Source: a virus
Taxonomy: Duplodnaviria > Caudoviricetes
Strand: one strand, 5' to 3'
DNA length: 64,000 bases
IMG/VR virus record: IMGVR_UViG_3300024493_000235
Span: 204,443-268,442 of that record
The position numbers and the translations under genes are program-made. The notes below the pieces were generated by a model. It searched no databases, was not told the origin of the DNA, and was given only the letters and a program-made list of their open reading frames with translations. This document shows positions 1-64,000 of the stretch, one piece after another. Positions within the stretch are counted from its first letter, which is position 1, and the number at the start of each line of letters is the position of its first letter.

Positions 1-24
1 ATATATAAATAAAAAAATTGTTAT

Positions 25-45
25 TCCGGGCCATAAAGGCCCGGA
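25..45 (-). terminator. Intrinsic terminator hairpin
   Basis: TCCGGGCC-ataaa-GGCCCGGA, with a T-tract on the minus strand just after the stop of ORF 53..466. Confidence 0.75.
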
Positions 46-52
46 TTTATAT

Positions 53-466
53 TTAAGCAACATGCTTCTTTTCTTCAACAGAGTTATATTTAAACGCAAT
101 ATTTATACAGATCTTCTTATTTAAGAGATCTATTCCTGCATACGACACGTATACGTCACAATAGTGAAAAACGTTTTTCACAGCATCGCAGCGAGTATCA
201 GGTAAATTGATAATAGCTTGAGCTATACTTTCAAACGGATAATCTGACCTCATAATTCGATCGTTTCCGAATAAAGTAATTAATGCTCCATCCCCATTGA
301 GTTGTTTTGAAAGTTCAGGACATTTCCAATCGTCCAACACTTTACTGAAATCAATGGTGCAATAACAGGTATTTTTTCTGTCTACGATAGCACAATTTAT
401 GCTATCTATAACACCCTCAGAGAACAAGAAGTCTTGTATCTTTTCTTTTGTTAGCATGATAGCCAC
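53..466 (-). CDS. Hypothetical protein
   Basis: 137-aa ORF between a class I promoter motif (516-525) and a terminator. Confidence 0.65.
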   Translation of the reverse strand: MAIMLTKEKIQDFLFSEGVIDSINCAIVDRKNTCYCTIDFSKVLDDWKCPELSKQLNGDGALITLFGNDRIMRSDYPFESIAQAIINLPDTRCDAVKNVFHYCDVYVSYAGIDLLNKKICINIAFKYNSVEEKKHVA

Positions 467-701
467 CGTATTCCTTGTGTCATAAACCCTCCTTAAAATG
501 TCATTTCATACATTAATTATATATAATTATTTAGGCTTTTAAGTGTATTTGTTTTCATCATAAATCCTGCAATAACAAAGTCATAAATATGCAACACTTA
601 TGGGATATATGACCATTCGTTTGCAGAAATCCTGCAATATTACGAATGAATATATATCATATGTGTAGAGTTTACCAATCTATTTTCTGAAGGAGAAAAG
701 T

Positions 702-1112
702 ATGAGTGAAAAAGCGAGGGTCCTTCTCAATAAGGACCAGTTGGTCACCCAGATCAGCGAAGTTAGCGGGGAAACCAAGGCCGCTGTTGTGCGGGTAATG
801 GATGCAATTCCTCAGGTAACGATCAATGCCGTCCTCAAGGATCCGCCAAAATTGGGTGAAGTTGTTTCCGTACCGCTTCCCGGAATTGGTACATTTGGTG
901 CCAAGTTTGTCGCAAAGTCGGAAAGAATCAACAACATGTCGAAACAGAAGTACACGGTTCCCGCGCACATTGTTCCGACATTCAAGGTCACAAGGTCGAT
1001 AAAGGTCGAACTGAACCCCACAATGGTCAAAACCGCCGCCAAAGCAGCCACAAAACCGGATGCCAAGGCAGGAACTCCGCCCGACGCGAAATCCGCCAAG
1101 AAAACAGCTTAA
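702..1112 (+). CDS. hup: HU/IHF-family DNA-binding protein with Ala/Lys/Pro-rich tail
   Basis: NKDQLVTQIS helix, LPGIGTF strand and RINNMSKQKYTVPAHIVPTFK arm match the HU fold; AAKAATKPDAK tail; AAGGAG RBS. Confidence 0.85.
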   Translation: MSEKARVLLNKDQLVTQISEVSGETKAAVVRVMDAIPQVTINAVLKDPPKLGEVVSVPLPGIGTFGAKFVAKSERINNMSKQKYTVPAHIVPTFKVTRSIKVELNPTMVKTAAKAATKPDAKAGTPPDAKSAKKTA

Positions 1113-1154
1113 CAGTGTTTAACTGAAAGCTCATGGTAAACTTTAGGATTGTTT

Positions 1155-1181
1155 AAGGGGCCGAAAGCTCGGCCCCTTTTT
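1155..1181 (+). terminator. Intrinsic terminator
   Basis: AAGGGGCCGA-aagc-TCGGCCCCTT followed by TTT. Confidence 0.8.
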
Positions 1182-1197
1182 ATAAAGGAAGTGTGAT

Positions 1198-2271
1198 ATG
1201 TTAAGTCATTCCGAAGCCATAAGAGCCATGAGAGCTGAACTTGATAAATTCAAGGTATTAAAGCGATACCACGAAAAATCAGAAGATCATTGCAGGTGTC
1301 CTATATGCGGAGATTCGACAAAATCTCACAGAGTAGAACACTTATACATGAAACTCAAGAAAGACACTCATGACGATGCTGTTTACTTTTCATACCATTG
1401 TAAGTTGTGTGGTGCAAAAGCAAAGGTGTTTTCTGGAAAAGACATCAAAGCGTTTAAAATTAGAAATAAAGACCTTATAGAGTACATAGATAATACGGTT
1501 AAAAATCGTGGAAACTATGTACTAAAAAGTTCATATAATTACATCGGTAGGTCGCTACACAAGATTCCTATCGATTGCGATGTAACAGAAAAAATCGCAT
1601 ATATGCAACGAAGACTTGGAGACTGCAGAGTTGTACGAAATCCTGAAAAATTCAAAATTATCTACGATTTCGCATCATTCTTTAAAGAAAACTCGCTCCA
1701 AGTAAATACAGATTATGGAGAGATTTCTTATGTGAAGAAATTCCTTAGAGCTCTCCATGATAACTGTATCGGCTTTTTATCTTTCGATAACACATCAATT
1801 AATTTTCGTGATATCTCAAAAAATAATGTCATGGGAAAAAGATATATCCAATACAGGCTATATCCTGAAGCTACTTTAACAGTTGATGGTGCGAGCGTTT
1901 CATCGTTTTATACGATCCCAGGAGAGTTAAACTCTATGGCTCCAACTCTTAGTGCTGTTTTAGCCGAAGGAACATTTGATATCTTAAGGATATACTCCGA
2001 CTTCTATCCACAAGTGAAAAGAGACGATATTGTATTTGCATCAGTTGCAAATGCTCATGGATATTCAACTTTTTTAAAGAAATTCCTCGAATACGGGATT
2101 ATGTTTGATGATGTAACTATTTATTCAGACGATGATGTCCCTATAAAGAAATATAAAGAGTCTATAAGGCCCTTAATACCAGACGCAAAAATAACTATAC
2201 ATTATAATGCAGCTTCAAAGGATTATGGTGATAAACTTAAGCCTTTTGAAGACTCAACTTTCGCTATATAG
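1198..2271 (+). CDS. Phage DNA primase (Zn finger plus TOPRIM)
   Basis: CPICGDS...HCKLC zinc finger, and AEGTFD and SDDD TOPRIM motifs as in T4 gp61-type primases. Confidence 0.8.
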   Translation: MLSHSEAIRAMRAELDKFKVLKRYHEKSEDHCRCPICGDSTKSHRVEHLYMKLKKDTHDDAVYFSYHCKLCGAKAKVFSGKDIKAFKIRNKDLIEYIDNTVKNRGNYVLKSSYNYIGRSLHKIPIDCDVTEKIAYMQRRLGDCRVVRNPEKFKIIYDFASFFKENSLQVNTDYGEISYVKKFLRALHDNCIGFLSFDNTSINFRDISKNNVMGKRYIQYRLYPEATLTVDGASVSSFYTIPGELNSMAPTLSAVLAEGTFDILRIYSDFYPQVKRDDIVFASVANAHGYSTFLKKFLEYGIMFDDVTIYSDDDVPIKKYKESIRPLIPDAKITIHYNAASKDYGDKLKPFEDSTFAI

Positions 2272-2285
2272 GAGTATAATCCGCT

Positions 2286-3704
2286 ATGGAAGAAAAACTG
2301 CGCATAAAAAAGTTCGACCGTTTTCTTGACAATAATGAAATTGTCAAGTACGGGGATCAGTTAACTGTCTGTACATGTTATGACAGAACCAAAGGAGAGA
2401 AGCTGACTTCGGATATTATAACAGAATTCCTTGAAGAATTCGCGTATTCGAAGTATCATGCCTCCCTTCAAATTGCATACGTAATCCCCAATCATTTTGA
2501 TATCTCAGTCCCGATTACAATGAAAGAAAGGCTCGGCTGGTATTGTGAGCAAGACTCGTTAGGAAATCACTTCATCAAAGTACGATTCACCATGACAGAT
2601 GAACAGCACCGCCAGCAAATTGAAACATTTAGAAATTTCGGTGTCGATCTTAACATCCTACAACTCGGAGATAATGACGTTCTTGATATCGGAGAAATAA
2701 ATCCTGAATGTATCTTTAAGTTTACAATATCAAAGAACGCCATTTGGTGTATCAGGAGTGAACCGATAAAGATTTACAACGACGATGATAAAATTCCGCC
2801 TGAAGATGGGAACCTTATATCCCTTACTATGGAAAAATATCCGGATATTCAAAACCGTACATTTTCTCCAAATCAGGCTGGAATGATTTGTCTTTCTATC
2901 GTCACAGGAATGACCATATTTTCCGAAGAACATCTTGCGAGAGCACAAATAAAAGAAGAAGTGATTGACGAAGGTCATGTCACAATTCTTACCGATGACG
3001 ATTGCAAACTTCCCGATTTCTCTGTCGAGGAATTATACACCGATAATATCCCCGAAGATCAAAAAGAAGAAAGGGAGCAGCGTCTAAAAGAAATACAAAA
3101 AGAGGTATCACTAGCACAGAGACGAAAAAGTACATGGGAGAAGATTTTCTCATGTCCAAATCCGTTTATTCAAGAAATGCTTAACACTTGGATTACAACT
3201 CTTGAAAAGCCTCAGAATGACAATCAGATGCAAGTGTACTTAAGGGACTTTGAGAAATGGCTTATCGAGAAGAACTCACATGAAAAATTCATGAGCATTT
3301 TGAAAGCTGAAACAACCGATCAAAATCCCAACCTTGTTCAAAATATTGACTTTTCAAATCTTGTCATAACAGATGAACACCGGGAAGTGTATAATAAAAA
3401 GATAATCCCCTTAACAAAAATCTTTTCGCAGAAGATGGCTGATATAGGAAAAGAAATGGGTATCGAAGCAAATTGTGCTCAAGTTCCTGTAGAATATAGC
3501 GAAAGAATACAGCAAATACCAGAGCTTATTGAATATGAAAGATTAGCTTGGTTTTTAGCTCTTAACATAGCTTTCGCTAACGGACTTTTGAAAAAGGCTG
3601 ATGGCACATTATATGCGAAGGAAGAACTGGAAGGTAAATCTTTTGAGGAATTCCCGATTTTGAAGCATATCATTATGAAACTAAGTGACATGATGGAGTG
3701 CTAA
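2286..3704 (+). CDS. Hypothetical protein
   Basis: 472-aa ORF with AGGAG RBS. Confidence 0.75.
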   Translation: MEEKLRIKKFDRFLDNNEIVKYGDQLTVCTCYDRTKGEKLTSDIITEFLEEFAYSKYHASLQIAYVIPNHFDISVPITMKERLGWYCEQDSLGNHFIKVRFTMTDEQHRQQIETFRNFGVDLNILQLGDNDVLDIGEINPECIFKFTISKNAIWCIRSEPIKIYNDDDKIPPEDGNLISLTMEKYPDIQNRTFSPNQAGMICLSIVTGMTIFSEEHLARAQIKEEVIDEGHVTILTDDDCKLPDFSVEELYTDNIPEDQKEEREQRLKEIQKEVSLAQRRKSTWEKIFSCPNPFIQEMLNTWITTLEKPQNDNQMQVYLRDFEKWLIEKNSHEKFMSILKAETTDQNPNLVQNIDFSNLVITDEHREVYNKKIIPLTKIFSQKMADIGKEMGIEANCAQVPVEYSERIQQIPELIEYERLAWFLALNIAFANGLLKKADGTLYAKEELEGKSFEEFPILKHIIMKLSDMMEC

Positions 3705-3722
3705 CAAAACTATAGATTTTAT

Positions 3723-3750
3723 AACCCTGCGTATGCAGGGTTTATTTTAT
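3723..3750 (+). terminator. Terminator-like hairpin upstream of the uracil permease gene
   Basis: AACCCTGC-gtat-GCAGGGTT followed by TATTTTAT. Confidence 0.7.
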
Positions 3751-3766
3751 GTAAAGGTGGTTTATT

Positions 3767-4981
3767 ATGTTTTTTAGACCAGAAAGTGACGGCATCGCTA
3801 TTCAGAAGAAAATGGTGCTAGGTTTACAGCACACATTCACAATGTTCGGGGCTACGGTATTGGTTCCAATACTTACCGGATTAAATGTATCTGTTGCGCT
3901 TTTTATGGCTGGGGTATGTACAATTCTGTTTCACCTTATTAATCAGGGTAAAGTACCGATATTCCTCGGTTCCTCATTTGCGTATATTACTCCCATCATA
4001 ACTGTCGGATCTTTATTCGGGTTGCAATACGCACAAGGTGGCGTAGTGATTTCAGGCCTTGTATACGCGTTATTGGCATTAATCATTAAAGCATTCGGTG
4101 TTGAGAAGGTATTAAAATTCTTTCCACCAATAGTTACAGGTCCCATAATTGTGATCATAGGACTAACCCTTGCACCTGTTGCGGTATCCTCAGCATCGAA
4201 TGATTGGTTACTCGCTGCAATTAGTTTTATAATCGTACTTGTAATTGCAATTCTTACAAGAGGATTTATTAAAATGATTCCTGTACTTTGTGGCCTTGTT
4301 GGAGGATACATTGTTGCAGTATTGATGGGTAAAGTCGATTTTACTGCAGTAGGAGAAGCTGCATGGATTGGAATACCAGCTTTTACAATTGCAAAATTTA
4401 ATGCAAGTGCTGTACTACTTATAGTACCTGTAGCAATTGTAACCTTTGTTGAACACATTGGCGATATAATTGCTATCGGGACAGTTTGCAATAAAAACTT
4501 TGCGGAGGATCCAGGACTTCATCGGACTTTATTAGGCGACGGATTAATGACTTCGTTAAGCTCGATGTTTGGTGGCCCGGCGAATACAACTTACTCGGAA
4601 AACACTGGAGTAATAGCTTTGACAAAGGTTTTTGATCCATTTGTTATGCAAATTGCGGCGTGTTTTGCTATATTAATCAGTATGTGTCCAAAATTTGCCG
4701 CCGTAATAGCTTCAATTCCTGGTGGTGTCATTGGAGGAATTTCGATTGTGCTATTTGGCATGATTTCTGCTACTGGTATTCGTAGTATCGTTGATAATAA
4801 GGTTGATTTTTCGGCTCCTCGAAATTTATTCATCGCCGCCACGATCCTTGTAATTGGTCTCGGTGGTACCGGTATTCAAATCAATAATTCTCTCTCGATA
4901 TCTACAATGGCTCTTGCCGCTGTACTGGGGATTGTGTTAAATAAAGTACTTCCCCAAGTTAAGATTGACGAAAAAGGTTAA
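3767..4981 (+). CDS. uraA: Uracil permease, NCS2/NAT family (UraA/PyrP-like)
   Basis: GLQH, FLGSSFAYI, VEHIGD, LLGDG and PANTTYSENTGV NAT signature; many hydrophobic helices. Confidence 0.92.
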   Translation: MFFRPESDGIAIQKKMVLGLQHTFTMFGATVLVPILTGLNVSVALFMAGVCTILFHLINQGKVPIFLGSSFAYITPIITVGSLFGLQYAQGGVVISGLVYALLALIIKAFGVEKVLKFFPPIVTGPIIVIIGLTLAPVAVSSASNDWLLAAISFIIVLVIAILTRGFIKMIPVLCGLVGGYIVAVLMGKVDFTAVGEAAWIGIPAFTIAKFNASAVLLIVPVAIVTFVEHIGDIIAIGTVCNKNFAEDPGLHRTLLGDGLMTSLSSMFGGPANTTYSENTGVIALTKVFDPFVMQIAACFAILISMCPKFAAVIASIPGGVIGGISIVLFGMISATGIRSIVDNKVDFSAPRNLFIAATILVIGLGGTGIQINNSLSISTMALAAVLGIVLNKVLPQVKIDEKG

Positions 4982-4986
4982 TTAGT

Positions 4987-5021
4987 ACCTCTGGCCCGAT
5001 CGGGCCAGAGGTTATTTTTTT
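4987..5021 (+). terminator. Intrinsic terminator (perfect 26-bp palindrome)
   Basis: ACCTCTGGCCCGATCGGGCCAGAGGT followed by a T-tract. Confidence 0.8.
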
Positions 5022-5026
5022 ATTAT

Positions 5027-5165
5027 TTATATATCTATGATCCGAATCTAAAGGATATATAAATATACATAATCTATATAAGAAATAAGGAATTAAGATT
5101 ATTAAGTTTGGAGTTGTTAACTCGTGCTTATAACAAATATTCCTTAAAGTATTAAAGGAAATGGT
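5027..5165 (+). promoter_or_regulatory. Conserved promoter plus structured leader element, copy A
   Basis: Ungapped match to 46946-47078; 18-bp identical box, class I promoter motif and a three-stem hairpin with compensatory changes. Confidence 0.85.
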
Positions 5166-5762
5166 ATGATTGAGAAAAAAGCTTTTTCTATCTTCAATAT
5201 AATTGAGGGTACAGATCTTACACAAGGGTTTAACCAGCCGTATCTCTTGACATGCATCGCACAAGCTATCATCGGGCAATTTCACTTGAACCCGAATCTT
5301 GAAGGGTTTACAGTCGAATCTGTTACACACCCGTTTACAAAATACGAAAGCGGGTTTGTCCACAGAATTCACTATTACCAACTTGCAATAGTTCAAACAC
5401 CTTTGGATTCTCTTGGCCATATGCCGGAAACATGGAAGCCTATTATTTACGATGTCGTGTTTTACAATATAGGACTTAAAGGAAAAGTCCTTGTGAAATT
5501 TACGGCAAATATTCCGGAATGCCATGAACGGTATTACAATATTCTCGCCGGTGATAGTTTTATGGCTATGGTCAGCGATATTCAGAGAGTTATAGGCGGT
5601 AAGGTGGTTCCGTTCTACAACAACTTTGCTATCCTCACAAAAGAAGAATTTGACAAAGCTTTCCGTGATATGACGATGGAAAGTTGCGGCAAAGAAGATG
5701 AATACATAAAATACCAGCAGCGATACCTGAATCAAGGGGTATATACTCACAGGATTCTGTAA
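5166..5762 (+). CDS. Hypothetical protein (single-gene unit)
   Basis: 198-aa ORF between leader copy A and a terminator. Confidence 0.75.
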   Translation: MIEKKAFSIFNIIEGTDLTQGFNQPYLLTCIAQAIIGQFHLNPNLEGFTVESVTHPFTKYESGFVHRIHYYQLAIVQTPLDSLGHMPETWKPIIYDVVFYNIGLKGKVLVKFTANIPECHERYYNILAGDSFMAMVSDIQRVIGGKVVPFYNNFAILTKEEFDKAFRDMTMESCGKEDEYIKYQQRYLNQGVYTHRIL

Positions 5763-5767
5763 ACAAT

Positions 5768-5789
5768 CTCGGGGCCATATGGCCCCGAG
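5768..5789. terminator. Terminator between convergent genes
   Basis: CTCGGGGCC-atat-GGCCCCGAG. Confidence 0.8.
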
Positions 5790-5801
5790 TATTTTTCTTT
5801 G

Positions 5802-7694
5802 TTACAGGTTTTTTCGCATCTCTTCCATTTTGGGAGTTCGTAAGAATTGATTACTTGTCATAACAAGATCCAAAATGGAAATAGCGGCTGTAAGAATTTG
5901 TGTGTCAACTTCAGAGCTGTTTATAATAGCGTTGTTCTTCGTTGCATCGTTAGCTCTGTGTATTTCACGTTTATCGTTTATTAACGTATACGAATCTTCG
6001 TAGTTATCATTGATGATATCATACGTCCTATCGCTTTCGATGCATTCTTTAGCGATTTTATACGACTTCCTCCAAGACCTGAATTTGTTATCGATAATGA
6101 TTGCATAGGTTCTTGTATATGCTATGCAAATATTGTAAAGTATTTCGTACACATATTTATCGATACTCTTTCTGATATTCGACGGCATGGTTTTATTAAG
6201 GGATGTAGTAATTGAATCGACAAATTCTCGAAGCACAAGAGCGTTAAGATTGTTCTTATCGCGATTCTTATATTCTTCAAGAATTTTGTGGCATATTTTT
6301 GGAATGATTGTATTGCCACCGCATACGATTCCGCTTTTTATAGCGGACTTACATCCACGTACAGCATCATCGAAAAGATGCTGTTTGTTTTCTTTCTCCT
6401 CGATTGTATCCCCACCAACAAAGAGAGTTACCATGTCTCCGTATAAAGCGGCTTTTCTTCTTTGTAGTAAGAAGATATTGTACTGATTGTCAATGTGTGT
6501 TTCACTTTTCATCCGATCTATTTCTTTGTCGATATCATCGATTCTGAACTTGATTCTGTCGGTGTTGTTTTTTCCGCCTATGAAACGTGTATAATTTGTA
6601 GTTGAAGCTATAATCTTATTGCACGTTCCAAGATACGCATCATACTTTTGTGGATCAGCTTCGATTGGAAATTGTTTTGCGGAATCAACTGTGATAATTG
6701 AAGCGCTTATGTTATCGGCTAAGTCTTGAAGATTTTCTTTACCGATAGAAGATTCTGTGTCCATTTCTATGCACAAGAGCTTTAATATAGTGCCGTGTTT
6801 TTCTACGAACCTTATAATCGACTGCCTGAACGATTCTCTTGATGCTTCACAGAATCCTCCTGCTATAATAACAAGGGGACGAGAACATTTGCCAATGACG
6901 TATTCGATTACGTATCGTAGCGCTTCTATATCATGAGTCATGATATGGCCTTTAATAAGAAGAATCTTCGGATTCACATATACAGCGCGTCTGCCATCAG
7001 GTTCTGTAACCATTTCAGGAAGTAGCATTCCCCGGGTGATTTCAAAACCGCGATCAAGGTCATAATGTGTTACATTCGTTCTCGATAATTCTGCGTTCAC
7101 AAACCCGTGACCCGGATTTTTAAGAGAGCAAAACATATCAGATACGAGTTTTCCATTCTCCCAATCGTTATTAAGAGAGATGGATGCAACAGCTTGAATT
7201 CTCTGTTCGAAGGTGTCAGTTTTGTTATATCCGCCATCTTTGTACTCAATAAGCGGAATTGCGTTTTTCTTGACGATTTCGTTCAGTTTTTGCCCGATTA
7301 TCTTCAGAGATTCTGCTAAAAATTTAGGGGGTATGTGCCATTTCCTTGCCAGCTTTCGGATACGATACAATTCGTTCGCAATTACAACAGAACTTGTGGT
7401 TCCATCCCCTACTACATCATTTAGGCTTCCTGATATCTTTTGGAATAACCTTGCAGCAACTCTTGCCAATCTTGGGTAGAAAACTAAGGACCTGTAGACA
7501 GTCCATCCGTCTTTTGTAGTCGTATGATGAAGCATTTGATCTTCTATGATCGTATTTGCGCCATATGGACCTAATGTGCGTTTAAAGACAGCAGATTCAA
7601 AACGAAGTGTTCTTACAATCTCCTTGTCTAGCTCATCAGGCCCCGTGACATTTGAATACGTTTCATCTTTTCTCTTTAAAGGATTTAAAAACAT
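5802..7694 (-). CDS. groEL: Phage chaperonin (GroEL/Cpn60-like)
   Basis: TLGPYG, TTTKDGWTV, VGDGTTS, DDAVRG and VCGGN motifs; start moved to ATG 7694 behind AAGGAG. Confidence 0.9.
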   Translation of the reverse strand: MFLNPLKRKDETYSNVTGPDELDKEIVRTLRFESAVFKRTLGPYGANTIIEDQMLHHTTTKDGWTVYRSLVFYPRLARVAARLFQKISGSLNDVVGDGTTSSVVIANELYRIRKLARKWHIPPKFLAESLKIIGQKLNEIVKKNAIPLIEYKDGGYNKTDTFEQRIQAVASISLNNDWENGKLVSDMFCSLKNPGHGFVNAELSRTNVTHYDLDRGFEITRGMLLPEMVTEPDGRRAVYVNPKILLIKGHIMTHDIEALRYVIEYVIGKCSRPLVIIAGGFCEASRESFRQSIIRFVEKHGTILKLLCIEMDTESSIGKENLQDLADNISASIITVDSAKQFPIEADPQKYDAYLGTCNKIIASTTNYTRFIGGKNNTDRIKFRIDDIDKEIDRMKSETHIDNQYNIFLLQRRKAALYGDMVTLFVGGDTIEEKENKQHLFDDAVRGCKSAIKSGIVCGGNTIIPKICHKILEEYKNRDKNNLNALVLREFVDSITTSLNKTMPSNIRKSIDKYVYEILYNICIAYTRTYAIIIDNKFRSWRKSYKIAKECIESDRTYDIINDNYEDSYTLINDKREIHRANDATKNNAIINSSEVDTQILTAAISILDLVMTSNQFLRTPKMEEMRKNL

Positions 7695-7696
7695 TT

Positions 7697-8047
7697 TTAT
7701 TGCAAACTCCTTTTTGAATGAGCGATTTTCAAGATATAAAGCGTTCCTTTTCCTTCGGATATTTGATAGTAAAAACCATTTTCCGTAGGAAGCGGAATGT
7801 CGCAATTTTCAATGACATTGCGACAGCGAGATGTGAATCTAAAAGGAATTGAAAGAGTATTTTTTTGCATACTTTTGAAATCAACTCTTTCGACATTAAT
7901 ATCCCCTTTAGATTTGTGTGTTTCACTTATGCGCTTTAGAATGTCCCATGCTGTATTAACAAGCGCATCGTAACCCATTGCGATATCAAAACCATTCTCA
8001 GGTTTCTCACTACCGCAGAGTTGATTCACAAACGTAATTTTATTCAA
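7697..8047 (-). CDS. Hypothetical protein
   Basis: 116-aa ORF in the operon, TTG start after a purine-rich RBS. Confidence 0.55.
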   Translation of the reverse strand: MNKITFVNQLCGSEKPENGFDIAMGYDALVNTAWDILKRISETHKSKGDINVERVDFKSMQKNTLSIPFRFTSRCRNVIENCDIPLPTENGFYYQISEGKGTLYILKIAHSKRSLQ

Positions 8048-8075
8048 TTCCTTCCCCTTTTTTGATTTTCATGAG

Positions 8076-8312
8076 CTAATGCTTTGCGTTTTTAATGGCG
8101 TCAGCTTGCTCCTTAATAATCTGGATACGAGCTTCAGTTAAGCTCGCTAATGTGGGAAGATCCATTTCATCTAGTTCTGTGTGCGTGAATTTTCCATCAA
8201 ATAGCTGTAAGAGTTGGAGAGTATATTTTGAACTTTCGATAGCAATATCTGTTTTTATATACTCCCCATCCCTTGCAACTAGAACCCCTTTCGGCTTTTG
8301 GTTTCGAAAAAA
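8076..8312 (-). CDS. Predicted -1 frameshift extension of the 8279..10201 protein
   Basis: Open -1 frame from the T-TTT-TTC heptamer (8306-8312) to TAG at 8076-8078; no good start of its own. Confidence 0.65.
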   Translation of the reverse strand, partial: FFRNQKPKGVLVARDGEYIKTDIAIESSKYTLQLLQLFDGKFTHTELDEMDLPTLASLTEARIQIIKEQADAIKNAKH

Positions 8313-10201
8313 AGCGTCCGTGTATTAATGTCCCTCTGGTTAATAATACGGCCGCAATGCTTACATTTAACGCGCGGTATTTGATATGCAACAGAGAACC
8401 GCGTTATGTAGTTTATAATCTCCTTCTCAAACTGTTTCTTTTCATCAGGAGAGATATCGGCGATGGCTTTATCGATAGCCTCTACGCGCGTATCGAGGAA
8501 GTAGTTTGCCTCACCGGTTTGATTATAGTGTTTGATATCGATAATACCGACACCACGAATATATCCGGCATAAATCATGTCATGATAGAAGTCGTTTACA
8601 ACTTCTTCTTTTTTGCCCTTAAACGAATTCTCAAGGAACTCAAAGATACTCGGAGTGCGAGCCCTGAAGAAGCGACGGCCTTTCTCAATAAAGATGTCCA
8701 AGGCCGACCATCTTTGTGTCAACGCTTGAATCCTCTTTGGATCCCATGCCATCGGATTGTTGAGTATATCAGAAATTTGTTGTTGTGCGATACTGCCAGG
8801 AGGAATACATGCCAAAGTGTTTGTATCTATTTGTACGGATATATTCTTTCCGCAGAAGTTACAATCAAATGTAAAAGGTGTTTTTGAAGGATATGTGGCG
8901 TGATACAGGCCAAACATGAATGTCTGAAGGTCCGAATATGCTGTTGCATTCATCCATTGCTGGAATGTAAGGGCACCGCAAGAGAACTCGGAAAGTTTTG
9001 AATATATGGCGTTACATATGGCCATTTCGTACGCATATGTATTATCGTTTCCTTCTCTTCGTCCAAATGTACGAAGTTCACGAGAATTGAACGGTTTTAC
9101 CATACACGAATATCCTGATTGAACAGCGACAATCTGTACTTTCCTCAATCCGTCAAGAATGTTTTGTTCAAGTTCAACTTGTCTCATCATATAATCAGGA
9201 ATTGTTGAAGCTTCGACAACTGTCCGCTTTGAGATATCGATTTCTTTGCCTTGCAGTTTCTTAATTTCTGCAGTGCTCGCTTCAAATATCTTATAGTGTG
9301 TTGTCGTATAATCATTCAATTCGATTACTTGGACATCATTAAGCTGTTTTGAAGTTGTGAGATATCCGTTGTTGTCTTTTTCCAACTCTTCAAGTTGTCT
9401 CTTGTTTGCTTCTTCTTCCGTGATACTTTCAACGTATGTGCCTGGTTCAGCTTTATCATTCACATTTTCAAGCGGAATATCTTTATTGGCATCGGCTTTT
9501 TTGACTTCTGTATCTTCTACAGTTTGAGTCATTATATTATCAGAGATATTTGTTTCTCGCCATGAAAGTTCAACATTTTGTGCCGCTTCTTGTGTATTTG
9601 CTTGTGGAGCTTCGGCTGTTGGCGGATTTTCAGAAACTGGCGGTGCTGGGGGTGGAGGCGTGTCAGTAACTGGTTGCGATTCTATCGGAGGTGTATTGGG
9701 TTTCGTTGTTGCATCGTCTACATTTTGTGGAGGTACAGAAGTATCACTTTCTTCACCCGGTATAAATGATTGCACAACACCTTTTTCATTTTCAGGAATA
9801 ACCTCCGCATCCTCCGTAGTTGTAAACTGATCCGGTTTCTCTATTACAGTTGGCTGTTTTGCCGTCTGTAAAGCATCGTTGATTGTATCAAGTGAATGTG
9901 ATAAACCGTTAGGCGCTTCGACCTTCGGAATTGGAACGGCATCATGTGCCACTTCAGGAGGTGCTGAACGCACTTCTTCCTTTGGCTTTCCGTCAGATAC
10001 AGGCGGCGGATCCCTTTGAGCTTCGGGATCTTCAAGTCTGTGTCCGACTTCATTTTGTACGATTTGTTGTGGGCGATCCTGATTTTTTTCATTCAGTTTT
10101 TGAAGTTCTTGCTGCTTTCTTTCTTCCGCTGAAATGGATCCAGGTATATTTACACCAGAATCAAAATTAACCATCGGCGGGATTCCATTATTCTCAGTCA
10201 T
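8279..10201 (-). CDS. Baseplate hub/tail assembly chaperone-like protein (T4 gp26-like C-terminal domain, disordered N-terminus)
   Basis: Pro/Glu/Gln-rich N-half; C-half with CNFC and CKHC pairs and LFF near the end; same operon as a gp25-like gene. Confidence 0.5.
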   Translation of the reverse strand: MTENNGIPPMVNFDSGVNIPGSISAEERKQQELQKLNEKNQDRPQQIVQNEVGHRLEDPEAQRDPPPVSDGKPKEEVRSAPPEVAHDAVPIPKVEAPNGLSHSLDTINDALQTAKQPTVIEKPDQFTTTEDAEVIPENEKGVVQSFIPGEESDTSVPPQNVDDATTKPNTPPIESQPVTDTPPPPAPPVSENPPTAEAPQANTQEAAQNVELSWRETNISDNIMTQTVEDTEVKKADANKDIPLENVNDKAEPGTYVESITEEEANKRQLEELEKDNNGYLTTSKQLNDVQVIELNDYTTTHYKIFEASTAEIKKLQGKEIDISKRTVVEASTIPDYMMRQVELEQNILDGLRKVQIVAVQSGYSCMVKPFNSRELRTFGRREGNDNTYAYEMAICNAIYSKLSEFSCGALTFQQWMNATAYSDLQTFMFGLYHATYPSKTPFTFDCNFCGKNISVQIDTNTLACIPPGSIAQQQISDILNNPMAWDPKRIQALTQRWSALDIFIEKGRRFFRARTPSIFEFLENSFKGKKEEVVNDFYHDMIYAGYIRGVGIIDIKHYNQTGEANYFLDTRVEAIDKAIADISPDEKKQFEKEIINYITRFSVAYQIPRVKCKHCGRIINQRDINTRTLFFETKSRKGF

Positions 10202-10231
10202 ATTTCCTCCTTACAGAAATACATATTAGTT

Positions 10232-10825
10232 TTATAATACCACTGCTGCGACTTCTGAATCTTCAGGCGGAGCAAATGGATCTTGATTATTTTTCGGTTT
10301 TGGCGGTTCTTTTGTCATAGTTGTAAAAATCGGAGCATCTTCTGGTGGAACAGCGATTCCTTGTAAGAAAGGATTTCCAGGTTGTGTTGGAACTTTTTGA
10401 TGTCCGCTGGTGTAATCGATCCCGCTTTGAGGAATTGCAATTCCTTCTCTTCTAGCCAAATTCAATATCCCTCTTTCTTGCGCATTTAAAGGTCTTTGTT
10501 GTCCTTGTCCTTTCTGTTTCATACCGTTATTAACGTGTGCTTGATTATTTTTCATCATTGCAACGTACATCCTTTGCCGATTTAAAGCATCCTGTTTCAC
10601 ACTATCAGGAATATTTGGATCATTTTTCATTCTGCTTAAGTTTGGAGCTTCCTTTGCGGCTTGTATAAGAGCAGATTGCATGTCTGCAAATTCTTCTTTC
10701 GAATAAGGAACACCATCCATTTTTACTTTTCCAGAATGAATTTGATTTAAAGGATTGTCAGGGTCTCCCATTACTTGTGCTTGAGTTTGGGAAAGCATTT
10801 TTTTGTAATCATCTATCGTAGGCAT
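10232..10825 (-). CDS. Hypothetical protein (Gln/Pro-rich)
   Basis: 197 aa, AAGGAG RBS. Confidence 0.75.
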   Translation of the reverse strand: MPTIDDYKKMLSQTQAQVMGDPDNPLNQIHSGKVKMDGVPYSKEEFADMQSALIQAAKEAPNLSRMKNDPNIPDSVKQDALNRQRMYVAMMKNNQAHVNNGMKQKGQGQQRPLNAQERGILNLARREGIAIPQSGIDYTSGHQKVPTQPGNPFLQGIAVPPEDAPIFTTMTKEPPKPKNNQDPFAPPEDSEVAAVVL

Positions 10826-10840
10826 GTATTTCTCCTTAAA

Positions 10841-11320
10841 TTATGCGACATGGCTTATGAAAGGTGTTTTATCGATAGACACGTCTTTAACGTGTAATCG
10901 ACCATTACTTGCAGATCCGTCCCATTTTATCACAGTTCCGGTTTTCAGTTCTATCGATATTTTACAATCCTGAGATCCGTCCGATGTCGGAGCACGTGTA
11001 GAGGGAGCTATTTCAAAATGTACACCGGTGATAAATCCTTTTTCAATGAATCTATCTCCTAGCCACATAATATCATTTTGGATTCTTTCTGTTACCCTGT
11101 CTATTTCACTTATTATCCCACCATCGGAAGCTTTTTCAGCAAATTGTATCGATGACGTGTCTAATCCGCAATCAGGGCAATCCTGCATAGTCCCAGGTCT
11201 CATATTAAGCATATTTGAAAGAGCTAATATTTTATATCCTTCTCCGTATGGGTCATTTGTTTCAAGCATGCCATTAAATTTTCCAAACTTATAACGAAAG
11301 TCTATCACTCCTTGGGCCAT
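10841..11320 (-). CDS. Baseplate wedge protein, T4 gp25-like
   Basis: LNMRPGTMQDCPDCG resembles the gp25 LxTxPGER..PxFG motif; start moved to ATG 11320 behind AAGGAG. Confidence 0.5.
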   Translation of the reverse strand: MAQGVIDFRYKFGKFNGMLETNDPYGEGYKILALSNMLNMRPGTMQDCPDCGLDTSSIQFAEKASDGGIISEIDRVTERIQNDIMWLGDRFIEKGFITGVHFEIAPSTRAPTSDGSQDCKISIELKTGTVIKWDGSASNGRLHVKDVSIDKTPFISHVA

Positions 11321-11351
11321 ACTCAATCTCCTTGATACGAAATATGTGAAA

Positions 11352-11373
11352 AACATTTCATTAATAGATTGTT
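11352..11373. promoter_or_regulatory. Two divergent AACA-N6-TA promoters sharing one TA
   Basis: AACATTTCAT-TA-ATAGATTGTT between divergent genes. Confidence 0.7.
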
Positions 11374-11420
11374 GTTGTTCTAAAAAATAGTGAAAAATTT
11401 CTATAAAAAAGAAGGAAAAT

Positions 11421-12227
11421 ATGAAAATTCCTAATGTAAAGGTATTTAAATGTCCTATTTGCAAGAGATCGTTCTCATCAAAGCAAGCTGTGTACACCCA
11501 TATGTATAAAGAACACTCCGATGAAATACCCGACGGCATGAGTGCCGCACAGTACGCTTTTAATCTTCGTAATAATAAAGAATACGGTCTTTGTGTCCAA
11601 TGCAAAGTTGGAAAAACACCTTGGAACGAAGAAGCCGAAAGATATGATAGATTCTGCTGTGAAGAATGCAAAAACGCATATGTCGCAGAAGCTAAAAGAC
11701 GAATGGTTGCTAAGTATGGGAAAGAGCATCTTTTAGATGATCCAGATCATCAACAGAAGATGATGAATAACAGATCAATCTCAGGTGTTTATGTTTTTGA
11801 TACAGATAAAATCGCCGTAAAGTACAACAGCCAGTATGAATATGATTTTTTGCGTCATCTTAATTTAGGACATGGATGGCTTGGAAAAGATATCGTCCAA
11901 TGTCCGTTTGCATTTGAGTATGTACACGACTGTAAGAAAAAGTTATATATTCCAGATTATTGGATTATATCTTTGAACGCCGTTATCGAAATTAAGTCGT
12001 ATCAGAATAAGCACCATAAGATTCTTGAAGTTGATGTCGAGATGGAAAAATTAAAAGACGCCGTGATGGAAGAACAAACACAATATAACTACATTAAAAT
12101 TGTAGATGAAAAATACGTGTCTTTTTCTTTTTTTGTAAAACTCATTCAAGATTTATACTGGGATTGTAAAGATCCCGACATTCAACCTGAAGTTGCTGGA
12201 ATTAAAATAATTCCGCCAAGGAGTTAG
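11421..12227 (+). CDS. Zn-finger plus PD-(D/E)xK (TnsA-like) nuclease
   Basis: C2H2 finger CPIC...HMYKEH; YNSQYE...YIPDY...IEIK catalytic pattern. Confidence 0.7.
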   Translation: MKIPNVKVFKCPICKRSFSSKQAVYTHMYKEHSDEIPDGMSAAQYAFNLRNNKEYGLCVQCKVGKTPWNEEAERYDRFCCEECKNAYVAEAKRRMVAKYGKEHLLDDPDHQQKMMNNRSISGVYVFDTDKIAVKYNSQYEYDFLRHLNLGHGWLGKDIVQCPFAFEYVHDCKKKLYIPDYWIISLNAVIEIKSYQNKHHKILEVDVEMEKLKDAVMEEQTQYNYIKIVDEKYVSFSFFVKLIQDLYWDCKDPDIQPEVAGIKIIPPRS

Positions 12228-12228
12228 C

Positions 12229-12906
12229 ATGCTGACAGTAATAACAAAAAATCTCTTTAAAAAGCCAAAAAAAATAACACTTGCAAGAGCCATTCAAATA
12301 ATTGAAATGGAAGACCCGTATATCACAACAGATTGGCATCTTGGAAAGTTTATTAACAAACAACAGACAGAAGCTTCTTATCAGGAATATATCGAAAAGA
12401 CAAAGAAAATGATTGACAGACTTCAAAAAGCTGTAAAACCTGGAAAACCGATGTTGTGTCTCGGAGATATTACAGAAGAAGAGATGTATGACGAAGATTT
12501 GATTAAATGGCTTTACAACACCGTTGTTACGATACATGGAAGTCCAAAAATTTTAATAAAAGGAAACAACGATATTTTCGATGATGAATTTTATTATAAG
12601 CTCGGATTTGAATATGTGACAAAAAGAAATATCGTATCCGATAAACTTCGAATAGTTTTTTCTCATGAGCCTGTGTCTATAATAGACATGAAACTCTCCG
12701 AAAAGGATTGGCTTAATTTGCACGGACACAGTCACGGATCCGGTAAATTATACAACATGCAACCAGGGGATGCTAATTGTCATTTGGATGCTTTTCCGGA
12801 TTACAATTGGCAAGGCGTTCAAAAACTCTCGTACTATCTTAGCATGTTTCGCGCACATCCTGAAAAGTATAAGTGCGACGTTATTTATAAATACGGGTGG
12901 AATTAA
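12229..12906 (+). CDS. Calcineurin-like metallophosphoesterase
   Basis: DWHLG, LGD, GNND, SHEP and HGHSH motifs. Confidence 0.85.
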   Translation: MLTVITKNLFKKPKKITLARAIQIIEMEDPYITTDWHLGKFINKQQTEASYQEYIEKTKKMIDRLQKAVKPGKPMLCLGDITEEEMYDEDLIKWLYNTVVTIHGSPKILIKGNNDIFDDEFYYKLGFEYVTKRNIVSDKLRIVFSHEPVSIIDMKLSEKDWLNLHGHSHGSGKLYNMQPGDANCHLDAFPDYNWQGVQKLSYYLSMFRAHPEKYKCDVIYKYGWN

Positions 12907-12917
12907 AGGAGACACAC

Positions 12918-14081
12918 ATGAAAAGCTTGGATGATTATATTCCAAAAATCCCTATGGGTCTTGATGACAACGTTATTGATGTAGAAGACAATATTTCATA
13001 CGAGATTGTCAACGCCCTTTCTGAATTACATTGTACAACATCGGATTTGTTACAAACAGAATCCGAACTGGTTTTAAGATATATTTCAGACGAATATGGT
13101 ATATCGTTTGAAAATGTCGATGCGGATATCGGCATACAAATAGGGATAAAGCCTTCAAGAGATCCGCATACAGGAACACCGAATGTCCTTGATGTCAAAA
13201 TCAATTCAAGGGTCGGATTCTTTGAGTCTTTGGCAAAAAAGATGCGGGATTTGGCGCTACGAGTTGCAACCGCTATTCGTAACTTTTTTGTATCAATCCA
13301 TCATTTTTTTCAATCCAAAATTAGCAAAGTGGACAATATGCTTTTACATGCTAATTTTTCTATCGTTGATAAATATTACAGCGATACATCAAAATCTTGT
13401 AAGATAAAACTTACAAAGTATATGATAAATGATCCTATTGCTGAATACAAAAAAGATCAAGACGTATTGCGTCTTGCAGTTCCAAGATTAAAAGATGCAA
13501 TTATTACCCTTGTTGATCATATCGAAAATCCTATTACACTGCAAGAAAAAACTGGAAGTAAAAGTGATATGTACGTCACATACCAAAGAGACAGGGATGA
13601 AATCCAAACTCTATTTGATGAAATCTTTGGAAAGCTTGCAGGGCCTCACGTTAATCTCGAAATGATTCATGAAATGAATATCGCACGTGTTATTCGGCTT
13701 AAATACTTTGGAGATAAGAAAACCTCTGATATATTTGAAGTTCGAGATGTTATTCCAAATAAAGAAGTATTTGATACCATAACTTCTGATAATGCGTATC
13801 ATTCATTTAAGAATTTATTCAAACAATCCGATGAATGTCTTGAAATCGCATTGAAAGTCGCTAACAGGTTTAACAAAAGCCTCAGGATGATGTATAATTC
13901 TCCTTCGACTGTATATACAGAAATACAAGGAGTTATACTTAAATTTCGAGGTCTTCTTACAGCTTTATTGTACACGAATATCGCATATTGGGAATTATAT
14001 TTTTCAATACGACAGAATGCTTTGGCAGCCCTTCGTGCAATCATAAGAGACGATGTTGAAAAACAAGTTTCAAACAAATAA
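12918..14081 (+). CDS. Hypothetical protein, possibly an inner virion protein
   Basis: 387-aa helical ORF, AAGGAG RBS. Confidence 0.65.
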   Translation: MKSLDDYIPKIPMGLDDNVIDVEDNISYEIVNALSELHCTTSDLLQTESELVLRYISDEYGISFENVDADIGIQIGIKPSRDPHTGTPNVLDVKINSRVGFFESLAKKMRDLALRVATAIRNFFVSIHHFFQSKISKVDNMLLHANFSIVDKYYSDTSKSCKIKLTKYMINDPIAEYKKDQDVLRLAVPRLKDAIITLVDHIENPITLQEKTGSKSDMYVTYQRDRDEIQTLFDEIFGKLAGPHVNLEMIHEMNIARVIRLKYFGDKKTSDIFEVRDVIPNKEVFDTITSDNAYHSFKNLFKQSDECLEIALKVANRFNKSLRMMYNSPSTVYTEIQGVILKFRGLLTALLYTNIAYWELYFSIRQNALAALRAIIRDDVEKQVSNK

Positions 14082-14093
14082 AGACAAAGAAAA

Positions 14094-14126
14094 TAATGCA
14101 GGGTGGCTAACAGCCACCCTGCATTA
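14094..14126. terminator. Strong terminator hairpin
   Basis: TAATGCAGGGTGGCT-aac-AGCCACCCTGCATTA, 15-bp stem. Confidence 0.8.
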
Positions 14127-14203
14127 AAGAGGTGATAATCTCTCCATATTATATCTCCCCAGGCCCAACCAACACATATGATTTAGGAGAGTCTATATAT
14201 GGC

Positions 14204-14645
14204 AAAAATAAAAGCGGCAGGGGCAATCTGGCCCCTGCCGCCCGGCGGATCTGCAGCCCGATTCGGAATATAAATCCCGGACCGGTTTTCTTTAGTCTGC
14301 TAGATTGCGCCACTCTGAACCGCCGCGATTAAGCGGCAGTTAATAAAAATGACATGCAGGGCTTAGCATTGGCATGGCGTACCACATTATAATAGAGGCT
14401 TGCCGCCGCGGGAACAAGCCCGTGGCGGTGCATACTATAATGCGGGTTTTTAATCAGCGCCGGTTAGACGGGGTAACGGTTTTATCCATAATCCGCGGTA
14501 GTCGCCTTTGCATTTATCGCCCTACTGGGATGCCTTTTCCCGGATATTCTTTGGGAAGCGCGGCAGCTTTCCGCGCGACCTTTATCCCGGATCGCCGTTG
14601 CTAGCAAACGACAAGGCATTTTACATGGAACATGTCATCTTCACT
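14204..14645 (-). ncRNA. Large GC-rich structured RNA of unknown class
   Basis: Class I promoter motif at 14652-14661, terminator at 14204-14241, many stems with G-U pairs favouring the minus strand, no minus-strand ORF of 60 aa or more. Confidence 0.7.
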
Positions 14646-14688
14646 ACATAGATGATATATACGTAAAAACATTTTTGTTTCACGTATA

Positions 14689-15123
14689 TTATCCTGAAGC
14701 GTAACCGTTATTGAAAAACCAATTTGATATTGTACAAGCTATGATTGGACTTGTTTCATGGTTTATAAAGTTTACAATAATCGGTGTACACCTTGGAACA
14801 ATCGGATGCTCGATTTTCTTCGATTCATAAATGTGGATACGCATAGATTCATGCACGATTTTACTCGGCGTTGTAAGCTGTATCAAGACTGTACAACCTA
14901 TAAGTCTTGATTTGTCAAGATCACTTATTTCAGGTTTCATGATCTTTTTTGTCACGACTCTTGTTTCATTCGAGTATCTTGTCATTGCGTATATAGTTGT
15001 TTCTCCCATTTGAAAAGCTTCGTTTGGGATATTAGTAATACGATCCGCCAAGTGTTTGACTGGATCCGGCTTATAAAAGTCGTGACTTGTAAGAATTTTG
15101 CATTGTGTCATTATTGGGTTCAT
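14689..15123 (-). CDS. Hypothetical protein
   Basis: Last gene of an overlapping operon. Confidence 0.65.
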   Translation of the reverse strand: MNPIMTQCKILTSHDFYKPDPVKHLADRITNIPNEAFQMGETTIYAMTRYSNETRVVTKKIMKPEISDLDKSRLIGCTVLIQLTTPSKIVHESMRIHIYESKKIEHPIVPRCTPIIVNFINHETSPIIACTISNWFFNNGYASG

Positions 15124-15893
15124 TGTCTTATATACCCTCGTATATCCTTGATATCGTGAAAGATATTTTCACGAGTTAGGAAATCTTTAGGAAGAATATC
15201 CTGCCAGCATGATTGTTCTGCTGTTAAACATCTTATATCATTAGGAGATATTTTCCATCCTCCGTAAGTTCCATCTACATACAGTGGATTTATCATCATT
15301 TCCATGTCGCTTATAAGCACGTTCTCCGCAATTTCTCTTTTTGTTAGATCTGTTTCGGGATCGCCGTCAGCATCGTATAACGCATAATACATCACCATAG
15401 GGCATGATGCTATCATAAACGATTCATGTACAGCATTAAAGATTGCCTTACGTGCATACATAGAGAATACCAAAGCTTTATTTTGGTTATCTTGAAGTTT
15501 TGTTCCGCTTGAGTATCCTGTCAATTTAAGAAGTGCGAATGCGCTACAAAAGACTGCATAATATGCCTCTTGGATGAACGAGCATTTGAACGGTGTATGT
15601 ATAACTTTATTGTATCTCTCTTCAAATGTTGAGCTCACTACATTTCGACGTAACTGTATGGGGTTTATGTATATAGCTCCATGTTTACTGTCTTCAAGGT
15701 TGTTATTTGCATATGGAGATATTATAACAGGTTCAAGGTGTTGGTATTCCGATACGTCTCTTGTAATTTTTCTGTCCATGAGCATGTATATGGCGTTTGA
15801 GGCTGCCGTCACATACTGCTCCCAAAGTTTTGCTTGCTGAGAGTGCAATATTTCCATACGTTTTCTCACATATTCATTTATGCTATAACGCAT
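15120..15893 (-). CDS. Hypothetical protein, paralog family A (distant member)
   Basis: IISPY and EAYYAVF motifs shared with neighbours. Confidence 0.7.
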   Translation of the reverse strand: MRYSINEYVRKRMEILHSQQAKLWEQYVTAASNAIYMLMDRKITRDVSEYQHLEPVIISPYANNNLEDSKHGAIYINPIQLRRNVVSSTFEERYNKVIHTPFKCSFIQEAYYAVFCSAFALLKLTGYSSGTKLQDNQNKALVFSMYARKAIFNAVHESFMIASCPMVMYYALYDADGDPETDLTKREIAENVLISDMEMMINPLYVDGTYGGWKISPNDIRCLTAEQSCWQDILPKDFLTRENIFHDIKDIRGYIRQ

Positions 15894-16596
15894 AATTAGA
15901 ATCTATGGCGTCAGTTGACCTAGGTCTTGCCATCATTTTTAACTCCTCGATATATCCAGACATTTTATCGTCTAATACATCAAACTGTGTGGGATTATCT
16001 CTACATGCATATTTTAATTTTGTGAAATGCTCAATCCAAAAATCGTATATGATAAACAATGAAGGCTGGTACCCTTCTGCTAAGAAGTTATTAAATGATC
16101 CTCCTGAGAACATCGGTCGCAAGATATCGTTTTCTATAAGAGAGAAGATGGCCTGCGATTTATCTCCAACTTGAGGGTTAAGATATATCTGGGGCACTAC
16201 AGAGTTTAAGAATTGATAGATGTATGCTTTCACTTCATGTATGAAGAACGTGATGCGATTATAACTTAAATCGTTAACTTCTGACATCTCAGAACACCAA
16301 GCAGCACATAACATCGCAAAATATGCCTTCTGTAAGTTTGTCGCATTTTTATTTTTATCTCTTATCGAAAGATACGTGCTTTTATAGTTCCTTCCTGTCG
16401 ATATTCTGTACAAATACGTTTTAGGAATATGCGATAACCCACCAAAACTCGATCCGTCATACTGAAGAAACGGAGATTCTATTATTCCTGTTACAACGAT
16501 ACTTCCGCCTAAATCAAGCATCACTTTACTATCAATGCACATGTACAATACTTTTGTAAGTTTTTCCATTATAGAATGGATCATCATTTGGTCCAT
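15883..16596 (-). CDS. Hypothetical protein, paralog family A (distant member)
   Basis: IIESPF and KAYFAMLCAAW motifs; class I promoter and AGGAGG RBS. Confidence 0.75.
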   Translation of the reverse strand: MDQMMIHSIMEKLTKVLYMCIDSKVMLDLGGSIVVTGIIESPFLQYDGSSFGGLSHIPKTYLYRISTGRNYKSTYLSIRDKNKNATNLQKAYFAMLCAAWCSEMSEVNDLSYNRITFFIHEVKAYIYQFLNSVVPQIYLNPQVGDKSQAIFSLIENDILRPMFSGGSFNNFLAEGYQPSLFIIYDFWIEHFTKLKYACRDNPTQFDVLDDKMSGYIEELKMMARPRSTDAIDSNYAL

Positions 16597-16679
16597 ACAA
16601 GTGCCTCCTTTATAGTGATATTATATATAGTTATAACAAAAAATAAACATCACGGGATTTATAGAAATTTCCCGTGATG

Positions 16680-17348
16680 TTAGTATGGAATATCGGTAGT
16701 TGGATTCTCATCTAGCACTTCTTTCATTCCTATACCAAAGGATCCGTAAATTCTTGAAAAACAGAGAATTTGATCGAACAATTCTTCTATAAACGAAGCT
16801 TGATCACAATGCTGCCCATACATTGAAAGAAGGGATTCGACTAAGAGATCCGCATTCGCGTTTAGACTATGCATACACCATGCAAGTTTGTTTCCATACT
16901 CCTTAATATTAGGGTGTATTTCAAACCATGCTTGTAGTATTGCAATATAGTATATCATTGCAGCGTACGCATAAGCTTGCGCATCAAGATCTGTTCCATG
17001 TACTTGCTCATACGAGTGCATAAAGTTGTCGAATATGTTTTTCATCCTTGTTTCAAAATCATCCGTGAAGGAAAGTCTTTGTATCGCTACGAACGTTGTG
17101 TTTAAAACAGGATTTTCTTTTAACAATTTTTCATGGAGTATTATATTCGGATCATTAATAACTACGTCATTCGAACTCGGCACAACAAAACTTTCATAAG
17201 GGTTTTCAACCATTTGAAGATTGAACACCTTCGAATGATTTCTCTCTTTAGAGAATTTTGTTTTAATGTTATACCGTGTATCATTTAGGATAAAGTTTGT
17301 GATGTGTTCTACGACATATTGTTTATTGATCGTGGAATACGTCTCCAT
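16680..17348 (-). CDS. Hypothetical protein, paralog family A
   Basis: MVENPY and AYAAMIYYIAILQAW motifs. Confidence 0.7.
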   Translation of the reverse strand: METYSTINKQYVVEHITNFILNDTRYNIKTKFSKERNHSKVFNLQMVENPYESFVVPSSNDVVINDPNIILHEKLLKENPVLNTTFVAIQRLSFTDDFETRMKNIFDNFMHSYEQVHGTDLDAQAYAYAAMIYYIAILQAWFEIHPNIKEYGNKLAWCMHSLNANADLLVESLLSMYGQHCDQASFIEELFDQILCFSRIYGSFGIGMKEVLDENPTTDIPY

Positions 17349-18099
17349 ATCTATACCTTCCTTCACAGTAATAATCGACTAATTCTCTCATGTCGATAGG
17401 ATTTGGATATACATGAACCATGTGTCCGGATTTTTGTACCGGATCCCAAATGCATCGAAAGATGATATCTTCGATATTTTCGTTTACAAAATCCGATGTT
17501 GCATAAGGTAAATTTCGCCACAAAAGCTCTTCATATAAGCCTTTTATTATTGCGAAATGTGTAGCATGCTCATACATGTCTTTGTGATCTGAAAGTAGTT
17601 TATCAATCGGCGGAGATCCCGGTTGTGTATGTAGCTGTGTCCATGCGAGAACTACACATGTGTAAAAACAGAATGCGTAGTATATCGAATCATCATATTT
17701 TGTCTTTTCCAAATTCTCAATTAAGAGATTATGAAAATTGATGAGGCCCAATTTTGCCTTATTCAGATGCGGTACGGGAATGTTAAACAATACGTTATCT
17801 TCAATGATGCTATTCCACCAGTCACGTACTTCTATACTACGATGCCTATTAACTCCAGGTGGATAGAATTCGTTGAAGTTTATAAAAGGAGATCGTATTA
17901 CTGCACTTGAATACATTCCACATGTATCTTGAGTCCTATCTCCTCTTGAAAGAAAACCGGTACATACGACATCATGTAATGCATTACACACTATACCAGT
18001 ATATTCACATATAATATCGTTAGAATAGCCGTCAAATAAAAGATAATCTGAAAATTCTTCAATGTAAAGTGCATTGTGCACCAAACTGATGTCTATCAT
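17323..18099 (-). CDS. Hypothetical protein, paralog family A
   Basis: Clear paralog of 18113 (PVPHLNKAKLG vs PITHLNRAKFG; IWDP vs IWNP). Confidence 0.8.
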   Translation of the reverse strand: MIDISLVHNALYIEEFSDYLLFDGYSNDIICEYTGIVCNALHDVVCTGFLSRGDRTQDTCGMYSSAVIRSPFINFNEFYPPGVNRHRSIEVRDWWNSIIEDNVLFNIPVPHLNKAKLGLINFHNLLIENLEKTKYDDSIYYAFCFYTCVVLAWTQLHTQPGSPPIDKLLSDHKDMYEHATHFAIIKGLYEELLWRNLPYATSDFVNENIEDIIFRCIWDPVQKSGHMVHVYPNPIDMRELVDYYCEGRYRYGDVFHDQ

Positions 18100-18112
18100 G
18101 ATTTTTCCCTTT

Positions 18113-18907
18113 TTAGTCATAGAACAAGTCTCCATATACATCACAACCTTCCATGTAGTAGTTTATGATTTCACGTATATTGGCAGGTTCTGGATAAATG
18201 TGCTTCATATGGCCCTCTTCTCTTATAGGGTTCCATATTTTCCGAATAATTACTTCTTCGATGTGTTTGTCAACAAAGTCTTCCGATGCCCATGTCATTG
18301 AATGCGCTTTTAACTCTTCAAGTAAAGCTTTTACAATAGAGAAGTACATAGCGTCCATAAAGATAATTTTATAATCATGGGCGTACACAGCTTCTTGCTT
18401 TGTGTCTTTAACCCCATGCATACATGTCCAAGAAAATACAAGACCCATGTAGTACGTAAATGCATGATATATACTTTCATCACCGAATGACTCAGACAAC
18501 GGTTCAAACAGAGAATTTTCGAAAGTTATATTCCCAAATTTAGCTCTGTTTAGATGCGTTATCGGCGTTTGAAATATAACACTGTTTTCAAGATATGTCC
18601 ATGCATTTGATGCGTCCAACTGTGTGATAAAATCGTTACATTCTTTCATTCGAGTCGATTCAAAATACCAAGAGTAATACGGCGATTTTATAATTTGTCC
18701 TTGAAACGGATTTTGTATAGATGCTTTATTTGCACTGCGAGTTCTCAATCCTGAATATATGATATCGTAAATTGTATTACACATTATACGAGAATAATCG
18801 AAGATTGTATCGGATATCGATTCTTCGCAAAGTCTTGAGTCATGAAATTCCTCACAGTCTAAACTATCGTGAATTTTATCATGTACATCACTTGTTATGA
18901 AGGCCAT
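18113..18907 (-). CDS. Hypothetical protein, paralog family A
   Basis: Clear paralog of 17323. Confidence 0.8.
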   Translation of the reverse strand: MAFITSDVHDKIHDSLDCEEFHDSRLCEESISDTIFDYSRIMCNTIYDIIYSGLRTRSANKASIQNPFQGQIIKSPYYSWYFESTRMKECNDFITQLDASNAWTYLENSVIFQTPITHLNRAKFGNITFENSLFEPLSESFGDESIYHAFTYYMGLVFSWTCMHGVKDTKQEAVYAHDYKIIFMDAMYFSIVKALLEELKAHSMTWASEDFVDKHIEEVIIRKIWNPIREEGHMKHIYPEPANIREIINYYMEGCDVYGDLFYD

Positions 18908-19244
18908 GACGTTGATTCCTTTTTGATGTGCGAAAATGTTTACAAGATTGAATCCATTGTCCAATATCACGATGGTTATGCAATTTCAAAAGAATTGCGT
19001 TATCATTTGAAAGTATCTTTAATGTACAATCAATTTGCTCATTTATATTTCTTTTGAAATACTCAAGTGTTGTTACGGACAAAGATGGAATATTAAAAAG
19101 ATGAGTCTTTGTATATGAAAAGAACAAGAATTTTGTTTTAATAATAACTATATACGCATCTTTATTTTCTTGCTCTGAAGTTGCATGTTTAAATGAAAGT
19201 AATATTCCTTTAAGATGTAAGTATTTTACTTTTTCTTTTTTCAT
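18888..19244 (-). CDS. Hypothetical protein
   Basis: 118 aa, GAGG RBS. Confidence 0.55.
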   Translation of the reverse strand: MKKEKVKYLHLKGILLSFKHATSEQENKDAYIVIIKTKFLFFSYTKTHLFNIPSLSVTTLEYFKRNINEQIDCTLKILSNDNAILLKLHNHRDIGQWIQSCKHFRTSKRNQRHGLHNK

Positions 19245-19301
19245 AATATACCTCTGTATTGCAAAAAATACCTGCCACAGAATGTGGCAGGATATTGTGT
19301 A

Positions 19302-21329
19302 TCAGTCTTTTAGAAGAGCTCCGCCTACCTTAAACAGGCAATTAAGCATTTTCCTATTGATACTTTTTCTTTCAACTGGGGTGTATACAATGTTAAAAGG
19401 ATCATAGGCTTGTATAATTTGTGACACAAAAGCTTCTCTATTTTTAGCCGATGTAGAATAAGCGGATAAAAATAGTGCTACGCTTTCGGGATCACACATC
19501 ATACACAACACCATATTTTCTTGCTCTCCTGTTCGTATTGGTGTGTTGCTATACGGAATTCCGTACTTTTTATATTTGATGCTTTTGGACGGATGCCCCA
19601 AAGTACTTTGCATTCCAAGACCCCTAGCCGAGTATTTAGAACCCGGTGTTTGTTTAAGAAGCATAAGATACTTCTTTCCCATGGTAAGAGGCCTTATGAT
19701 ATCTTTTCCGCCGTATTTAAATCTGTACCTGGGGTACCTGTATTTTGCATATAATGCGCGTAGTTCATCAAAAGTACAGTTGTCCCAAAACGGAGGTTGA
19801 TGGATTTTTAATCCTTCTGTGAGAATTTCGTTGTACAATATTTGTTTATAATTTTCGTCACAGCTTTGATAGAATTGATTTAAATCCGCCGCTTGTTTGG
19901 GATTCACATCGTTAAGAAAATTTAAAAGGACAGGAAAGCCTACGGCATATGGAATATTGTGAGCTGCTAATTCTCGGCAGATATTATCGGCTATGAATGT
20001 TAAAGATGTTTCTGTCCATTGTCCAACATTTAATCTTCCAAATACACCTTGTCCCGATAAAACACAATCAGCATGTATGCCGTATTGGTTTTCGGGCATT
20101 TGAGCTTTTGGTGTGATTGTTCCTATAACGCCCTTCTCACCAAAACGTCCTGTGACTTTGTAGCCTTTGCCAGCATGTTTGATATCAAGAATCGTGAAAA
20201 TAACAGACATATTTTCGAACTTAGAAGTTCCATTTACAATTGTTTTTCCAGATACCAAATCTTCTGCTCTGTGATATATATGAAGAAGTCTGTCCGAAAC
20301 TTTTCCAGGATTGTGCAATATTAACTTCCCTAAAGTTTTCTTTAAGGTTGTATAGTATTCCTGCTGCTCATTATAATAATATAAGAGCTGTGCGTAAACA
20401 GGGTTTTTGTTTATCTCTTCGGGACTCCGATTACAGAATATATCAATGCCGATTACCTGTCCACTCGTGTAGAAGGCATCGTCCTCGTGATAGTGTACAT
20501 TACGGAGGTTCCCGTCTTTGAGATTAAACAATATCGATTTATTCGATATTCTTCTTTTAGCACATAAAACACGAAGTTTTATCTCTTCCCCTATATCAGG
20601 GAATGATTTGTATACGGTATCGTTACCATATAGATTCAGTAAAATCTCGTTGATGTTCAGCGTCATCTCGATGGAATGGATCATAGCGTACTCGAACTGC
20701 TTAGCGCATTCATCGCTCATCCACACCGAATCCTCGGTAACTTGAGGGCAACTGAGATATACCACATTAACGTTCCTCCCGTATCGCCAATTCATGGCAT
20801 CGTCGAATGCGGTGCTCTTATATAAAACCTCCCCTTGTCCGATTGTCGATCCCGGCACCTTGGAATCGATTACGGAGTTATTATTGAGATACCCGTACGA
20901 TTCTGTAAGGGTTTCTCCAAATGATCTTTTAACAATATCAATCATCCCATTTTGGTCTTCTAATATAAGATAATATTGAAGGTCTGGATGCGTTTTATAA
21001 CGTGAAATTTTATTAATGACTTTCCACATTCTATCTGATGTGTATTTGGAATTAGAAAAACGTGCTATTTCTTTTTCATACCCAGTGTACACTTGTGGCA
21101 CCTGGGGATTTAATAACATAAGTGCTTGTGGTAATTGTGATAAAAACATCTGTTCCCGGGGACTTGAAAGTAAATTAGCCAGTGTTAAGAGTGAACTTCC
21201 TAAAAATGTGTCTTTATGATCGAATGCTTGATTATAGCGTTCAAGCATTTGTTTTGATATGAGCGATTTAACGACTTTGATCTCTTGCGAACTTTGTTTT
21301 ACGACCGTTGTTTTAGATTTTTCCGACAA
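19302..21329 (-). CDS. rpoB: Phage RNA polymerase beta subunit, C-terminal half (probably non-virion RNAP)
   Basis: TEDS, GYKVTGRFGEKGV, GRLNVGQ and IRTGEQE match conserved RpoB C-terminal regions; downstream of a class I promoter. Confidence 0.9.
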   Translation of the reverse strand: MSEKSKTTVVKQSSQEIKVVKSLISKQMLERYNQAFDHKDTFLGSSLLTLANLLSSPREQMFLSQLPQALMLLNPQVPQVYTGYEKEIARFSNSKYTSDRMWKVINKISRYKTHPDLQYYLILEDQNGMIDIVKRSFGETLTESYGYLNNNSVIDSKVPGSTIGQGEVLYKSTAFDDAMNWRYGRNVNVVYLSCPQVTEDSVWMSDECAKQFEYAMIHSIEMTLNINEILLNLYGNDTVYKSFPDIGEEIKLRVLCAKRRISNKSILFNLKDGNLRNVHYHEDDAFYTSGQVIGIDIFCNRSPEEINKNPVYAQLLYYYNEQQEYYTTLKKTLGKLILHNPGKVSDRLLHIYHRAEDLVSGKTIVNGTSKFENMSVIFTILDIKHAGKGYKVTGRFGEKGVIGTITPKAQMPENQYGIHADCVLSGQGVFGRLNVGQWTETSLTFIADNICRELAAHNIPYAVGFPVLLNFLNDVNPKQAADLNQFYQSCDENYKQILYNEILTEGLKIHQPPFWDNCTFDELRALYAKYRYPRYRFKYGGKDIIRPLTMGKKYLMLLKQTPGSKYSARGLGMQSTLGHPSKSIKYKKYGIPYSNTPIRTGEQENMVLCMMCDPESVALFLSAYSTSAKNREAFVSQIIQAYDPFNIVYTPVERKSINRKMLNCLFKVGGALLKD

Positions 21330-21359
21330 AATTTACTCCTCCCTTCGTTTTGCTCATTT

Positions 21360-21485
21360 TTACTTAACACTCTCATACTTTTGAGACCTTTTATTTAAGT
21401 GCTCATGATGTCCAACCTCAAGCCCTTTAGATTTCTTATCTGCAGGTTTTTTAACCTTAGCAGGATCAACTTTTTTCTTTGCCAT
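21360..21485 (-). CDS. Small basic protein (41 aa), not in the ORF track
   Basis: MAKKKVDPAKVKKPADKKSKGLEVGHHEHLNKRSQKYESVK; AGGAG RBS; class I promoter at 21506-21515. Confidence 0.7.
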   Translation of the reverse strand: MAKKKVDPAKVKKPADKKSKGLEVGHHEHLNKRSQKYESVK

Positions 21486-21537
21486 TCTATATTTCTCCTG
21501 CTAAGATTATATATACTTTTTATGTATTTTGACAATT

Positions 21538-22839
21538 TCACATTGCACCCTTTACATACGATAATGGAACAGGACTTCCGTGTGTCCAGTTATTGGGATT
21601 TGGATCGGGATTATGCACACAAAAATCGTGAAATAAGCATTGCTGAATTGTGTATATAAGCGCTTTATTCAAAGGAGAGTTATACCCGTTTTCTTTAAAA
21701 TCTTTTAACAGTTCTTCGTATAACGTTTTTTTCGTAAACGTTTTATTTGGATAGACTTTAAAGTTCATCGAACGGGCTTGCATGTCAAGTCCGTAACCTC
21801 TTTGCAAAAGATATTCAAAGCTTGATAAACTGGATACATAACCATGCTTTTGGTCAAAAATCATTGGCACCGGAACTCCAGATAAGTTGCTTTTGTTTTT
21901 GCTCATTGTAAGTCTGTTTCTGGAACCGTGTATCATTGGGCCAAATTCGTTGTCATCCAATTTGGAAACAAAATCTGTTCTCGTGATGTTTGTGCACAAG
22001 TATAAAAATGTGTTTCCACCTGCTATGTGTTCGTCCTGTTTTAAATAAGGTAAAACTTTTGCAGGGCCTGCAAATGCATTCATTGCAATATTTTTTGTAA
22101 TGTGACCTATCGCAACAAAACGTATGTTATATCGATATAAAAGATCAAGGATTTTTAAGAGTAATTGTTTGTTTGAATTAGCTCCCTGCATTCCTTCGAC
22201 CTTTCGGTTGACTTCAACTTCTTTTACCTCGAAAGTATTTGTGTTTCTGGTTCCTGTTTTTATTTCTTCTGTATCACTTATGTCAGTAAGAGTTGATATA
22301 GAATCCAAAAGATATACATCAGGAGAATACACCTTTATGGGTTTTCCTTTAGTGTTTCTAAAACCGGTATCAATCATAAGTTGATCTTTCAAACTTTCTT
22401 TTGTTTGGCAGATTTGTCTTATATCGTTATATAAGCTATCGTGGTTTATATTAAAACGGGTATAACGAACTTGTTCCTGAAGCCTATCAGGAGATAATCC
22501 TGTTAAGCTCATCATACGTGCGACAGAAGTTGTTTTTTCTCCATCGACAAAGTATAGCATGGAATTTGGAAACTTCGATATAATATTTCCAGCCAGTTTA
22601 ATCATAAGACTTGTTTTTCCCGATTGGCTCTTTCCGATAATGCAATGAATACCGGGGGTAAGTCCTAAGTTAAGGTGTCTTTGTATCGAGTTGTTAGGAC
22701 CGAATATATCGGATTTTTCACAGTTCATATAATCATATAAAGAAACATCCGTTGCAGCCGAAAAAAGAGGAGCTTCGTTTTCTTCCAAGTCTCCAAAAAC
22801 GGTTCCATGTTTTCTAAGCGCATTCATCATTAAGCCCAT
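21538..22839 (-). CDS. uvsX: RecA/UvsX-like recombinase
   Basis: GKSQSGKT Walker A, FVDGEK, YLLDSIS Walker B, AGGNTF, SKNK. Confidence 0.85.
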   Translation of the reverse strand: MGLMMNALRKHGTVFGDLEENEAPLFSAATDVSLYDYMNCEKSDIFGPNNSIQRHLNLGLTPGIHCIIGKSQSGKTSLMIKLAGNIISKFPNSMLYFVDGEKTTSVARMMSLTGLSPDRLQEQVRYTRFNINHDSLYNDIRQICQTKESLKDQLMIDTGFRNTKGKPIKVYSPDVYLLDSISTLTDISDTEEIKTGTRNTNTFEVKEVEVNRKVEGMQGANSNKQLLLKILDLLYRYNIRFVAIGHITKNIAMNAFAGPAKVLPYLKQDEHIAGGNTFLYLCTNITRTDFVSKLDDNEFGPMIHGSRNRLTMSKNKSNLSGVPVPMIFDQKHGYVSSLSSFEYLLQRGYGLDMQARSMNFKVYPNKTFTKKTLYEELLKDFKENGYNSPLNKALIYTIQQCLFHDFCVHNPDPNPNNWTHGSPVPLSYVKGAM

Positions 22840-22936
22840 ATTTTCCTCCTATTGTAAAAATAAACAGCTTATTTTAGTGTTAGCTTAAAAATTTTGGAAA
22901 AAAATTCTGGAGGAAGACCCTCCAGAATTATATTTG

Positions 22937-23581
22937 TTATTGTGCGGTGTCAGATGCTACGTATGTTACGGGAGTTCCATCTGGAGATGAAAATTGTTTA
23001 GTGCTACTTGACATTCTAGCGAGCTTTCGAACGGCATCGAGCACTAAGCCGCTAGTTGGTCCTTCTTTTTCTATTTCTTCTCCGACATTTATAATTTGGT
23101 TGTTTAGAAGGCTTACGATTTGTCCTGTAATAGTGTGGATTAAAGTTATAATGCCAGGATCGTCTTTTTTGTTTTTGTCCTTGACATTAAAATAGAAAAA
23201 TATGGACTCCTCAAGATAATTAGGCAAGCCCTCAAATATCTGGATAAGAGTTGCTTGAATAAACTGATGGTAATTTTGATCATTTGGGGACAACATTTTT
23301 ATCTTGCCTTCAGCATTTGCTAATTGTGGAATGATGCTGTTAACATATCCTCTTTGAAAGTGAACAGTTGTAAGTCGTATAAGGAGTATCATGGCATCTT
23401 TATACGGAAGATATTTTGCTGGAAGTGGTGGAATTGATGCTTTCGGAGTTGTCAGATTCTTAACAAGTTCTTTGAAAAGTTTTTCTTGTCTCATCACACT
23501 TGAGAGAATTGCAAAAACAAGTATTCCAGTTACAATGGCTGAGAATATAAGTATGATGATTAAGAGTATACCGTTTGTCAT
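22937..23581 (-). CDS. Membrane-anchored hypothetical protein
   Basis: One N-terminal hydrophobic helix. Confidence 0.75.
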   Translation of the reverse strand: MTNGILLIIILIFSAIVTGILVFAILSSVMRQEKLFKELVKNLTTPKASIPPLPAKYLPYKDAMILLIRLTTVHFQRGYVNSIIPQLANAEGKIKMLSPNDQNYHQFIQATLIQIFEGLPNYLEESIFFYFNVKDKNKKDDPGIITLIHTITGQIVSLLNNQIINVGEEIEKEGPTSGLVLDAVRKLARMSSSTKQFSSPDGTPVTYVASDTAQ

Positions 23582-23591
23582 TGTTTCTCCT

Positions 23592-23750
23592 TTACATTTT
23601 TGTTGACAACAGCAAAAGAACTAAGAATACAGGAGTGGAACCTATGAAAATATTCCATACGCTATATCCTGTTATTAAGTCCGCAATCAGTATCGTAACA
23701 AAGAGCCCTCCTAATGCTAAGATACCGTTTACTATCTGGTTTTTGGTCAT
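23592..23750 (-). CDS. Small membrane protein (52 aa, two hydrophobic segments), not in the ORF track
   Basis: MTKNQIVNGILALGGLFVTILIADLITGYSVWNIFIGSTPVFLVLLLLSTKM; ATGA overlap with the upstream stop. Confidence 0.65.
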   Translation of the reverse strand: MTKNQIVNGILALGGLFVTILIADLITGYSVWNIFIGSTPVFLVLLLLSTKM

Positions 23751-24526
23751 GGATTCTCTTCAACAAGTTTTTGAGCAGCAATGAAGTCTTCTGAGGGCTC
23801 TAAATCCATTTCTTTCATATGAAACAACATTCCGAGTTTTCCAGTCTTCACACCTTCGTACACCTTACGGTCTGTTACATGGCCTGTAACAAGTTTAAGA
23901 GATATTTGCTCTATAAACTTGCGATACTGGACCGCATCTTTCTTTGCGCTCCTCGCATTCATTGCATACAGAGGGTAGTTAATTCTTGGGTCCCGTGTGA
24001 GATTCTTAAGACCTGCTAAAAGCTCACTTCTTATATGCATTCCAACACGCAAAGCAAACATGTCAGGTTCCTCGATATCTTGTTTTCCAACGAGGAATAT
24101 GAGGTTTTCCCACAACTCGTGATAATACGTTTCAATACCTTCGGTTTGTGCTTTGAATCTATCGGCCGTTGGTGCGTTTGCGTATTTTTTGTTTAAAGAT
24201 ATTGCACGCTTTTTCATGTATATCTTAGCACGACTTGTAATCCATTCAGAAAACAATTCGTACAAAGTATTACGAAGGACTATTTCTTTTGTATCATGAA
24301 TGATACTTTTAATAATTCCTTTCGGCTTTGTTGCGATATCGCTATATTTTTTAGCGTATAACTCAAGCTTTTCATTGACGATTCCAGAATAGAATTTGTC
24401 ACATCGCTGTAACACGTTAGCGAAATCCCCGATGGTGTCAACTTTCGCCATATCCATATTCAGTAGAAATCCATATGTTGCATCCAATGGTGTCACAAGC
24501 TTTTTAGCAAAAGATTCTTTTTGCAT
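23747..24526 (-). CDS. Hypothetical protein
   Basis: 259 aa, AAGGAG RBS. Confidence 0.75.
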   Translation of the reverse strand: MQKESFAKKLVTPLDATYGFLLNMDMAKVDTIGDFANVLQRCDKFYSGIVNEKLELYAKKYSDIATKPKGIIKSIIHDTKEIVLRNTLYELFSEWITSRAKIYMKKRAISLNKKYANAPTADRFKAQTEGIETYYHELWENLIFLVGKQDIEEPDMFALRVGMHIRSELLAGLKNLTRDPRINYPLYAMNARSAKKDAVQYRKFIEQISLKLVTGHVTDRKVYEGVKTGKLGMLFHMKEMDLEPSEDFIAAQKLVEENP

Positions 24527-24537
24527 TAATATCTCCT

Positions 24538-24744
24538 TTATTCTCCGGGTTTTAAGTGGCCGCGCAAATCTTCAAGAATAGCATCGAAATGAAAATCCCT
24601 GATGCATACGTTTTTAACCCCTTTTGTTTTTGCGAATTCAATCATATCGATGATTGTTTTTATGTTAACGGGTCCTCCATACGCAGTTACATTCTTGCAC
24701 GATCCGTCTGCTCCACCGTATTTTATTGTTATTTCTAAAGCCAT
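24538..24744 (-). CDS. Small protein, paralog family B
   Basis: PVNIKTIIDMIEFAK...VCI pattern. Confidence 0.75.
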   Translation of the reverse strand: MALEITIKYGGADGSCKNVTAYGGPVNIKTIIDMIEFAKTKGVKNVCIRDFHFDAILEDLRGHLKPGE

Positions 24745-24771
24745 GATTCGCTCCTTTGACGCAAAAATATT

Positions 24772-25473
24772 TTAGACTTTTAGAAAACTCTTTTGTCCAT
24801 ACATAATGAACGTAGTTTCCTTTTCTGGATAGAAATGTGGGCATTCAAAAATTTTCTTAAATCCGAATGCCTCGTGTGCTTGGTATACACATTCTGTTGA
24901 GGTGTGAAAGATATAAAAACCCTTCAAATTCTCTAAAAGTCTTTTTGTCATATTGCGATAAATACCAAATTTGTGGTATATAGGATAGATGGCTATAGAA
25001 ATACCTTCTGAGACTTTCTTATAGTCTTTTCCCATTAGAGACGCCTTTCCTATCTGGACAGACGCATCTTGATGGAAACGATACAACCTTCTCCATTGCA
25101 ATATCTCTCGTCCATCTTTTGAGAATGATAAAAGAAAGCAAGCTAGGAAATGTATCAATATCAGTATCGGATGACATTTTTTATGTTTGTTAGAAAGATA
25201 TGCCATCATGTATCCGATACATTCTCCGTTTTTATCTATTGCGAGATCAAGATAATTATAGTTCCACTTATTCTCGCTAGTTACTCCGGCTAAAATGCCG
25301 AGCCAATAGATAAACCGGGTTCTTCCAGGATGATCGTAATCCCAAACACTTGCGTTTATCTTACAAACGCTTTTTACAAACTTTAGGGGTAAATAAGATT
25401 TCCGAATCAACTTTACATCGGAAATGTCCCCCCCCCGATTACGCTGGGATATCAGCTCTTTACTTTCCGTCAT
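24772..25473 (-). CDS. GNAT-like acetyltransferase
   Basis: IAIYPIYHKFGI and YQAHEAFGFK resemble GNAT motifs A and B. Confidence 0.55.
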   Translation of the reverse strand: MTESKELISQRNRGGDISDVKLIRKSYLPLKFVKSVCKINASVWDYDHPGRTRFIYWLGILAGVTSENKWNYNYLDLAIDKNGECIGYMMAYLSNKHKKCHPILILIHFLACFLLSFSKDGREILQWRRLYRFHQDASVQIGKASLMGKDYKKVSEGISIAIYPIYHKFGIYRNMTKRLLENLKGFYIFHTSTECVYQAHEAFGFKKIFECPHFYPEKETTFIMYGQKSFLKV

Positions 25474-25682
25474 TATTGTTCCTCCGGTTTAAGGCGTGTT
25501 TGAAGATCTAAAAGAAGTTCTTCATAATTTTCTCTGTGTATTTGTATGTATTCAGCATCCTGTTCCTTTGCGAAAGTGAGCATGCTTTTTAATGTCGTTA
25601 CTGTCATAGGACTTCCATGCGCTAATATACGCAGCACCGATGTACTCTTATTCTTCAATTGTGCAAAAACTTTTACACTCAT
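25473..25682 (-). CDS. Small protein, paralog family B
   Basis: PMTVTTLKSMLTFAK...IQIH. Confidence 0.75.
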   Translation of the reverse strand: MSVKVFAQLKNKSTSVLRILAHGSPMTVTTLKSMLTFAKEQDAEYIQIHRENYEELLLDLQTRLKPEEQ

Positions 25683-25717
25683 AAATCCCTCCTTTTTATG
25701 ATTTTATGCAAGGCTAG

Positions 25718-25981
25718 TTATATAGCAGAATCTATCTTTGTAAATGTAGCAATAGCTTTCTCAACGTTAGCTTTGAGATTATCCACTGCCAAAAGATATT
25801 TCTGAATATTAACAAGTAACGATGTGTAGCTTTCACTATGGATGCAAATCCTATCAACTTTGTTTTCTTGGGCGTATTGTATCATTTCTACAAGTGTATG
25901 CAGTGTGATAGGTTCTTCCCCAACCGTTACGTTTTCGCAACATCCATCAACTAATGCCTGTACTGCGGTTATATCTGACAT
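25718..25981 (-). CDS. Small protein, paralog family B
   Basis: PITLHTLVEMIQYAQ...ICIH; AGGAGG RBS; class I promoter at 26001-26010. Confidence 0.75.
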   Translation of the reverse strand: MSDITAVQALVDGCCENVTVGEEPITLHTLVEMIQYAQENKVDRICIHSESYTSLLVNIQKYLLAVDNLKANVEKAIATFTKIDSAI

Positions 25982-26011
25982 GATTATTCCTCCTATGTCT
26001 ATTATATACAC

Positions 26012-26716
26012 CTAAATCCAAGTTTGATATTCATCTTTTGAAAAGTCGAGAATTTCTTTTGGATTTATAATATCCGTTGATTTAAATGCCGGACTTAATA
26101 GTAACTCCTTGTAGTTGTAAATGCGGTTCATAAGGTACGGAGAGCCTTTTATTTGCTCTTTATACTTTTCAATGAAAACAATTATATTTCCCCAACACTG
26201 TCTCATATCAAGATATAGTTTTCCTGCATGCACAAGAGCGTGATTATTCTTAGACAACATAACAACTTGCACATTGTTAAGAGAATGCTCTGTCATTACT
26301 TGATGTGCTATTAAAAAAGAATTTGTAAGCATACCTTGAGATAATTGCCAGTTCAGTATTATTTTTATATAATCTGTGATGCTAAAAATTGGACCATGAT
26401 GCATAACGAGTGTTGCATTATCTTGGGTTATGTTTCCGTTAAAGGCATCGAATTGCAATCCTATGACATTTCGAAGATAGTCGATGTATGCTTTATACCA
26501 TTGACTAGTCCTTATCATTTGTTTGACGCTGTTTATAATCGTGTCAACAATTCGGGTATCAAATAACATCTTAGGCTCGATATAGTAATGCAATGAACAT
26601 AGATCTCTTTTTGAGCTAAGTTTCAGATTACCCGATTTTGTTTTATCAAAGTGAACACCTGTTTTGGATATATCAGCATTCTGAATATATCCAGATTTTA
26701 CGTTTGTTTTTTCCAT
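26012..26716 (-). CDS. Hypothetical protein with an HNH-like His pattern
   Basis: VMHHGP...VMLSKNNHALVH. Confidence 0.6.
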   Translation of the reverse strand: MEKTNVKSGYIQNADISKTGVHFDKTKSGNLKLSSKRDLCSLHYYIEPKMLFDTRIVDTIINSVKQMIRTSQWYKAYIDYLRNVIGLQFDAFNGNITQDNATLVMHHGPIFSITDYIKIILNWQLSQGMLTNSFLIAHQVMTEHSLNNVQVVMLSKNNHALVHAGKLYLDMRQCWGNIIVFIEKYKEQIKGSPYLMNRIYNYKELLLSPAFKSTDIINPKEILDFSKDEYQTWI

Positions 26717-26803
26717 ATTATCTAAATTGTTACTTAAAAATTGTGGGTATAAATGCTATTAAAACATTTTTGTAATCTTTAAGTCTATTTGGAGGGAATT
26801 ATT

Positions 26804-29710
26804 TTGCCTGCAAAATTTTCGTATTACGAAAAACAATTTATGTTTAAATATTTGAATTTCCTGGATAGTCTTATCATAAAGTCAAATTATGATGCATCCC
26901 TTACCGAAACGGCAGAGTCTGCTAGGGAAGGAGAGTTATACACGTTGGCCAGGAATAAAAAAGACACTATTTTTAACTATATCATAACAGAGGACGCCCT
27001 TAAAGCTGTAGGTATATCTCAAAGACTTATTGGAATATTCAAGATAAATAAATCTGAATTTTATAGGTCAGCAACTCCCGCTGATATAGATAATCTTCTT
27101 GAATATTACAGAAGACGAACTGTTGATAATTATATAGAAAGGAACCCGTACTATCTTACATTAAATGGAACTCCTAAAAGTGAATCTGGGCATATCCTTG
27201 TAAACGGAGACTTTCACGAAGATGGTATTGTATATCCTGATGAAAGTGAATATATTCCTCTTCATAAGGTATCTCAAACTGTACATCCGAAGACATATGC
27301 GTTTTTAGCAAGGAATAATTTTGAGAAACTTCGATCTCTTATTTCAAAGCTTAAAAAAGACGGGTATAAAACCGTAGTAAATAATCTTCGCACAGGAAAA
27401 GAGGAAGAAGTCGTTATTGATGTAAATACACCGGATTTTGAATATCTTGATTATCTTGATAAAAAGATTCCGTATCATATAGCAAGGTCGGCTGCGAACT
27501 TTTCTATTTTACATTGCGATGAATCAATTCTCTCTTCAGGTGATACACATACCTTTTTTGAATGCTATCACATATCAAGACAATATGTCTTAGAAGTTCC
27601 ATATATTCAAGAGTATGCAAAAACAGAAGAACTCTATGATAGGTTTATGGGTGTATGTATGCTATTTTTGGCTACGCTTAAATTCTTTTCCGAACAGATT
27701 ATGAATTATATGCGTAACCAGTTTCCAACAAAACAAGAAAAAAGACTTTTCCTACAGCAGTATAAACTTGAAAAAATGGTCGACATTATCGATGATGAAA
27801 TGATCTTAAATGAGTTTATAAGCCATATCGACGAGTTTATTGCTGTTAAAGGATCTGATGCCATTATCTCAAAGATACTCGGTTTATTCGATGCAAAAGA
27901 TCTCGACGTATATAAATATCTTCTTGTAAAGACCATAAAATATGATTCTATTACTAAAGATATACTAAACGACCCTTCAAAGAAAAGGGAAGATAACTAT
28001 AATATATCTTTAGTGAAAGTTCCTATAAACGTTGTAGAAGAAGCCAGAAGCGTTGCAAAGTATGTATCTGATAGATTTCAACATGTATCACTTTACGAAG
28101 TTGCATCTCAGGATCCTTTATTCGGAGACTTTGGACAAAGCTCGGTCGGAAAGAGTGGTTCAAAAGATCCAAAAGGTGACTTCATACAGCATGTAGAAAA
28201 AATGCTTAAAAACAACGAACAGTTCTCGATGTTTTATACAAAGTATCTAGGTATCGTAACGCATGTAGATACTGTAAAGAATCTCATACAGTCTGCGTAT
28301 CTTTTTACATCAAGTATTGCATCTGATAAACATACAATGGATATGGAAATACACGATTCGCATATTCCGCTTCAATCTGTGACGATACGCGATTTATTCG
28401 CTGGTATCAATTACGTTACATGCCTTCGTCATACTATGTCAGACGAAATCGTTCAGGACGTTTCGAAAATAGCATCTTTTATAGGATTTAACACAAGCCC
28501 AAATTTGGACGAACTTCGTGCAATGGATCAATATGTCACTAAGGTTGATGAAAACGGTGAAGATATTGTCAACGTAAAACTTCCTGATATCTTAGTGCCA
28601 AGACCGGATCCAAAAAACCCGAGTATTTTAAAAGATGATATATTTATCATAAAGAAAGCAGAAGATATGTCGCTAGTTCCTATTAGCGAGTTTGATTCCG
28701 GAAAATATATCAATTCTGCTATAGCAAGTTATTATTATAATCTTGAAAGCCATGACGCTCTTATCGAAGATATGATTGCTGAAACAGACTATAACAGATA
28801 TCTCGGATTAAAACGAGTATTTGATTACAATATGTACTGTAAAGCGATTCTTGATACATACGATGGGAAGCCGACATACACTGCATACCTTAATTCGAGG
28901 GAAAACGGTATAAAAGATTTCATCAATGAATACTTAAATCAATACACTCAAGGGCCATGGTACGATGAAGAAACCGGTGCCACATCTGATGCCTTTAGAA
29001 ATGCAACCACCTCCCTTATAACACTTTTTTTAACGGCGATGTTAAAACGTCTTGATGTACAAGATAATACAGTTGATGCTGCTATGACAACCTATGTAGA
29101 TCAAGTTATGAAATTTACTAAAATCATGAATATCATAGAATTGTTTAGGCACTATACTGTAAACTTCTCCACATCCGACACGATAAATATTTTCAATGCC
29201 CCGAGGGAATGTCTTATACGTCTATTTGATGCTATAAAGAATGAAAGCGGAACTATGTCGGGAGAATCCGTTGCCAACGTTGTTTTTGATTCGTATAAAG
29301 TTGAAGGTTTTCAGACCTTTTCAAACGATATAGAAGTCAAAGACAGATGGGGAGATCATAGAGAAGAAACGTATGTCACAGAAGTAAAGGTCGAAACTGT
29401 ATGGGACCAATCTGAAATAATGTATGCAGGAGAATTGTATGATTTCCCTGCAGTATTTGATAAAGTTTTACAACTTCTTGGAACCCATGTCGATGAAACC
29501 GATATTAAAGTACGTGACAGAATCAATATAATCCCTATTGAGACTGTAAAGCTCCCTTTAATCGTCACATCAAAATTCAAAATCTACCCTCTTGAGACAG
29601 TTGGGGATGCAATAAACATATTTGACAGATATGCTTTGTGCGGATCTATCGATAAAGTGCAAAGTGATATCTGTATAAAGCACAAATTGACGTGTCTGCA
29701 GGGTGATTAA
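26804..29710 (+). CDS. Large putative virion structural protein (baseplate-associated)
   Basis: About 968 aa, AACA-N6-TA promoter at 26763, C-terminal D-x-I-x-V-x-D-like repeats. Confidence 0.6.
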   Translation: MPAKFSYYEKQFMFKYLNFLDSLIIKSNYDASLTETAESAREGELYTLARNKKDTIFNYIITEDALKAVGISQRLIGIFKINKSEFYRSATPADIDNLLEYYRRRTVDNYIERNPYYLTLNGTPKSESGHILVNGDFHEDGIVYPDESEYIPLHKVSQTVHPKTYAFLARNNFEKLRSLISKLKKDGYKTVVNNLRTGKEEEVVIDVNTPDFEYLDYLDKKIPYHIARSAANFSILHCDESILSSGDTHTFFECYHISRQYVLEVPYIQEYAKTEELYDRFMGVCMLFLATLKFFSEQIMNYMRNQFPTKQEKRLFLQQYKLEKMVDIIDDEMILNEFISHIDEFIAVKGSDAIISKILGLFDAKDLDVYKYLLVKTIKYDSITKDILNDPSKKREDNYNISLVKVPINVVEEARSVAKYVSDRFQHVSLYEVASQDPLFGDFGQSSVGKSGSKDPKGDFIQHVEKMLKNNEQFSMFYTKYLGIVTHVDTVKNLIQSAYLFTSSIASDKHTMDMEIHDSHIPLQSVTIRDLFAGINYVTCLRHTMSDEIVQDVSKIASFIGFNTSPNLDELRAMDQYVTKVDENGEDIVNVKLPDILVPRPDPKNPSILKDDIFIIKKAEDMSLVPISEFDSGKYINSAIASYYYNLESHDALIEDMIAETDYNRYLGLKRVFDYNMYCKAILDTYDGKPTYTAYLNSRENGIKDFINEYLNQYTQGPWYDEETGATSDAFRNATTSLITLFLTAMLKRLDVQDNTVDAAMTTYVDQVMKFTKIMNIIELFRHYTVNFSTSDTINIFNAPRECLIRLFDAIKNESGTMSGESVANVVFDSYKVEGFQTFSNDIEVKDRWGDHREETYVTEVKVETVWDQSEIMYAGELYDFPAVFDKVLQLLGTHVDETDIKVRDRINIIPIETVKLPLIVTSKFKIYPLETVGDAINIFDRYALCGSIDKVQSDICIKHKLTCLQGD

Positions 29711-29754
29711 ACATTCTAATAAAAGCGGAGATTTATAAGTTAAACAATAGGAGG

Positions 29755-30669
29755 ATGATAATCGTGAAAGAACTTATGTATACAAGACTTAACTCTGGCA
29801 CCCCTGTTTTATCACATCGATTGTACGATGATAAAGGACAATTGGTAGCCAGAAGCGATAATTTCTGTGGACAAATTCGAGGGAAAGTGCGTATTATAGG
29901 AAGCGACGGTTCCGTTATTAATCAAACAAACATGACTATATATCCAGGACGCAGATTTGTTCTTGAAGCCATTCTTAAAGTGAATGCGGATGAAAAGCAC
30001 ATCCGTACATTGAATGAAGCTCTTGGAATAAACCATATTGCAAAGCCTTCTGATGACATAAAAGCCAGAAGAAAAGTTTGCTTAGTTGGCATAGGCGATG
30101 GAGCTGCAAAAGCTACCGAATTCGGAAATGTGTACGGTGTACGTGCAAACGATAACAACCTTGTCAATATTATTCCGCTTAGGACGATTCCTGACGGGAC
30201 TTTCTTAACCGGCTCTGATGAAAGCAAATATTACATGAGGGCTACAGGAGAAACCATTGGCGGGAATAAATACACAAACTATTACCTCAAAGAAGTTTTT
30301 GCAAACGAAATTGTTGTAAAACTCAAAGACACAGATCACAGACCGCAGGAAACCGATAATGCGCCTGAGAAAGATCCAAGTGATGATCTTGTACTATACA
30401 ATGTGCAGGTAAACGCGATTTTTGATATCCAGATTACTCAAGACGATGTCAAAGGGTATTTCCAAGCAAAAGAAGGGAATATCAATAAGGCAAAGTTCAA
30501 TGAGATGTCATTATTTTTTGGAACGAAAGTTGAACTCGCTCCGAACGCTCAAGGAGAAGTGCGGCAAGATTATGTCGCTGTAGAAGCATTTTCAAGATTG
30601 TCCTTTAACCATCGTGCGATGGATTCCGCCGGTTCTTCGTACAGGTTCTTGTATTATCTTATTTCGTAA
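29755..30669 (+). CDS. Putative virion structural (baseplate/tail) protein
   Basis: AACA-N6-TA promoter at 29710; NMTIYPGR, VGIGDG and FNEMSLF resemble tail-fibre base/baseplate motifs. Confidence 0.55.
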   Translation: MIIVKELMYTRLNSGTPVLSHRLYDDKGQLVARSDNFCGQIRGKVRIIGSDGSVINQTNMTIYPGRRFVLEAILKVNADEKHIRTLNEALGINHIAKPSDDIKARRKVCLVGIGDGAAKATEFGNVYGVRANDNNLVNIIPLRTIPDGTFLTGSDESKYYMRATGETIGGNKYTNYYLKEVFANEIVVKLKDTDHRPQETDNAPEKDPSDDLVLYNVQVNAIFDIQITQDDVKGYFQAKEGNINKAKFNEMSLFFGTKVELAPNAQGEVRQDYVAVEAFSRLSFNHRAMDSAGSSYRFLYYLIS

Positions 30670-30760
30670 GATTATCGTAGTGGCAGAAATGCCACTACGA
30701 TATATTGTTATTAAATAATCATATGAGTATATATCATATAGATAGTATAGGAGGTTTATT

Positions 30761-31159
30761 ATGGAAAACATTTTGCAATCAGAAAACCCTCATGAAATGA
30801 ATGATTGGTTTTTTGAAAGCATCATTGAATATCTTAAAAATCACAACGGATTAGAGACGTTTGTGAAAGTTTTAGATAAACAATTGGGAAGAACAATGCC
30901 CGGATATCACGTGGTGTTTAACTTTGTTAACGAGACCGAAGAAAAGGAAATATTCGACGCATTTGATATCAGTAGCAACGATGTTCTTAATTTTTGCACC
31001 GAAAGGAATTTCCTTAATAAACCTGGAGAGTCTTATACTTTCTTTGGCCAGGTAGAATACTATATCAACTGGCTTTTGGAAAGTATGAAGATTCCTGTTA
31101 AGGAAGGAACAGTGCGAGTGTTAAATGTTTTTGATCAGAGACAATACGTGCCATTTTAA
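30761..31159 (+). CDS. Hypothetical protein
   Basis: Class I promoter at 30728, AGGAGG RBS. Confidence 0.75.
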   Translation: MENILQSENPHEMNDWFFESIIEYLKNHNGLETFVKVLDKQLGRTMPGYHVVFNFVNETEEKEIFDAFDISSNDVLNFCTERNFLNKPGESYTFFGQVEYYINWLLESMKIPVKEGTVRVLNVFDQRQYVPF

Positions 31160-31170
31160 AGGGGAGGAAA

Positions 31171-31434
31171 ATGATACGTTACCCAATTACACAAACGTGT
31201 ACGCAAAACTGCTTTATATGCTGCGTCCTTGTTATCTTGCAATATTCATCATATGAAAGAGAGCCGCAGTATGTATCAAATTCGAGAGGAACCGCCGTAC
31301 CTGAGCCAAAGGATATGATGGTTGGAGAGCAAACACCTAATGACGCAATCGACAGTTCTTTTACAAGAAGTTCTGGATGTTCTAAAGGGGAAATAAAAGA
31401 TCCTACATGGATTAAGGCTGGCGATGAATTTTAG
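31171..31434 (+). CDS. Hypothetical protein
   Basis: GGAGG RBS, within the operon. Confidence 0.55.
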   Translation: MIRYPITQTCTQNCFICCVLVILQYSSYEREPQYVSNSRGTAVPEPKDMMVGEQTPNDAIDSSFTRSSGCSKGEIKDPTWIKAGDEF

Positions 31435-31443
31435 GAGGAAGAT

Positions 31444-31752
31444 ATGCACTATAAGTATACCGGAGTTTATTACGCTGTATCGTATGTGCAAAAAGATGGG
31501 GATACTGGTGAAATAACCGTCCATAACATGGAAGTGAGCGAAACGGATGTACTTAATAATTATTGGGAATCGAATGCTTTTAAGCTTCCTGGCTCATATT
31601 ACGAAACTGAGCGTAACAATGAAGTTCATAATACTGCATTTATTGTAAAACTGAAATGCTATTTATACTGGATAACACGTGTATTGCTAACCAGGAAAGA
31701 TGGCGACTTTATTGAAGTGCTCCCACATCCTGACAGAATTGAAAGAAAGTAA
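31444..31752 (+). CDS. Hypothetical protein
   Basis: AGGAGG RBS. Confidence 0.7.
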   Translation: MHYKYTGVYYAVSYVQKDGDTGEITVHNMEVSETDVLNNYWESNAFKLPGSYYETERNNEVHNTAFIVKLKCYLYWITRVLLTRKDGDFIEVLPHPDRIERK

Positions 31753-31848
31753 GATATAATAAAGAGAGGCTAAAAAGCCTCTCTTTATTTTTTTTTGCCT
31801 TTTTAGCATATAAAAACATTGTAATAATACAAGGAGATTCTAATTCCT

Positions 31849-33051
31849 ATGAGCAGACTATTAACAAGAGAAGAAATAGACGAACACATGAAACTCAAAG
31901 ATGACGATATAACAAAAGAACTCTTTATACGATGGTATGGAATAACCGAAGAGAAATTAAAACCGAAATACTCTACAAACGACTGGTTTATACTTAAAAA
32001 AAGTATGAGCAAATGGTATACAGAAAATACAAGTATTACAACAACTTCTGGAAGATTCCTTTTTAATATATTTTTGAATTATAGCATATTTGGAAATACT
32101 TTTGCATATTTCAATGATGAAGATGCGAGTAAGTTTCATAAACAGGTTTCATATGCTTTCATTCAGGGTGTTGTTACACGTGAACAACACAGCATGTATC
32201 AAACAAAGAAAGCATGGCTTGAATATACTCCAACCGAAATTCTTGTTCCTGGTATGTCCTTTAATATGATGAGAGTACAACCACAAGTTGCAAAACGAAG
32301 GGCGGAATTGTTTAAGATATACGAAGAAGAACTTAATAAAGGTGGAACTGATGCCGTAAATGCAGCAGTTAAAATTGAAGCCGAACTGTTAGCTCTTGCA
32401 AAAGAGATTACAAAAGACGATCCCGCATCAAGATTGTTCAGGTTGAAGAAACCCTCATTTGGCAATAACTATAAAAACATGTCTGTTATGATAGGCTCTC
32501 AAAGAGATAATACAAATCCTTCTGTATACCATGTATCAAAATCAAATTATACAGACGGTATTGATAAAAATGAATTCTCAAGTCATGCCGACCAACTTAT
32601 ATACGGGACATATCAAAGGTCTGTTAATACCCAAGAAGGTGGAGCTCAGACAAAAGAAATAACTGCAGCATTTGAAAATGAGCAAGTGAATATCGATCCG
32701 AATTCCGATTGTAAGACACCGTTTTATATCACTGTGGATTTAACAGATGATAATATCGATCTTTATCTTTTCAGGTTTATTATAGGTCCTAAAGGTTTAA
32801 TCGAAATACTTCCTGATAACAAAAAAGATTTTGTCGGAAAGAGATGGAAAATGAGAAGTCCGCTATATTGCAATGATCCTGATTATTGTGATAAATGTAC
32901 TGGCTCTCTTTATAGACGCCTTAATATAAAAGACGCGGGAATCACTCTTTCGGGATTAGGGTCTGTTATTGTCGGTCTTTCCATGAAAGCCTTTCATGAT
33001 TTATCCGTTAAAACGCAAGATATGAATTGGGAAGATTTTTTCTCCGATTAA
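31849..33051 (+). CDS. rpoC: Phage RNA polymerase beta-prime subunit, C-terminal part (probably virion RNAP)
   Basis: SNYTDGI, DCKT, RSPLYC...CDKCTG zinc site and LSMKAFH trigger-loop motif; AACA-N6-TA promoter at 31815. Confidence 0.85.
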   Translation: MSRLLTREEIDEHMKLKDDDITKELFIRWYGITEEKLKPKYSTNDWFILKKSMSKWYTENTSITTTSGRFLFNIFLNYSIFGNTFAYFNDEDASKFHKQVSYAFIQGVVTREQHSMYQTKKAWLEYTPTEILVPGMSFNMMRVQPQVAKRRAELFKIYEEELNKGGTDAVNAAVKIEAELLALAKEITKDDPASRLFRLKKPSFGNNYKNMSVMIGSQRDNTNPSVYHVSKSNYTDGIDKNEFSSHADQLIYGTYQRSVNTQEGGAQTKEITAAFENEQVNIDPNSDCKTPFYITVDLTDDNIDLYLFRFIIGPKGLIEILPDNKKDFVGKRWKMRSPLYCNDPDYCDKCTGSLYRRLNIKDAGITLSGLGSVIVGLSMKAFHDLSVKTQDMNWEDFFSD

Positions 33052-33117
33052 TAAGCAGGTGGGCAAATGCCCACCTGCTTTTATTTATTTTTGAGCTTCC
33101 AACAATAAAAGTAAAGG

Positions 33118-34329
33118 ATGGACTTTATGGCACTTATAGAATTTGGAAAAGATCAAAAAAACGCCATAAAGATGGCAGTTGATTGGATTAATACCCCTTC
33201 TAATAAAAGGCGTCCCATATTTGTTGTATCAGGATATGCAGGTACAGGCAAATCTACGGTTATAAGCCAGATACTTTTAGAAATGAAGATACCTAAATAC
33301 AGAGTTGCATTTTGTTGCTATACTGGAAAAGCCGCTGTCGCACTTCGTAAATTAGGACTTAATGCGTTTACAATTCATAAACTTATTTATAATATTCAAG
33401 TGACTCCAAACGGAGTTCCTTTATTTCGCAGAAAGAAAAAAATATCAAGCTCGATTGAACTACTTGTTATAGACGAATTGTCCATGGTTCCAGAACAAAT
33501 AATGACTGATATATTGTCATTCGGTGTTCCTGTTTTGTGCATGGGTGATTCAGGACAACTTCCTCCTATATATGGAGAAAACTCGTATATACAAAAACCT
33601 GATTGTATGTTAAAAGAAGTCTTTAGACAAAAAGATACTTCCGGTATAATACTTCTTGCGACAGATATTCGTAATGGAGAATTCAATCCCAGAAAAGATT
33701 ATGGAGAAGATGTTGAATTTATTCCCGAAAGCGCTTTTAAGTCGAAGATAATAACTCAATATGATCAAGTTATTTGTGCTACTAACAAAATACGATATCT
33801 TTTAAACTCAACTGCAAGAAAAATATACGGTAGAAAATCGGCATTTCCTGAAGTTGGAGATAAATTAATCTGCACAGCTAATAACTTCAAAGAAATTGTT
33901 GGTTATTACGAAGATATTGAAGTTTTTTTGGTAAACGGTTTAATTGGAGAATGTACAGAAGAAGCAAGTAACATAACGGACGACATTGTACGCTTAAGAT
34001 TAAATATTCAAGGGATGGGAAGCTGTGAACCCCTCATTTATTGTAAGGCTAAATCACTTTTGAGTATATATGATACTATAGGAATTAAAGAAGTCGCTGC
34101 CAAGGATGAAGATGTAATCGAGTTCTATGAAACTTATGAAGGCAGATCTGTTCATTCCATTGAATATGCGTATGCTATTACTTGTCATAAAAGCCAAGGA
34201 AGTCAAGCCGTTTCTGTGTTAGTCTATGACGATTGTTTTTATAATCGTAATAGCGATAACTTTTTTAAATGGATGTATACAGCGGTTACAAGGGCACAAA
34301 GATGCGTTCATATTGTCACAAAATTTTAG
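33118..34329 (+). CDS. dda: SF1B helicase, Dda/RecD-like
   Basis: GYAGTGKS, TIHKLIY, IDELSMV, GDSGQLPPI, EVFRQ, YAITCHKSQGS, YTAVTRA. Confidence 0.92.
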   Translation: MDFMALIEFGKDQKNAIKMAVDWINTPSNKRRPIFVVSGYAGTGKSTVISQILLEMKIPKYRVAFCCYTGKAAVALRKLGLNAFTIHKLIYNIQVTPNGVPLFRRKKKISSSIELLVIDELSMVPEQIMTDILSFGVPVLCMGDSGQLPPIYGENSYIQKPDCMLKEVFRQKDTSGIILLATDIRNGEFNPRKDYGEDVEFIPESAFKSKIITQYDQVICATNKIRYLLNSTARKIYGRKSAFPEVGDKLICTANNFKEIVGYYEDIEVFLVNGLIGECTEEASNITDDIVRLRLNIQGMGSCEPLIYCKAKSLLSIYDTIGIKEVAAKDEDVIEFYETYEGRSVHSIEYAYAITCHKSQGSQAVSVLVYDDCFYNRNSDNFFKWMYTAVTRAQRCVHIVTKF

Positions 34330-34341
34330 GAGGATTTATTC

Positions 34342-34632
34342 ATGGATGCGATGGATATTTTAAAAGAAGGCGGAAGAATAGACTATAAGTTTACTATCTG
34401 TGTAAAGCATACAAGTGAAAACGTGCCAATAGAAGTTTCTGTTAGCAGTATGTCTATACTTGCTATGTGCAGAATGATAGAAAGAGCCAAGAAAGACGGA
34501 CTTAGTCAAGTCGTTATTCCTGAAAGTCAATTTAATGAATTTCTCTGTGATGTTGATTTATGGAAAAACCTCATTTTCGAATACGGTTCGATAGCAATGA
34601 AGTCCATCAAGAAAGAAGGAGATGACACATGA
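34342..34632 (+). CDS. Small protein, probable distant member of paralog family B
   Basis: SMSILAMCRMIERAKKDGLSQVVIPESQF. Confidence 0.65.
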   Translation: MDAMDILKEGGRIDYKFTICVKHTSENVPIEVSVSSMSILAMCRMIERAKKDGLSQVVIPESQFNEFLCDVDLWKNLIFEYGSIAMKSIKKEGDDT

Positions 34633-34964
34633 TAATGAATTATCTGCGTATACGGGATATACGAAAAGCAAGGAACTTCTTTAATGCACTAAAGAATGCA
34701 TTAACACGTTTTGCACATGGATTGTATTCGATTATCGGAATATTAGTTCCTATTCTTATAATCGCCGTAACAATCGGATTTTTTATAATCCTTCCGGCAT
34801 ATGACAGAATCATTGTAAAGAAGATGAGTGTCGGAGAATTAATTAATGACAATCCGATGAAAGGATATATCATCATAAGTATTGCTGTCACGGTTGTTTC
34901 TGTCATAATTGCCATCATTTGCATTATCGTAAAAATGTATAAGAAAAAAGAGGAAAGGAAATAA
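34629..34964 (+). CDS. Membrane protein with two hydrophobic helices
   Basis: Two hydrophobic segments and a basic C-terminus (holin-like topology, unproven). Confidence 0.65.
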   Translation: MIMNYLRIRDIRKARNFFNALKNALTRFAHGLYSIIGILVPILIIAVTIGFFIILPAYDRIIVKKMSVGELINDNPMKGYIIISIAVTVVSVIIAIICIIVKMYKKKEERK

Positions 34965-34965
34965 C

Positions 34966-36492
34966 ATGGGATTACAAGACGGATTTGTATCACTCAGTTC
35001 GAAGCATAACGTATTTAAGACAGATTTAATTACAGACTTACGTTCCAATGACTCTGTAGTGGAGTCATTGGAAGAGTTGTGTAAAATTGTCGCAAATACG
35101 ATGAAACCCCATATTCAATATTTAGGCCACAAAAGGATAGACCAAAGAGCTAAGTATCCATCAAAATACATTCAGCAATACGAAAGTATGATATTTTGCG
35201 AACAGTTTGATTTCAAAATAAATGCCACCGACGAATACAATAGACCTAAGTCTATGTATAAATCCATGATATTTGAAATTCCGATTCTTCTTGAAGGCTG
35301 CCGTTACTTTCTTAACGGCGTTAATTTCTATCCCATATATCAGCTTATAGACGCTACAACATATCACAGATCCGGGGCTGTTTGTCTTAAGACATTGACT
35401 ATCCCGATTAAAATGGATAGATCTCAATGCACAATTTACGACATTACAGGAAAAGAATACTCTTCGTTTGTATATACAATCGAAATGCAAAGAAAGAAAG
35501 TAAATATTTTTGCATTCTTATTCGCTACTTTGGGTTGCCTTGCTACGATTAAATTCTTTGAAGGAAAAGAAACTGTCTTTAAGATAGTATCAGAAGACAG
35601 AGTCGATAAATTAAGCCAAAAATATGTGTACTTTAAATTATCAAAGGCTATATATTTAGCTTGCGATACCGAAGTCTTTAAAGGAAAAACTGCTCCACAA
35701 GCTAGGGCAATGATAGCAAGCATTATCGACGTATTCCCTAAGAATATAACTGTCGAACAGATGTTATCTCAAGACTTCTGGAGATATAATGTTTTATCTC
35801 AATATTTCATCAAGGGAAAACCCATAACAAAAAGCACAAAACTCGATCTCTTTATCGAAGCGTACAAAAGACTCTACGATTCTATAACAGAGAAAAATAT
35901 GGGGATTTATGAGACTCCGAAAAAAAATATATACGATGTAATCCGTTGGATGTTTATGCATTTTACTGAATTACTTTATCGTGACAACAATAGTATCTTT
36001 CAAAAGAAGGTAAGATTGTCGGAATCTCAAATTGCACCGATTATAAGACGCGAATTATACAAAATGAATCGCGTTATTCATTCGAGAAATCGGTTCAAGA
36101 ACGTCGATAGGTACGCAGAGATTATTACACTCCCGTATAAATTTTCATTCGATTCCAAGGATAAAAAGAAACTTGAAAATCAACCTTCGGATATACTTCT
36201 TAAGGCAATTATTAATTCAAGTAACACCCGTTATGCGGAAGCGACAAATGATTGCGACTTGTTTAATATATTGCTTAAATATTGTGTCACATCTTCTTCT
36301 ACAACAATAGCGAAAGGACCCAACACAAATAATCTTTCACTATCACAAAGACATGTACCACTAAACCAAATCGGATTTATCGGAGTTAATTCAATCGGAG
36401 CAGGGGACCCGGGCTCTACATCGTGCTTTATTCCGTTTACGCAGCTAGATGAAGAAGGAAGATTTATATCTTTACTTGACACAGTGGCTTAA
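34966..36492 (+). CDS. rpoB: Phage RNA polymerase beta subunit, N-terminal half (probably non-virion RNAP)
   Basis: EIPILLEGCRYFLNGVNFYPIYQL (region B-like) and RHVPLNQIGFIGVNSIGAGDPG (region D-like); complements 19302..21329. Confidence 0.8.
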   Translation: MGLQDGFVSLSSKHNVFKTDLITDLRSNDSVVESLEELCKIVANTMKPHIQYLGHKRIDQRAKYPSKYIQQYESMIFCEQFDFKINATDEYNRPKSMYKSMIFEIPILLEGCRYFLNGVNFYPIYQLIDATTYHRSGAVCLKTLTIPIKMDRSQCTIYDITGKEYSSFVYTIEMQRKKVNIFAFLFATLGCLATIKFFEGKETVFKIVSEDRVDKLSQKYVYFKLSKAIYLACDTEVFKGKTAPQARAMIASIIDVFPKNITVEQMLSQDFWRYNVLSQYFIKGKPITKSTKLDLFIEAYKRLYDSITEKNMGIYETPKKNIYDVIRWMFMHFTELLYRDNNSIFQKKVRLSESQIAPIIRRELYKMNRVIHSRNRFKNVDRYAEIITLPYKFSFDSKDKKKLENQPSDILLKAIINSSNTRYAEATNDCDLFNILLKYCVTSSSTTIAKGPNTNNLSLSQRHVPLNQIGFIGVNSIGAGDPGSTSCFIPFTQLDEEGRFISLLDTVA

Positions 36493-36577
36493 ATCTGTTT
36501 AATGTTAAAACGGTTGATATTTAAATTATTTGCCGTCCTCTGCATTGAGGACGGTTATTTTTGAAACATGGAGAAAA

Positions 36578-37126
36578 ATGATGAGTACATCAAAAACAAA
36601 ACCGAAAGAGTTAGTTAAATCGCAAACTTCAAAGAATCCAAAGAGAATAAAGGTAACTATTCGTAAGAAAGTTACGCCAACTTTTGACGGCTTAAAAGAT
36701 GTAAATATTGCATCCTTATATCCTAAAAAAATACAAGTGAATCCGCCAAAAATAAAAAGTGCAAAACCACCTTCCGCGGCACCGCTTACTAAGAAACAGA
36801 AAGAACAAAAAAGGGTTATAGAAGAAAACGCTGTTATATCCCTTGCAAAAACGCTGTTTTTATTAGAGTATCCGGGGGCTTTAGAAAAACCAAAAATAAA
36901 GATTGTCGACTGTCAGTATGTCGGTGTCGATAGTAAATCTGAAAATATGGGATGCACTAAGTTTAAAATCGCGTATGAAACCACACACGTTGAAGATGGC
37001 GAACTTCGAACACTTGCGACATATAAAGATTTGTATATATCGGGAACGTATATGCAAATATCAGTTGAACAAACAGTATCGAAAAAGATAGCCCTTCCGA
37101 TGTGTCCGTGGCTTAAATATCGATAA
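36578..37126 (+). CDS. Hypothetical protein, paralog family C, basic N-terminus
   Basis: VISLAKTLFLLEYP...YKDLYIS. Confidence 0.7.
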   Translation: MMSTSKTKPKELVKSQTSKNPKRIKVTIRKKVTPTFDGLKDVNIASLYPKKIQVNPPKIKSAKPPSAAPLTKKQKEQKRVIEENAVISLAKTLFLLEYPGALEKPKIKIVDCQYVGVDSKSENMGCTKFKIAYETTHVEDGELRTLATYKDLYISGTYMQISVEQTVSKKIALPMCPWLKYR

Positions 37127-37179
37127 TGTAATTTTTCCTTTCTTATTTTTGAGAGGGATATTTCTAAGGAGGAAACCGT

Positions 37180-37422
37180 ATGGCAGAGAAACAAACACCG
37201 CTTGATATAATGTCAAAGATTGCAAGAATATATCTTGAAAGCACATTTCCTGGTATAGAAATAGAAGGTCTTAGCGTAACAAGTCAGTACGGAAATTCTT
37301 CACAAACAACATTTGTAGCTGAATTTAACATTAATAACAATGAACCGGCACGCATGAAATTTGATATCACATTTCCGTATTCTATACATACAAAACAGCC
37401 TTATAAACCAAAAATCAATTAA
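37180..37422 (+). CDS. Hypothetical protein, paralog family C
   Basis: KIARIYLESTFP. Confidence 0.7.
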   Translation: MAEKQTPLDIMSKIARIYLESTFPGIEIEGLSVTSQYGNSSQTTFVAEFNINNNEPARMKFDITFPYSIHTKQPYKPKIN

Positions 37423-37442
37423 ACTTGTAAACAGGAGTAATT

Positions 37443-37835
37443 ATGGCCAGAATAGAAAACGCCGAAAATATGGTATTTATTAAAATTGATACCAGTATGA
37501 TTTGTGATCTGAGTGCGTTTCATAAACGTCGGGACAGAGATCCGAATCTTCACCATAAAAGAGTGTATGATCCAAGAAAAGTCAAAAAGGGTTTAGCAGC
37601 ACATTCGACAGAATATTATATAAAACTTCCGATAGAATATTTTTCTTCTGTTGAAAATGGCGGTGTTGCTATAATGGAAATAATTCAAAATTATATGGGC
37701 AGCATATTAAAAGTACCGCGAGATATCGTTGTAAATCTTGATCATGGCAAACAGGAATTGTTTGTTGAAAATAAGGACAACGTATATGTAATACATCTGC
37801 CAGTGAAAGTTACAATGTCCTCCACCAAGGAGTAA
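37443..37835 (+). CDS. Hypothetical protein
   Basis: AGGAG RBS. Confidence 0.7.
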   Translation: MARIENAENMVFIKIDTSMICDLSAFHKRRDRDPNLHHKRVYDPRKVKKGLAAHSTEYYIKLPIEYFSSVENGGVAIMEIIQNYMGSILKVPRDIVVNLDHGKQELFVENKDNVYVIHLPVKVTMSSTKE

Positions 37836-37838
37836 AAT

Positions 37839-38222
37839 ATGCCTTCCGACATTGTTGTAGCTATAAAGGATTTAGCTTTACTATGTTTTAAAGAAGAATT
37901 CCCTGATTTTACCATTGAGAAAATTGACATCATGGAGCTTGTTGGAGATACAACTCATTCAAGCGTTGTGGAGTATCACGTTAAAGATGTTGGAGTTGTA
38001 ATGAGAACTATAGGAGTTACAGCTCCATCCATGAAGGATAAACCTGACAAAATACTTTCGCAAAGAACCATCATCGAAGGTTATATGAAGCAAGGATTAT
38101 CCCAACAAGATGCGCAAGAGTTTTACAGAAAACATGCAGGAAAAGGATCGAACGGTTTTATACCGCCTATCGATTGGACGGATAAAGGTGTGCACAGACA
38201 CACCTTTACTATTACGAAATAA
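37839..38222 (+). CDS. Hypothetical protein, paralog family C
   Basis: DLALLCFKEEFP. Confidence 0.7.
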   Translation: MPSDIVVAIKDLALLCFKEEFPDFTIEKIDIMELVGDTTHSSVVEYHVKDVGVVMRTIGVTAPSMKDKPDKILSQRTIIEGYMKQGLSQQDAQEFYRKHAGKGSNGFIPPIDWTDKGVHRHTFTITK

Positions 38223-38242
38223 AAAACTTGAGGAGAATTAAC

Positions 38243-38707
38243 ATGGCAAAGAAAAATGGAAGTACAGTTCCGAAACGTCTGAAAACAGACTATGTAAAGG
38301 TGCCTGAGAAGAGAAAGGTAGCGATTAAGAAGTGCTTGGATTCTGTTATAAAAGAAGACAAAGCAAAAAAGAAAGGAACTCTTGCACAAGAAGAAGCCCA
38401 TGTTATAACACTTGCAAAAGCATTGTTTAAAATGGACTTTCCAACTGTTGCAGTGAGTAAGATTTCAGTTGTCGGGGCGTCATCGCACGGACATGAAACT
38501 TATCCATCTGGTGATAATAAAGCCATTGATATTAAGTTCATAGTCGAATACAAGACAAAGGTTTTGGGCAACGTATATCGCGACATAACTATATCAAGGG
38601 TTTATCACACAAAAGAATATACCCATTCAATATTTATGCATTTGCCTGTATACCTGCCAAAGGAAACAAAGAAATCCAGGTTTCGGGTGACAAAGAATGG
38701 GCAGTGA
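38243..38707 (+). CDS. Hypothetical protein, paralog family C, basic N-terminus
   Basis: VITLAKALFKMDFP...YRDITIS. Confidence 0.7.
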   Translation: MAKKNGSTVPKRLKTDYVKVPEKRKVAIKKCLDSVIKEDKAKKKGTLAQEEAHVITLAKALFKMDFPTVAVSKISVVGASSHGHETYPSGDNKAIDIKFIVEYKTKVLGNVYRDITISRVYHTKEYTHSIFMHLPVYLPKETKKSRFRVTKNGQ

Positions 38708-38999
38708 ACAAGAAACATTCGCTTACGATATCGTAGAAGTTGATAAAAAAGATCCTTTGAATATCGTGAAAGTGCTGTCTGAAACATACTTTGAAAAAGA
38801 ATTTCCTCATCTTACATTAATCGACATTGTCGTAACAGAAGAAAGAGGAAATAACTACAGCATATTCAATATTACATATACTGTGAAAGATCATAAAGAT
38901 GTATATAGGTCTTTATCTTTATCACAGCCGTGTATTTTTAGCGGAGAGAAACAACAGTTTCTTTTAGATCCGCATCATTGCAGCAAACGCAAAAAGTAA
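38697..38999 (+). CDS. Hypothetical protein, paralog family C
   Basis: VLSETYFEKEFP...YRSLSLSQP. Confidence 0.7.
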   Translation: MGSEQETFAYDIVEVDKKDPLNIVKVLSETYFEKEFPHLTLIDIVVTEERGNNYSIFNITYTVKDHKDVYRSLSLSQPCIFSGEKQQFLLDPHHCSKRKK

Positions 39000-39043
39000 T
39001 GGGAGGAACTTTATGGATAAAAAAGACACAAAGGATAATCCCG

Positions 39044-39286
39044 ATGAGTGATCGTGGCGATTTTAATGAAGATGACGACGATGATAGTCAAGATAGCAAC
39101 ATAAAAAATACCATAAAATCCGGTATCTCATTTGGTTGCTGTCTGGCTATTGTCATTTCTTTTGTTTCGTGGAAATCTGTCGGTTGGGCAATTTTTCACG
39201 GGTTATTAAGTTGGGTGTATGTGATATACTATGTAATTACATACACAGGGTTTAACGACGTTTTGGAACAAGCGTTTATAAAATAA
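39044..39286 (+). CDS. Small membrane protein with acidic N-terminus
   Basis: GCCLAIVISFVSWKSVGWAIFHGLLSWVYVIYY; start uncertain. Confidence 0.65.
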   Translation: MSDRGDFNEDDDDDSQDSNIKNTIKSGISFGCCLAIVISFVSWKSVGWAIFHGLLSWVYVIYYVITYTGFNDVLEQAFIK

Positions 39287-39302
39287 TACGGTGTAAATAA
39301 TC

Positions 39303-40034
39303 ATGAGTAATAAGGGAAGACCTGCTATGTATCCTAGAGATGTGGGTTCGGCTTTTGAGTATCCGATTACACTTGAAAGAAAACTCCTCGCCGCTGTAAG
39401 TCGCGGCGATAAAACCGACGCTCTCAAGTGGTACAACGAATTGTTTTCACATTTGAGAACTAAACACAAAGGCGATCTTAGGTATATGAGCCTTTGGGCT
39501 ATGAAACTCATATCGCGTCTTGAGACACAAGGGGTGAATCCAGGAAGCGAAAGCGTCATCAATATATGCAACAAACATTTAATTCGTGTGGACGGCGTAG
39601 AATTTATCACGTCTCTTAATCCTATCATCACCAGTATGATTAAGGAAATGGTCGATCAGGTAGTTACATTTCGCGGTGTAGCACATTCAATTAACCTCAA
39701 GAGAGTTATTGGATATATCAATGAGAATCTTTCGGATAAAATGCCGCTTCGGAAACTTGCCGATATTTCAGGTCTATCAGGTTCATATCTTTCCAGCATC
39801 TTTTATAAAGAAATGGGAGAGACTATCACAAACTACATAAACAGGTTGCGGGTAGAAAGAGCAATGGTGTTACTCGAAACAACAGATATGACATGTACTG
39901 ACATTACAGAAAAGTGTTCTCTTCCTGATCCGAGTTGGTTTTCTAAGGTGTTTAAAAGACATGTCGGTTTAACTCCGACAGAATACCGAAAACAAAAACG
40001 CTGCACCCTCATTCCAAAGAACAAAAAAGGATGA
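39303..40034 (+). CDS. AraC/XylS-family transcription regulator
   Basis: LADISGLSGSYLSSIF...RVERAMVLL...DPSWFSKVFKRHVGLTPTEYR double HTH. Confidence 0.93.
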   Translation: MSNKGRPAMYPRDVGSAFEYPITLERKLLAAVSRGDKTDALKWYNELFSHLRTKHKGDLRYMSLWAMKLISRLETQGVNPGSESVINICNKHLIRVDGVEFITSLNPIITSMIKEMVDQVVTFRGVAHSINLKRVIGYINENLSDKMPLRKLADISGLSGSYLSSIFYKEMGETITNYINRLRVERAMVLLETTDMTCTDITEKCSLPDPSWFSKVFKRHVGLTPTEYRKQKRCTLIPKNKKG

Positions 40035-40037
40035 TAT

Positions 40038-40409
40038 ATGCGAAATAAGCTTATTTGTTGGTTTCACAGTAAAATAAGGAGTTGTAAGTCAAAACGTGAA
40101 GAGATAAAACTGACTTTTGTATTAAAGCGTATCGACTATTATATTTCTCACAATATAGACGGACTTTTTTCTCTTATCGTTATGTATGCGCATCTTCTTT
40201 TTAAAAAGGAGTTTCCTGAAGAACCACTTCGTAGTACCAACATAGATCGTATACAGCAAATTGAGTCTAATCCGGGTGATATTCATCTTTTTGAAACAGA
40301 GATTATCATCCGGCATAACCTTCGTAATGTGAACGGTATAGAACGAGCTTCGGTATATCGAAAAATACGAATCTCAAAACCGTATATTATAAAATTAAAC
40401 GGTGTATAG
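40038..40409 (+). CDS. Hypothetical protein, paralog family C
   Basis: YAHLLFKKEFP...YRKIRISKPY. Confidence 0.7.
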   Translation: MRNKLICWFHSKIRSCKSKREEIKLTFVLKRIDYYISHNIDGLFSLIVMYAHLLFKKEFPEEPLRSTNIDRIQQIESNPGDIHLFETEIIIRHNLRNVNGIERASVYRKIRISKPYIIKLNGV

Positions 40410-40439
40410 CCTAAAGTTGTAATATAAAAGCGATATCCA

Positions 40440-40511
40440 GTCTTCGTGACCGAATGGTTAGGTAGCGCACTGCAAATGCGTTTCATGCAGGTTCAAATCC
40501 TGTCGAAGACT
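40440..40511 (+). tRNA. trnC: tRNA-Cys(GCA), CCA not encoded
   Basis: Acceptor GTCTTCG/CGAAGAC, anticodon arm GCGCA-ctGCAaa-TGCGT, T-arm GCAGG-TTCAAAT-CCTGT, U discriminator. Confidence 0.93.
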
Positions 40512-40535
40512 TATAAATTTTTAAGGAGGTAACAC

Positions 40536-40805
40536 ATGACAACGCGATTTTATTTATGTGATGATATCACAAGAGAACCTACAAAAAATTGCAGATCATA
40601 CCCGCCTGAATTTTTGCAACATGTAATACATAATCAACATAATAAAGGTTCTTTGAATATCGAATTTGGTGAAAGTTTTCATCATATTGGTGAAACTGAT
40701 ACTCACACAATACAAGACAACGATTTGACGATGATTTTAGCAAATGGCAAATTTACTCCGATGCCTTCTGGTATATGGAGTTTCGATTTAAACAATTTGT
40801 GTTAA
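40536..40805 (+). CDS. Hypothetical protein
   Basis: AAGGAGG RBS. Confidence 0.7.
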   Translation: MTTRFYLCDDITREPTKNCRSYPPEFLQHVIHNQHNKGSLNIEFGESFHHIGETDTHTIQDNDLTMILANGKFTPMPSGIWSFDLNNLC

Positions 40806-41710
40806 AAAAGGAGAAATGGATGGACGAACTGCCAAAGGAACTTGCAGACATCGAAAGGAATTATATCCAATGGGGTGTAATAATTGACAATACCGAAAAT
40901 GATGATTCGATATTACTTCGAAGCGCCATGGAAGAAAAAGATATCGTTACAAAGATATTTGAAATGATACCGCAATACGCTGTTTTATTTACATCAGTGG
41001 ATGCAAAAAATTGTATTCCAGGTTGTACAGACAATAAAACTTATACCGTATTTCATAAACATGACGATTCTATTGTCGCAACACTTCACAGATCTACAGA
41101 AAAACGAGAAGGAAAAAATGTCACTCAGTGGACAATATATATGAGAATTAATTATGTGACATCCCATCTTGTTTCCCTTTTAAATGACAAATATCCTAAA
41201 TCTTCGTGCCAGATACATTCTGAAGACATGCTCATCGATTTTGGATTTTTACATCTTGAAGGACAGCCATTTGTCGAAATAGATCCGTCACAAAAATCAA
41301 TAACAATATCAGCTTCGTATATCGTAGATAATATTCTCACGTATGTACGAAGTCTTGATTGTTTTATATTGACACAAGCTCCAACAAAAGAAGTACATCA
41401 AATTGAGGGAAAAAATGTTAGCATTGCAACTTTGCGGTATATCATATACAAAGAAAGTGTAGCTCCTTGTCCTGAAGATGTAAATTCCGAAAAGTTTCCG
41501 CCAAATGAATTACGCATATTTCCAATTCTTGATGTGTCTGTTATATCAAAAGCAGAAGTAAATGCAAGTTTTGATATGATAAGACCTTTGGGTGACATTG
41601 TGAAGGTGTGTAAAAGCGATCATATCGCAAATTACTACCCTGAAAAGCTAAAAGTTTATATCGATAAGCTCGCCGATTCGATTAAACTTCTAGTAGATAA
41701 TCTTCATTAA
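40775..41710 (+). CDS. Hypothetical protein
   Basis: 311-aa ORF; the real start may be downstream at MDELPK. Confidence 0.7.
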   Translation: MEFRFKQFVLKKEKWMDELPKELADIERNYIQWGVIIDNTENDDSILLRSAMEEKDIVTKIFEMIPQYAVLFTSVDAKNCIPGCTDNKTYTVFHKHDDSIVATLHRSTEKREGKNVTQWTIYMRINYVTSHLVSLLNDKYPKSSCQIHSEDMLIDFGFLHLEGQPFVEIDPSQKSITISASYIVDNILTYVRSLDCFILTQAPTKEVHQIEGKNVSIATLRYIIYKESVAPCPEDVNSEKFPPNELRIFPILDVSVISKAEVNASFDMIRPLGDIVKVCKSDHIANYYPEKLKVYIDKLADSIKLLVDNLH

Positions 41711-41816
41711 TAAATATGCCTAGGGAATGTCCCTAGGCATATATTTTTGTCTTTTTTACATAGCTTAAACTTCAAAAGAAGTATACATAATAAATGTAGG
41801 CTATGGGAGGAGAGGT

Positions 41817-42473
41817 ATGAATGATATTGTTGAAACGTCACGTGAAGTAGGAGAAAATATAAAAGATGCAGAAGTTATAGCAAATGGTGACGTTGTAATA
41901 AATGCAATGGCCCTTAACATGACAATGGTTCGTCACGTACAAACTGGAATTCGACATGTGGAATTTGAAAAAGGCCATGTATATGATCGTATGGAGAAGC
42001 TTGCGCTGAAATATTTTAATAATCCGAAAGTGTTATTCGAAAGAACTCGCATTGATATTACAGTGTTTTCAAGTTCTGTAGGATATTTAGAAGAATATCC
42101 TGATTATTATGATAAACGATTTCCAGCGCATGCAAAGGTGGAGATAAACGGACGATACCAAGGGCTTTTGGATATATCAAGAGCAACTCCGCCTTCGTGT
42201 ATTGAAGAAGTGAGGGAATTTATCGCACCAATTGCTGGTATGCATCCCTGTATTAATGATAATGTAAAAAGACACATCGTAGCTTTTGCAAATCATGTGG
42301 TTGGAGAAAATGATGGAAGCGTCATAACCAATTGGAAAAAATTGCGCATTATGTACAGTGTTGTTCATGAGACAAAACTGGCGGGAGGACAAATGTGCGT
42401 GGAGAAAAACAACGTAGAGGATCAGCGAGAAAATACGTCCAGAAACAGATTATTGACAGAAATGAAAACTTAA
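41817..42473 (+). CDS. Hypothetical protein
   Basis: Class I promoter at 41782, GGAGG RBS. Confidence 0.7.
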   Translation: MNDIVETSREVGENIKDAEVIANGDVVINAMALNMTMVRHVQTGIRHVEFEKGHVYDRMEKLALKYFNNPKVLFERTRIDITVFSSSVGYLEEYPDYYDKRFPAHAKVEINGRYQGLLDISRATPPSCIEEVREFIAPIAGMHPCINDNVKRHIVAFANHVVGENDGSVITNWKKLRIMYSVVHETKLAGGQMCVEKNNVEDQRENTSRNRLLTEMKT

Positions 42474-43219
42474 ATGACAAACAAATCTGCGCTAAATTGT
42501 GTAGCATGTTTTCTAAGATGCGTAACAACGGTGTCACAAAATGCATTTATTGCGGCAGAGAAATAATAAAGTGTAAGAAAACACAAATTATGTGCGGATA
42601 TTGTCATATATACCAAGGATACTACGACTTACTCACTATTCCTTTTAGTCTTTTACATTTATATGCAAAACATGTCGACATTCCAAAGGATCTGCTTGTT
42701 GAAATCGAGAAGTATGAAACTGTCGAAGGTTTTACAGCATTGCATAGTGAACTATTAACCCCGATATATAATATTCAGATAAAGAGATCTGAGTTGAAAT
42801 GCAAGTTTTGCGGAAAACTGATAGGGGAAAATAATGCATCACAGGTATCAAGATGGTCGTCACAATTTTGTAGCGAAGTATGTCATCAGCGAAATAAGTT
42901 ATACAAAGACGGAAAAAGAAAATGCATAATTTGTGGAAAAGAAATTCCGTATGGTTCTAAACAAAAAGCTTGTAGCGTAGAATGTAAAAGAATCAGAAGA
43001 AACGAAACGCATAGAGTAATATACGATAGAAATAAACCGATGTATAATAGAATATGCCCAGTTTGTGGCAAAAATTTCGCGACATATTTGAGTCGTTCGA
43101 TGTGTTGTTGTACACACTGCAATCGTCTTTCTATAGACAGAAGAGCTAGGGCTCGAAAAAGAGAAGAGAGATTAAAATCCTTAAACGGAGGGGGAAAATG
43201 GAAAAGAAAAGAGACTTAA
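42395..43219 (+). CDS. Multi-zinc-finger protein, paralog family D
   Basis: Repeated CxxCGK...CSxxC units, basic. Confidence 0.8.
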   Translation: MRGEKQRRGSARKYVQKQIIDRNENLNDKQICAKLCSMFSKMRNNGVTKCIYCGREIIKCKKTQIMCGYCHIYQGYYDLLTIPFSLLHLYAKHVDIPKDLLVEIEKYETVEGFTALHSELLTPIYNIQIKRSELKCKFCGKLIGENNASQVSRWSSQFCSEVCHQRNKLYKDGKRKCIICGKEIPYGSKQKACSVECKRIRRNETHRVIYDRNKPMYNRICPVCGKNFATYLSRSMCCCTHCNRLSIDRRARARKREERLKSLNGGGKWKRKET

Positions 43220-43455
43220 GTAAATACTTAAGCGTATACGAAACGGCCGTACTTCTTCGGGTATCTGAAAGCTATATACGTTTTCAGATAAAAAATTTTA
43301 GCTTTATGCAGCCTTGGAAATCCGCCATAAAAGAGGGAAGAAAAACATACATTCCTAAGTTGGCGATTAAGAAGTATTTGCAAACCATGTTTCGCAATTG
43401 TATGGCAAGCATCGAGAAGGGTGCGAAGAAAAGCTCTAAACGCAAAAGTGTATGA
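43198..43455 (+). CDS. Excisionase-like winged-HTH DNA-binding protein
   Basis: YLSVYETAVLLRVSESYIR...KEGRKTYIPKLAIKKYL. Confidence 0.75.
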   Translation: MEKKRDLSKYLSVYETAVLLRVSESYIRFQIKNFSFMQPWKSAIKEGRKTYIPKLAIKKYLQTMFRNCMASIEKGAKKSSKRKSV

Positions 43456-44204
43456 AAGCGCAGAGGATATTTTTATCTCCAAAAATGGAAGCTTTGTTTC
43501 TTCGAAGAACCGTTGAAAAGGACAAGAAGATAGACAAGCGACATCAGAGATGGAAATTTGAAAAGATGTTTTTCCACGCAAAAATATATGGTACTACAAA
43601 GTGTATATGTTGCGGAAGAAAAATCATAAAGAATACTGATACTCAGAAAATGTGTCTTTATTGTTCGTTTGCATCAAGGGCTTTTAGAGGAGAGAAACCT
43701 CCTAAAATAATTGTACCTGATAAATTCATTGAAATTATGGACACATATCATACAATTGAAGGATATCATGCGTTGCACCGTGATGTGACGCATGATATAT
43801 ACGTCTATTATAAAACCGGAAAGAGGACACGAAAGTGTAAAAATTGTGGTAAAAGACTTGGATTTGACAGAAGACGTGATCTTATGTTTTGCTGCACAAA
43901 ATGTAGTGTATCGTTCTATAGCAAGAAACGTTTTAATGCCGATATCGAAGATATTCATACATGCCCTATATGCAAAAAGCAGTTTAGTGTGTCATTTAAA
44001 AATAGGGTATTCTGTAGCGCAAAATGTAAGATGCATAAATCAAGAGAGACTGGAAGATATCCTGTAGATAGGGTATGTCCAGTATGCGGTAACACTTTCG
44101 AAGCATATCATTATAAGCAAATATACTGTGGAAAAGTGTGTTCGTATACCGCAAGATTAAAACAGCGGAAGATTCAATATGCAAACAGAAAAGCAAAGAA
44201 ATAA
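43452..44204 (+). CDS. Multi-zinc-finger protein, paralog family D
   Basis: Repeated CPxCxxxF...YCxxxC units; shared MDTYHTIEGY segment. Confidence 0.8.
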   Translation: MKAQRIFLSPKMEALFLRRTVEKDKKIDKRHQRWKFEKMFFHAKIYGTTKCICCGRKIIKNTDTQKMCLYCSFASRAFRGEKPPKIIVPDKFIEIMDTYHTIEGYHALHRDVTHDIYVYYKTGKRTRKCKNCGKRLGFDRRRDLMFCCTKCSVSFYSKKRFNADIEDIHTCPICKKQFSVSFKNRVFCSAKCKMHKSRETGRYPVDRVCPVCGNTFEAYHYKQIYCGKVCSYTARLKQRKIQYANRKAKK

Positions 44205-44253
44205 TCTTAACCCTCAAGGAATTCCTTGAGGGTTATTTTTTAAAGGTGGGGCT

Positions 44254-45225
44254 ATGCCAAAAAAAGACTGTACTTTGACAGTACATCTGTCAGAGAAATC
44301 AAAACGAGCGTTCTTTAACAGAATTGTTAATAAAGACAAAAAGAGAACCGCCGCTCAAATTGTAAACAGGTTTGAAAAATTCTTCAGTAGAAAAAGAAGT
44401 TTGGGAACTGCAAAATGTATTTATTGCGGACAAACTATTTTGAAGTCAAATAAAAAGCAATGTATGTGCATATATTGTTATCTTGCAATAGGCCAATATG
44501 AACGATATGAAACACGCAGAACTAAACACATCAATATTCCTCCTGTATTCAAAAAGATAATGGATACATATTTTACAATCGAAGGATACCTGCGATTACA
44601 CAAAAAGTTGCTGCAAGATGCATATAACAGACAAATGGGAAAAGAATCTTTACACTGTAAAATGTGTGGAAAACCTCTAACCGGCAAAAATATCCGGGTA
44701 TCAAGAGAATACTGTTCGGAGCGGTGCTGTCAAAAACATTACAATCTTCGGCGTCAAAAAAAGGCGAAGGAAAAATTTGCTACATGCCTTACTTGCAAAA
44801 AGAAGTTTAAAGTGACTTATCGACATAAAGTGTATTGCAGTGACAAATGCAAAGTCTTTGAAAGCGATACATCCTTCTTAGAAGCTGCTAAAGTGTGCCC
44901 GATATGCGGAGGCGAGTTTAGTAATTCTATATCGCAGAAGAAATACTGTTCAGAAAAGTGTGCGAAAGTTGCTGCGTCAAGGTGCACTCAAAAAAGTCGT
45001 AAGAAACGGCTAAAAGACCCAAAAGTACTTGCAGAATTTCAAAAGCGTCAACGAGAATATCGTAAGAAACGAAACAGTGAAAGAAAACGAGAGATTTTAA
45101 AATCTCTGGGTCCTCGAAAATGTAAGCAGTGTGGAAAGAGGATTCTTAAAAGCGCACATCTACGACAGAAATTTTGTTCCAAAGATTGCAACATGCATCA
45201 TTGGCGCGAGCATCATAAAAGCTAA
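44254..45225 (+). CDS. Multi-zinc-finger protein, paralog family D
   Basis: Five Cys4-type units; shared MDTYFTIEGY segment. Confidence 0.8.
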   Translation: MPKKDCTLTVHLSEKSKRAFFNRIVNKDKKRTAAQIVNRFEKFFSRKRSLGTAKCIYCGQTILKSNKKQCMCIYCYLAIGQYERYETRRTKHINIPPVFKKIMDTYFTIEGYLRLHKKLLQDAYNRQMGKESLHCKMCGKPLTGKNIRVSREYCSERCCQKHYNLRRQKKAKEKFATCLTCKKKFKVTYRHKVYCSDKCKVFESDTSFLEAAKVCPICGGEFSNSISQKKYCSEKCAKVAASRCTQKSRKKRLKDPKVLAEFQKRQREYRKKRNSERKREILKSLGPRKCKQCGKRILKSAHLRQKFCSKDCNMHHWREHHKS

Positions 45226-45309
45226 TCTTGATATGTCAAACCCTCAGGAATCCTGAGGGTTTTATTTTTTTTTAACATTTTATTAAACGAGACGAAAAAG
45301 GAGCAAAAT

Positions 45310-46155
45310 ATGTTTTTTCACACAAAGACAACCGATAACGCAAAACCTGCTATCGTTATAACATTTGAATCAATGGAACCGTCGGAAATATCGTATATAA
45401 AAGACATAGGAGATGGACATATAGAATTTAACGCTTGTCTTCAAAGCGCGGAAATTATAAACCGAAATAACAAATTTTACCCGGCTCCAGTCCTAACAGA
45501 AGCCCTTCAACAACCGAGACTTCAGGAACTTGTGAAGCGAAAAGTATGGTTTGGGGAGATATCCCATCCATACCAAAGAAAAGACTTTCAAAGATCCGTT
45601 GACGTATTACCCGAAAGAGTATCTCATAGGGTATGCGACATTCCAACTCTTAAGGGTAATCTCTTTTGTTCAAGAATTGAAACTGTCGACCCTATGGGAA
45701 AAACGATGGCGTCTTGGTGCAAAAGAGGATCTGTCATGGGATTCTCTATGAGAGGATTAACACCATATGAAGTTACAAAAACTTCTCCTATTGTGCATAA
45801 AGTTGTAAGGTCTCCGATGGTAATTCTTTGTTATGACGCCGTATGGTACAATAGCCATCCTGAAGCTACGATGCAAACTTCTACAATAGAATCCAATTTC
45901 CTTGAATTTGCAAGCCTTAAGAAAACTGAAGAAATTGAGATGACATTCAATGACGTTGCCAAATACATTGCAACTGAATCAAAGAACTTCAAAATCTTTA
46001 CAGAAGAGCTTGGAATTAAACTCGATACTTCAAAGACTGTAAAAGCGGCAAATGTAAAAAATTCTGTCGATGTAGTTTTGGAAGACGGAAGATTGGCTCG
46101 ATTAAGAGTTGAAAACGATATTTTTTTGCAAATAGCGGAAAGTCTTAAAGGGTAA
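45310..46155 (+). CDS. Prohead maturation protease (T4 gp21-like)
   Basis: INRNNKFYP, GEISHP, GFSMRG and YDAVWYNSHPEA; AACA-N6-TA promoter at 45274. Confidence 0.85.
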   Translation: MFFHTKTTDNAKPAIVITFESMEPSEISYIKDIGDGHIEFNACLQSAEIINRNNKFYPAPVLTEALQQPRLQELVKRKVWFGEISHPYQRKDFQRSVDVLPERVSHRVCDIPTLKGNLFCSRIETVDPMGKTMASWCKRGSVMGFSMRGLTPYEVTKTSPIVHKVVRSPMVILCYDAVWYNSHPEATMQTSTIESNFLEFASLKKTEEIEMTFNDVAKYIATESKNFKIFTEELGIKLDTSKTVKAANVKNSVDVVLEDGRLARLRVENDIFLQIAESLKG

Positions 46156-46159
46156 CCGT

Positions 46160-46918
46160 ATGGGACTTACAATGACATCTGCTATACGCAGAGTTCAGCA
46201 GAGAACAGGATTTCCTCGTTTTAAATTAGTCACAGAAGACGAAATAAAGGAGCAAATCGTATCAAACGTTATTCCTGAATTCACACATTACTTTCCATAT
46301 AAGACATACTTTGCGATATATCCATCTCAAGATGCTGTAGACGATCAGAAGTATCCAGGTCTTTTTAAGATAGTTCCGAAAGATTGTGACATATCAAAAA
46401 TATATGATGTCGGAATGTGTTTTGAAGCTGGAAGTCTTGCAGTCGGTGGATATCCAAGAGATGCACTCAGAAATGTATATGGTTCATTCGGTTTTGGAGG
46501 CGGACCTGGTGCTGTTTTGTATGCACAACTTCATGCCAATATTGCAAGTATGACACAAGTTCAACAAATTACATGTGAATACATACAACCGAATCTTGTA
46601 CAGATATATCCTAAAAGGCGCAATTGGGTTGCAGCAGGTCAACAGATTGTTATAGAACTTCTTGTGTATCATTCTGAAGACTTGAAAACCATTCCCAATA
46701 GCTATGAGCAAGAATTTTTGAAAATGGCTGTATTGTATACAAAAGCTCTAATATACGACAAATACAAAGACCTTGATGCCGAAACATATGCAGGACATCA
46801 GGTGAGAACGATGGTGCAAGCATATTCTGATTCCGAAGACAAGATTGAAGATCTCAAAAAAGAGTGGGATGAAGAATATGTATTTAATCCTGACCGTCTC
46901 GATTTTTATGTTGTATAA
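46160..46918 (+). CDS. Putative neck/head-completion protein (T4 gp13-like)
   Basis: Follows the protease; VQIYP, FLKMAVLYTKALIY and KIEDLKKEW layout resembles neck proteins. Confidence 0.5.
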   Translation: MGLTMTSAIRRVQQRTGFPRFKLVTEDEIKEQIVSNVIPEFTHYFPYKTYFAIYPSQDAVDDQKYPGLFKIVPKDCDISKIYDVGMCFEAGSLAVGGYPRDALRNVYGSFGFGGGPGAVLYAQLHANIASMTQVQQITCEYIQPNLVQIYPKRRNWVAAGQQIVIELLVYHSEDLKTIPNSYEQEFLKMAVLYTKALIYDKYKDLDAETYAGHQVRTMVQAYSDSEDKIEDLKKEWDEEYVFNPDRLDFYVV

Positions 46919-46948
46919 TAATTCGGGGCCAGTTTAGGCCCCGAATTA
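46919..46948 (+). terminator. Terminator hairpin
   Basis: TAATTCGGGGCC-agttta-GGCCCCGAATTA. Confidence 0.75.
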
Positions 46949-47087
46949 TATATCTATGATCCGTAACAATGAAAATTATGATTATATATAATATATATGA
47001 GAAATAAGAAATTAAGATTATACTGTTTGGAATCGTCGATTCGTGCAGGTAACAAGTATTTCTTAGAGTATCAAAGGATAAAAAGAT
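46946..47087 (+). promoter_or_regulatory. Conserved promoter plus structured leader element, copy B
   Basis: Ungapped match to 5027-5159 with compensatory stem changes. Confidence 0.85.
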
Positions 47088-47825
47088 ATGGATCCGAAAA
47101 AAGAATTGACTGTTAATAACTTGGAAATAACCACTGAAAAATATGATGAGCCGACACAGAGAAAAAAGTCTGACGGTTGGAAATTCAGGGTATACAATTC
47201 CGAGCTTTTAACAACCTCAAATGTGTGGTTCATTTCCGGGCATAGTGGCTCAGGAAAAACCTCACTAGCAAGTGAACTTGCAAAACGTTTCGGGCGTGAA
47301 AGATTTGAATTGGACTGGTTTGAATCTTTCGACGACGGTTTTACCGACACGAGGAATCCTGGTTACATCGTGCTTAAAGACTTCTATAAGGCAAGAAATC
47401 TTACACCGGAAATTGTAAAAAACACATACGACCATGCGTACGATAAACTCCTTGTTGATCTTATTCAGTATGCAATGATTCATCCGGTTTATAAAGGTAA
47501 GAAAATTATCATCGAGGGTTTGCAATTTATCGCTAAGTTTTATCTTATTTCCAAAATACGTAACGGCGATTTGTACATAAACTATCCTGTTATTATTCTG
47601 GATGTATCGGATGAACAGGCTATGAGTAATGCATACTACAGGCCGAGTAATGGAAAATTGTCGTGGAGTGAATTCGTAAAGGCAAGAAGAAACATGTACA
47701 GAAATTGGGAAAGCGCGTACAGGAGATTCTTGGAACTTGTCAAGAGAGAAAGACTTATTCACATCACAAGATTCTACAGAACTTCAGCATCATTGGATTT
47801 CTTTATAGCTGATTTATCAGTTTAA
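47088..47825 (+). CDS. P-loop kinase-like protein (single-gene unit)
   Basis: ISGHSGSGKTS Walker A, ELD and IIIEG, typical of the nucleoside/nucleotide kinase fold. Confidence 0.7.
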   Translation: MDPKKELTVNNLEITTEKYDEPTQRKKSDGWKFRVYNSELLTTSNVWFISGHSGSGKTSLASELAKRFGRERFELDWFESFDDGFTDTRNPGYIVLKDFYKARNLTPEIVKNTYDHAYDKLLVDLIQYAMIHPVYKGKKIIIEGLQFIAKFYLISKIRNGDLYINYPVIILDVSDEQAMSNAYYRPSNGKLSWSEFVKARRNMYRNWESAYRRFLELVKRERLIHITRFYRTSASLDFFIADLSV

Positions 47826-47913
47826 AAACATAGAGCTGCGTAATGCAGCTCTATGTTATTTTTTTATAAATATATTTTTAAGTATATATAATATGCAAAA
47901 AGGAGAGATACAA

Positions 47914-48594
47914 ATGACAGTTGAAAACGAAAATATTGTAAGTATGTATGTCAATAAGTTAATTGACGATACTATACAAAAAGCGAAAAATGAAAAAGAA
48001 TCGAAAGAGTCTAAAGCTCGAAACTTTATCGAGTATTTAGAAAAAGCTGACATCGTTATAGCGGATTTTTTGTTTAAGACTATAACAAAGATTATTATGT
48101 CTAACGATAGTCGAAAAACGTTTAAAATTCTGATTGATGGAGCGGAATGTGTTGATTGGGAATTTATTCGTGCAAAATTAAAAATAAACAAAGAATATAA
48201 ACAATCCGCTCCACTTTCAAAAGTTGTGCAATATCAAATACGAGATATTAAAGCTTCTGATATCCCTGAAATAGAAGGAGGAGAATACTGCACTACATTT
48301 ATACTTAATTGTGAATACCCCATTGTAGAACCGAGATTAAAAGAGTTCCATAAAGAGATATTTACAATGCTTCCTGAAAAGTTTGTAATGCCTGAAACTT
48401 CTTCTAATGAAAAGTATCCTGGGAAGTATCCGAAAATGTCTGATTTAATTAAAATCTTTGAAAACAATCTTATCAGAGATTTTTGTCTTTGCGAGAAAGG
48501 ATTCGAATCGGTAAATTTAAGATACGATTCTGCTGAAAAATCTTTTTCTGTAGATATATCGTTTAAATGGGTACAGCTATCAAAAGAAAAATAA
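47914..48594 (+). CDS. Hypothetical protein
   Basis: Class I promoter at 47883, AGGAG RBS. Confidence 0.75.
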   Translation: MTVENENIVSMYVNKLIDDTIQKAKNEKESKESKARNFIEYLEKADIVIADFLFKTITKIIMSNDSRKTFKILIDGAECVDWEFIRAKLKINKEYKQSAPLSKVVQYQIRDIKASDIPEIEGGEYCTTFILNCEYPIVEPRLKEFHKEIFTMLPEKFVMPETSSNEKYPGKYPKMSDLIKIFENNLIRDFCLCEKGFESVNLRYDSAEKSFSVDISFKWVQLSKEK

Positions 48595-48626
48595 AAATAC
48601 GGGGCCGCAGTGGCCCCGTATGGTTT

Positions 48627-49349
48627 TTAATACGACTTGTATTCTGTACTGCCACATTTCCATGAGCCGTTTTCCATTTTAATAGCTGTATCAAGAAGTG
48701 ATTTATTTGGAAGTAAGGTTTTAGGATAATCATGCAGAATCTCTCCGGTGTCACCAGCTATAGCTACAAATTCGGGATTAACATTTCCTTTTACACGAAT
48801 TTGCACATCACGTTTTTCGAACTGTATAGCCCTTTCATTGTCTGTAAAGACAATGCTGCCATTTTTTTCAAGCTCAGCAAGACGTTCATCTAAGTCTTTA
48901 TCTTCACGATTCGGGCTCTGTGCAACTTTTGCTTGTTTCTTAAATTGTTCTTGAGCGTTTGTTACATCAGATTTACGTTCAATAATAAGTTTTTGAAACT
49001 CCCTAGCAAGATTTGCAGCATTTGTATTATCGTCCACATTTTTGTTTTTCTGTAAGGATAACTGCGCTATTTTTAGCTTATTTGACAATGTCTGGTTTAA
49101 TGCTTGGTTTTTGCCATTATACATGGAAGAAAGGGTTTCAAGTTCAGAACTTATAAAAGATATACTTCCTCTTCCAAAAAGGCCACCTTCATCGTTGAAA
49201 TATTTGGTATTAACGTCATTTTCAATCTTTTGAATAACGTTACCCATATTGTCAATATTTGTATATAATTCTTCCAAATCTGGACGGAAAAATTCAGGGT
49301 TTAATACAGTTTCTTCGTTTAAAACTTCAGGCAGTCTTTTTTTCGCCAT
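48627..49349 (-). CDS. Hypothetical coiled-coil protein
   Basis: AACA-N6-TA promoter at 49375-49386. Confidence 0.75.
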   Translation of the reverse strand: MAKKRLPEVLNEETVLNPEFFRPDLEELYTNIDNMGNVIQKIENDVNTKYFNDEGGLFGRGSISFISSELETLSSMYNGKNQALNQTLSNKLKIAQLSLQKNKNVDDNTNAANLAREFQKLIIERKSDVTNAQEQFKKQAKVAQSPNREDKDLDERLAELEKNGSIVFTDNERAIQFEKRDVQIRVKGNVNPEFVAIAGDTGEILHDYPKTLLPNKSLLDTAIKMENGSWKCGSTEYKSY

Positions 49350-49421
49350 AATTTAAGCCTTCCTTTTGTGTATTTATTTGTATGTTAAAACGAGCTTTGG
49401 GTATATATAATCTAAGTAACT

Positions 49422-49500
49422 TGCAGGCAGTTTGGCTATTTCTCATTCCCCTCTCCAATACCAATGAGATAGGTCAAACTCGCCTTGCATTTTATTTTAT
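49422..49500 (+). ncRNA. Leader hairpin or sRNA with a C/U-rich loop
   Basis: Long imperfect stem, loop CCCCTCTCCAATACC, U-tract, directly after the class I promoter at 49402. Confidence 0.5.
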
Positions 49501-49516
49501 TAACGAGGTGACATAA

Positions 49517-50065
49517 ATGGTATATCAATTATTTCCTGGTATACAAATTCCTCTATTGAAAATTGGAGATGTGCTGGTTATTTCCGGTAAACAATTTCAG
49601 TACAGGGGGACAGTTAGGAGTCTTAAGGATATACCACAAGTAGTTGGTGTATACTTATGTCTTGATAACAACAGTTATTATTTGCACCACAAAAAGGATG
49701 AAAATAAGGATATTATTATGGCTTACAATAAACATCATGTAGAAAATATCGCTAAAGACGATAACCCTGTAACAAGAATTCCTGAGAATATAGAGATATT
49801 TACAGTCCCTATATATCCTGAGGACAATTTCCTTAAGATGCTTATAAAGAAAGTGTTGTACACATTAAAACTTGATACAGTTCAATACAAGAAATTGTTT
49901 ATGAACGAGAATCATTACAACAATACGAAACGAAGTCTTACAAGTAAGTCTGTTCTTTCTTATGAAAAATTTTGTGAACTTCTCGATTTATTGGGGCTTA
50001 CTCACACTATAACCATCTCTTATAAAGATGGATCCGATTTTACTTTTGACAAGGATATTGTATAA
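49517..50065 (+). CDS. Hypothetical protein with a possible C-terminal HTH
   Basis: HYNNTKRSL...LSYEKFCELLDLLG. Confidence 0.7.
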   Translation: MVYQLFPGIQIPLLKIGDVLVISGKQFQYRGTVRSLKDIPQVVGVYLCLDNNSYYLHHKKDENKDIIMAYNKHHVENIAKDDNPVTRIPENIEIFTVPIYPEDNFLKMLIKKVLYTLKLDTVQYKKLFMNENHYNNTKRSLTSKSVLSYEKFCELLDLLGLTHTITISYKDGSDFTFDKDIV

Positions 50066-50081
50066 AAAAGGAGGTTTTGTC

Positions 50082-50231
50082 ATGATGTACGATGATGAAA
50101 GCTGTCAGAATCATAATGGTGATGATCCTGACGATTTGTTTGACGACGAATTGGATAATTTCAATGCTAAGGTCAGAAACGAATCTGATGAGAGAATGTA
50201 CGGTTGTACAGCCGACGAATGGTTAATTTAA
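50082..50231 (+). CDS. Small acidic protein (49 aa)
   Basis: AGGAGG RBS; Asp/Glu-rich. Confidence 0.65.
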   Translation: MMYDDESCQNHNGDDPDDLFDDELDNFNAKVRNESDERMYGCTADEWLI

Positions 50232-50410
50232 AATAACAGCGCCCGGCAACACCGGGCGCTTGTTTGTTGAGAAGCATACTCCGGTAGATTCCACCCACTT
50301 AAAAGACCGAAAAATAATCAAAAACCTGTCTTTTATAAAAAACCGGAAGCTGTAAGGAGTTTTTTATGAAAAAAGCAGTCTCTATAATCGCGGCGTCGAT
50401 TACGGATACT
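50230..50410 (-). ncRNA. Candidate late antisense sRNA
   Basis: AACA-N6-TA promoter at 50410-50421, terminator at 50238-50260, anti-SD/anti-AUG segment between stems. Confidence 0.55.
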
Positions 50411-50491
50411 ATAATAATGTTTCTACCGTTATTTTTTTGCTTAAATTGTATCAAAATAACATCTTTATAAAAATAAATGGGGAGTTTATCT

Positions 50492-51937
50492 ATGATATTA
50501 AAAAGTGATATGCCCTCAATATCCGTCGAACAATCACAAATACCGCAAAATATAACACCAGATACTCGCCCTATCGAAAAAAGAGATAATAGAGAAGTAT
50601 TAGGAAAAAGAGACCCAGATTTAGCACCTATAACAGATGCCGCTGTAAATGACGAATTACAGCTATTACGGGATCTTTCTAATAATCAAAATGACCTCTC
50701 TAAATCTTCTCCAATTTCAAGAATGCTGGGCGGGACAAAAAACATTGTTATTTATTTTAATCAAAATACAAACAGAGCAAATAATGATAATATCAATATA
50801 TCAGCTCCTGGACTTGTAAATTCCACTAAATATGATAGAATTGACAATATGATTATTTTCACAGAACAAGAACTTCAAGCTAATTTCACTGTAGAAGACG
50901 GTCATGTTGACAATCAAGTAACCTCGAGCGGAGTTATGCCCGCAGGTACAACTCCAAAATCCGGTGACTTATTTTATTGGAATGATATAGGTGGAAGAGG
51001 TGTTCTTTTTGTTGTTACGAATCCTGTACCTTTAAGTACATTAGAATATACAGGGTGGCAAATTGAATTCCAAAGACATCACGAGCAATTCACCCCCGAA
51101 GAATTGACAAATCTTGTACAGGATTACTTTGTATTTAAATTTGAAAATCTTGGAACGGATAGGGTTGTTGTATTACACCAAAAGATGGCGCATCTTTATG
51201 ATATGGCGACCAAAATCTTAGAAGATTTTACAAATGAATATATCTTCAGGTTCTTCGATGAACCTCGCAATATAATTCGTCTTAAACATCTTTCAAAGAA
51301 AAAACAACCATCACAATACGTTGTTTTAGGCGAGGAACATAAATTTCAAACAGGAGGAAGGGATGATATCCCTGAACTTCCACGACAAATATTTGATCCT
51401 TATATAATGCAATTTTTTTCTGATGCTTTTGCAAAAGAAAAATTATTGTATAAAGGATACTCTATATATCCTGTAAATCCTGTATGGACAGGGGAAGAAT
51501 TTAAGACATACTATCACCATTCTATATACAATGCGATAATACATCAGAAGCCTTCGCTAATATTGTATTATTATAATCTTCCCATACCGTTTAACCCGAG
51601 TACACTGCGAGATTTATCGTTTGAAAATTGGTATTACTTTGAACTTATTGCAAACGAAGATCCGAGGTGTATTGATATCTTTCCAAGGGGGCTTTTAGGA
51701 CGCATTGTTAAAAACTCGCTTTATAATGTAGATTACGGTGATGATAAGGAAATGCTTAAATATAACCTTATCATAAAATACTGTAATATAAAAGGTTATA
51801 TTCCAACGAAAGAAGACTTAGATCCTTTTTCTAAAGAAATAGACCTTATGGACGATACATCGTTATATGGGATAGGCCCCATTATAATGTATATATGCTA
51901 TAACTTCCGACAAACTGTTGGAAAGAGGTTTACATAA
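50492..51937 (+). CDS. Putative virion structural protein
   Basis: AACA-N6-TA promoter at 50458; PKSGDLFY beta-barrel-like motif. Confidence 0.6.
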   Translation: MILKSDMPSISVEQSQIPQNITPDTRPIEKRDNREVLGKRDPDLAPITDAAVNDELQLLRDLSNNQNDLSKSSPISRMLGGTKNIVIYFNQNTNRANNDNINISAPGLVNSTKYDRIDNMIIFTEQELQANFTVEDGHVDNQVTSSGVMPAGTTPKSGDLFYWNDIGGRGVLFVVTNPVPLSTLEYTGWQIEFQRHHEQFTPEELTNLVQDYFVFKFENLGTDRVVVLHQKMAHLYDMATKILEDFTNEYIFRFFDEPRNIIRLKHLSKKKQPSQYVVLGEEHKFQTGGRDDIPELPRQIFDPYIMQFFSDAFAKEKLLYKGYSIYPVNPVWTGEEFKTYYHHSIYNAIIHQKPSLILYYYNLPIPFNPSTLRDLSFENWYYFELIANEDPRCIDIFPRGLLGRIVKNSLYNVDYGDDKEMLKYNLIIKYCNIKGYIPTKEDLDPFSKEIDLMDDTSLYGIGPIIMYICYNFRQTVGKRFT

Positions 51938-51951
51938 AGGAGAGATTCGTT

Positions 51952-52092
51952 ATGTTCATAGAACTTGAGAAAGCTTTGGAGGATCAAGATTTCCGTACAG
52001 CAATGGAAGATGTCGAAGTGCAGTATATGGATACAATCATGGACACGGAAGCGATATCGGAAATGTTGGAAAGTGAACAACCTGCAACTTAA
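51952..52092 (+). CDS. Small acidic protein (46 aa), not in the ORF track
   Basis: MFIELEKALEDQDFRTAMEDVEVQYMDTIMDTEAISEMLESEQPAT; AAGGAG RBS. Confidence 0.7.
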   Translation: MFIELEKALEDQDFRTAMEDVEVQYMDTIMDTEAISEMLESEQPAT

Positions 52093-52129
52093 TGCGGGTA
52101 CAAATATTTTTTAAGGAGAAATTCAAATT

Positions 52130-52672
52130 ATGGTAAAGAAACAAGAAGAGCTCGTCCGAGTAAAAATTGCATTCTCAGGATTTATAGCTCCAATTAACGC
52201 ATACGGTCCGTGCAAACCGTACATTTCCAAAGAACAGTGTTGTGAACTTATTCGCTGCGGTTTTGGAATTGAACTTATGTATCCGTCCCAGACCCCTGAA
52301 TTCGCAGAAGAGCTTAAGAAGTATTATGACCTTATTCAGCAAAAGAAAGTAGCTGATGCCGCTAAAATTGCTCAAGAAATTCGGTATACTGATAATGCCG
52401 TTGAAAAGGCTATGCGTGATGCGCAGTTAAAAGAAGAAGAACTCAGGAATAAGAATAATGGGGCAGGCCCGATTCAGACACCGGAACAGGGAAATAAGAT
52501 TGAAATGGCCTTAGCTCAAAGTGATGCGGCGGCTCAACTTCTCAATTCTGAACAAACTCAAAACGACCAACAGAGAACACAGGAAATGCAAGAACAATTG
52601 GACAGCATCGTAACGGATCCGAATAACCCGATCGAAGGTGAAAACGGCATATTACATCCGCAAGGCGAGTAA
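52130..52672 (+). CDS. Hypothetical protein
   Basis: AAGGAG RBS, terminator downstream. Confidence 0.75.
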   Translation: MVKKQEELVRVKIAFSGFIAPINAYGPCKPYISKEQCCELIRCGFGIELMYPSQTPEFAEELKKYYDLIQQKKVADAAKIAQEIRYTDNAVEKAMRDAQLKEEELRNKNNGAGPIQTPEQGNKIEMALAQSDAAAQLLNSEQTQNDQQRTQEMQEQLDSIVTDPNNPIEGENGILHPQGE

Positions 52673-52719
52673 TAAAAAATAACATTCAGGGCCCATTTGG
52701 GCCCTGAAGTTTTGTGTGT

Positions 52720-52950
52720 CTAAATGATCTTGAGAAATAGTAGTATTAGAAATACTATCACAAGGATTAGTAAAATTATACATGCTATTCTAAGACGTTT
52801 AACAACTATTGAGTGCTCAAACGATTCTTTGAACTTGTGTAAAATGTTTATATCAAGGTTTTTTACAGTCATAAAGTATGTAAGTATTATGTAACCTATG
52901 CTGTAAAGAAAAGTACAAACAATCGCTGAAATAAGAACGTATTTTAGCAT
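52720..52950 (-). CDS. Small membrane protein with two hydrophobic helices
   Basis: Hydrophobic termini. Confidence 0.65.
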   Translation of the reverse strand: MLKYVLISAIVCTFLYSIGYIILTYFMTVKNLDINILHKFKESFEHSIVVKRLRIACIILLILVIVFLILLFLKII

Positions 52951-53159
52951 TGAATCCCCTTAAAAACGAATGTTAAGTATTGACGAACCAAATCGTTTAC
53001 AGCGCCTCCTGCCATGAGATAAAATATAACAAGAGCGATAATGCAAACAAGTGAAGAAGCTGCAACAAGTATCCATGTAAAGTTACTTGTCATAAGAGCC
53101 GATATAACGCTACCTATACAAAATACCATCAGTAAAATACACGCTAATAATATGTACAT
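52944..53159 (-). CDS. Small membrane protein with two hydrophobic helices
   Basis: Hydrophobic ORF overlapping the next gene. Confidence 0.65.
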   Translation of the reverse strand: MYILLACILLMVFCIGSVISALMTSNFTWILVAASSLVCIIALVIFYLMAGGAVNDLVRQYLTFVFKGIQC

Positions 53160-53173
53160 ATATACCGCCTGTA

Positions 53174-53407
53174 TTACGATGGAATAAGGTGTTTACACAA
53201 TATTCCGCCAATAATAATCATTACAAGTGCTACAACGCATAAAATAAATGATGCAAGTGCGGAACGATTCTTTTGGTTTATAGTAGAGCCATATTCTCTT
53301 CTATTACCAACTCTACCGATACAAACTGTCATAATAACTGTTATTCCTGCAATCACTAGCACAACGCCAACAAAAACAAGAATCATCTGAATAATGTACA
53401 GCACCAT
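53174..53407 (-). CDS. Small membrane protein with two hydrophobic helices
   Basis: GGAGG RBS, two hydrophobic helices. Confidence 0.7.
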   Translation of the reverse strand: MVLYIIQMILVFVGVVLVIAGITVIMTVCIGRVGNRREYGSTINQKNRSALASFILCVVALVMIIIGGILCKHLIPS

Positions 53408-53433
53408 ATCCCCTCCCCGTTTTGTACAGATTT

Positions 53434-53985
53434 TTACCTGAATGAATTATCGTCAGGTCCAGATTTAAAGTCTCCTTCTGTGACTCCTGTATGATTTTGT
53501 GGATAGTCACAAATCATGTGTTCATATATTGCATACGTTTTTGCCTTAAATTTATCATTCTGCAGATCAAGTGGAATCATGGAATCAAAAATAAGGTGAA
53601 GAACTGAAGGGTTTGTGCCCCACTGCAAATTCATGATTGCGATTCTTTTCATTTTCAAAAACAACTCAGTATATGGCGAGAAATTATCAGGAGGTGTGTC
53701 CCGTTTGTACTGATCGATTATGTTATTTAGTATACTTGCAATAAGGTTATAATCATACCCATCGCACACCAAACAAATACCCAAATGAAAAGGATCCCTT
53801 TGTTCAATTCCGTCTTTTCTGCAATATATGCTGGTCCAAGTTAGGCCCTCCTTTCTTGCTCTCTCTAACACATCATAAGCGTAATCGGCGAATTCTTGGG
53901 CAATTTTTCCAAATGTAACCTTATCCATTCCGACATTTAATTTTGGATCAGTTGGATCATTTTCCATACAGTTTATAAGTTCCAT
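53434..53985 (-). CDS. Soluble MotA cytoplasmic-domain-like protein
   Basis: RARKEGL...DPFHLGICLVCDGYD...IASIL and IAIMNLQWGTNP parallel MotA ARREGL...DxFL..G....DG and EGILSIQ.G.NP; start at ATG 53985 behind AAGGAG. Confidence 0.6.
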   Translation of the reverse strand: MELINCMENDPTDPKLNVGMDKVTFGKIAQEFADYAYDVLERARKEGLTWTSIYCRKDGIEQRDPFHLGICLVCDGYDYNLIASILNNIIDQYKRDTPPDNFSPYTELFLKMKRIAIMNLQWGTNPSVLHLIFDSMIPLDLQNDKFKAKTYAIYEHMICDYPQNHTGVTEGDFKSGPDDNSFR

Positions 53986-54289
53986 ATTAAACTCCTTAAT
54001 CTTAATTTTCAAGATGTTTCAAAGCATTTTATCCTCTGTATACACATATTATATATAATTGAAATTTATATTACAAAAAAGATAAAAATAACATTTTTAT
54101 AATCATAGGTTTCTTATCGGTAAGCGTAAGAATGTATGCAGAATATCTTCTACAGCCTTCTAACTAACAGGTCATATTTCTTTTATCGGTGTAGGCCAAA
54201 GGGGGTTTATCATGAAAACCGTATTCACAGTCGTGTTCGCCTGATTTAAAAGAAGGAGGCCGAAAAAAGGCCTCCTTCATCATTTTGTT

Positions 54290-54805
54290 TCAATTTTCTT
54301 CGGGATATGTGTCTCCAAAGAATACACATTCGTGTAAATGTAAATCACGTAAGTTATATGTAATTCTATCATCAGATATGTACACATCCCAATTTTTATG
54401 AGGTCCAACTTTCTTAAAACCGTATTTTGTAAACAGTGCAATTGATGGTGCATTGGAAGGATTGATACATGTATTTTTCTTATAACCAACAGTTTTAAGA
54501 AACATGATTTTCAAAAGGTGTTTTCCAAACCCCTTTCCTCTGAACTTTGGAAATGTGCAAATTTCTAAAAATACAACACCATCAGGATTATAAAGAAGTT
54601 TAGATTTATGATTTCCGTAACTTACAAAACAACAACCTATCCATTCTTTTGTATCAGAATCAAATAAAATCCAACCTTCTGTATTCTTCCAGTCTTTTAA
54701 TAAGTATTCTTCTGTGCAAAAGTCTTCCGGGTTAAATTCGTCTTTAGCCAGTGTTTCCCATTTCTTTAAATCTGCAACTGTCAGTCTTCTAAAACAAACT
54801 TTCAT
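54290..54805 (-). CDS. GNAT acetyltransferase
   Basis: PKFRGKGFGKHLL and NAPSIALFTKYGF. Confidence 0.88.
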   Translation of the reverse strand: MKVCFRRLTVADLKKWETLAKDEFNPEDFCTEEYLLKDWKNTEGWILFDSDTKEWIGCCFVSYGNHKSKLLYNPDGVVFLEICTFPKFRGKGFGKHLLKIMFLKTVGYKKNTCINPSNAPSIALFTKYGFKKVGPHKNWDVYISDDRITYNLRDLHLHECVFFGDTYPEEN

Positions 54806-54880
54806 AATTATACTCCTTACAATAAAAGTTATTATCGCTTTTATTGTAAATATCCGGGGCCATTATGGCCCCGGATATAA

Positions 54881-57800
54881 TTACTTACGTTCGTCTTCTG
54901 CGTATTCGTTGAAGAGTTTTCTCACCTGCTCTTTTAATCCCCAAACGCATTTATTCCCAAATAGCATGTGCAGTATAGATGTAACTTGTCTTGCTTGAAT
55001 GCTTATCGGGTTTAGTATGGCATCAATTTTATCATCCTTTCGTTTGATAGGATATGGAGCTAAGTTTTGAGCCAAAGTTCTGCAGAGTACACACTTCATA
55101 CTGGCAAAGAAACATATCTTATCTCCAGAGTTAGGTTGGTCTATATACTTTGTATAGTATTCAACTAAAACCTTTCCTTGCGGACAATACGTTCCTTTAA
55201 TTTTATTATCAGAACTGGGAGGAGTAACTCCAATGTAATCCGTAGATATTTCATTCGGATTTTTGGCTCCAGCTTGCGCTATAACTTTTACTCTATCTCG
55301 AATTCGGTTATTATGACCTTCAACGAATTTTCTCACACTGTCAGACATTTCAGATACAGGTACTGTATAGTATACTTTAATGTCTTGGATTGTTCCTGTA
55401 ACTTTTGAATGAGGAGTTTGTTTTACCAAATCTTCTAAGGCTTTTAAATCTTTTGTTGAAGCTTGGTTTACGATTTTGTTTATTTCAGGATCGTCGAGCT
55501 CATCTTCATAGATCATCAAAGCTTGTCCTGCAATAACGTTATCACCTACTTTCGTAGATTGAAAAATGTTTGCTTTTGCTCCGAGGACGACTTTCTTAAG
55601 CATTACAACTTCTGTCGACATTCTTTTTGCAAGTTTTTCCGTTATAACAGCGGAGTCCTCAAAAGTAGTTGAGCTCATTACTACGGCAACATTTGCTAAT
55701 ACCCCAGGATTAAATTCAGGAGCATTTTTTCCGTTTTCTGTTGAGAAATAACTTGGGTTCTTTGCAAGTACGTCAAACTTTTTGAACTTATCGCCTTCTT
55801 GCAAATCGAAAGTTTTTCTGCTTACAACATAGAATCCCATACCGCCATCTTTATGAATGTGATCTTGAATATCGATGGATTCTCTTTCTCCGTCATTATA
55901 CTCAACGATTGCAACTCCATTCTTTTTATCGATTTGAAGTACAGAACCGTCTTTCTTTGCAAAGGTGATAAAATCGTTACTTGTCATATAAGGAACAGTC
56001 TTTTCTACACCGTTTCCTATAAGTAGAGGATCTGTATCCATAGCTGCCATAACATGTTTTGATTCTTTTCCAACCATGCCAAGGCGTCTTGCATCATCAT
56101 GATCAATCGCATATGGAACTAAAAGTTCTGCAACAGATCCGATGTTTCCAAAATCGATTTCTTCAGGGTTATCTGTTTTCCCCGATTTTACAAATCCTAA
56201 CACATCGGAAATACGAGGATTCATGGACATGTATTTAGTGATACCGATATCGGGACCGTCAGGACTGGAAGCTGCAAAGACACCTACCATCGATTTATCA
56301 TAAGCTCTCCTTGAAAGAGTATATGCATCGGTTTGTTTACAACCTCCAGGGCCTTTAAATGTTAACGATCCTTCAGTTTCAATTTCTCGAATAGGATTCA
56401 ATGTGTCATAGTCCCTGAATAATCCAGAGTCGTTCATCTTTTTTATAATGTCATTTTCATTTACAAACATTGTGCTTTTTGATGTGTATCGGTGTTTAAA
56501 TGTACGATATGTTTGAGTTAATGATTTATACATAAATACACACGGAATGAGTTCCAAATTTCTTATACGATTTACATCTGTAGTTTTTGGATCGACTACA
56601 GTATTATCTTCAAGAAGAGAATTTGCATAAAGCATCATAGGAAGAAATGTATCAGGAAGATTTAACGTTCGCATAACTTGCGCCGTTTTGAAGTCTATAA
56701 GCCACGATTTTCCGTCTTTAAAACCTTTCGCAAAATGTCTTGTTTGAAACATTTCGTCGAAAGCTAAAAGATACGGATTCTCTTCGTCCATTTCTTTTAA
56801 TGTGAAGTTTTCTGTAGATATATCATGGATAAGGCCGTTTAAAATAAGCGAGTGACGCACAGGATGTATATCGTAATATAAAAAGCCGTCTTTGAACCTG
56901 ATCATGTTTTGCTTTAAAGCATTTTCTTTTGGAAGAGGTTCTTTTTCGAATGTATATTTTACACCCATTTCTTTAAGGAGTTCTGAAAGTCCGAATAAAT
57001 ATCCTAAGAAGACTCCAAAGGATAACAGACGACCTAAGTAATGTACTTTAGAATACATATACTTCTTGGGAACGGTTAATCTTTTAATAACCTTTTCAAG
57101 ATCACCCATAGTTACATACTGACGTATTGTAGCAAGAATAAGATCGCATATCGTGTTCTTTTTTGTTTGTGTATCCATGCCAGTGTTAACGTCGATATAA
57201 ATGATCGTTTTATCCTCTGTGATTCCAATAGGCATAAGTCCAGGTTTTTCAACATAAGCGATATTTAAATCTTCAAACATATGTCTTATATCACGTTGAT
57301 TAAAAATAAATGATACGGATTTTTTCTTATCAGAAGACTGAATCACAATCGAGTAAAATGTCTCTGACAATTTGTCATATTCAAGGGTTGTATTATACTT
57401 TAAGTTTGTATCATAACTGTCACCGCTTTTAAATGAAAGTCCGTATGTTCCATTTCCTGGAAACTTCTTTATAAGCTTTTTTAATATTTCGAGTTTAGGA
57501 TCAAAAGCTTGTCCTGCCCTGTATATGTGCATCTGATTAAACGCGGTTGTAATACGCACTTCATCGGGATTTATTTTAACTACGGGAATTGATGCAATCT
57601 GCCCTGTAAGCATTTTCTTGTTACCGTCAACAAGAAAAAATTTATTATCAACAAGTTTTGGTATATTGTATGCAACTTTGTGTTTATTCCCGAACTCGTC
57701 GACGAAATCGAATGTATACTTAATAAGTGCATTAAGGGTATTTGATATATCCTTTTTCGTGATATTTGTGACAATCATGTTAATCTCTGGAGCTTCTGAA

Positions 57801-59329
57801 AATTGTTTCATCATCATCGCAATATCACGATCAAATTGTTTGTTGTAATAAGAACGATTGAAGGCTTGCCCAGTAGGATATTTAACCGATTTGTTCATGA
57901 CTCCTCTTGCAGGAATTTCATCAACATCGATTGAAATCTTTTCAAAGTCATCAAGAAGTTCTTTTAAAGTTTTTCCGTTCTTACCATCCATTTGGACTTT
58001 TTCCGATTTTTTCTTAAGAACTTTTACCCGACGTATAACCTCAGGTGTGCGTTCCGGAAGTCTGCTATTACGAACAGCGTTGGATGTTTTTTCATATAAC
58101 TCTTCGATTTCTTTTTCAGTTTCGTCTTCTTTTTCGTCGGTGTCACTATCGCCAAGAAGTATATCTTCATCGTCGTTTTTATCAGTTTTTCTCGATCTGT
58201 CGTCATCGTCAGATACAGCATCATCTAATGCGTCGATAGCGTCATCGATATCATTTTTCATAAACTTCTTTTTCATCGGTTGCGGAGTTTTTGGAGCCGA
58301 TTTAGAAGAAGTCTTATTAATATCGATGGATGTATTTTTTATAGCAGCAAGAGCATTTGATATTATATCGTTTTTTGACATATCGAGGTCTTTAAGTTCT
58401 TTTTGTATTGGACCTTCATCAACCATATCGATAAGAGCATTTTTTAAAGGTTCCAAAGAAGCGCCCTTATTTCCACCTGCCATTTTCTTTGCAATCTTGG
58501 TAAGCTTTTGTTCTGTTGCGCTTTCTTCTCTTTCATGGCATTCTTTTTCGGTGTTAACAACTTCATCTTCTATTTCAAGAATACCTTCAGAGTCCTGTGC
58601 GGCGTATGCCCACATTCCTTTCATGAACCTGAATACTATTTTTGGAAGTCCATCAGATACAATTTCAGGTGTTATTGGAAAATATGTAAACATTCCAAGT
58701 TTGTTTGTAATGATAACCGTTGTTCCAATCCAATCACTTAAAGACTGGGAATCATTAAAAAGCCTGTAAAAAAATACCTGCTCTAATGATTGCAATTGCG
58801 GTTTCATTATGTATTTAATGTCAACTTTGATACTTTCATCTATATTAACAACAAAGTATTTCTTTGTATAAGATGAAAATCTTGCATCTTGTAATATAGA
58901 ATCAAATATGGCATAGCACTGCCTTATATACATTTGGATAGAAACAAAATTTGATCTTTCCAAAAGCTGGAGTCTCGTAGAGGCGTCATATATAATATTT
59001 CTTTCATGATACTGCTCTACCATTAAGAAATAAAATTGAAGCCAACGCATTTGTTCTTTATGTTTTTTGTATATTTCTGACACCTTTTGTCGTACGGTTT
59101 TCATAGCCCCTGTAATCATCTTTGCTCTATAGAGTTTTTCGACATAAATAGAGCGAAGATATCTTTTATTAAAAAGAGGCATGTTAAATATGTCAGCTAT
59201 GTCTTCACGTTTTCCTGATAATAGAGTTATAAATGTCGATTTTCTTGGAGCCTTATTATTTGCGGCATCAAGAATAAACGATTTATTTCGAAATAGTTTT
59301 TGTGGTATAAAAGTAGACAGTAATCTCAT
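54881..59329 (-). CDS. rpoB: Phage RNA polymerase beta subunit, unsplit, with long N-terminal extension (probably virion RNAP)
   Basis: IPKLVDNKFFLVDG, SSPDGPDIG, DHDDARR, TFEDS, GDKI and DAILNPISIQAR; AACA-N6-TA promoter at 59355-59366. Confidence 0.92.
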   Translation of the reverse strand: MRLLSTFIPQKLFRNKSFILDAANNKAPRKSTFITLLSGKREDIADIFNMPLFNKRYLRSIYVEKLYRAKMITGAMKTVRQKVSEIYKKHKEQMRWLQFYFLMVEQYHERNIIYDASTRLQLLERSNFVSIQMYIRQCYAIFDSILQDARFSSYTKKYFVVNIDESIKVDIKYIMKPQLQSLEQVFFYRLFNDSQSLSDWIGTTVIITNKLGMFTYFPITPEIVSDGLPKIVFRFMKGMWAYAAQDSEGILEIEDEVVNTEKECHEREESATEQKLTKIAKKMAGGNKGASLEPLKNALIDMVDEGPIQKELKDLDMSKNDIISNALAAIKNTSIDINKTSSKSAPKTPQPMKKKFMKNDIDDAIDALDDAVSDDDDRSRKTDKNDDEDILLGDSDTDEKEDETEKEIEELYEKTSNAVRNSRLPERTPEVIRRVKVLKKKSEKVQMDGKNGKTLKELLDDFEKISIDVDEIPARGVMNKSVKYPTGQAFNRSYYNKQFDRDIAMMMKQFSEAPEINMIVTNITKKDISNTLNALIKYTFDFVDEFGNKHKVAYNIPKLVDNKFFLVDGNKKMLTGQIASIPVVKINPDEVRITTAFNQMHIYRAGQAFDPKLEILKKLIKKFPGNGTYGLSFKSGDSYDTNLKYNTTLEYDKLSETFYSIVIQSSDKKKSVSFIFNQRDIRHMFEDLNIAYVEKPGLMPIGITEDKTIIYIDVNTGMDTQTKKNTICDLILATIRQYVTMGDLEKVIKRLTVPKKYMYSKVHYLGRLLSFGVFLGYLFGLSELLKEMGVKYTFEKEPLPKENALKQNMIRFKDGFLYYDIHPVRHSLILNGLIHDISTENFTLKEMDEENPYLLAFDEMFQTRHFAKGFKDGKSWLIDFKTAQVMRTLNLPDTFLPMMLYANSLLEDNTVVDPKTTDVNRIRNLELIPCVFMYKSLTQTYRTFKHRYTSKSTMFVNENDIIKKMNDSGLFRDYDTLNPIREIETEGSLTFKGPGGCKQTDAYTLSRRAYDKSMVGVFAASSPDGPDIGITKYMSMNPRISDVLGFVKSGKTDNPEEIDFGNIGSVAELLVPYAIDHDDARRLGMVGKESKHVMAAMDTDPLLIGNGVEKTVPYMTSNDFITFAKKDGSVLQIDKKNGVAIVEYNDGERESIDIQDHIHKDGGMGFYVVSRKTFDLQEGDKFKKFDVLAKNPSYFSTENGKNAPEFNPGVLANVAVVMSSTTFEDSAVITEKLAKRMSTEVVMLKKVVLGAKANIFQSTKVGDNVIAGQALMIYEDELDDPEINKIVNQASTKDLKALEDLVKQTPHSKVTGTIQDIKVYYTVPVSEMSDSVRKFVEGHNNRIRDRVKVIAQAGAKNPNEISTDYIGVTPPSSDNKIKGTYCPQGKVLVEYYTKYIDQPNSGDKICFFASMKCVLCRTLAQNLAPYPIKRKDDKIDAILNPISIQARQVTSILHMLFGNKCVWGLKEQVRKLFNEYAEDERK

Positions 59330-59521
59330 AAAAACTCCAATAAAGTGAGGATTTTATAACAATGTTTTCCGAACTATCAAATGTCATAAAAAGTGTATAT
59401 AATATACATATGAAACCTATATTTTCTTATGAAAAGAGGCTTGTAACATTAAGGTGTTGTAATTTTATGAAATAGGTTTTGGCTATATATAATAGCTATA
59501 ACGAAAAGAGAAGGAGTTCCT

Positions 59522-60184
59522 ATGAATAGTTTAAATGACGTAAACTCTCCAAGCTTTGAGTATACGGGAGTTATCGGCGGAAACGACATCGACTTAAAAG
59601 ATTTGGCAGGGTTTAGCGATACATTGCTTGGCGCTGCGATGAATGAGCTTACGGCAGCTCTCGGTACGGCAGAAAATCCGTATGAGCAATATCATCAGGG
59701 AGATGGCGGCATTTCGGATATTGTTCTTCAGACATTCGATTCTGCTTTACTCATAGACGGCAATGTCAAATTATACACAGAGAATCAAGGTACAACATTC
59801 GACAACACGGAAGAAATGGCAGCCATGATGGGCAAGAAAATCGACAAGAAAGAAAGTGCGAATGCACCAAAGAAAGTCGAAGAAGATCTTACAAAGAATA
59901 TAAACTCAGCTCTTGAAAATCTTGATAAGATTACAAAGCATGAAGTTAACGCTTCCTGGATGCTTTGGCATGATTCCAAAGTTGTCGAGCAAAATGCGGA
60001 TGGGGAACTCGAATTTGTCGATGATGAAAATGACTTCACTGACGAAGATTTCGACGATGATGCATTTCTTACAGAAATGGAGCATATCAACGAAGAAGCT
60101 AAATCTGGGGAGTTTGATCACATTCTTAACAGAACGACACTTACACCGATATCCAAAGAACCGAATATTCGCATTGTTAAGTGA
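59522..60184 (+). CDS. Acidic hypothetical protein
   Basis: Class I promoter at 59484, AAGGAG RBS. Confidence 0.75.
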   Translation: MNSLNDVNSPSFEYTGVIGGNDIDLKDLAGFSDTLLGAAMNELTAALGTAENPYEQYHQGDGGISDIVLQTFDSALLIDGNVKLYTENQGTTFDNTEEMAAMMGKKIDKKESANAPKKVEEDLTKNINSALENLDKITKHEVNASWMLWHDSKVVEQNADGELEFVDDENDFTDEDFDDDAFLTEMEHINEEAKSGEFDHILNRTTLTPISKEPNIRIVK

Positions 60185-60193
60185 GGTAACAAT

Positions 60194-61261
60194 ATGATAG
60201 CAACACAAATTCACGCGACAAGGTTGTATGAAGTCACAGAACAAGAATTTACGACATTGCAAAAGATGTTTAAATGTCAAGAGTTCTGTGACACCTCACG
60301 AAATATCGATGTCCAGTTTGGAAAGATAATGGGTGAAGATAAGGCATTAAGCTCTATTAACCCAAACTATTCTACTAAAAATGTGGTCAATAAAATCGGC
60401 GATACATATCATATGTATAATACAGTCCGTAAGGAAAACGGATTTACGATTATGCCGTTTGTCAGTATTGAAATACTTGAGATCTTTAAAAGATTTGATC
60501 AAGAACAAAATAGCGAAACGCTGTATGAGATTAAAATTGAGTACAGCAATCCATATCCTGAGAATTTCAAACGGAATAGTGAGGTTGATATACTTCCTAT
60601 CGATATATCGTATTTCATTGAAGTTGCTCTGGGAAGAACAAATTCTCTTTGTTGCGGAAAGCCCATTCAGGATGCCGAAATTCCGGAAGGTTCTGATATC
60701 ATTGAATGCTTTGAATTTTTAGGAAGAAGATTCTTTTTGATGCGGTATGTCGATAAAACGGATCCGCAAGATACTACCACGACAGTAAAGAGTTCAGAAA
60801 CGGGATTCTTCTTTGTTAAGGCTCGTTCCACTGTGAATCAAAGAGTTAAGGAAGGATTAAGAGTAAATCCTATGTGCAATATAACAGAACCTGATAAACA
60901 AGTTATCGCGCATTGCATATATGGAAACGCAAAAACAATTACTCCGCCTGAAACAAATTGGTGCGCTATATATGGCACAGATGCACTTCTTTCCAGTATG
61001 GGAATAAACGTTCTTGATAAGGTGAAGATTCTTGAATTATTCTCAAGGAATGTATATGTGCCGATATTTAATTTCTTCGCTACCAGTGTCGACAATGTAT
61101 CGATAGAATCTGGTTTTGCATGTCAAGGATTGTCAACATTATTACTTCATGAATTATCCATCCATGTGAATATCATTCAGGATGAACCGCCAGATGATTT
61201 ATCTGGATATACACGATTTGACGATCCGCAGGGAATTCTGCACGAAACACCATCGACATAA
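60194..61261 (+). CDS. Hypothetical protein
   Basis: 355 aa, GAGG RBS. Confidence 0.75.
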   Translation: MIATQIHATRLYEVTEQEFTTLQKMFKCQEFCDTSRNIDVQFGKIMGEDKALSSINPNYSTKNVVNKIGDTYHMYNTVRKENGFTIMPFVSIEILEIFKRFDQEQNSETLYEIKIEYSNPYPENFKRNSEVDILPIDISYFIEVALGRTNSLCCGKPIQDAEIPEGSDIIECFEFLGRRFFLMRYVDKTDPQDTTTTVKSSETGFFFVKARSTVNQRVKEGLRVNPMCNITEPDKQVIAHCIYGNAKTITPPETNWCAIYGTDALLSSMGINVLDKVKILELFSRNVYVPIFNFFATSVDNVSIESGFACQGLSTLLLHELSIHVNIIQDEPPDDLSGYTRFDDPQGILHETPST

Positions 61262-61324
61262 AAAGTTAAGCCTAAAGGGATATCCCTTTAGGCTTCTTGT
61301 ATTTTAATAAGGAGATTTTGCAAA

Positions 61325-62644
61325 ATGGCGAACAAAGAAAGAGAAGCGATACTACAAAACGCGAGAATTGCATTAAAAGAACGATTTGTAGGAATAGACA
61401 ACGTAATTGATACGCTCATCGATAAAATTCATATTTGGTATTGTCGTCCGCAATATCTCTTTAGGCCAACAATTATTTCGATATACGGTCTTACAGGAGT
61501 TGGAAAAACGGAGATGATCCATTATCTTGTTAAACTTCTTGGTATGGAACAAACATTTTGTACCCTTGATATCGGTTCTCATGAAACCTCGTATTCTATG
61601 AGAGGGTATTTGCGCTCAGATGGTATCAAGTATGATACCCACGGGATTTTCTTTATAGACGAAATACAAAGGGTTGAAAGTGTATCTACGGTTCACGGAT
61701 CTCTTTTAAACGGATCCTTATTCCACGGGTTTTGGTCCCTACTTTCCAATGGAAGACTTGAAAATGTTGGAGATAAACTTGCCAATATCCAGAGTCTTAT
61801 GAATCAACTGCGTGTGAGAACTCGTGAAGTTGAAAGGGTGCGACAATCAATATTTGAAAGGCGCACATCAGATGATCCCGCGGAAATGGAGAAAGTATAC
61901 AACGAGTTTTCCAAGTATATAGAAGGGCAAATGAATAGCGCTTGTATGTACGGAAACATGATCACAGATTACATCGAAGATTGTGATATTCAAGGGTTAT
62001 GGCGATACAAATCTATGTATCAGTCGCAAATGACATGCGCTCAAGATTGGGATTATGTACAAGGAACTGTAGGGCGACATGCGCAAATACTTGCTCTTGC
62101 GAATTCTCTTAACGATTTTATCGTTATGGAGTTTTTAAAGTATAAATACAATCAATATCAGCAACAAAGTGCCACATTAAGTGATGATGATTTTATTTAT
62201 AAGAAACTTCTCATTCTTGTCGCAGGAAATCTCGATGATATATTTATTCCAACTGGTAAACCCGAATATGAGCTCACCTGTGATGACGTAGTTAAGCACG
62301 TAAGTAAAATTACACCAAATGATGTACGCAAAGCTCTATTCAAAATCTTCAGGCCAGAACAAGTATCTCGTTTTGGTACAAATTACATCATTATGCCAGC
62401 TTTGACAGAAGATGACTACCTTAAAATTATAGAAAAGGAGATTAACAAATGGTTATGCATAGTAACAGAACAGTATGACATCGATTTATCGAAAGTATTT
62501 ACTCCAAGTGTTATTTTTGCAAAACTAAAAGAAAGAGGGTTTTTTCCGTCCCAAGGGGTGAGGCCAATTTTGAGTTCCGTTAATTCTATTATAACGGAAA
62601 TGCTCCCGGACATTCTGCTTCAACACGAGTCTGGTGCTTCTTAA
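61325..62644 (+). CDS. AAA+ ATPase resembling the ClpA/B D2 module
   Basis: GLTGVGKT, FFIDE, FRPEQVSRFG and QGVRPI. Confidence 0.8.
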   Translation: MANKEREAILQNARIALKERFVGIDNVIDTLIDKIHIWYCRPQYLFRPTIISIYGLTGVGKTEMIHYLVKLLGMEQTFCTLDIGSHETSYSMRGYLRSDGIKYDTHGIFFIDEIQRVESVSTVHGSLLNGSLFHGFWSLLSNGRLENVGDKLANIQSLMNQLRVRTREVERVRQSIFERRTSDDPAEMEKVYNEFSKYIEGQMNSACMYGNMITDYIEDCDIQGLWRYKSMYQSQMTCAQDWDYVQGTVGRHAQILALANSLNDFIVMEFLKYKYNQYQQQSATLSDDDFIYKKLLILVAGNLDDIFIPTGKPEYELTCDDVVKHVSKITPNDVRKALFKIFRPEQVSRFGTNYIIMPALTEDDYLKIIEKEINKWLCIVTEQYDIDLSKVFTPSVIFAKLKERGFFPSQGVRPILSSVNSIITEMLPDILLQHESGAS

Positions 62645-62664
62645 AACGGTAACATGGTGGTAAT

Positions 62665-62895
62665 ATGAAATTGGATATAATAGCTTCATACCCGACCATG
62701 GAAGAGCTGCAGTACTTTCTTGGACAAAAATACGAACAACCTGTAAGGATCATACAAGAAATGCAGATGACAATGATTGAACAATGGCACGTAAGAGGCA
62801 CAAAGAAATGGATTCCAGAATGTTGGAAATACCGTATTGTGCGCAAAAACGGATTATACCATTACGGTATTTCCAAAGAAGAAACAGATGTGTAA
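62665..62895 (+). CDS. Hypothetical protein
   Basis: 76 aa, followed by a terminator hairpin. Confidence 0.6.
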   Translation: MKLDIIASYPTMEELQYFLGQKYEQPVRIIQEMQMTMIEQWHVRGTKKWIPECWKYRIVRKNGLYHYGISKEETDV

Positions 62896-62939
62896 AAAAA
62901 ATAATATTTGCTGGGGACTAAATGTCCCCCGCAAATGCT

Positions 62940-63833
62940 TTATTCTTTGTCCACGACTTTTTTGTCCTTCATGATGGACAGAGTTTTGGTGGCGCTTGTA
63001 ACCAAATCTTCCATCTGTGTAAGAAGAGTCTTGGGCACAGTGGTAATTGTCTCTTCGCCGAAATGGTCGGAAATTCTTGTGAAGAGTGCCATTGTAGTCT
63101 TAGCAACTTCTTCAGCATTCATGACAAACTTGAATACCGGCTGGTCATCATTGTTTGTCGCAGTCATGATGAGACTTCCTTTGGGATAGAAGTTTCCAAC
63201 AAACTTGCCGTCGAAGTAGGATTTTACATCCGTCTTTTCGTCGGACAGCACCTTTACCTTCGAAAGCATTTTCTCGAGTTTTTCCTTTATGAAGGAATAA
63301 ACATCGCCGGAAATTGTTCCGTTATCAAGCAGACTGCGGGCGACATTCAAAGACTCTTTAATCGTTTCCTCTTCAGAAATCTTCTTTGTCTCGTCCTTGT
63401 CATAGAACTCCTGTATAAGGTCGGCAACTTTGTTGCTGGCGATAATACGGGGATTCGTGTTGATAGCGACTTCAAATTCCTTTTTGGCCTTCGAAATCTC
63501 TGCGATGAGTCCGTGGAACTCGCGGCTTCCCGCGAAATCCTGGATTACCATGTTGAGAAGGGAAATGACTTCCTTTGAAGATTCGCCGCAGGAAATCAAG
63601 TAGCTGTTTATAAGCTTCTTGAAATCTCCCCTGTGCATACGGTAGCGGATAAGGTATTCCTTTATCCTTGCCGGAATCCGAACGAGTTCCTCGGTCACTT
63701 CCGCGAGCCACCTGCGAATGCCGGTTTTGTCTTCCTGTTCTTGCTGCGCTACCTCTTCGGGATGCTTTGCAAGACGTTCTGCCGCTGTTTCTACTGTGTC
63801 CTTTCCTTCCTCTCTCTCTCTCTCTCCACTCAT
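62940..63833 (-). CDS. Hypothetical protein with GC-richer codon usage
   Basis: Start moved to ATG 63833 behind AAGGGAG; class I promoter at 63934-63943. Confidence 0.75.
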   Translation of the reverse strand: MSGEREREEGKDTVETAAERLAKHPEEVAQQEQEDKTGIRRWLAEVTEELVRIPARIKEYLIRYRMHRGDFKKLINSYLISCGESSKEVISLLNMVIQDFAGSREFHGLIAEISKAKKEFEVAINTNPRIIASNKVADLIQEFYDKDETKKISEEETIKESLNVARSLLDNGTISGDVYSFIKEKLEKMLSKVKVLSDEKTDVKSYFDGKFVGNFYPKGSLIMTATNNDDQPVFKFVMNAEEVAKTTMALFTRISDHFGEETITTVPKTLLTQMEDLVTSATKTLSIMKDKKVVDKE

Positions 63834-63845
63834 GATTTTCTCCCT

Positions 63846-63925
63846 TACTTCATTACATGCGTACAGCATATAGTAAAGTAAACTTGTGATTTCATAGAGC
63901 ATTACACGTACAGTGTTTCTCTATG
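63846..63925 (-). promoter_or_regulatory. Twin leader hairpins with identical C-UGUAC-G loops
   Basis: CATAGAG..CAC-TGTAC-GTG..CTCTATG and TACTTTA..TATGC-TGTAC-GCATG..TGAAGTA. Confidence 0.6.
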
Positions 63926-64000
63926 TTATTAATATGATATATATTCGAATTTTTATTTATTTCTTTTTGCTTTTTATAGCTGAATTGTATGGGATCATAC

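Follow-up and report, generated by a model that had tools for sequence, protein, structure and literature searches.

A subset of early genes in an uncultured AR9-like jumbo phage is preceded by a selected, uncatalogued leader RNA that occupies a fixed place between an AR9-type early promoter and the ribosome-binding site (RBS). Covariance-model searches and compensatory base changes establish its fold, its loops are conserved in sequence, and the hairpin separates the early genes that carry it from a larger set served by short leaders. The function that we propose, a cis-acting protein-binding operator that would govern how well these early messages are translated and/or how stable they are, is tentative, and we assign it a probability of roughly 0.45.

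The phage and the analyzed window

The DNA analyzed here, hereafter the window, comprises the last 64 kb (positions 204443-268442, + strand) of a 268,442-bp IMG/VR virus record with an estimated completeness of 91%; genome coordinates are obtained by adding 204,442 to window coordinates. The DNA of this uncultured giant phage (268 kb) is present in full in a termite-gut metagenome run, and metatranscriptome contigs document its transcription in the termite gut (coverage within window 1-20000, where the stretch 4003-6670 with copy A of the leader lies outside the covered parts). Among its genes are those for split beta and beta' RNA polymerase (RNAP) subunits of the jumbo-phage type and for a GroEL-like chaperonin whose best relatives, 25-29% identical, are found in Bacillus phages AR9, PBS1 and BpSp, Listeria phage LPJP1 and Staphylococcus phage S6. 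The relatives of the chaperonin and the split RNAP subunits together identify it as a distant, uncultured AR9-like jumbo phage of Firmicutes.

Just 5' of leader cassette A, a gene for a full-length xanthine/uracil permease lies at window 3767-4981 (+; Pfam PF00860, E 2e-93). AR9 and PBS1 are uracil-DNA phages, and in a relative of these phages a nucleobase importer is a suggestive auxiliary gene. Elsewhere in the window, the bin at 14008-14674 reached metatranscriptome word depths of 2112 and 455 in two runs, compared with 0-16 in all other bins except 668-1334. A small gene at window 702-1112 (+) also presents high RNA depth (316 and 130 in the two metatranscriptome runs) and is probably HU-like, an assignment based solely on where a relative has its Bac_DNA_binding gene. 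One RNA contig omits 86 nt (1039 to 1126) over the 3' end of this gene, possible causes being sequence variation, misassembly or RNA processing.

Two cassettes share a covarying leader

An earlier note on this DNA had described two copies of a promoter-leader element, A and B, aligning without gaps between window positions 5027-5159 and 46946-47078 at an offset of 41,919. We reproduced this alignment and found in both copies the common order that had been described: terminator, 18-mer, diverged spacer (of equal length), AT-rich promoter, leader and RBS (Table 1). The 18-mer is identical in A and B, and these are its only two sites in the 268-kb genome when up to two mismatches are allowed. The two 79-nt leaders (5080-5158 and 46999-47077) differ at 17 positions by our count, instead of the 16 first given, a figure that fits if the +1 position is omitted. 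As had been stated, ten of the differences belong to five compensatory pairs (P1 contributes one, P2 and P3 two each) and another changes a U-A pair to U-G; pairing is disrupted by none of the 17. The proteins encoded downstream of the two copies are, as had been noted, unrelated (BLASTP E 0.6).

When folded alone, copies A and B adopt an identical minimum-energy structure, composed of an 8-bp P1, a 5x5 internal loop, an 8-bp P2 interrupted by a single bulge, a second, small internal loop and a P3 of 5 bp, or 6 with a closing U-G, capped by a GUU or GUC loop. Shifting the 3' partners by 1-3 columns in the comparison of A with B leaves 38-48% of cells paired and 0-1 double changes. The shuffle control on two sequences is weak (18/500), and the decisive support comes from the further copies in the genome.

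Table 1. Features of cassettes A and B and genomic positions of the leader copies (window coordinates unless given as genome positions).
Feature	Position	Strand	Remarks
Intrinsic terminator of the upstream uracil/xanthine permease gene	4987..5022	+	11-bp stem with 8 G-C pairs, then T-run; 5' boundary of cassette A
18-mer TTATATATCTATGATCCG, common to copy B	5027..5044	+	Two genome sites only; 3' end CCG runs on as CCGAATCTAAA to 5052
AR9-type early (putative virion RNAP) promoter, copy A	5061..5079	+	13-mer AAATATACATAAT and 6-nt spacer CTATAT; position-weight matrix scan
Leader RNA, copy A	5080..5158	+	Predicted +1 at 5080; hairpin 5086-5146
P1, copy A	5086-5093/5139-5146	+	Fold and covariance model
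Internal loop, copy A	5094-5098/5134-5138	+	UAAGA/CAAAU; fold and covariance model
P2, copy A	5099-5107/5126-5133	+	One bulge; fold and covariance model
P3, copy A	5111-5115/5119-5123	+	Loop GUU 5116-5118; fold and covariance model
RBS (AAAGGA) and ATG of gene A	5154..5168	+	ATG at 5166
Gene A	5166..5762	+	198-aa orphan; no Pfam/PHROG match, no homologue among 5.8 billion proteins
Terminator ending single-gene unit A	5768..5798	+	
Terminator-like hairpin 5' of cassette B	46922..46945	+	
Second copy of the 18-mer and probable upstream promoter box	46946..46963	+	
AR9-type early promoter, copy B	46980..46998	+	GATTATATATAAT and ATATAT
Leader RNA, copy B	46999..47077	+	Predicted +1 is the G at 46999; hairpin 47005-47065
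Gene B	47088..47825	+	245-aa P-loop NTPase-like protein; terminator next, then short-leader early promoter
Nine clear leader copies	Genome 63053, 69746, 70671, 87291, 88577, 107506, 151875, 209522 (A), 251441 (B)	+	
Degenerate tenth copy	Genome 25248-25338		

The fold is conserved in nine genomic copies

A covariance model built from copies A and B (R1) identified six more copies in the genome, and a model built from eight copies (R2) added a ninth (E 5e-8). The nine copies, with E-values ranging from 6e-18 to 5e-8, all lie on the + strand. The R2 search also returned a weak tenth copy, likewise on the + strand, which has an identical P3 hairpin and keeps the overall architecture, with loss of the conserved internal loop. 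Five of the ten copies fall within genome 63-89 kb, where two pairs lie in adjoining cassettes. The suggestion that the leader marks a set of genes is thereby borne out with nine clear copies and a degenerate one in place of two. The covariance-model check that had been recommended, of the Infernal type, yielded these further copies in the genome, none in the five cultured AR9-like phages searched and no match in Rfam.

Across the eight distinct copies, in an alignment fitted to the model, 97.6% of pair cells are standard and 16 of the 21 pairs present double changes. In 500 shuffles, neither the pairing nor the covariation score of the real alignment was reached, and partners slid out of register are 34-49% paired. 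RNAalifold recovered the same three helices de novo from an independent MAFFT alignment, with compensatory changes at 16 of 22 pairs. Furthermore, the ninth copy changes the otherwise invariant P2a helix from UUAU/GUAA to UUGC/GUGA while keeping the pairing. All of this covariation is among paralogues within one uncultured phage genome. Together, these results demonstrate that the leader fold is under selection, as had been proposed from copies A and B.

The hairpin spans 61 nt (predicted +7 to +67) and comprises 21 bp in three helices; it is AT-rich, has no U-run, and its 3' end lies 9-12 nt ahead of the Shine-Dalgarno (SD) sequence and 19-25 nt ahead of the AUG. Several of its parts are conserved by sequence, namely the 5x5 loop (UUAGA/CAAnU), the UUAU/RUAA helix and the apical G-R-A-U-C GUU hairpin with a 3' GYG. 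Mean column entropy is lower at internal unpaired positions (0.58) than at paired positions (0.83), which indicates that structure is preserved in the stems and sequence in the loops. Variability is highest in P1 and lowest in the apical loop, in the UUAGA/CAA loop and in the UUAU/RUAA helix next to it. The stability of the fold is modest, at -13 to -18 kcal/mol with a z-score of about -1 to -1.7. In eight of the nine copies the sense strand gives the more stable fold (summed energies of -136.9 kcal/mol, against -105.3 kcal/mol for the antisense strand) and the minimum-energy folds contain 0-3 G-U pairs per copy, so that selection appears to act on RNA, or at least on the coding strand, and not on a symmetric DNA cruciform.

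Several further structures were considered and rejected. A pseudoknot between the apical GUU and the AAC of the internal loop lacks covariation, as copies with GUC retain AAC. A late promoter within the leader, consisting of the conserved AACA followed by TA/TG at the right distance, is present in one of the nine copies only, and the sequences do not appear to fit the consensus of a kink-turn, a loop E or a UAA/GAN internal loop. A search for an RNA partner of the leader in the abundant non-coding RNA (window 14150-14720) and genome-wide returned nothing convincing. Two copies also contain upstream reading frames: in the degenerate copy, an SD and an ATG at the predicted +1 open a 22-codon frame that runs through the hairpin and stops just ahead of the main RBS, and in copy H an ATG at +1 opens a 30-codon frame that ends across the main ATG.

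Early messages fall into two leader classes

Every leader is preceded by the motif (a/g)(a/g)gTATATAT(A/C)AT and six nucleotides, followed by the first leader base, which is G in five copies and A in four. This AR9-type promoter is present in all nine copies; in B and E, the 13-mer shares 10 of its 13 bases with that of AR9, and the spacing is the same. What had been labeled a class I promoter is therefore an AR9-type early promoter, and no sigma-70-type promoter was found in window 4900-5900. In AR9, differential RNA-seq (dRNA-seq) together with primer extension placed 41 early transcription starts at AAATATATATTAT-(6N)-G+1, many of the early promoters carry CCGTATTAAAA at about -39, and transcription from these promoters has been attributed to the injected virion RNAP (PMC5312081). 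Homology to the mapped AR9 sites places the predicted +1 at leader column 1, six nucleotides 5' of the hairpin, which would thus begin at +7, and suggests use by a virion RNAP. The same homology argues against a start site downstream of the hairpin, the case that the earlier note had named as refuting a role as RNA.

Copies A, B, C, D and H present CCG(A/T)A... or CGTATCTACA at about -38. In copy A, this is the 3' end of the 18-mer, which resembles the CCGTATTAAAA box of many AR9 early promoters (by comparison with AR9 Table S2). Since these CCG boxes match the -39 box of AR9, the 3' end of the 18-mer is probably an upstream promoter box. The identity of the 18-mer in A and B is probably explained in part by this box and for the remainder by the status of A and B as closest paralogues.

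A position-weight scan detected at least 36 AR9-type early promoters in the genome. Most of the others (about 25) have a start codon within 11-22 nt and a strong AAGGAG, and the hairpin is found only at nine or ten promoters. We therefore distinguish two classes of early messages, with hairpin leaders and with short leaders. Mean SD energy is -7.1 kcal/mol in the hairpin class and -8.4 kcal/mol in the short-leader class, a trend only (P = 0.09) towards weaker SDs with the hairpin. The two classes adjoin each other on the genome, as a short-leader early promoter for the next gene (aagTATATATAATatgcaaA, then AAGGAG; window 47826-47892) directly follows the terminator of gene B. Five more early-type promoters precede other long leaders or non-coding stretches unlike the hairpin (genome 25930, 109056 and 196293 on the + strand; 219087 and 268369 on the - strand), which may be further structured leaders or small RNAs. 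One RNA contig begins at window 708, compared with a predicted unit start at 666.

The leader serves mostly monocistronic, unrelated genes

Seven of the ten genes downstream of the leader (A, C, D, E, F, G and J) have no Pfam or PHROG match. Gene I encodes a DHH-phosphoesterase-like protein and, like gene A, has no homologue among 5.8 billion proteins, while the product of gene H carries a lipoprotein-like signal peptide and has a marginal PHROG hit of unknown function only. In eight of the ten units the gene runs directly into a terminator-like hairpin, which indicates that the units are mostly monocistronic, and a new early-type promoter lies beyond genes B, H and I, the units where the next stretch was read. 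Homologues of gene B are 36-40% identical; the 36%-identical one lies on another metagenome contig, where it is preceded by a promoter of this type and a short leader, so that the hairpin leader is not needed for gene B as such.

Distribution of the leader

The statement that the leader matches no known family was upheld. Searches against Rfam 15 identified only a tRNA in the window, and at E<=10 the matches sit on upstream terminators, on the opposite strand or on the start of gene B, with none on the leader. Blastn of the element and its neighborhood against INPHARED produced no match, and R2 found nothing significant in AR9, BpSp, Internexus, LPJP1 or S6. Pattern scans of IMG/VR (three patterns), 241 million JGI metagenome records and GTDB genomes returned few hits, all of which fail the model. 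The pattern used for the JGI metagenomes and GTDB, and also for IMG/VR, matches seven of the nine copies in the phage itself, so that divergent homologues could be missed.

Two uncultured relatives, with RNAP beta subunits 74% and 66% identical, use the same early promoter motif, and the leader was not found in the approximately 32 kb available of each. At the site syntenic to copy A, both relatives lack gene A and also the permease gene. Its confinement to this phage in these searches and the short leader of the gene B homologue suggest that the leader is lineage-specific and cassette-borne, and that it is not tied to particular genes.

Discussion

The results presented above are consistent with the following model. 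Injected virion RNA polymerase would read the AR9-type promoter and start at leader column 1 (the G or A of GAGAAA), and nucleotides +7 to +67 would then fold into the three-helix hairpin, with P1 free to vary and conserved as structure only. The conserved loops would provide a docking site for a factor acting in trans and recognizing specific sequence, most likely a protein of the phage, that would act post-transcriptionally on the hairpin-bearing early messages and set their translation and/or lifetime; the approximately 25 early messages with short leaders would escape it. The cassette, made up of terminator, promoter, leader and RBS, has been copied ahead of at least nine unrelated early genes, mostly monocistronic orphans. 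The conservation of loop sequence favors sequence-specific recognition over a purely passive hairpin, and the evidence leans to protein binding and against a riboswitch. Direct occlusion of the RBS is not obvious, given the distance from the end of the hairpin to the AUG. A profile search for RegA (PF01818) gave no match in the phage, and its control matched in no genome either.

A passive 5' stabilizer or insulator comes next after the protein operator, although we consider it unlikely. Such a hairpin would require no factor, guarding the message against 5'-end-dependent decay of the RNase J1/RNase Y type known in Firmicutes and shielding the RBS from pairing with the open reading frame, in the manner of the B. 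subtilis aprE and ermC leaders, which act as 5' stabilizers. It would account for a hairpin that is set 7 nt from the predicted 5' end and keeps a fixed spacing to the RBS in every copy, for a cassette that precedes unrelated reading frames, and for short-leader early messages that have a strong SD at their 5' end instead. Structure alone, however, does not explain why the loops and the P2a helix exceed the stems in sequence conservation, and both the modest stability of the fold and the six unpaired nucleotides 5' of the hairpin speak against this reading.

Cleavage by a dsRNA-specific endonuclease (host RNase III or similar), trimming the leader and setting the fate of the message, is a rather improbable explanation. 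The irregular 21-bp helix, with about 29 stacked positions and small internal loops, is repeated in early transcripts and offers the two or so helical turns of mostly continuous double-stranded RNA expected of such a site, and SP82 early mRNAs are described as substrates of B. subtilis RNase III (Panganiban and Whiteley 1983, as cited in PMC4838370). Profile searches, however, detected no RNase III or dsRBD protein among the phage genes, and a constitutive host enzyme would confer no temporal control. Moreover, the hairpin lies at the extreme 5' end of single-gene units and not between cistrons, where a cut would merely expose a 5' monophosphate.

We regard as very unlikely that the nascent hairpin modifies the virion RNAP co-transcriptionally through pausing, antitermination or hand-over, either on its own, as in HK022 put, or with a protein, as in lambda nut/boxB. 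The fixed promoter-proximal place of the hairpin in every copy and a non-canonical polymerase would suit this explanation, but antitermination presupposes a long operon with internal terminators, and eight of the ten units instead consist of one gene followed by a terminator, with a new early promoter after genes B, H and I, leaving nothing to read through.

That the conserved loops form a small-molecule pocket controlling the downstream gene is highly improbable. Covarying stems with conserved unpaired nucleotides are aptamer-like, and the size is near that of small hairpin-type riboswitch classes, but the leader lacks an expression platform: the hairpin is not followed by a terminator, there is no alternative helix to compete with the SD, and the SD is unpaired or weakly paired in the minimum-energy folds that include it. 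The genes served by the nine copies (six orphans and the P-loop NTPase-like, DHH-like and lipoprotein-like-signal proteins) have no metabolic theme, the Rfam riboswitch families give no match, not even a weak one, and the GTDB pattern scan did not find the motif in bacterial genomes. Finally, a DNA-level element without RNA function, whether an extruded hairpin of the N4 virion-RNAP type, whose early promoters form hairpins with the 5-6-bp stem and 3-nt loop also seen in P3, or a repeat for PeSL-like shuffling of cassettes duplicated ahead of orphan genes, can be largely discounted, since G-U pairs and the energy gap favor the sense strand, three nested helices covary over 61 nt where a recombination repeat needs identity, and the upstream promoter is complete without the hairpin at approximately 25 other sites.

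The protein-operator reading can be extended into a bolder proposal, which we put forward as speculative and rather doubtful. The hairpin would be the address tag of a phage-specific post-transcriptional regulon, in which a dedicated RNA-binding protein, delivered with the virion or made early, reads the loops on one third of virion-RNAP transcripts and controls their timing, translation or routing, for instance out of an early-infection or nucleus-like compartment. If true, this would constitute a new RNA-protein control system for jumbo phages with their own multisubunit polymerases. The leader bears on how jumbo phages that import such polymerases sort their early messages after transcription. 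The leader can serve as RNA bait for the factor that reads it, the parts of the cassette can be tested separately, and the hairpin is a candidate for a new Rfam family.

Comparison with known systems

AR9 is the closest biological context for the leader. It is a distant relative that shares two split multisubunit RNAPs and the grammar of early promoters (13-mer, N6, G+1 and an upstream CCGTAT box), and its early 5' UTRs are likewise mostly short, with a minority of long ones (Lavysh et al. 2017, PMC5312081). The AR9 early 5' UTRs also contain a predicted motif that the same study left unexplained (PMC5312081). In the AR9 genome (KU878088), g152, g200 and g292 have early UTRs of 78, 78 and 79 nt, each containing a 30-46-nt hairpin 1-5 nt from the start site. 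The loop of the g200 hairpin reads GUAACAAG, an octamer that copy B also has as the 3' strand of its internal loop 1; this may be a coincidence in AT-rich sequence. Unlike the leader copies, these AR9 hairpins have no demonstrated homology or covariation, and R2 finds nothing in AR9.

The PeSL cassettes of the T4-type phages RB49 and phi1 (Arbiol et al. 2010, PMC2839356) are likewise compact and multi-copy, combining a terminator hairpin, an early promoter and an SD ahead of orphan genes in plastic early regions. The cassettes described here are placed in the same way, also in many copies, and recombination plausibly accounts for the spread of both kinds. The PeSL promoter, however, is of the sigma-70 type and its stem-loop is a G/C-rich terminator or attenuator 5' of the promoter or overlapping it (PMC2839356), whereas the leader cassettes use an AR9-type early promoter followed by a covarying AT-rich hairpin 3' of +1, and their terminator is a separate GC-rich element ahead of the promoter. 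The likeness to PeSLs therefore holds at the level of the repeated cassette and does not extend to the covarying transcribed hairpin.

Irregular hairpins of about 20 bp whose internal loops are conserved also recur in the early transcripts of other phages, as the RNase III sites of T7 early RNA and SP82 early mRNA. Those sites are intercistronic or known to be cleaved, whereas the hairpin described here is predicted to lie at the 5' end of single-gene units. Translational operators such as the T4 RegA and gp32 sites and the leaders of ThrRS and ribosomal-protein genes are cis-acting RNA sites at or upstream of the RBS, through which one protein acts on one or many messages, and T4 RegA defines a subset of early messages. 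In contrast to these operators, the leader hairpin does not overlap the RBS, and it is matched by no Rfam leader family. What the present analysis adds is a leader with a fold that covariation among nine paralogous copies establishes, and the resulting division of early genes into those with hairpin leaders and those with short leaders.

Follow-up and report, generated by a model that had tools for sequence, protein, structure and literature searches.

Structurally known large phage RNAs are few, GOLLD (RF02032) and ROOL (RF03087) being the examples, and no function has been established for any of them; the non-coding RNAs of jumbo phages receive a single sentence in a review from 2026 (PMC13282480). 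GOLLD and ROOL are phage-encoded, large, multi-branched and abundant, and they multimerize via kissing loops, some of them palindromic; palindromic kissing loops bridge the multimers of OLE and GOLLD (10.1101/2024.12.08.627333). ROOL has no known protein partner. The jumbo phage PA5oct, which uses the host polymerase, makes ncRNA002, an ORF-free and lineage-restricted transcript of 451 nt that is abundant early and represents 4.65% of the phage reads (Lood et al. 2020, PMC7318152). Other phage RNAs, the Racr RNAs and viral sgRNAs, are decoys of host immunity (10.64898/2026.06.01.729453), and 6S RNA (RF00013) is an abundant RNA with a rod-like central domain that carries a bubble. Here we describe an RNA that in its behavior resembles GOLLD, ROOL, and PA5oct ncRNA002, abundant orphan RNAs found in large phages, and belongs to none of their families.

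The RNA gene lies in a stretch of 64,000 nucleotides (the window) at the end of a phage record of 268,442 bp, whose genome is 91% complete. The phage is an uncultured AR9/phiR1-37-like jumbo phage of 268 kb from the termite gut; it encodes its own multisubunit RNA polymerase, whose beta subunit has its closest counterparts in Bacillus phages AR9/PBS1 (36%) and Yersinia phage phiR1-37 (31%), and the identical sequence is present in a termite-gut metagenome run. Its nearest relatives, at 65–71% on one conserved neighbor gene, are likewise uncultured phages of the gut, and JGI metagenomes are the source of most of them. A single tRNA-Cys (window position 40439) is its only tRNA and lies 26 kb from the RNA gene, whereas GOLLD and ROOL sit near phage tRNA islands. 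The phage carries two host-derived metabolic genes, a uracil/xanthine permease of the NCS2 type (window 3767–4981, plus strand) and a probable SAICAR synthetase (L038:18129–18899, plus strand), the nearest proteins to both being from Clostridia at 60–65%. As regards the host, these captured genes appear to lean to Clostridia, at 60–65% only, and Spirochaetes and Fibrobacteres were the dominant groups in the likely source colony, which was almost devoid of Firmicutes (PMC7264248).

A first-pass annotation, made from the sequence alone, had proposed a GC-rich and independently transcribed structured RNA of unknown class, of roughly 440 nt. We have confirmed that this stretch is a real, expressed non-coding RNA gene on the minus strand, with a transcription unit of its own and a product of about 441 nt (14205–14645), the 3′ end of which is placed by its terminator. 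The GC content is 0.52–0.56 over positions 14200–14600 compared with 0.37 genome-wide, and the intergenic gap that holds the gene has the highest value (0.48) among the 32 gaps of at least 220 nt in the genome, so the GC-rich island stands. The longest minus-strand ORFs have 45 and 54 aa, in agreement with the earlier statement that none reaches 60 aa. The RNA strand has no Shine–Dalgarno-like word and no frame with phage codon usage, and two ORFs on the plus strand, with 66 and 76 aa, have neither phage codon usage nor a ribosome-binding site (RBS); the RNA is untranslated. A separate plus-strand element (window 14186–14273) consists of a good RBS and a 24-codon ORF with a phage-like codon score of 0.25, antisense to the terminator of the RNA. 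Its RBS is part of an imperfect inverted repeat, the opposite arm of which provides an RBS on the minus strand, with a 7-codon ORF near 14148.

The RNA gene is preceded on the minus strand by a promoter of the early, virion RNA polymerase type (TATATATCAT, 14652–14661), followed by 6 nt and then by an A at 14645. The motif TATATAT(A/C)AT occurs in 66 copies in the genome compared with about 8 expected, mostly just upstream of an RBS and ATG, and an A is found at the equivalent +1 position in 45 of the 66. In AR9 the consensus of the early promoters used by the virion polymerase is AAATATATATTAT-(6N)-G+1 (PMC5312081), and we set the +1 position at 14645 because the promoter fits this consensus with its 6-nt spacing. 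A promoter of this type also sets the RNA apart from PA5oct ncRNA002, whose phage depends on the host polymerase. The first-pass annotation had located the promoter correctly and had described it as lying within an inverted repeat, of which it overlaps one arm only; this repeat (14657–14689) immediately follows the 144-aa gene's stop codon and may be an operator or form a hairpin at the 3′ end of the upstream mRNA. At the other end there is an intrinsic terminator with a U-tract (14205–14243, minus strand), into which an RNA contig extends as far as 14231; its stem, earlier given as 11 bp, has 13 bp when G-U pairs are included. Behind it, the ancestral terminator of the upstream operon persists at 14126–14094, with a U-tract on the minus strand only. 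The spacer of the insertion, between the two terminators (14127–14204), contains the imperfect inverted repeat and the plus-strand RBS and ATG (14199) of the 24-codon ORF. The RNA unit thus ends in two terminators, with no gene downstream to regulate in cis.

Three metatranscriptome runs from one study contain the stretch, and their contigs, when aligned to positions 11400–17400, tile 14645–14231, with gaps in the coverage of individual runs. Contig depth on the element was 316 in run X3, 1795 in X4, and 1657–5000 in X2, compared with 2–8 for the flanking genes in X4 and 0 in the other two; a DNA run covered the same region in one contig at a flat depth of 23.5. We claim that the RNA exceeds its flanking genes by some hundreds of times or more, a relative figure only, taken from assembled contigs of one study, in which depth ranks genes poorly and the value of 5000 looks like a ceiling; in this sense the abundance of GOLLD and ROOL is shared. 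The query that retrieved the RNA runs spanned parts of both flanking genes, so the selection of the runs fails to explain the depth contrast, and DNA carry-over would give a signal extending beyond the element, unlike the contigs observed. Furthermore, the X3 contig ends at 14645 and is followed by three bases and the Illumina adapter, which on the minus strand reads as the read-1 primer, three extra bases, and the RNA from +1. In SMARTer Stranded libraries, read 1 is the sense strand and opens with three template-switch bases, so that one contig end supports the minus strand as well as the start that was predicted. The three RNA runs are probably those of Calusinska et al. (2020), judging from the year, habitat, and sample number, and that work used the SMARTer Stranded kit and a NextSeq instrument on three samples (PMC7264248). 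The RNA contigs confined to the element, the 5′ end at the predicted +1, and a depth hundreds to thousands of times that of the flanks, together with the lack of an Rfam match, bear out the large, independently transcribed minus-strand RNA of the first-pass annotation.

A contig from run X2 (record 11) with the appearance of an 82%-identical homolog was rejected as such: it is the same RNA with C read as A throughout, as both flanks and 13 of 13 differences fit, and it shows that in this run the RNA extends unbroken between about 14628 and 14431. Artefact contigs of this kind (window 14431–14628) may mimic diverged homologs of very abundant RNAs.

The predicted fold of the minus strand has a minimum free energy (MFE) of −181 kcal/mol (z −6.15, with 0 of 100 shuffles as good), compared with a z of −4.52 for the plus strand; when the terminator is left out, the values are −5.1 and −2.9, respectively. 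This fold is a thermodynamic prediction from a single sequence without homologs and hence without covariation support. All the helices previously listed are found at their places in the MFE fold, with mean pair probabilities of 0.81–1.00. The closing stem, described before as 10 bp, exists and is longer, a helix (P1) of 14–16 bp that starts at nucleotide +1 (14645–14630 with 14357–14342; pair probability 0.96). P1 encloses a 304-nt domain, composed of a three-way junction (14619–14530; pair probabilities 0.77–1.00) and a 170-nt irregular rod (14525–14356). The junction is formed by a helix (14619–14613/14536–14530), a hairpin (14612–14594), and a long arm ending in the GCGCGG/CCGCGC hairpin. 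The loop of the hairpin (14606–14599) is the palindrome UGCUAGCA, with a predicted self-duplex of −11.8 kcal/mol that is reached by 2 of 150 shuffles, for a feature picked out after the fact among many tried; this palindromic loop is all that the RNA has to set beside the kissing loops of GOLLD and ROOL.

The central rod, also predicted without covariation, has a z of −3.3 when folded alone and pair probabilities mostly of 0.89–1.00. It comprises a 7-bp helix (14525–14519/14362–14356), two 3-bp helices flanking a tandem A-A loop, a side hairpin, an A-rich and asymmetric bubble (12 vs. 2 nt), a 13-bp helix (14445–14433/14394–14382), and a terminal GC hairpin. The 3′ domain (14341–14244; z −3.45, pair probabilities mostly 0.96–0.99) consists of a 9-bp hairpin (14341–14318) and an interrupted long hairpin (14311–14244). 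Among the 161 unpaired nucleotides of the RNA 69 are A (43%), and the single-stranded stretches are short and A-rich. Two further features were unremarkable: 7-mer triple repeats also turn up in 58 of 300 shuffles, and a possible 6-bp pseudoknot between a loop and the bubble (14455–14450 with 14332–14327) is found in 27 of 150.

The comparison with Rfam gave no match at the gathering threshold and nothing above noise at E values up to 10, and the same is true of the GOLLD, ROOL, OLE, raiA, and HEARO covariance models. In addition to lacking a sequence or model match, the RNA differs from GOLLD and ROOL in its length (441 nt compared with about 600–800 nt) and in being one example, without covariation or a recognized pseudoknot network or multimer. 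It also has no sequence similarity to PA5oct ncRNA002 in a blastn search of phage records. A tmRNA was rejected, as the tRNA-like domain (G3-U70, T arm, and CCA end) is lacking; ARAGORN found none at the default, 95% or 90% threshold and gave unidentified tags only below these, and no SmpB gene was found in the 91%-complete genome. A tag-like frame does end in LLTAA-stop in the loop of the 14341–14318 hairpin, with a resume context that fits a two-codon tag only, and we estimate that an ending of the Ala-Ala-stop type would occur by chance about one time in ten. Retron or DRT RNAs, omegaRNAs, and Y RNAs were rejected because the 91%-complete genome has no PF00078 reverse transcriptase, no TnpB, and no linked Ro60/TROVE gene, respectively; the search for IscB was uninformative, its control being silent. 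Pfam scans of about 217 ORFs named no RNA-partner family. Regarding viral sgRNAs and tracrRNAs, scaffold-like words exist at 14320–14278, but the 3′ part takes on an sgRNA-like fold only when forced, at a cost of 12.9 kcal/mol and with a C-A mismatch. Like the Racr RNAs and viral sgRNAs, the RNA is an accessory phage RNA that could sequester a host protein; it is also about five times longer than these, matches no tracrRNA or CRISPR repeat, and no anti-CRISPR genes were identified in its vicinity.

Four syntenic relatives (L002, L004, L005, and L015) keep homologs of both flanking genes, with 30–39% identity, and have at the same junction a terminator of 36–40 bp alone, compared with the 607-bp gap found here. 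Because these relatives have the terminator only, we consider the RNA gene a lineage-specific promoter–RNA–terminator cassette, which most simply would have arisen by insertion. No homolog of the RNA was found by blastn against phage and plasmid records or against about 800 Clostridia genomes, nor with model R1 on 150 of these. Five DNA patterns used in IMG/VR gave only chance matches when screened by blastn or with models R1/R2, and one pattern each in JGI metagenomes and GTDB gave no homolog. Single-sequence covariance models were equally negative on the phage's own genome, 13 loci of relatives, AR9, phiR1-37, SA1, and LPJP1. These searches are weak for diverged RNAs and, for the nearest relatives, covered loci rather than whole genomes.

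Other structured regions were observed in the same genome and lineage. A large one, with a closing stem of about 32 bp, follows the tubulin gene (L008:1458–1890; genome 188958–189390, plus strand); a shared family with it found no support, since the alignment score of 30 is reached by 16 of 300 shuffles and the models missed it. In a relative (L005:3935–4345), the early promoter motif (3935) is followed by a hairpin of 17 perfect base pairs and by some 270 nt that are structured and richer in GC, up to a terminator; z is about −14 for the region, and its inner part folds better on the opposite strand, where a 64-aa ORF is called. It is a candidate for a second RNA cassette of the lineage, dissimilar to the RNA at 14205–14645. 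A leader hairpin with a conserved GTT-type loop and compensatory changes is repeated behind early promoters (window 46919–47030; genome 87275, 88561, 107490, and 151859), and the RNA has no similarity to this ten-copy element. An ORF-free stretch with a terminator hairpin at its end is found at L009:321–565 (genome about 140020–140264, minus strand). Finally, the 257-aa and 237-aa genes at window 15120–16596 (minus strand) match each other's counterparts in relatives and appear, from these matches, to be tandem paralogs of an unannotated family conserved in the phage group.

With a confidence a little short of even, we propose that the product of the cassette is a stable early RNA that acts in trans as a folded decoy or scaffold for a protein, possibly as a dimer formed via its palindromic loop, in the manner of GOLLD and ROOL. 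According to this, the cassette, situated at the junction between converging operons, would be transcribed from its early promoter by the virion RNA polymerase, as the parallel with AR9 suggests. The 5′ end would be buried in the 14–16-bp helix and the 3′ end would be the terminator hairpin, and this arrangement may confer resistance to decay and so account for the accumulation of the RNA. The RNA would then act as a folded particle, by shape rather than by base pairing, perhaps as a homodimer joined through the loop at 14606–14599, and would titrate or scaffold a protein, most likely a host RNA-binding or defense protein early in infection. We prefer a decoy or scaffold because the RNA is early, abundant, accessory, and untranslated and has nothing in cis to regulate, and its absence at the site in the four syntenic relatives fits an accessory conflict gene. 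The strong multi-branched fold with A-rich unpaired linkers, and the lack of complementarity to the phage genome above chance, also favor this function; against it, there is no homolog that would reveal selection on the fold, and no partner protein or partner family was found in the phage. We regard as doubtful, if worth stating, the wider proposal that it is the first representative of a new jumbo-phage RNA class, early, made by the virion polymerase and self-assembling, that would neutralize a host defense or transcription factor or perform catalysis, and would be one of several unrelated 400-nt cassettes gained and lost like accessory genes.

The RNA could instead be a stable but dispensable or selfish transcript, a mobile or captured remnant behind a strong early promoter that accumulates only through its good folding, which we judge unlikely. 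It is a singleton in all the collections searched, is missing at the site in relatives, and has a GC content far above that of the genome, and ROOL itself is abundant yet non-essential in one strain (10.1101/2024.12.08.627333). However, the early promoter is exactly of the phage type, P1 starts precisely at +1, the stems are intact with high pair probabilities, and neither a transposase nor a reverse transcriptase or intron core lies in the vicinity.

An undescribed type of ribozyme or RNA-only catalyst, whose core would be the irregular rod, seems to us distinctly improbable, although the purine-rich irregular internal loops, the multi-way junctions, and the failure to find a protein partner would suit it. 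No Rfam ribozyme was matched at E values up to 10, and no HDV-like/theta core (a nested double pseudoknot with a catalytic C) or hammerhead core (CUGANGA-GAAA) was found on either strand with our own descriptors, used without a positive control. The RNA contigs tile without joints, though contigs would hide rare products. As for a group I intron, there is no Rfam match, the 5′ word resembling P7 that lies near 14300 lacks its partner, no splice joint exists in the RNA contigs, and the flanking genes are separate and intact in relatives.

There is small probability, in our opinion, of an antisense or base-pairing regulator. It would silence, similarly to a type I toxin–antitoxin system, the 24-codon ORF at 14199 and the read-through that reaches the plus strand here from the converging gene of 394 aa, or it would pair with host mRNAs. 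The ORF has its good RBS and phage-like codon score (0.25), and the U-tract of the ancestral terminator on the minus strand only makes plus-strand read-through possible. Nevertheless, the RNA stops before the RBS of the ORF, the predicted peptide has no membrane helix, and 370 nt of folded RNA would be superfluous for such a role. Exact matches and complementarity between the RNA and the remaining phage genome do not exceed chance, no antisense target was found in the phage, and its single-stranded stretches offer little besides short A-rich segments.

A 6S-like decoy of the host RNA polymerase would benefit a phage equipped with polymerases of its own, and the 170-nt rod with its bubble, the early and abundant expression, and the multisubunit RNA polymerase of the phage are all in its favor. 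We consider it very improbable: no 6S covariance model matched at E values up to 10, and the bubble (12 vs. 2 nt) is asymmetric and placed inside a branched RNA more than twice the length of 6S RNA. A conformational switch, one of the functions suggested in the first-pass annotation, or a DNA-level element (an origin or packaging site) is largely refuted and has hardly any probability left, since the two exclusive pairings near 14397–14430 do exist, as do inverted repeats in the DNA, but forcing the second pairing costs 9.5 kcal/mol, and other alternatives more, which is no balanced switch, nothing downstream is left to regulate, and the element is heavily transcribed, with the transcribed strand folding better.

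The weight of the finding is limited by its being a singleton from an uncultured phage. On the other hand, the exact boundaries of the RNA, the evidence for its expression in gut samples, and a size suited to SHAPE and cryo-EM make in vitro work feasible at once. If it proved to be a decoy or an RNA-only assembly, it would add an RNA-based accessory strategy to the phages that carry their own polymerases.
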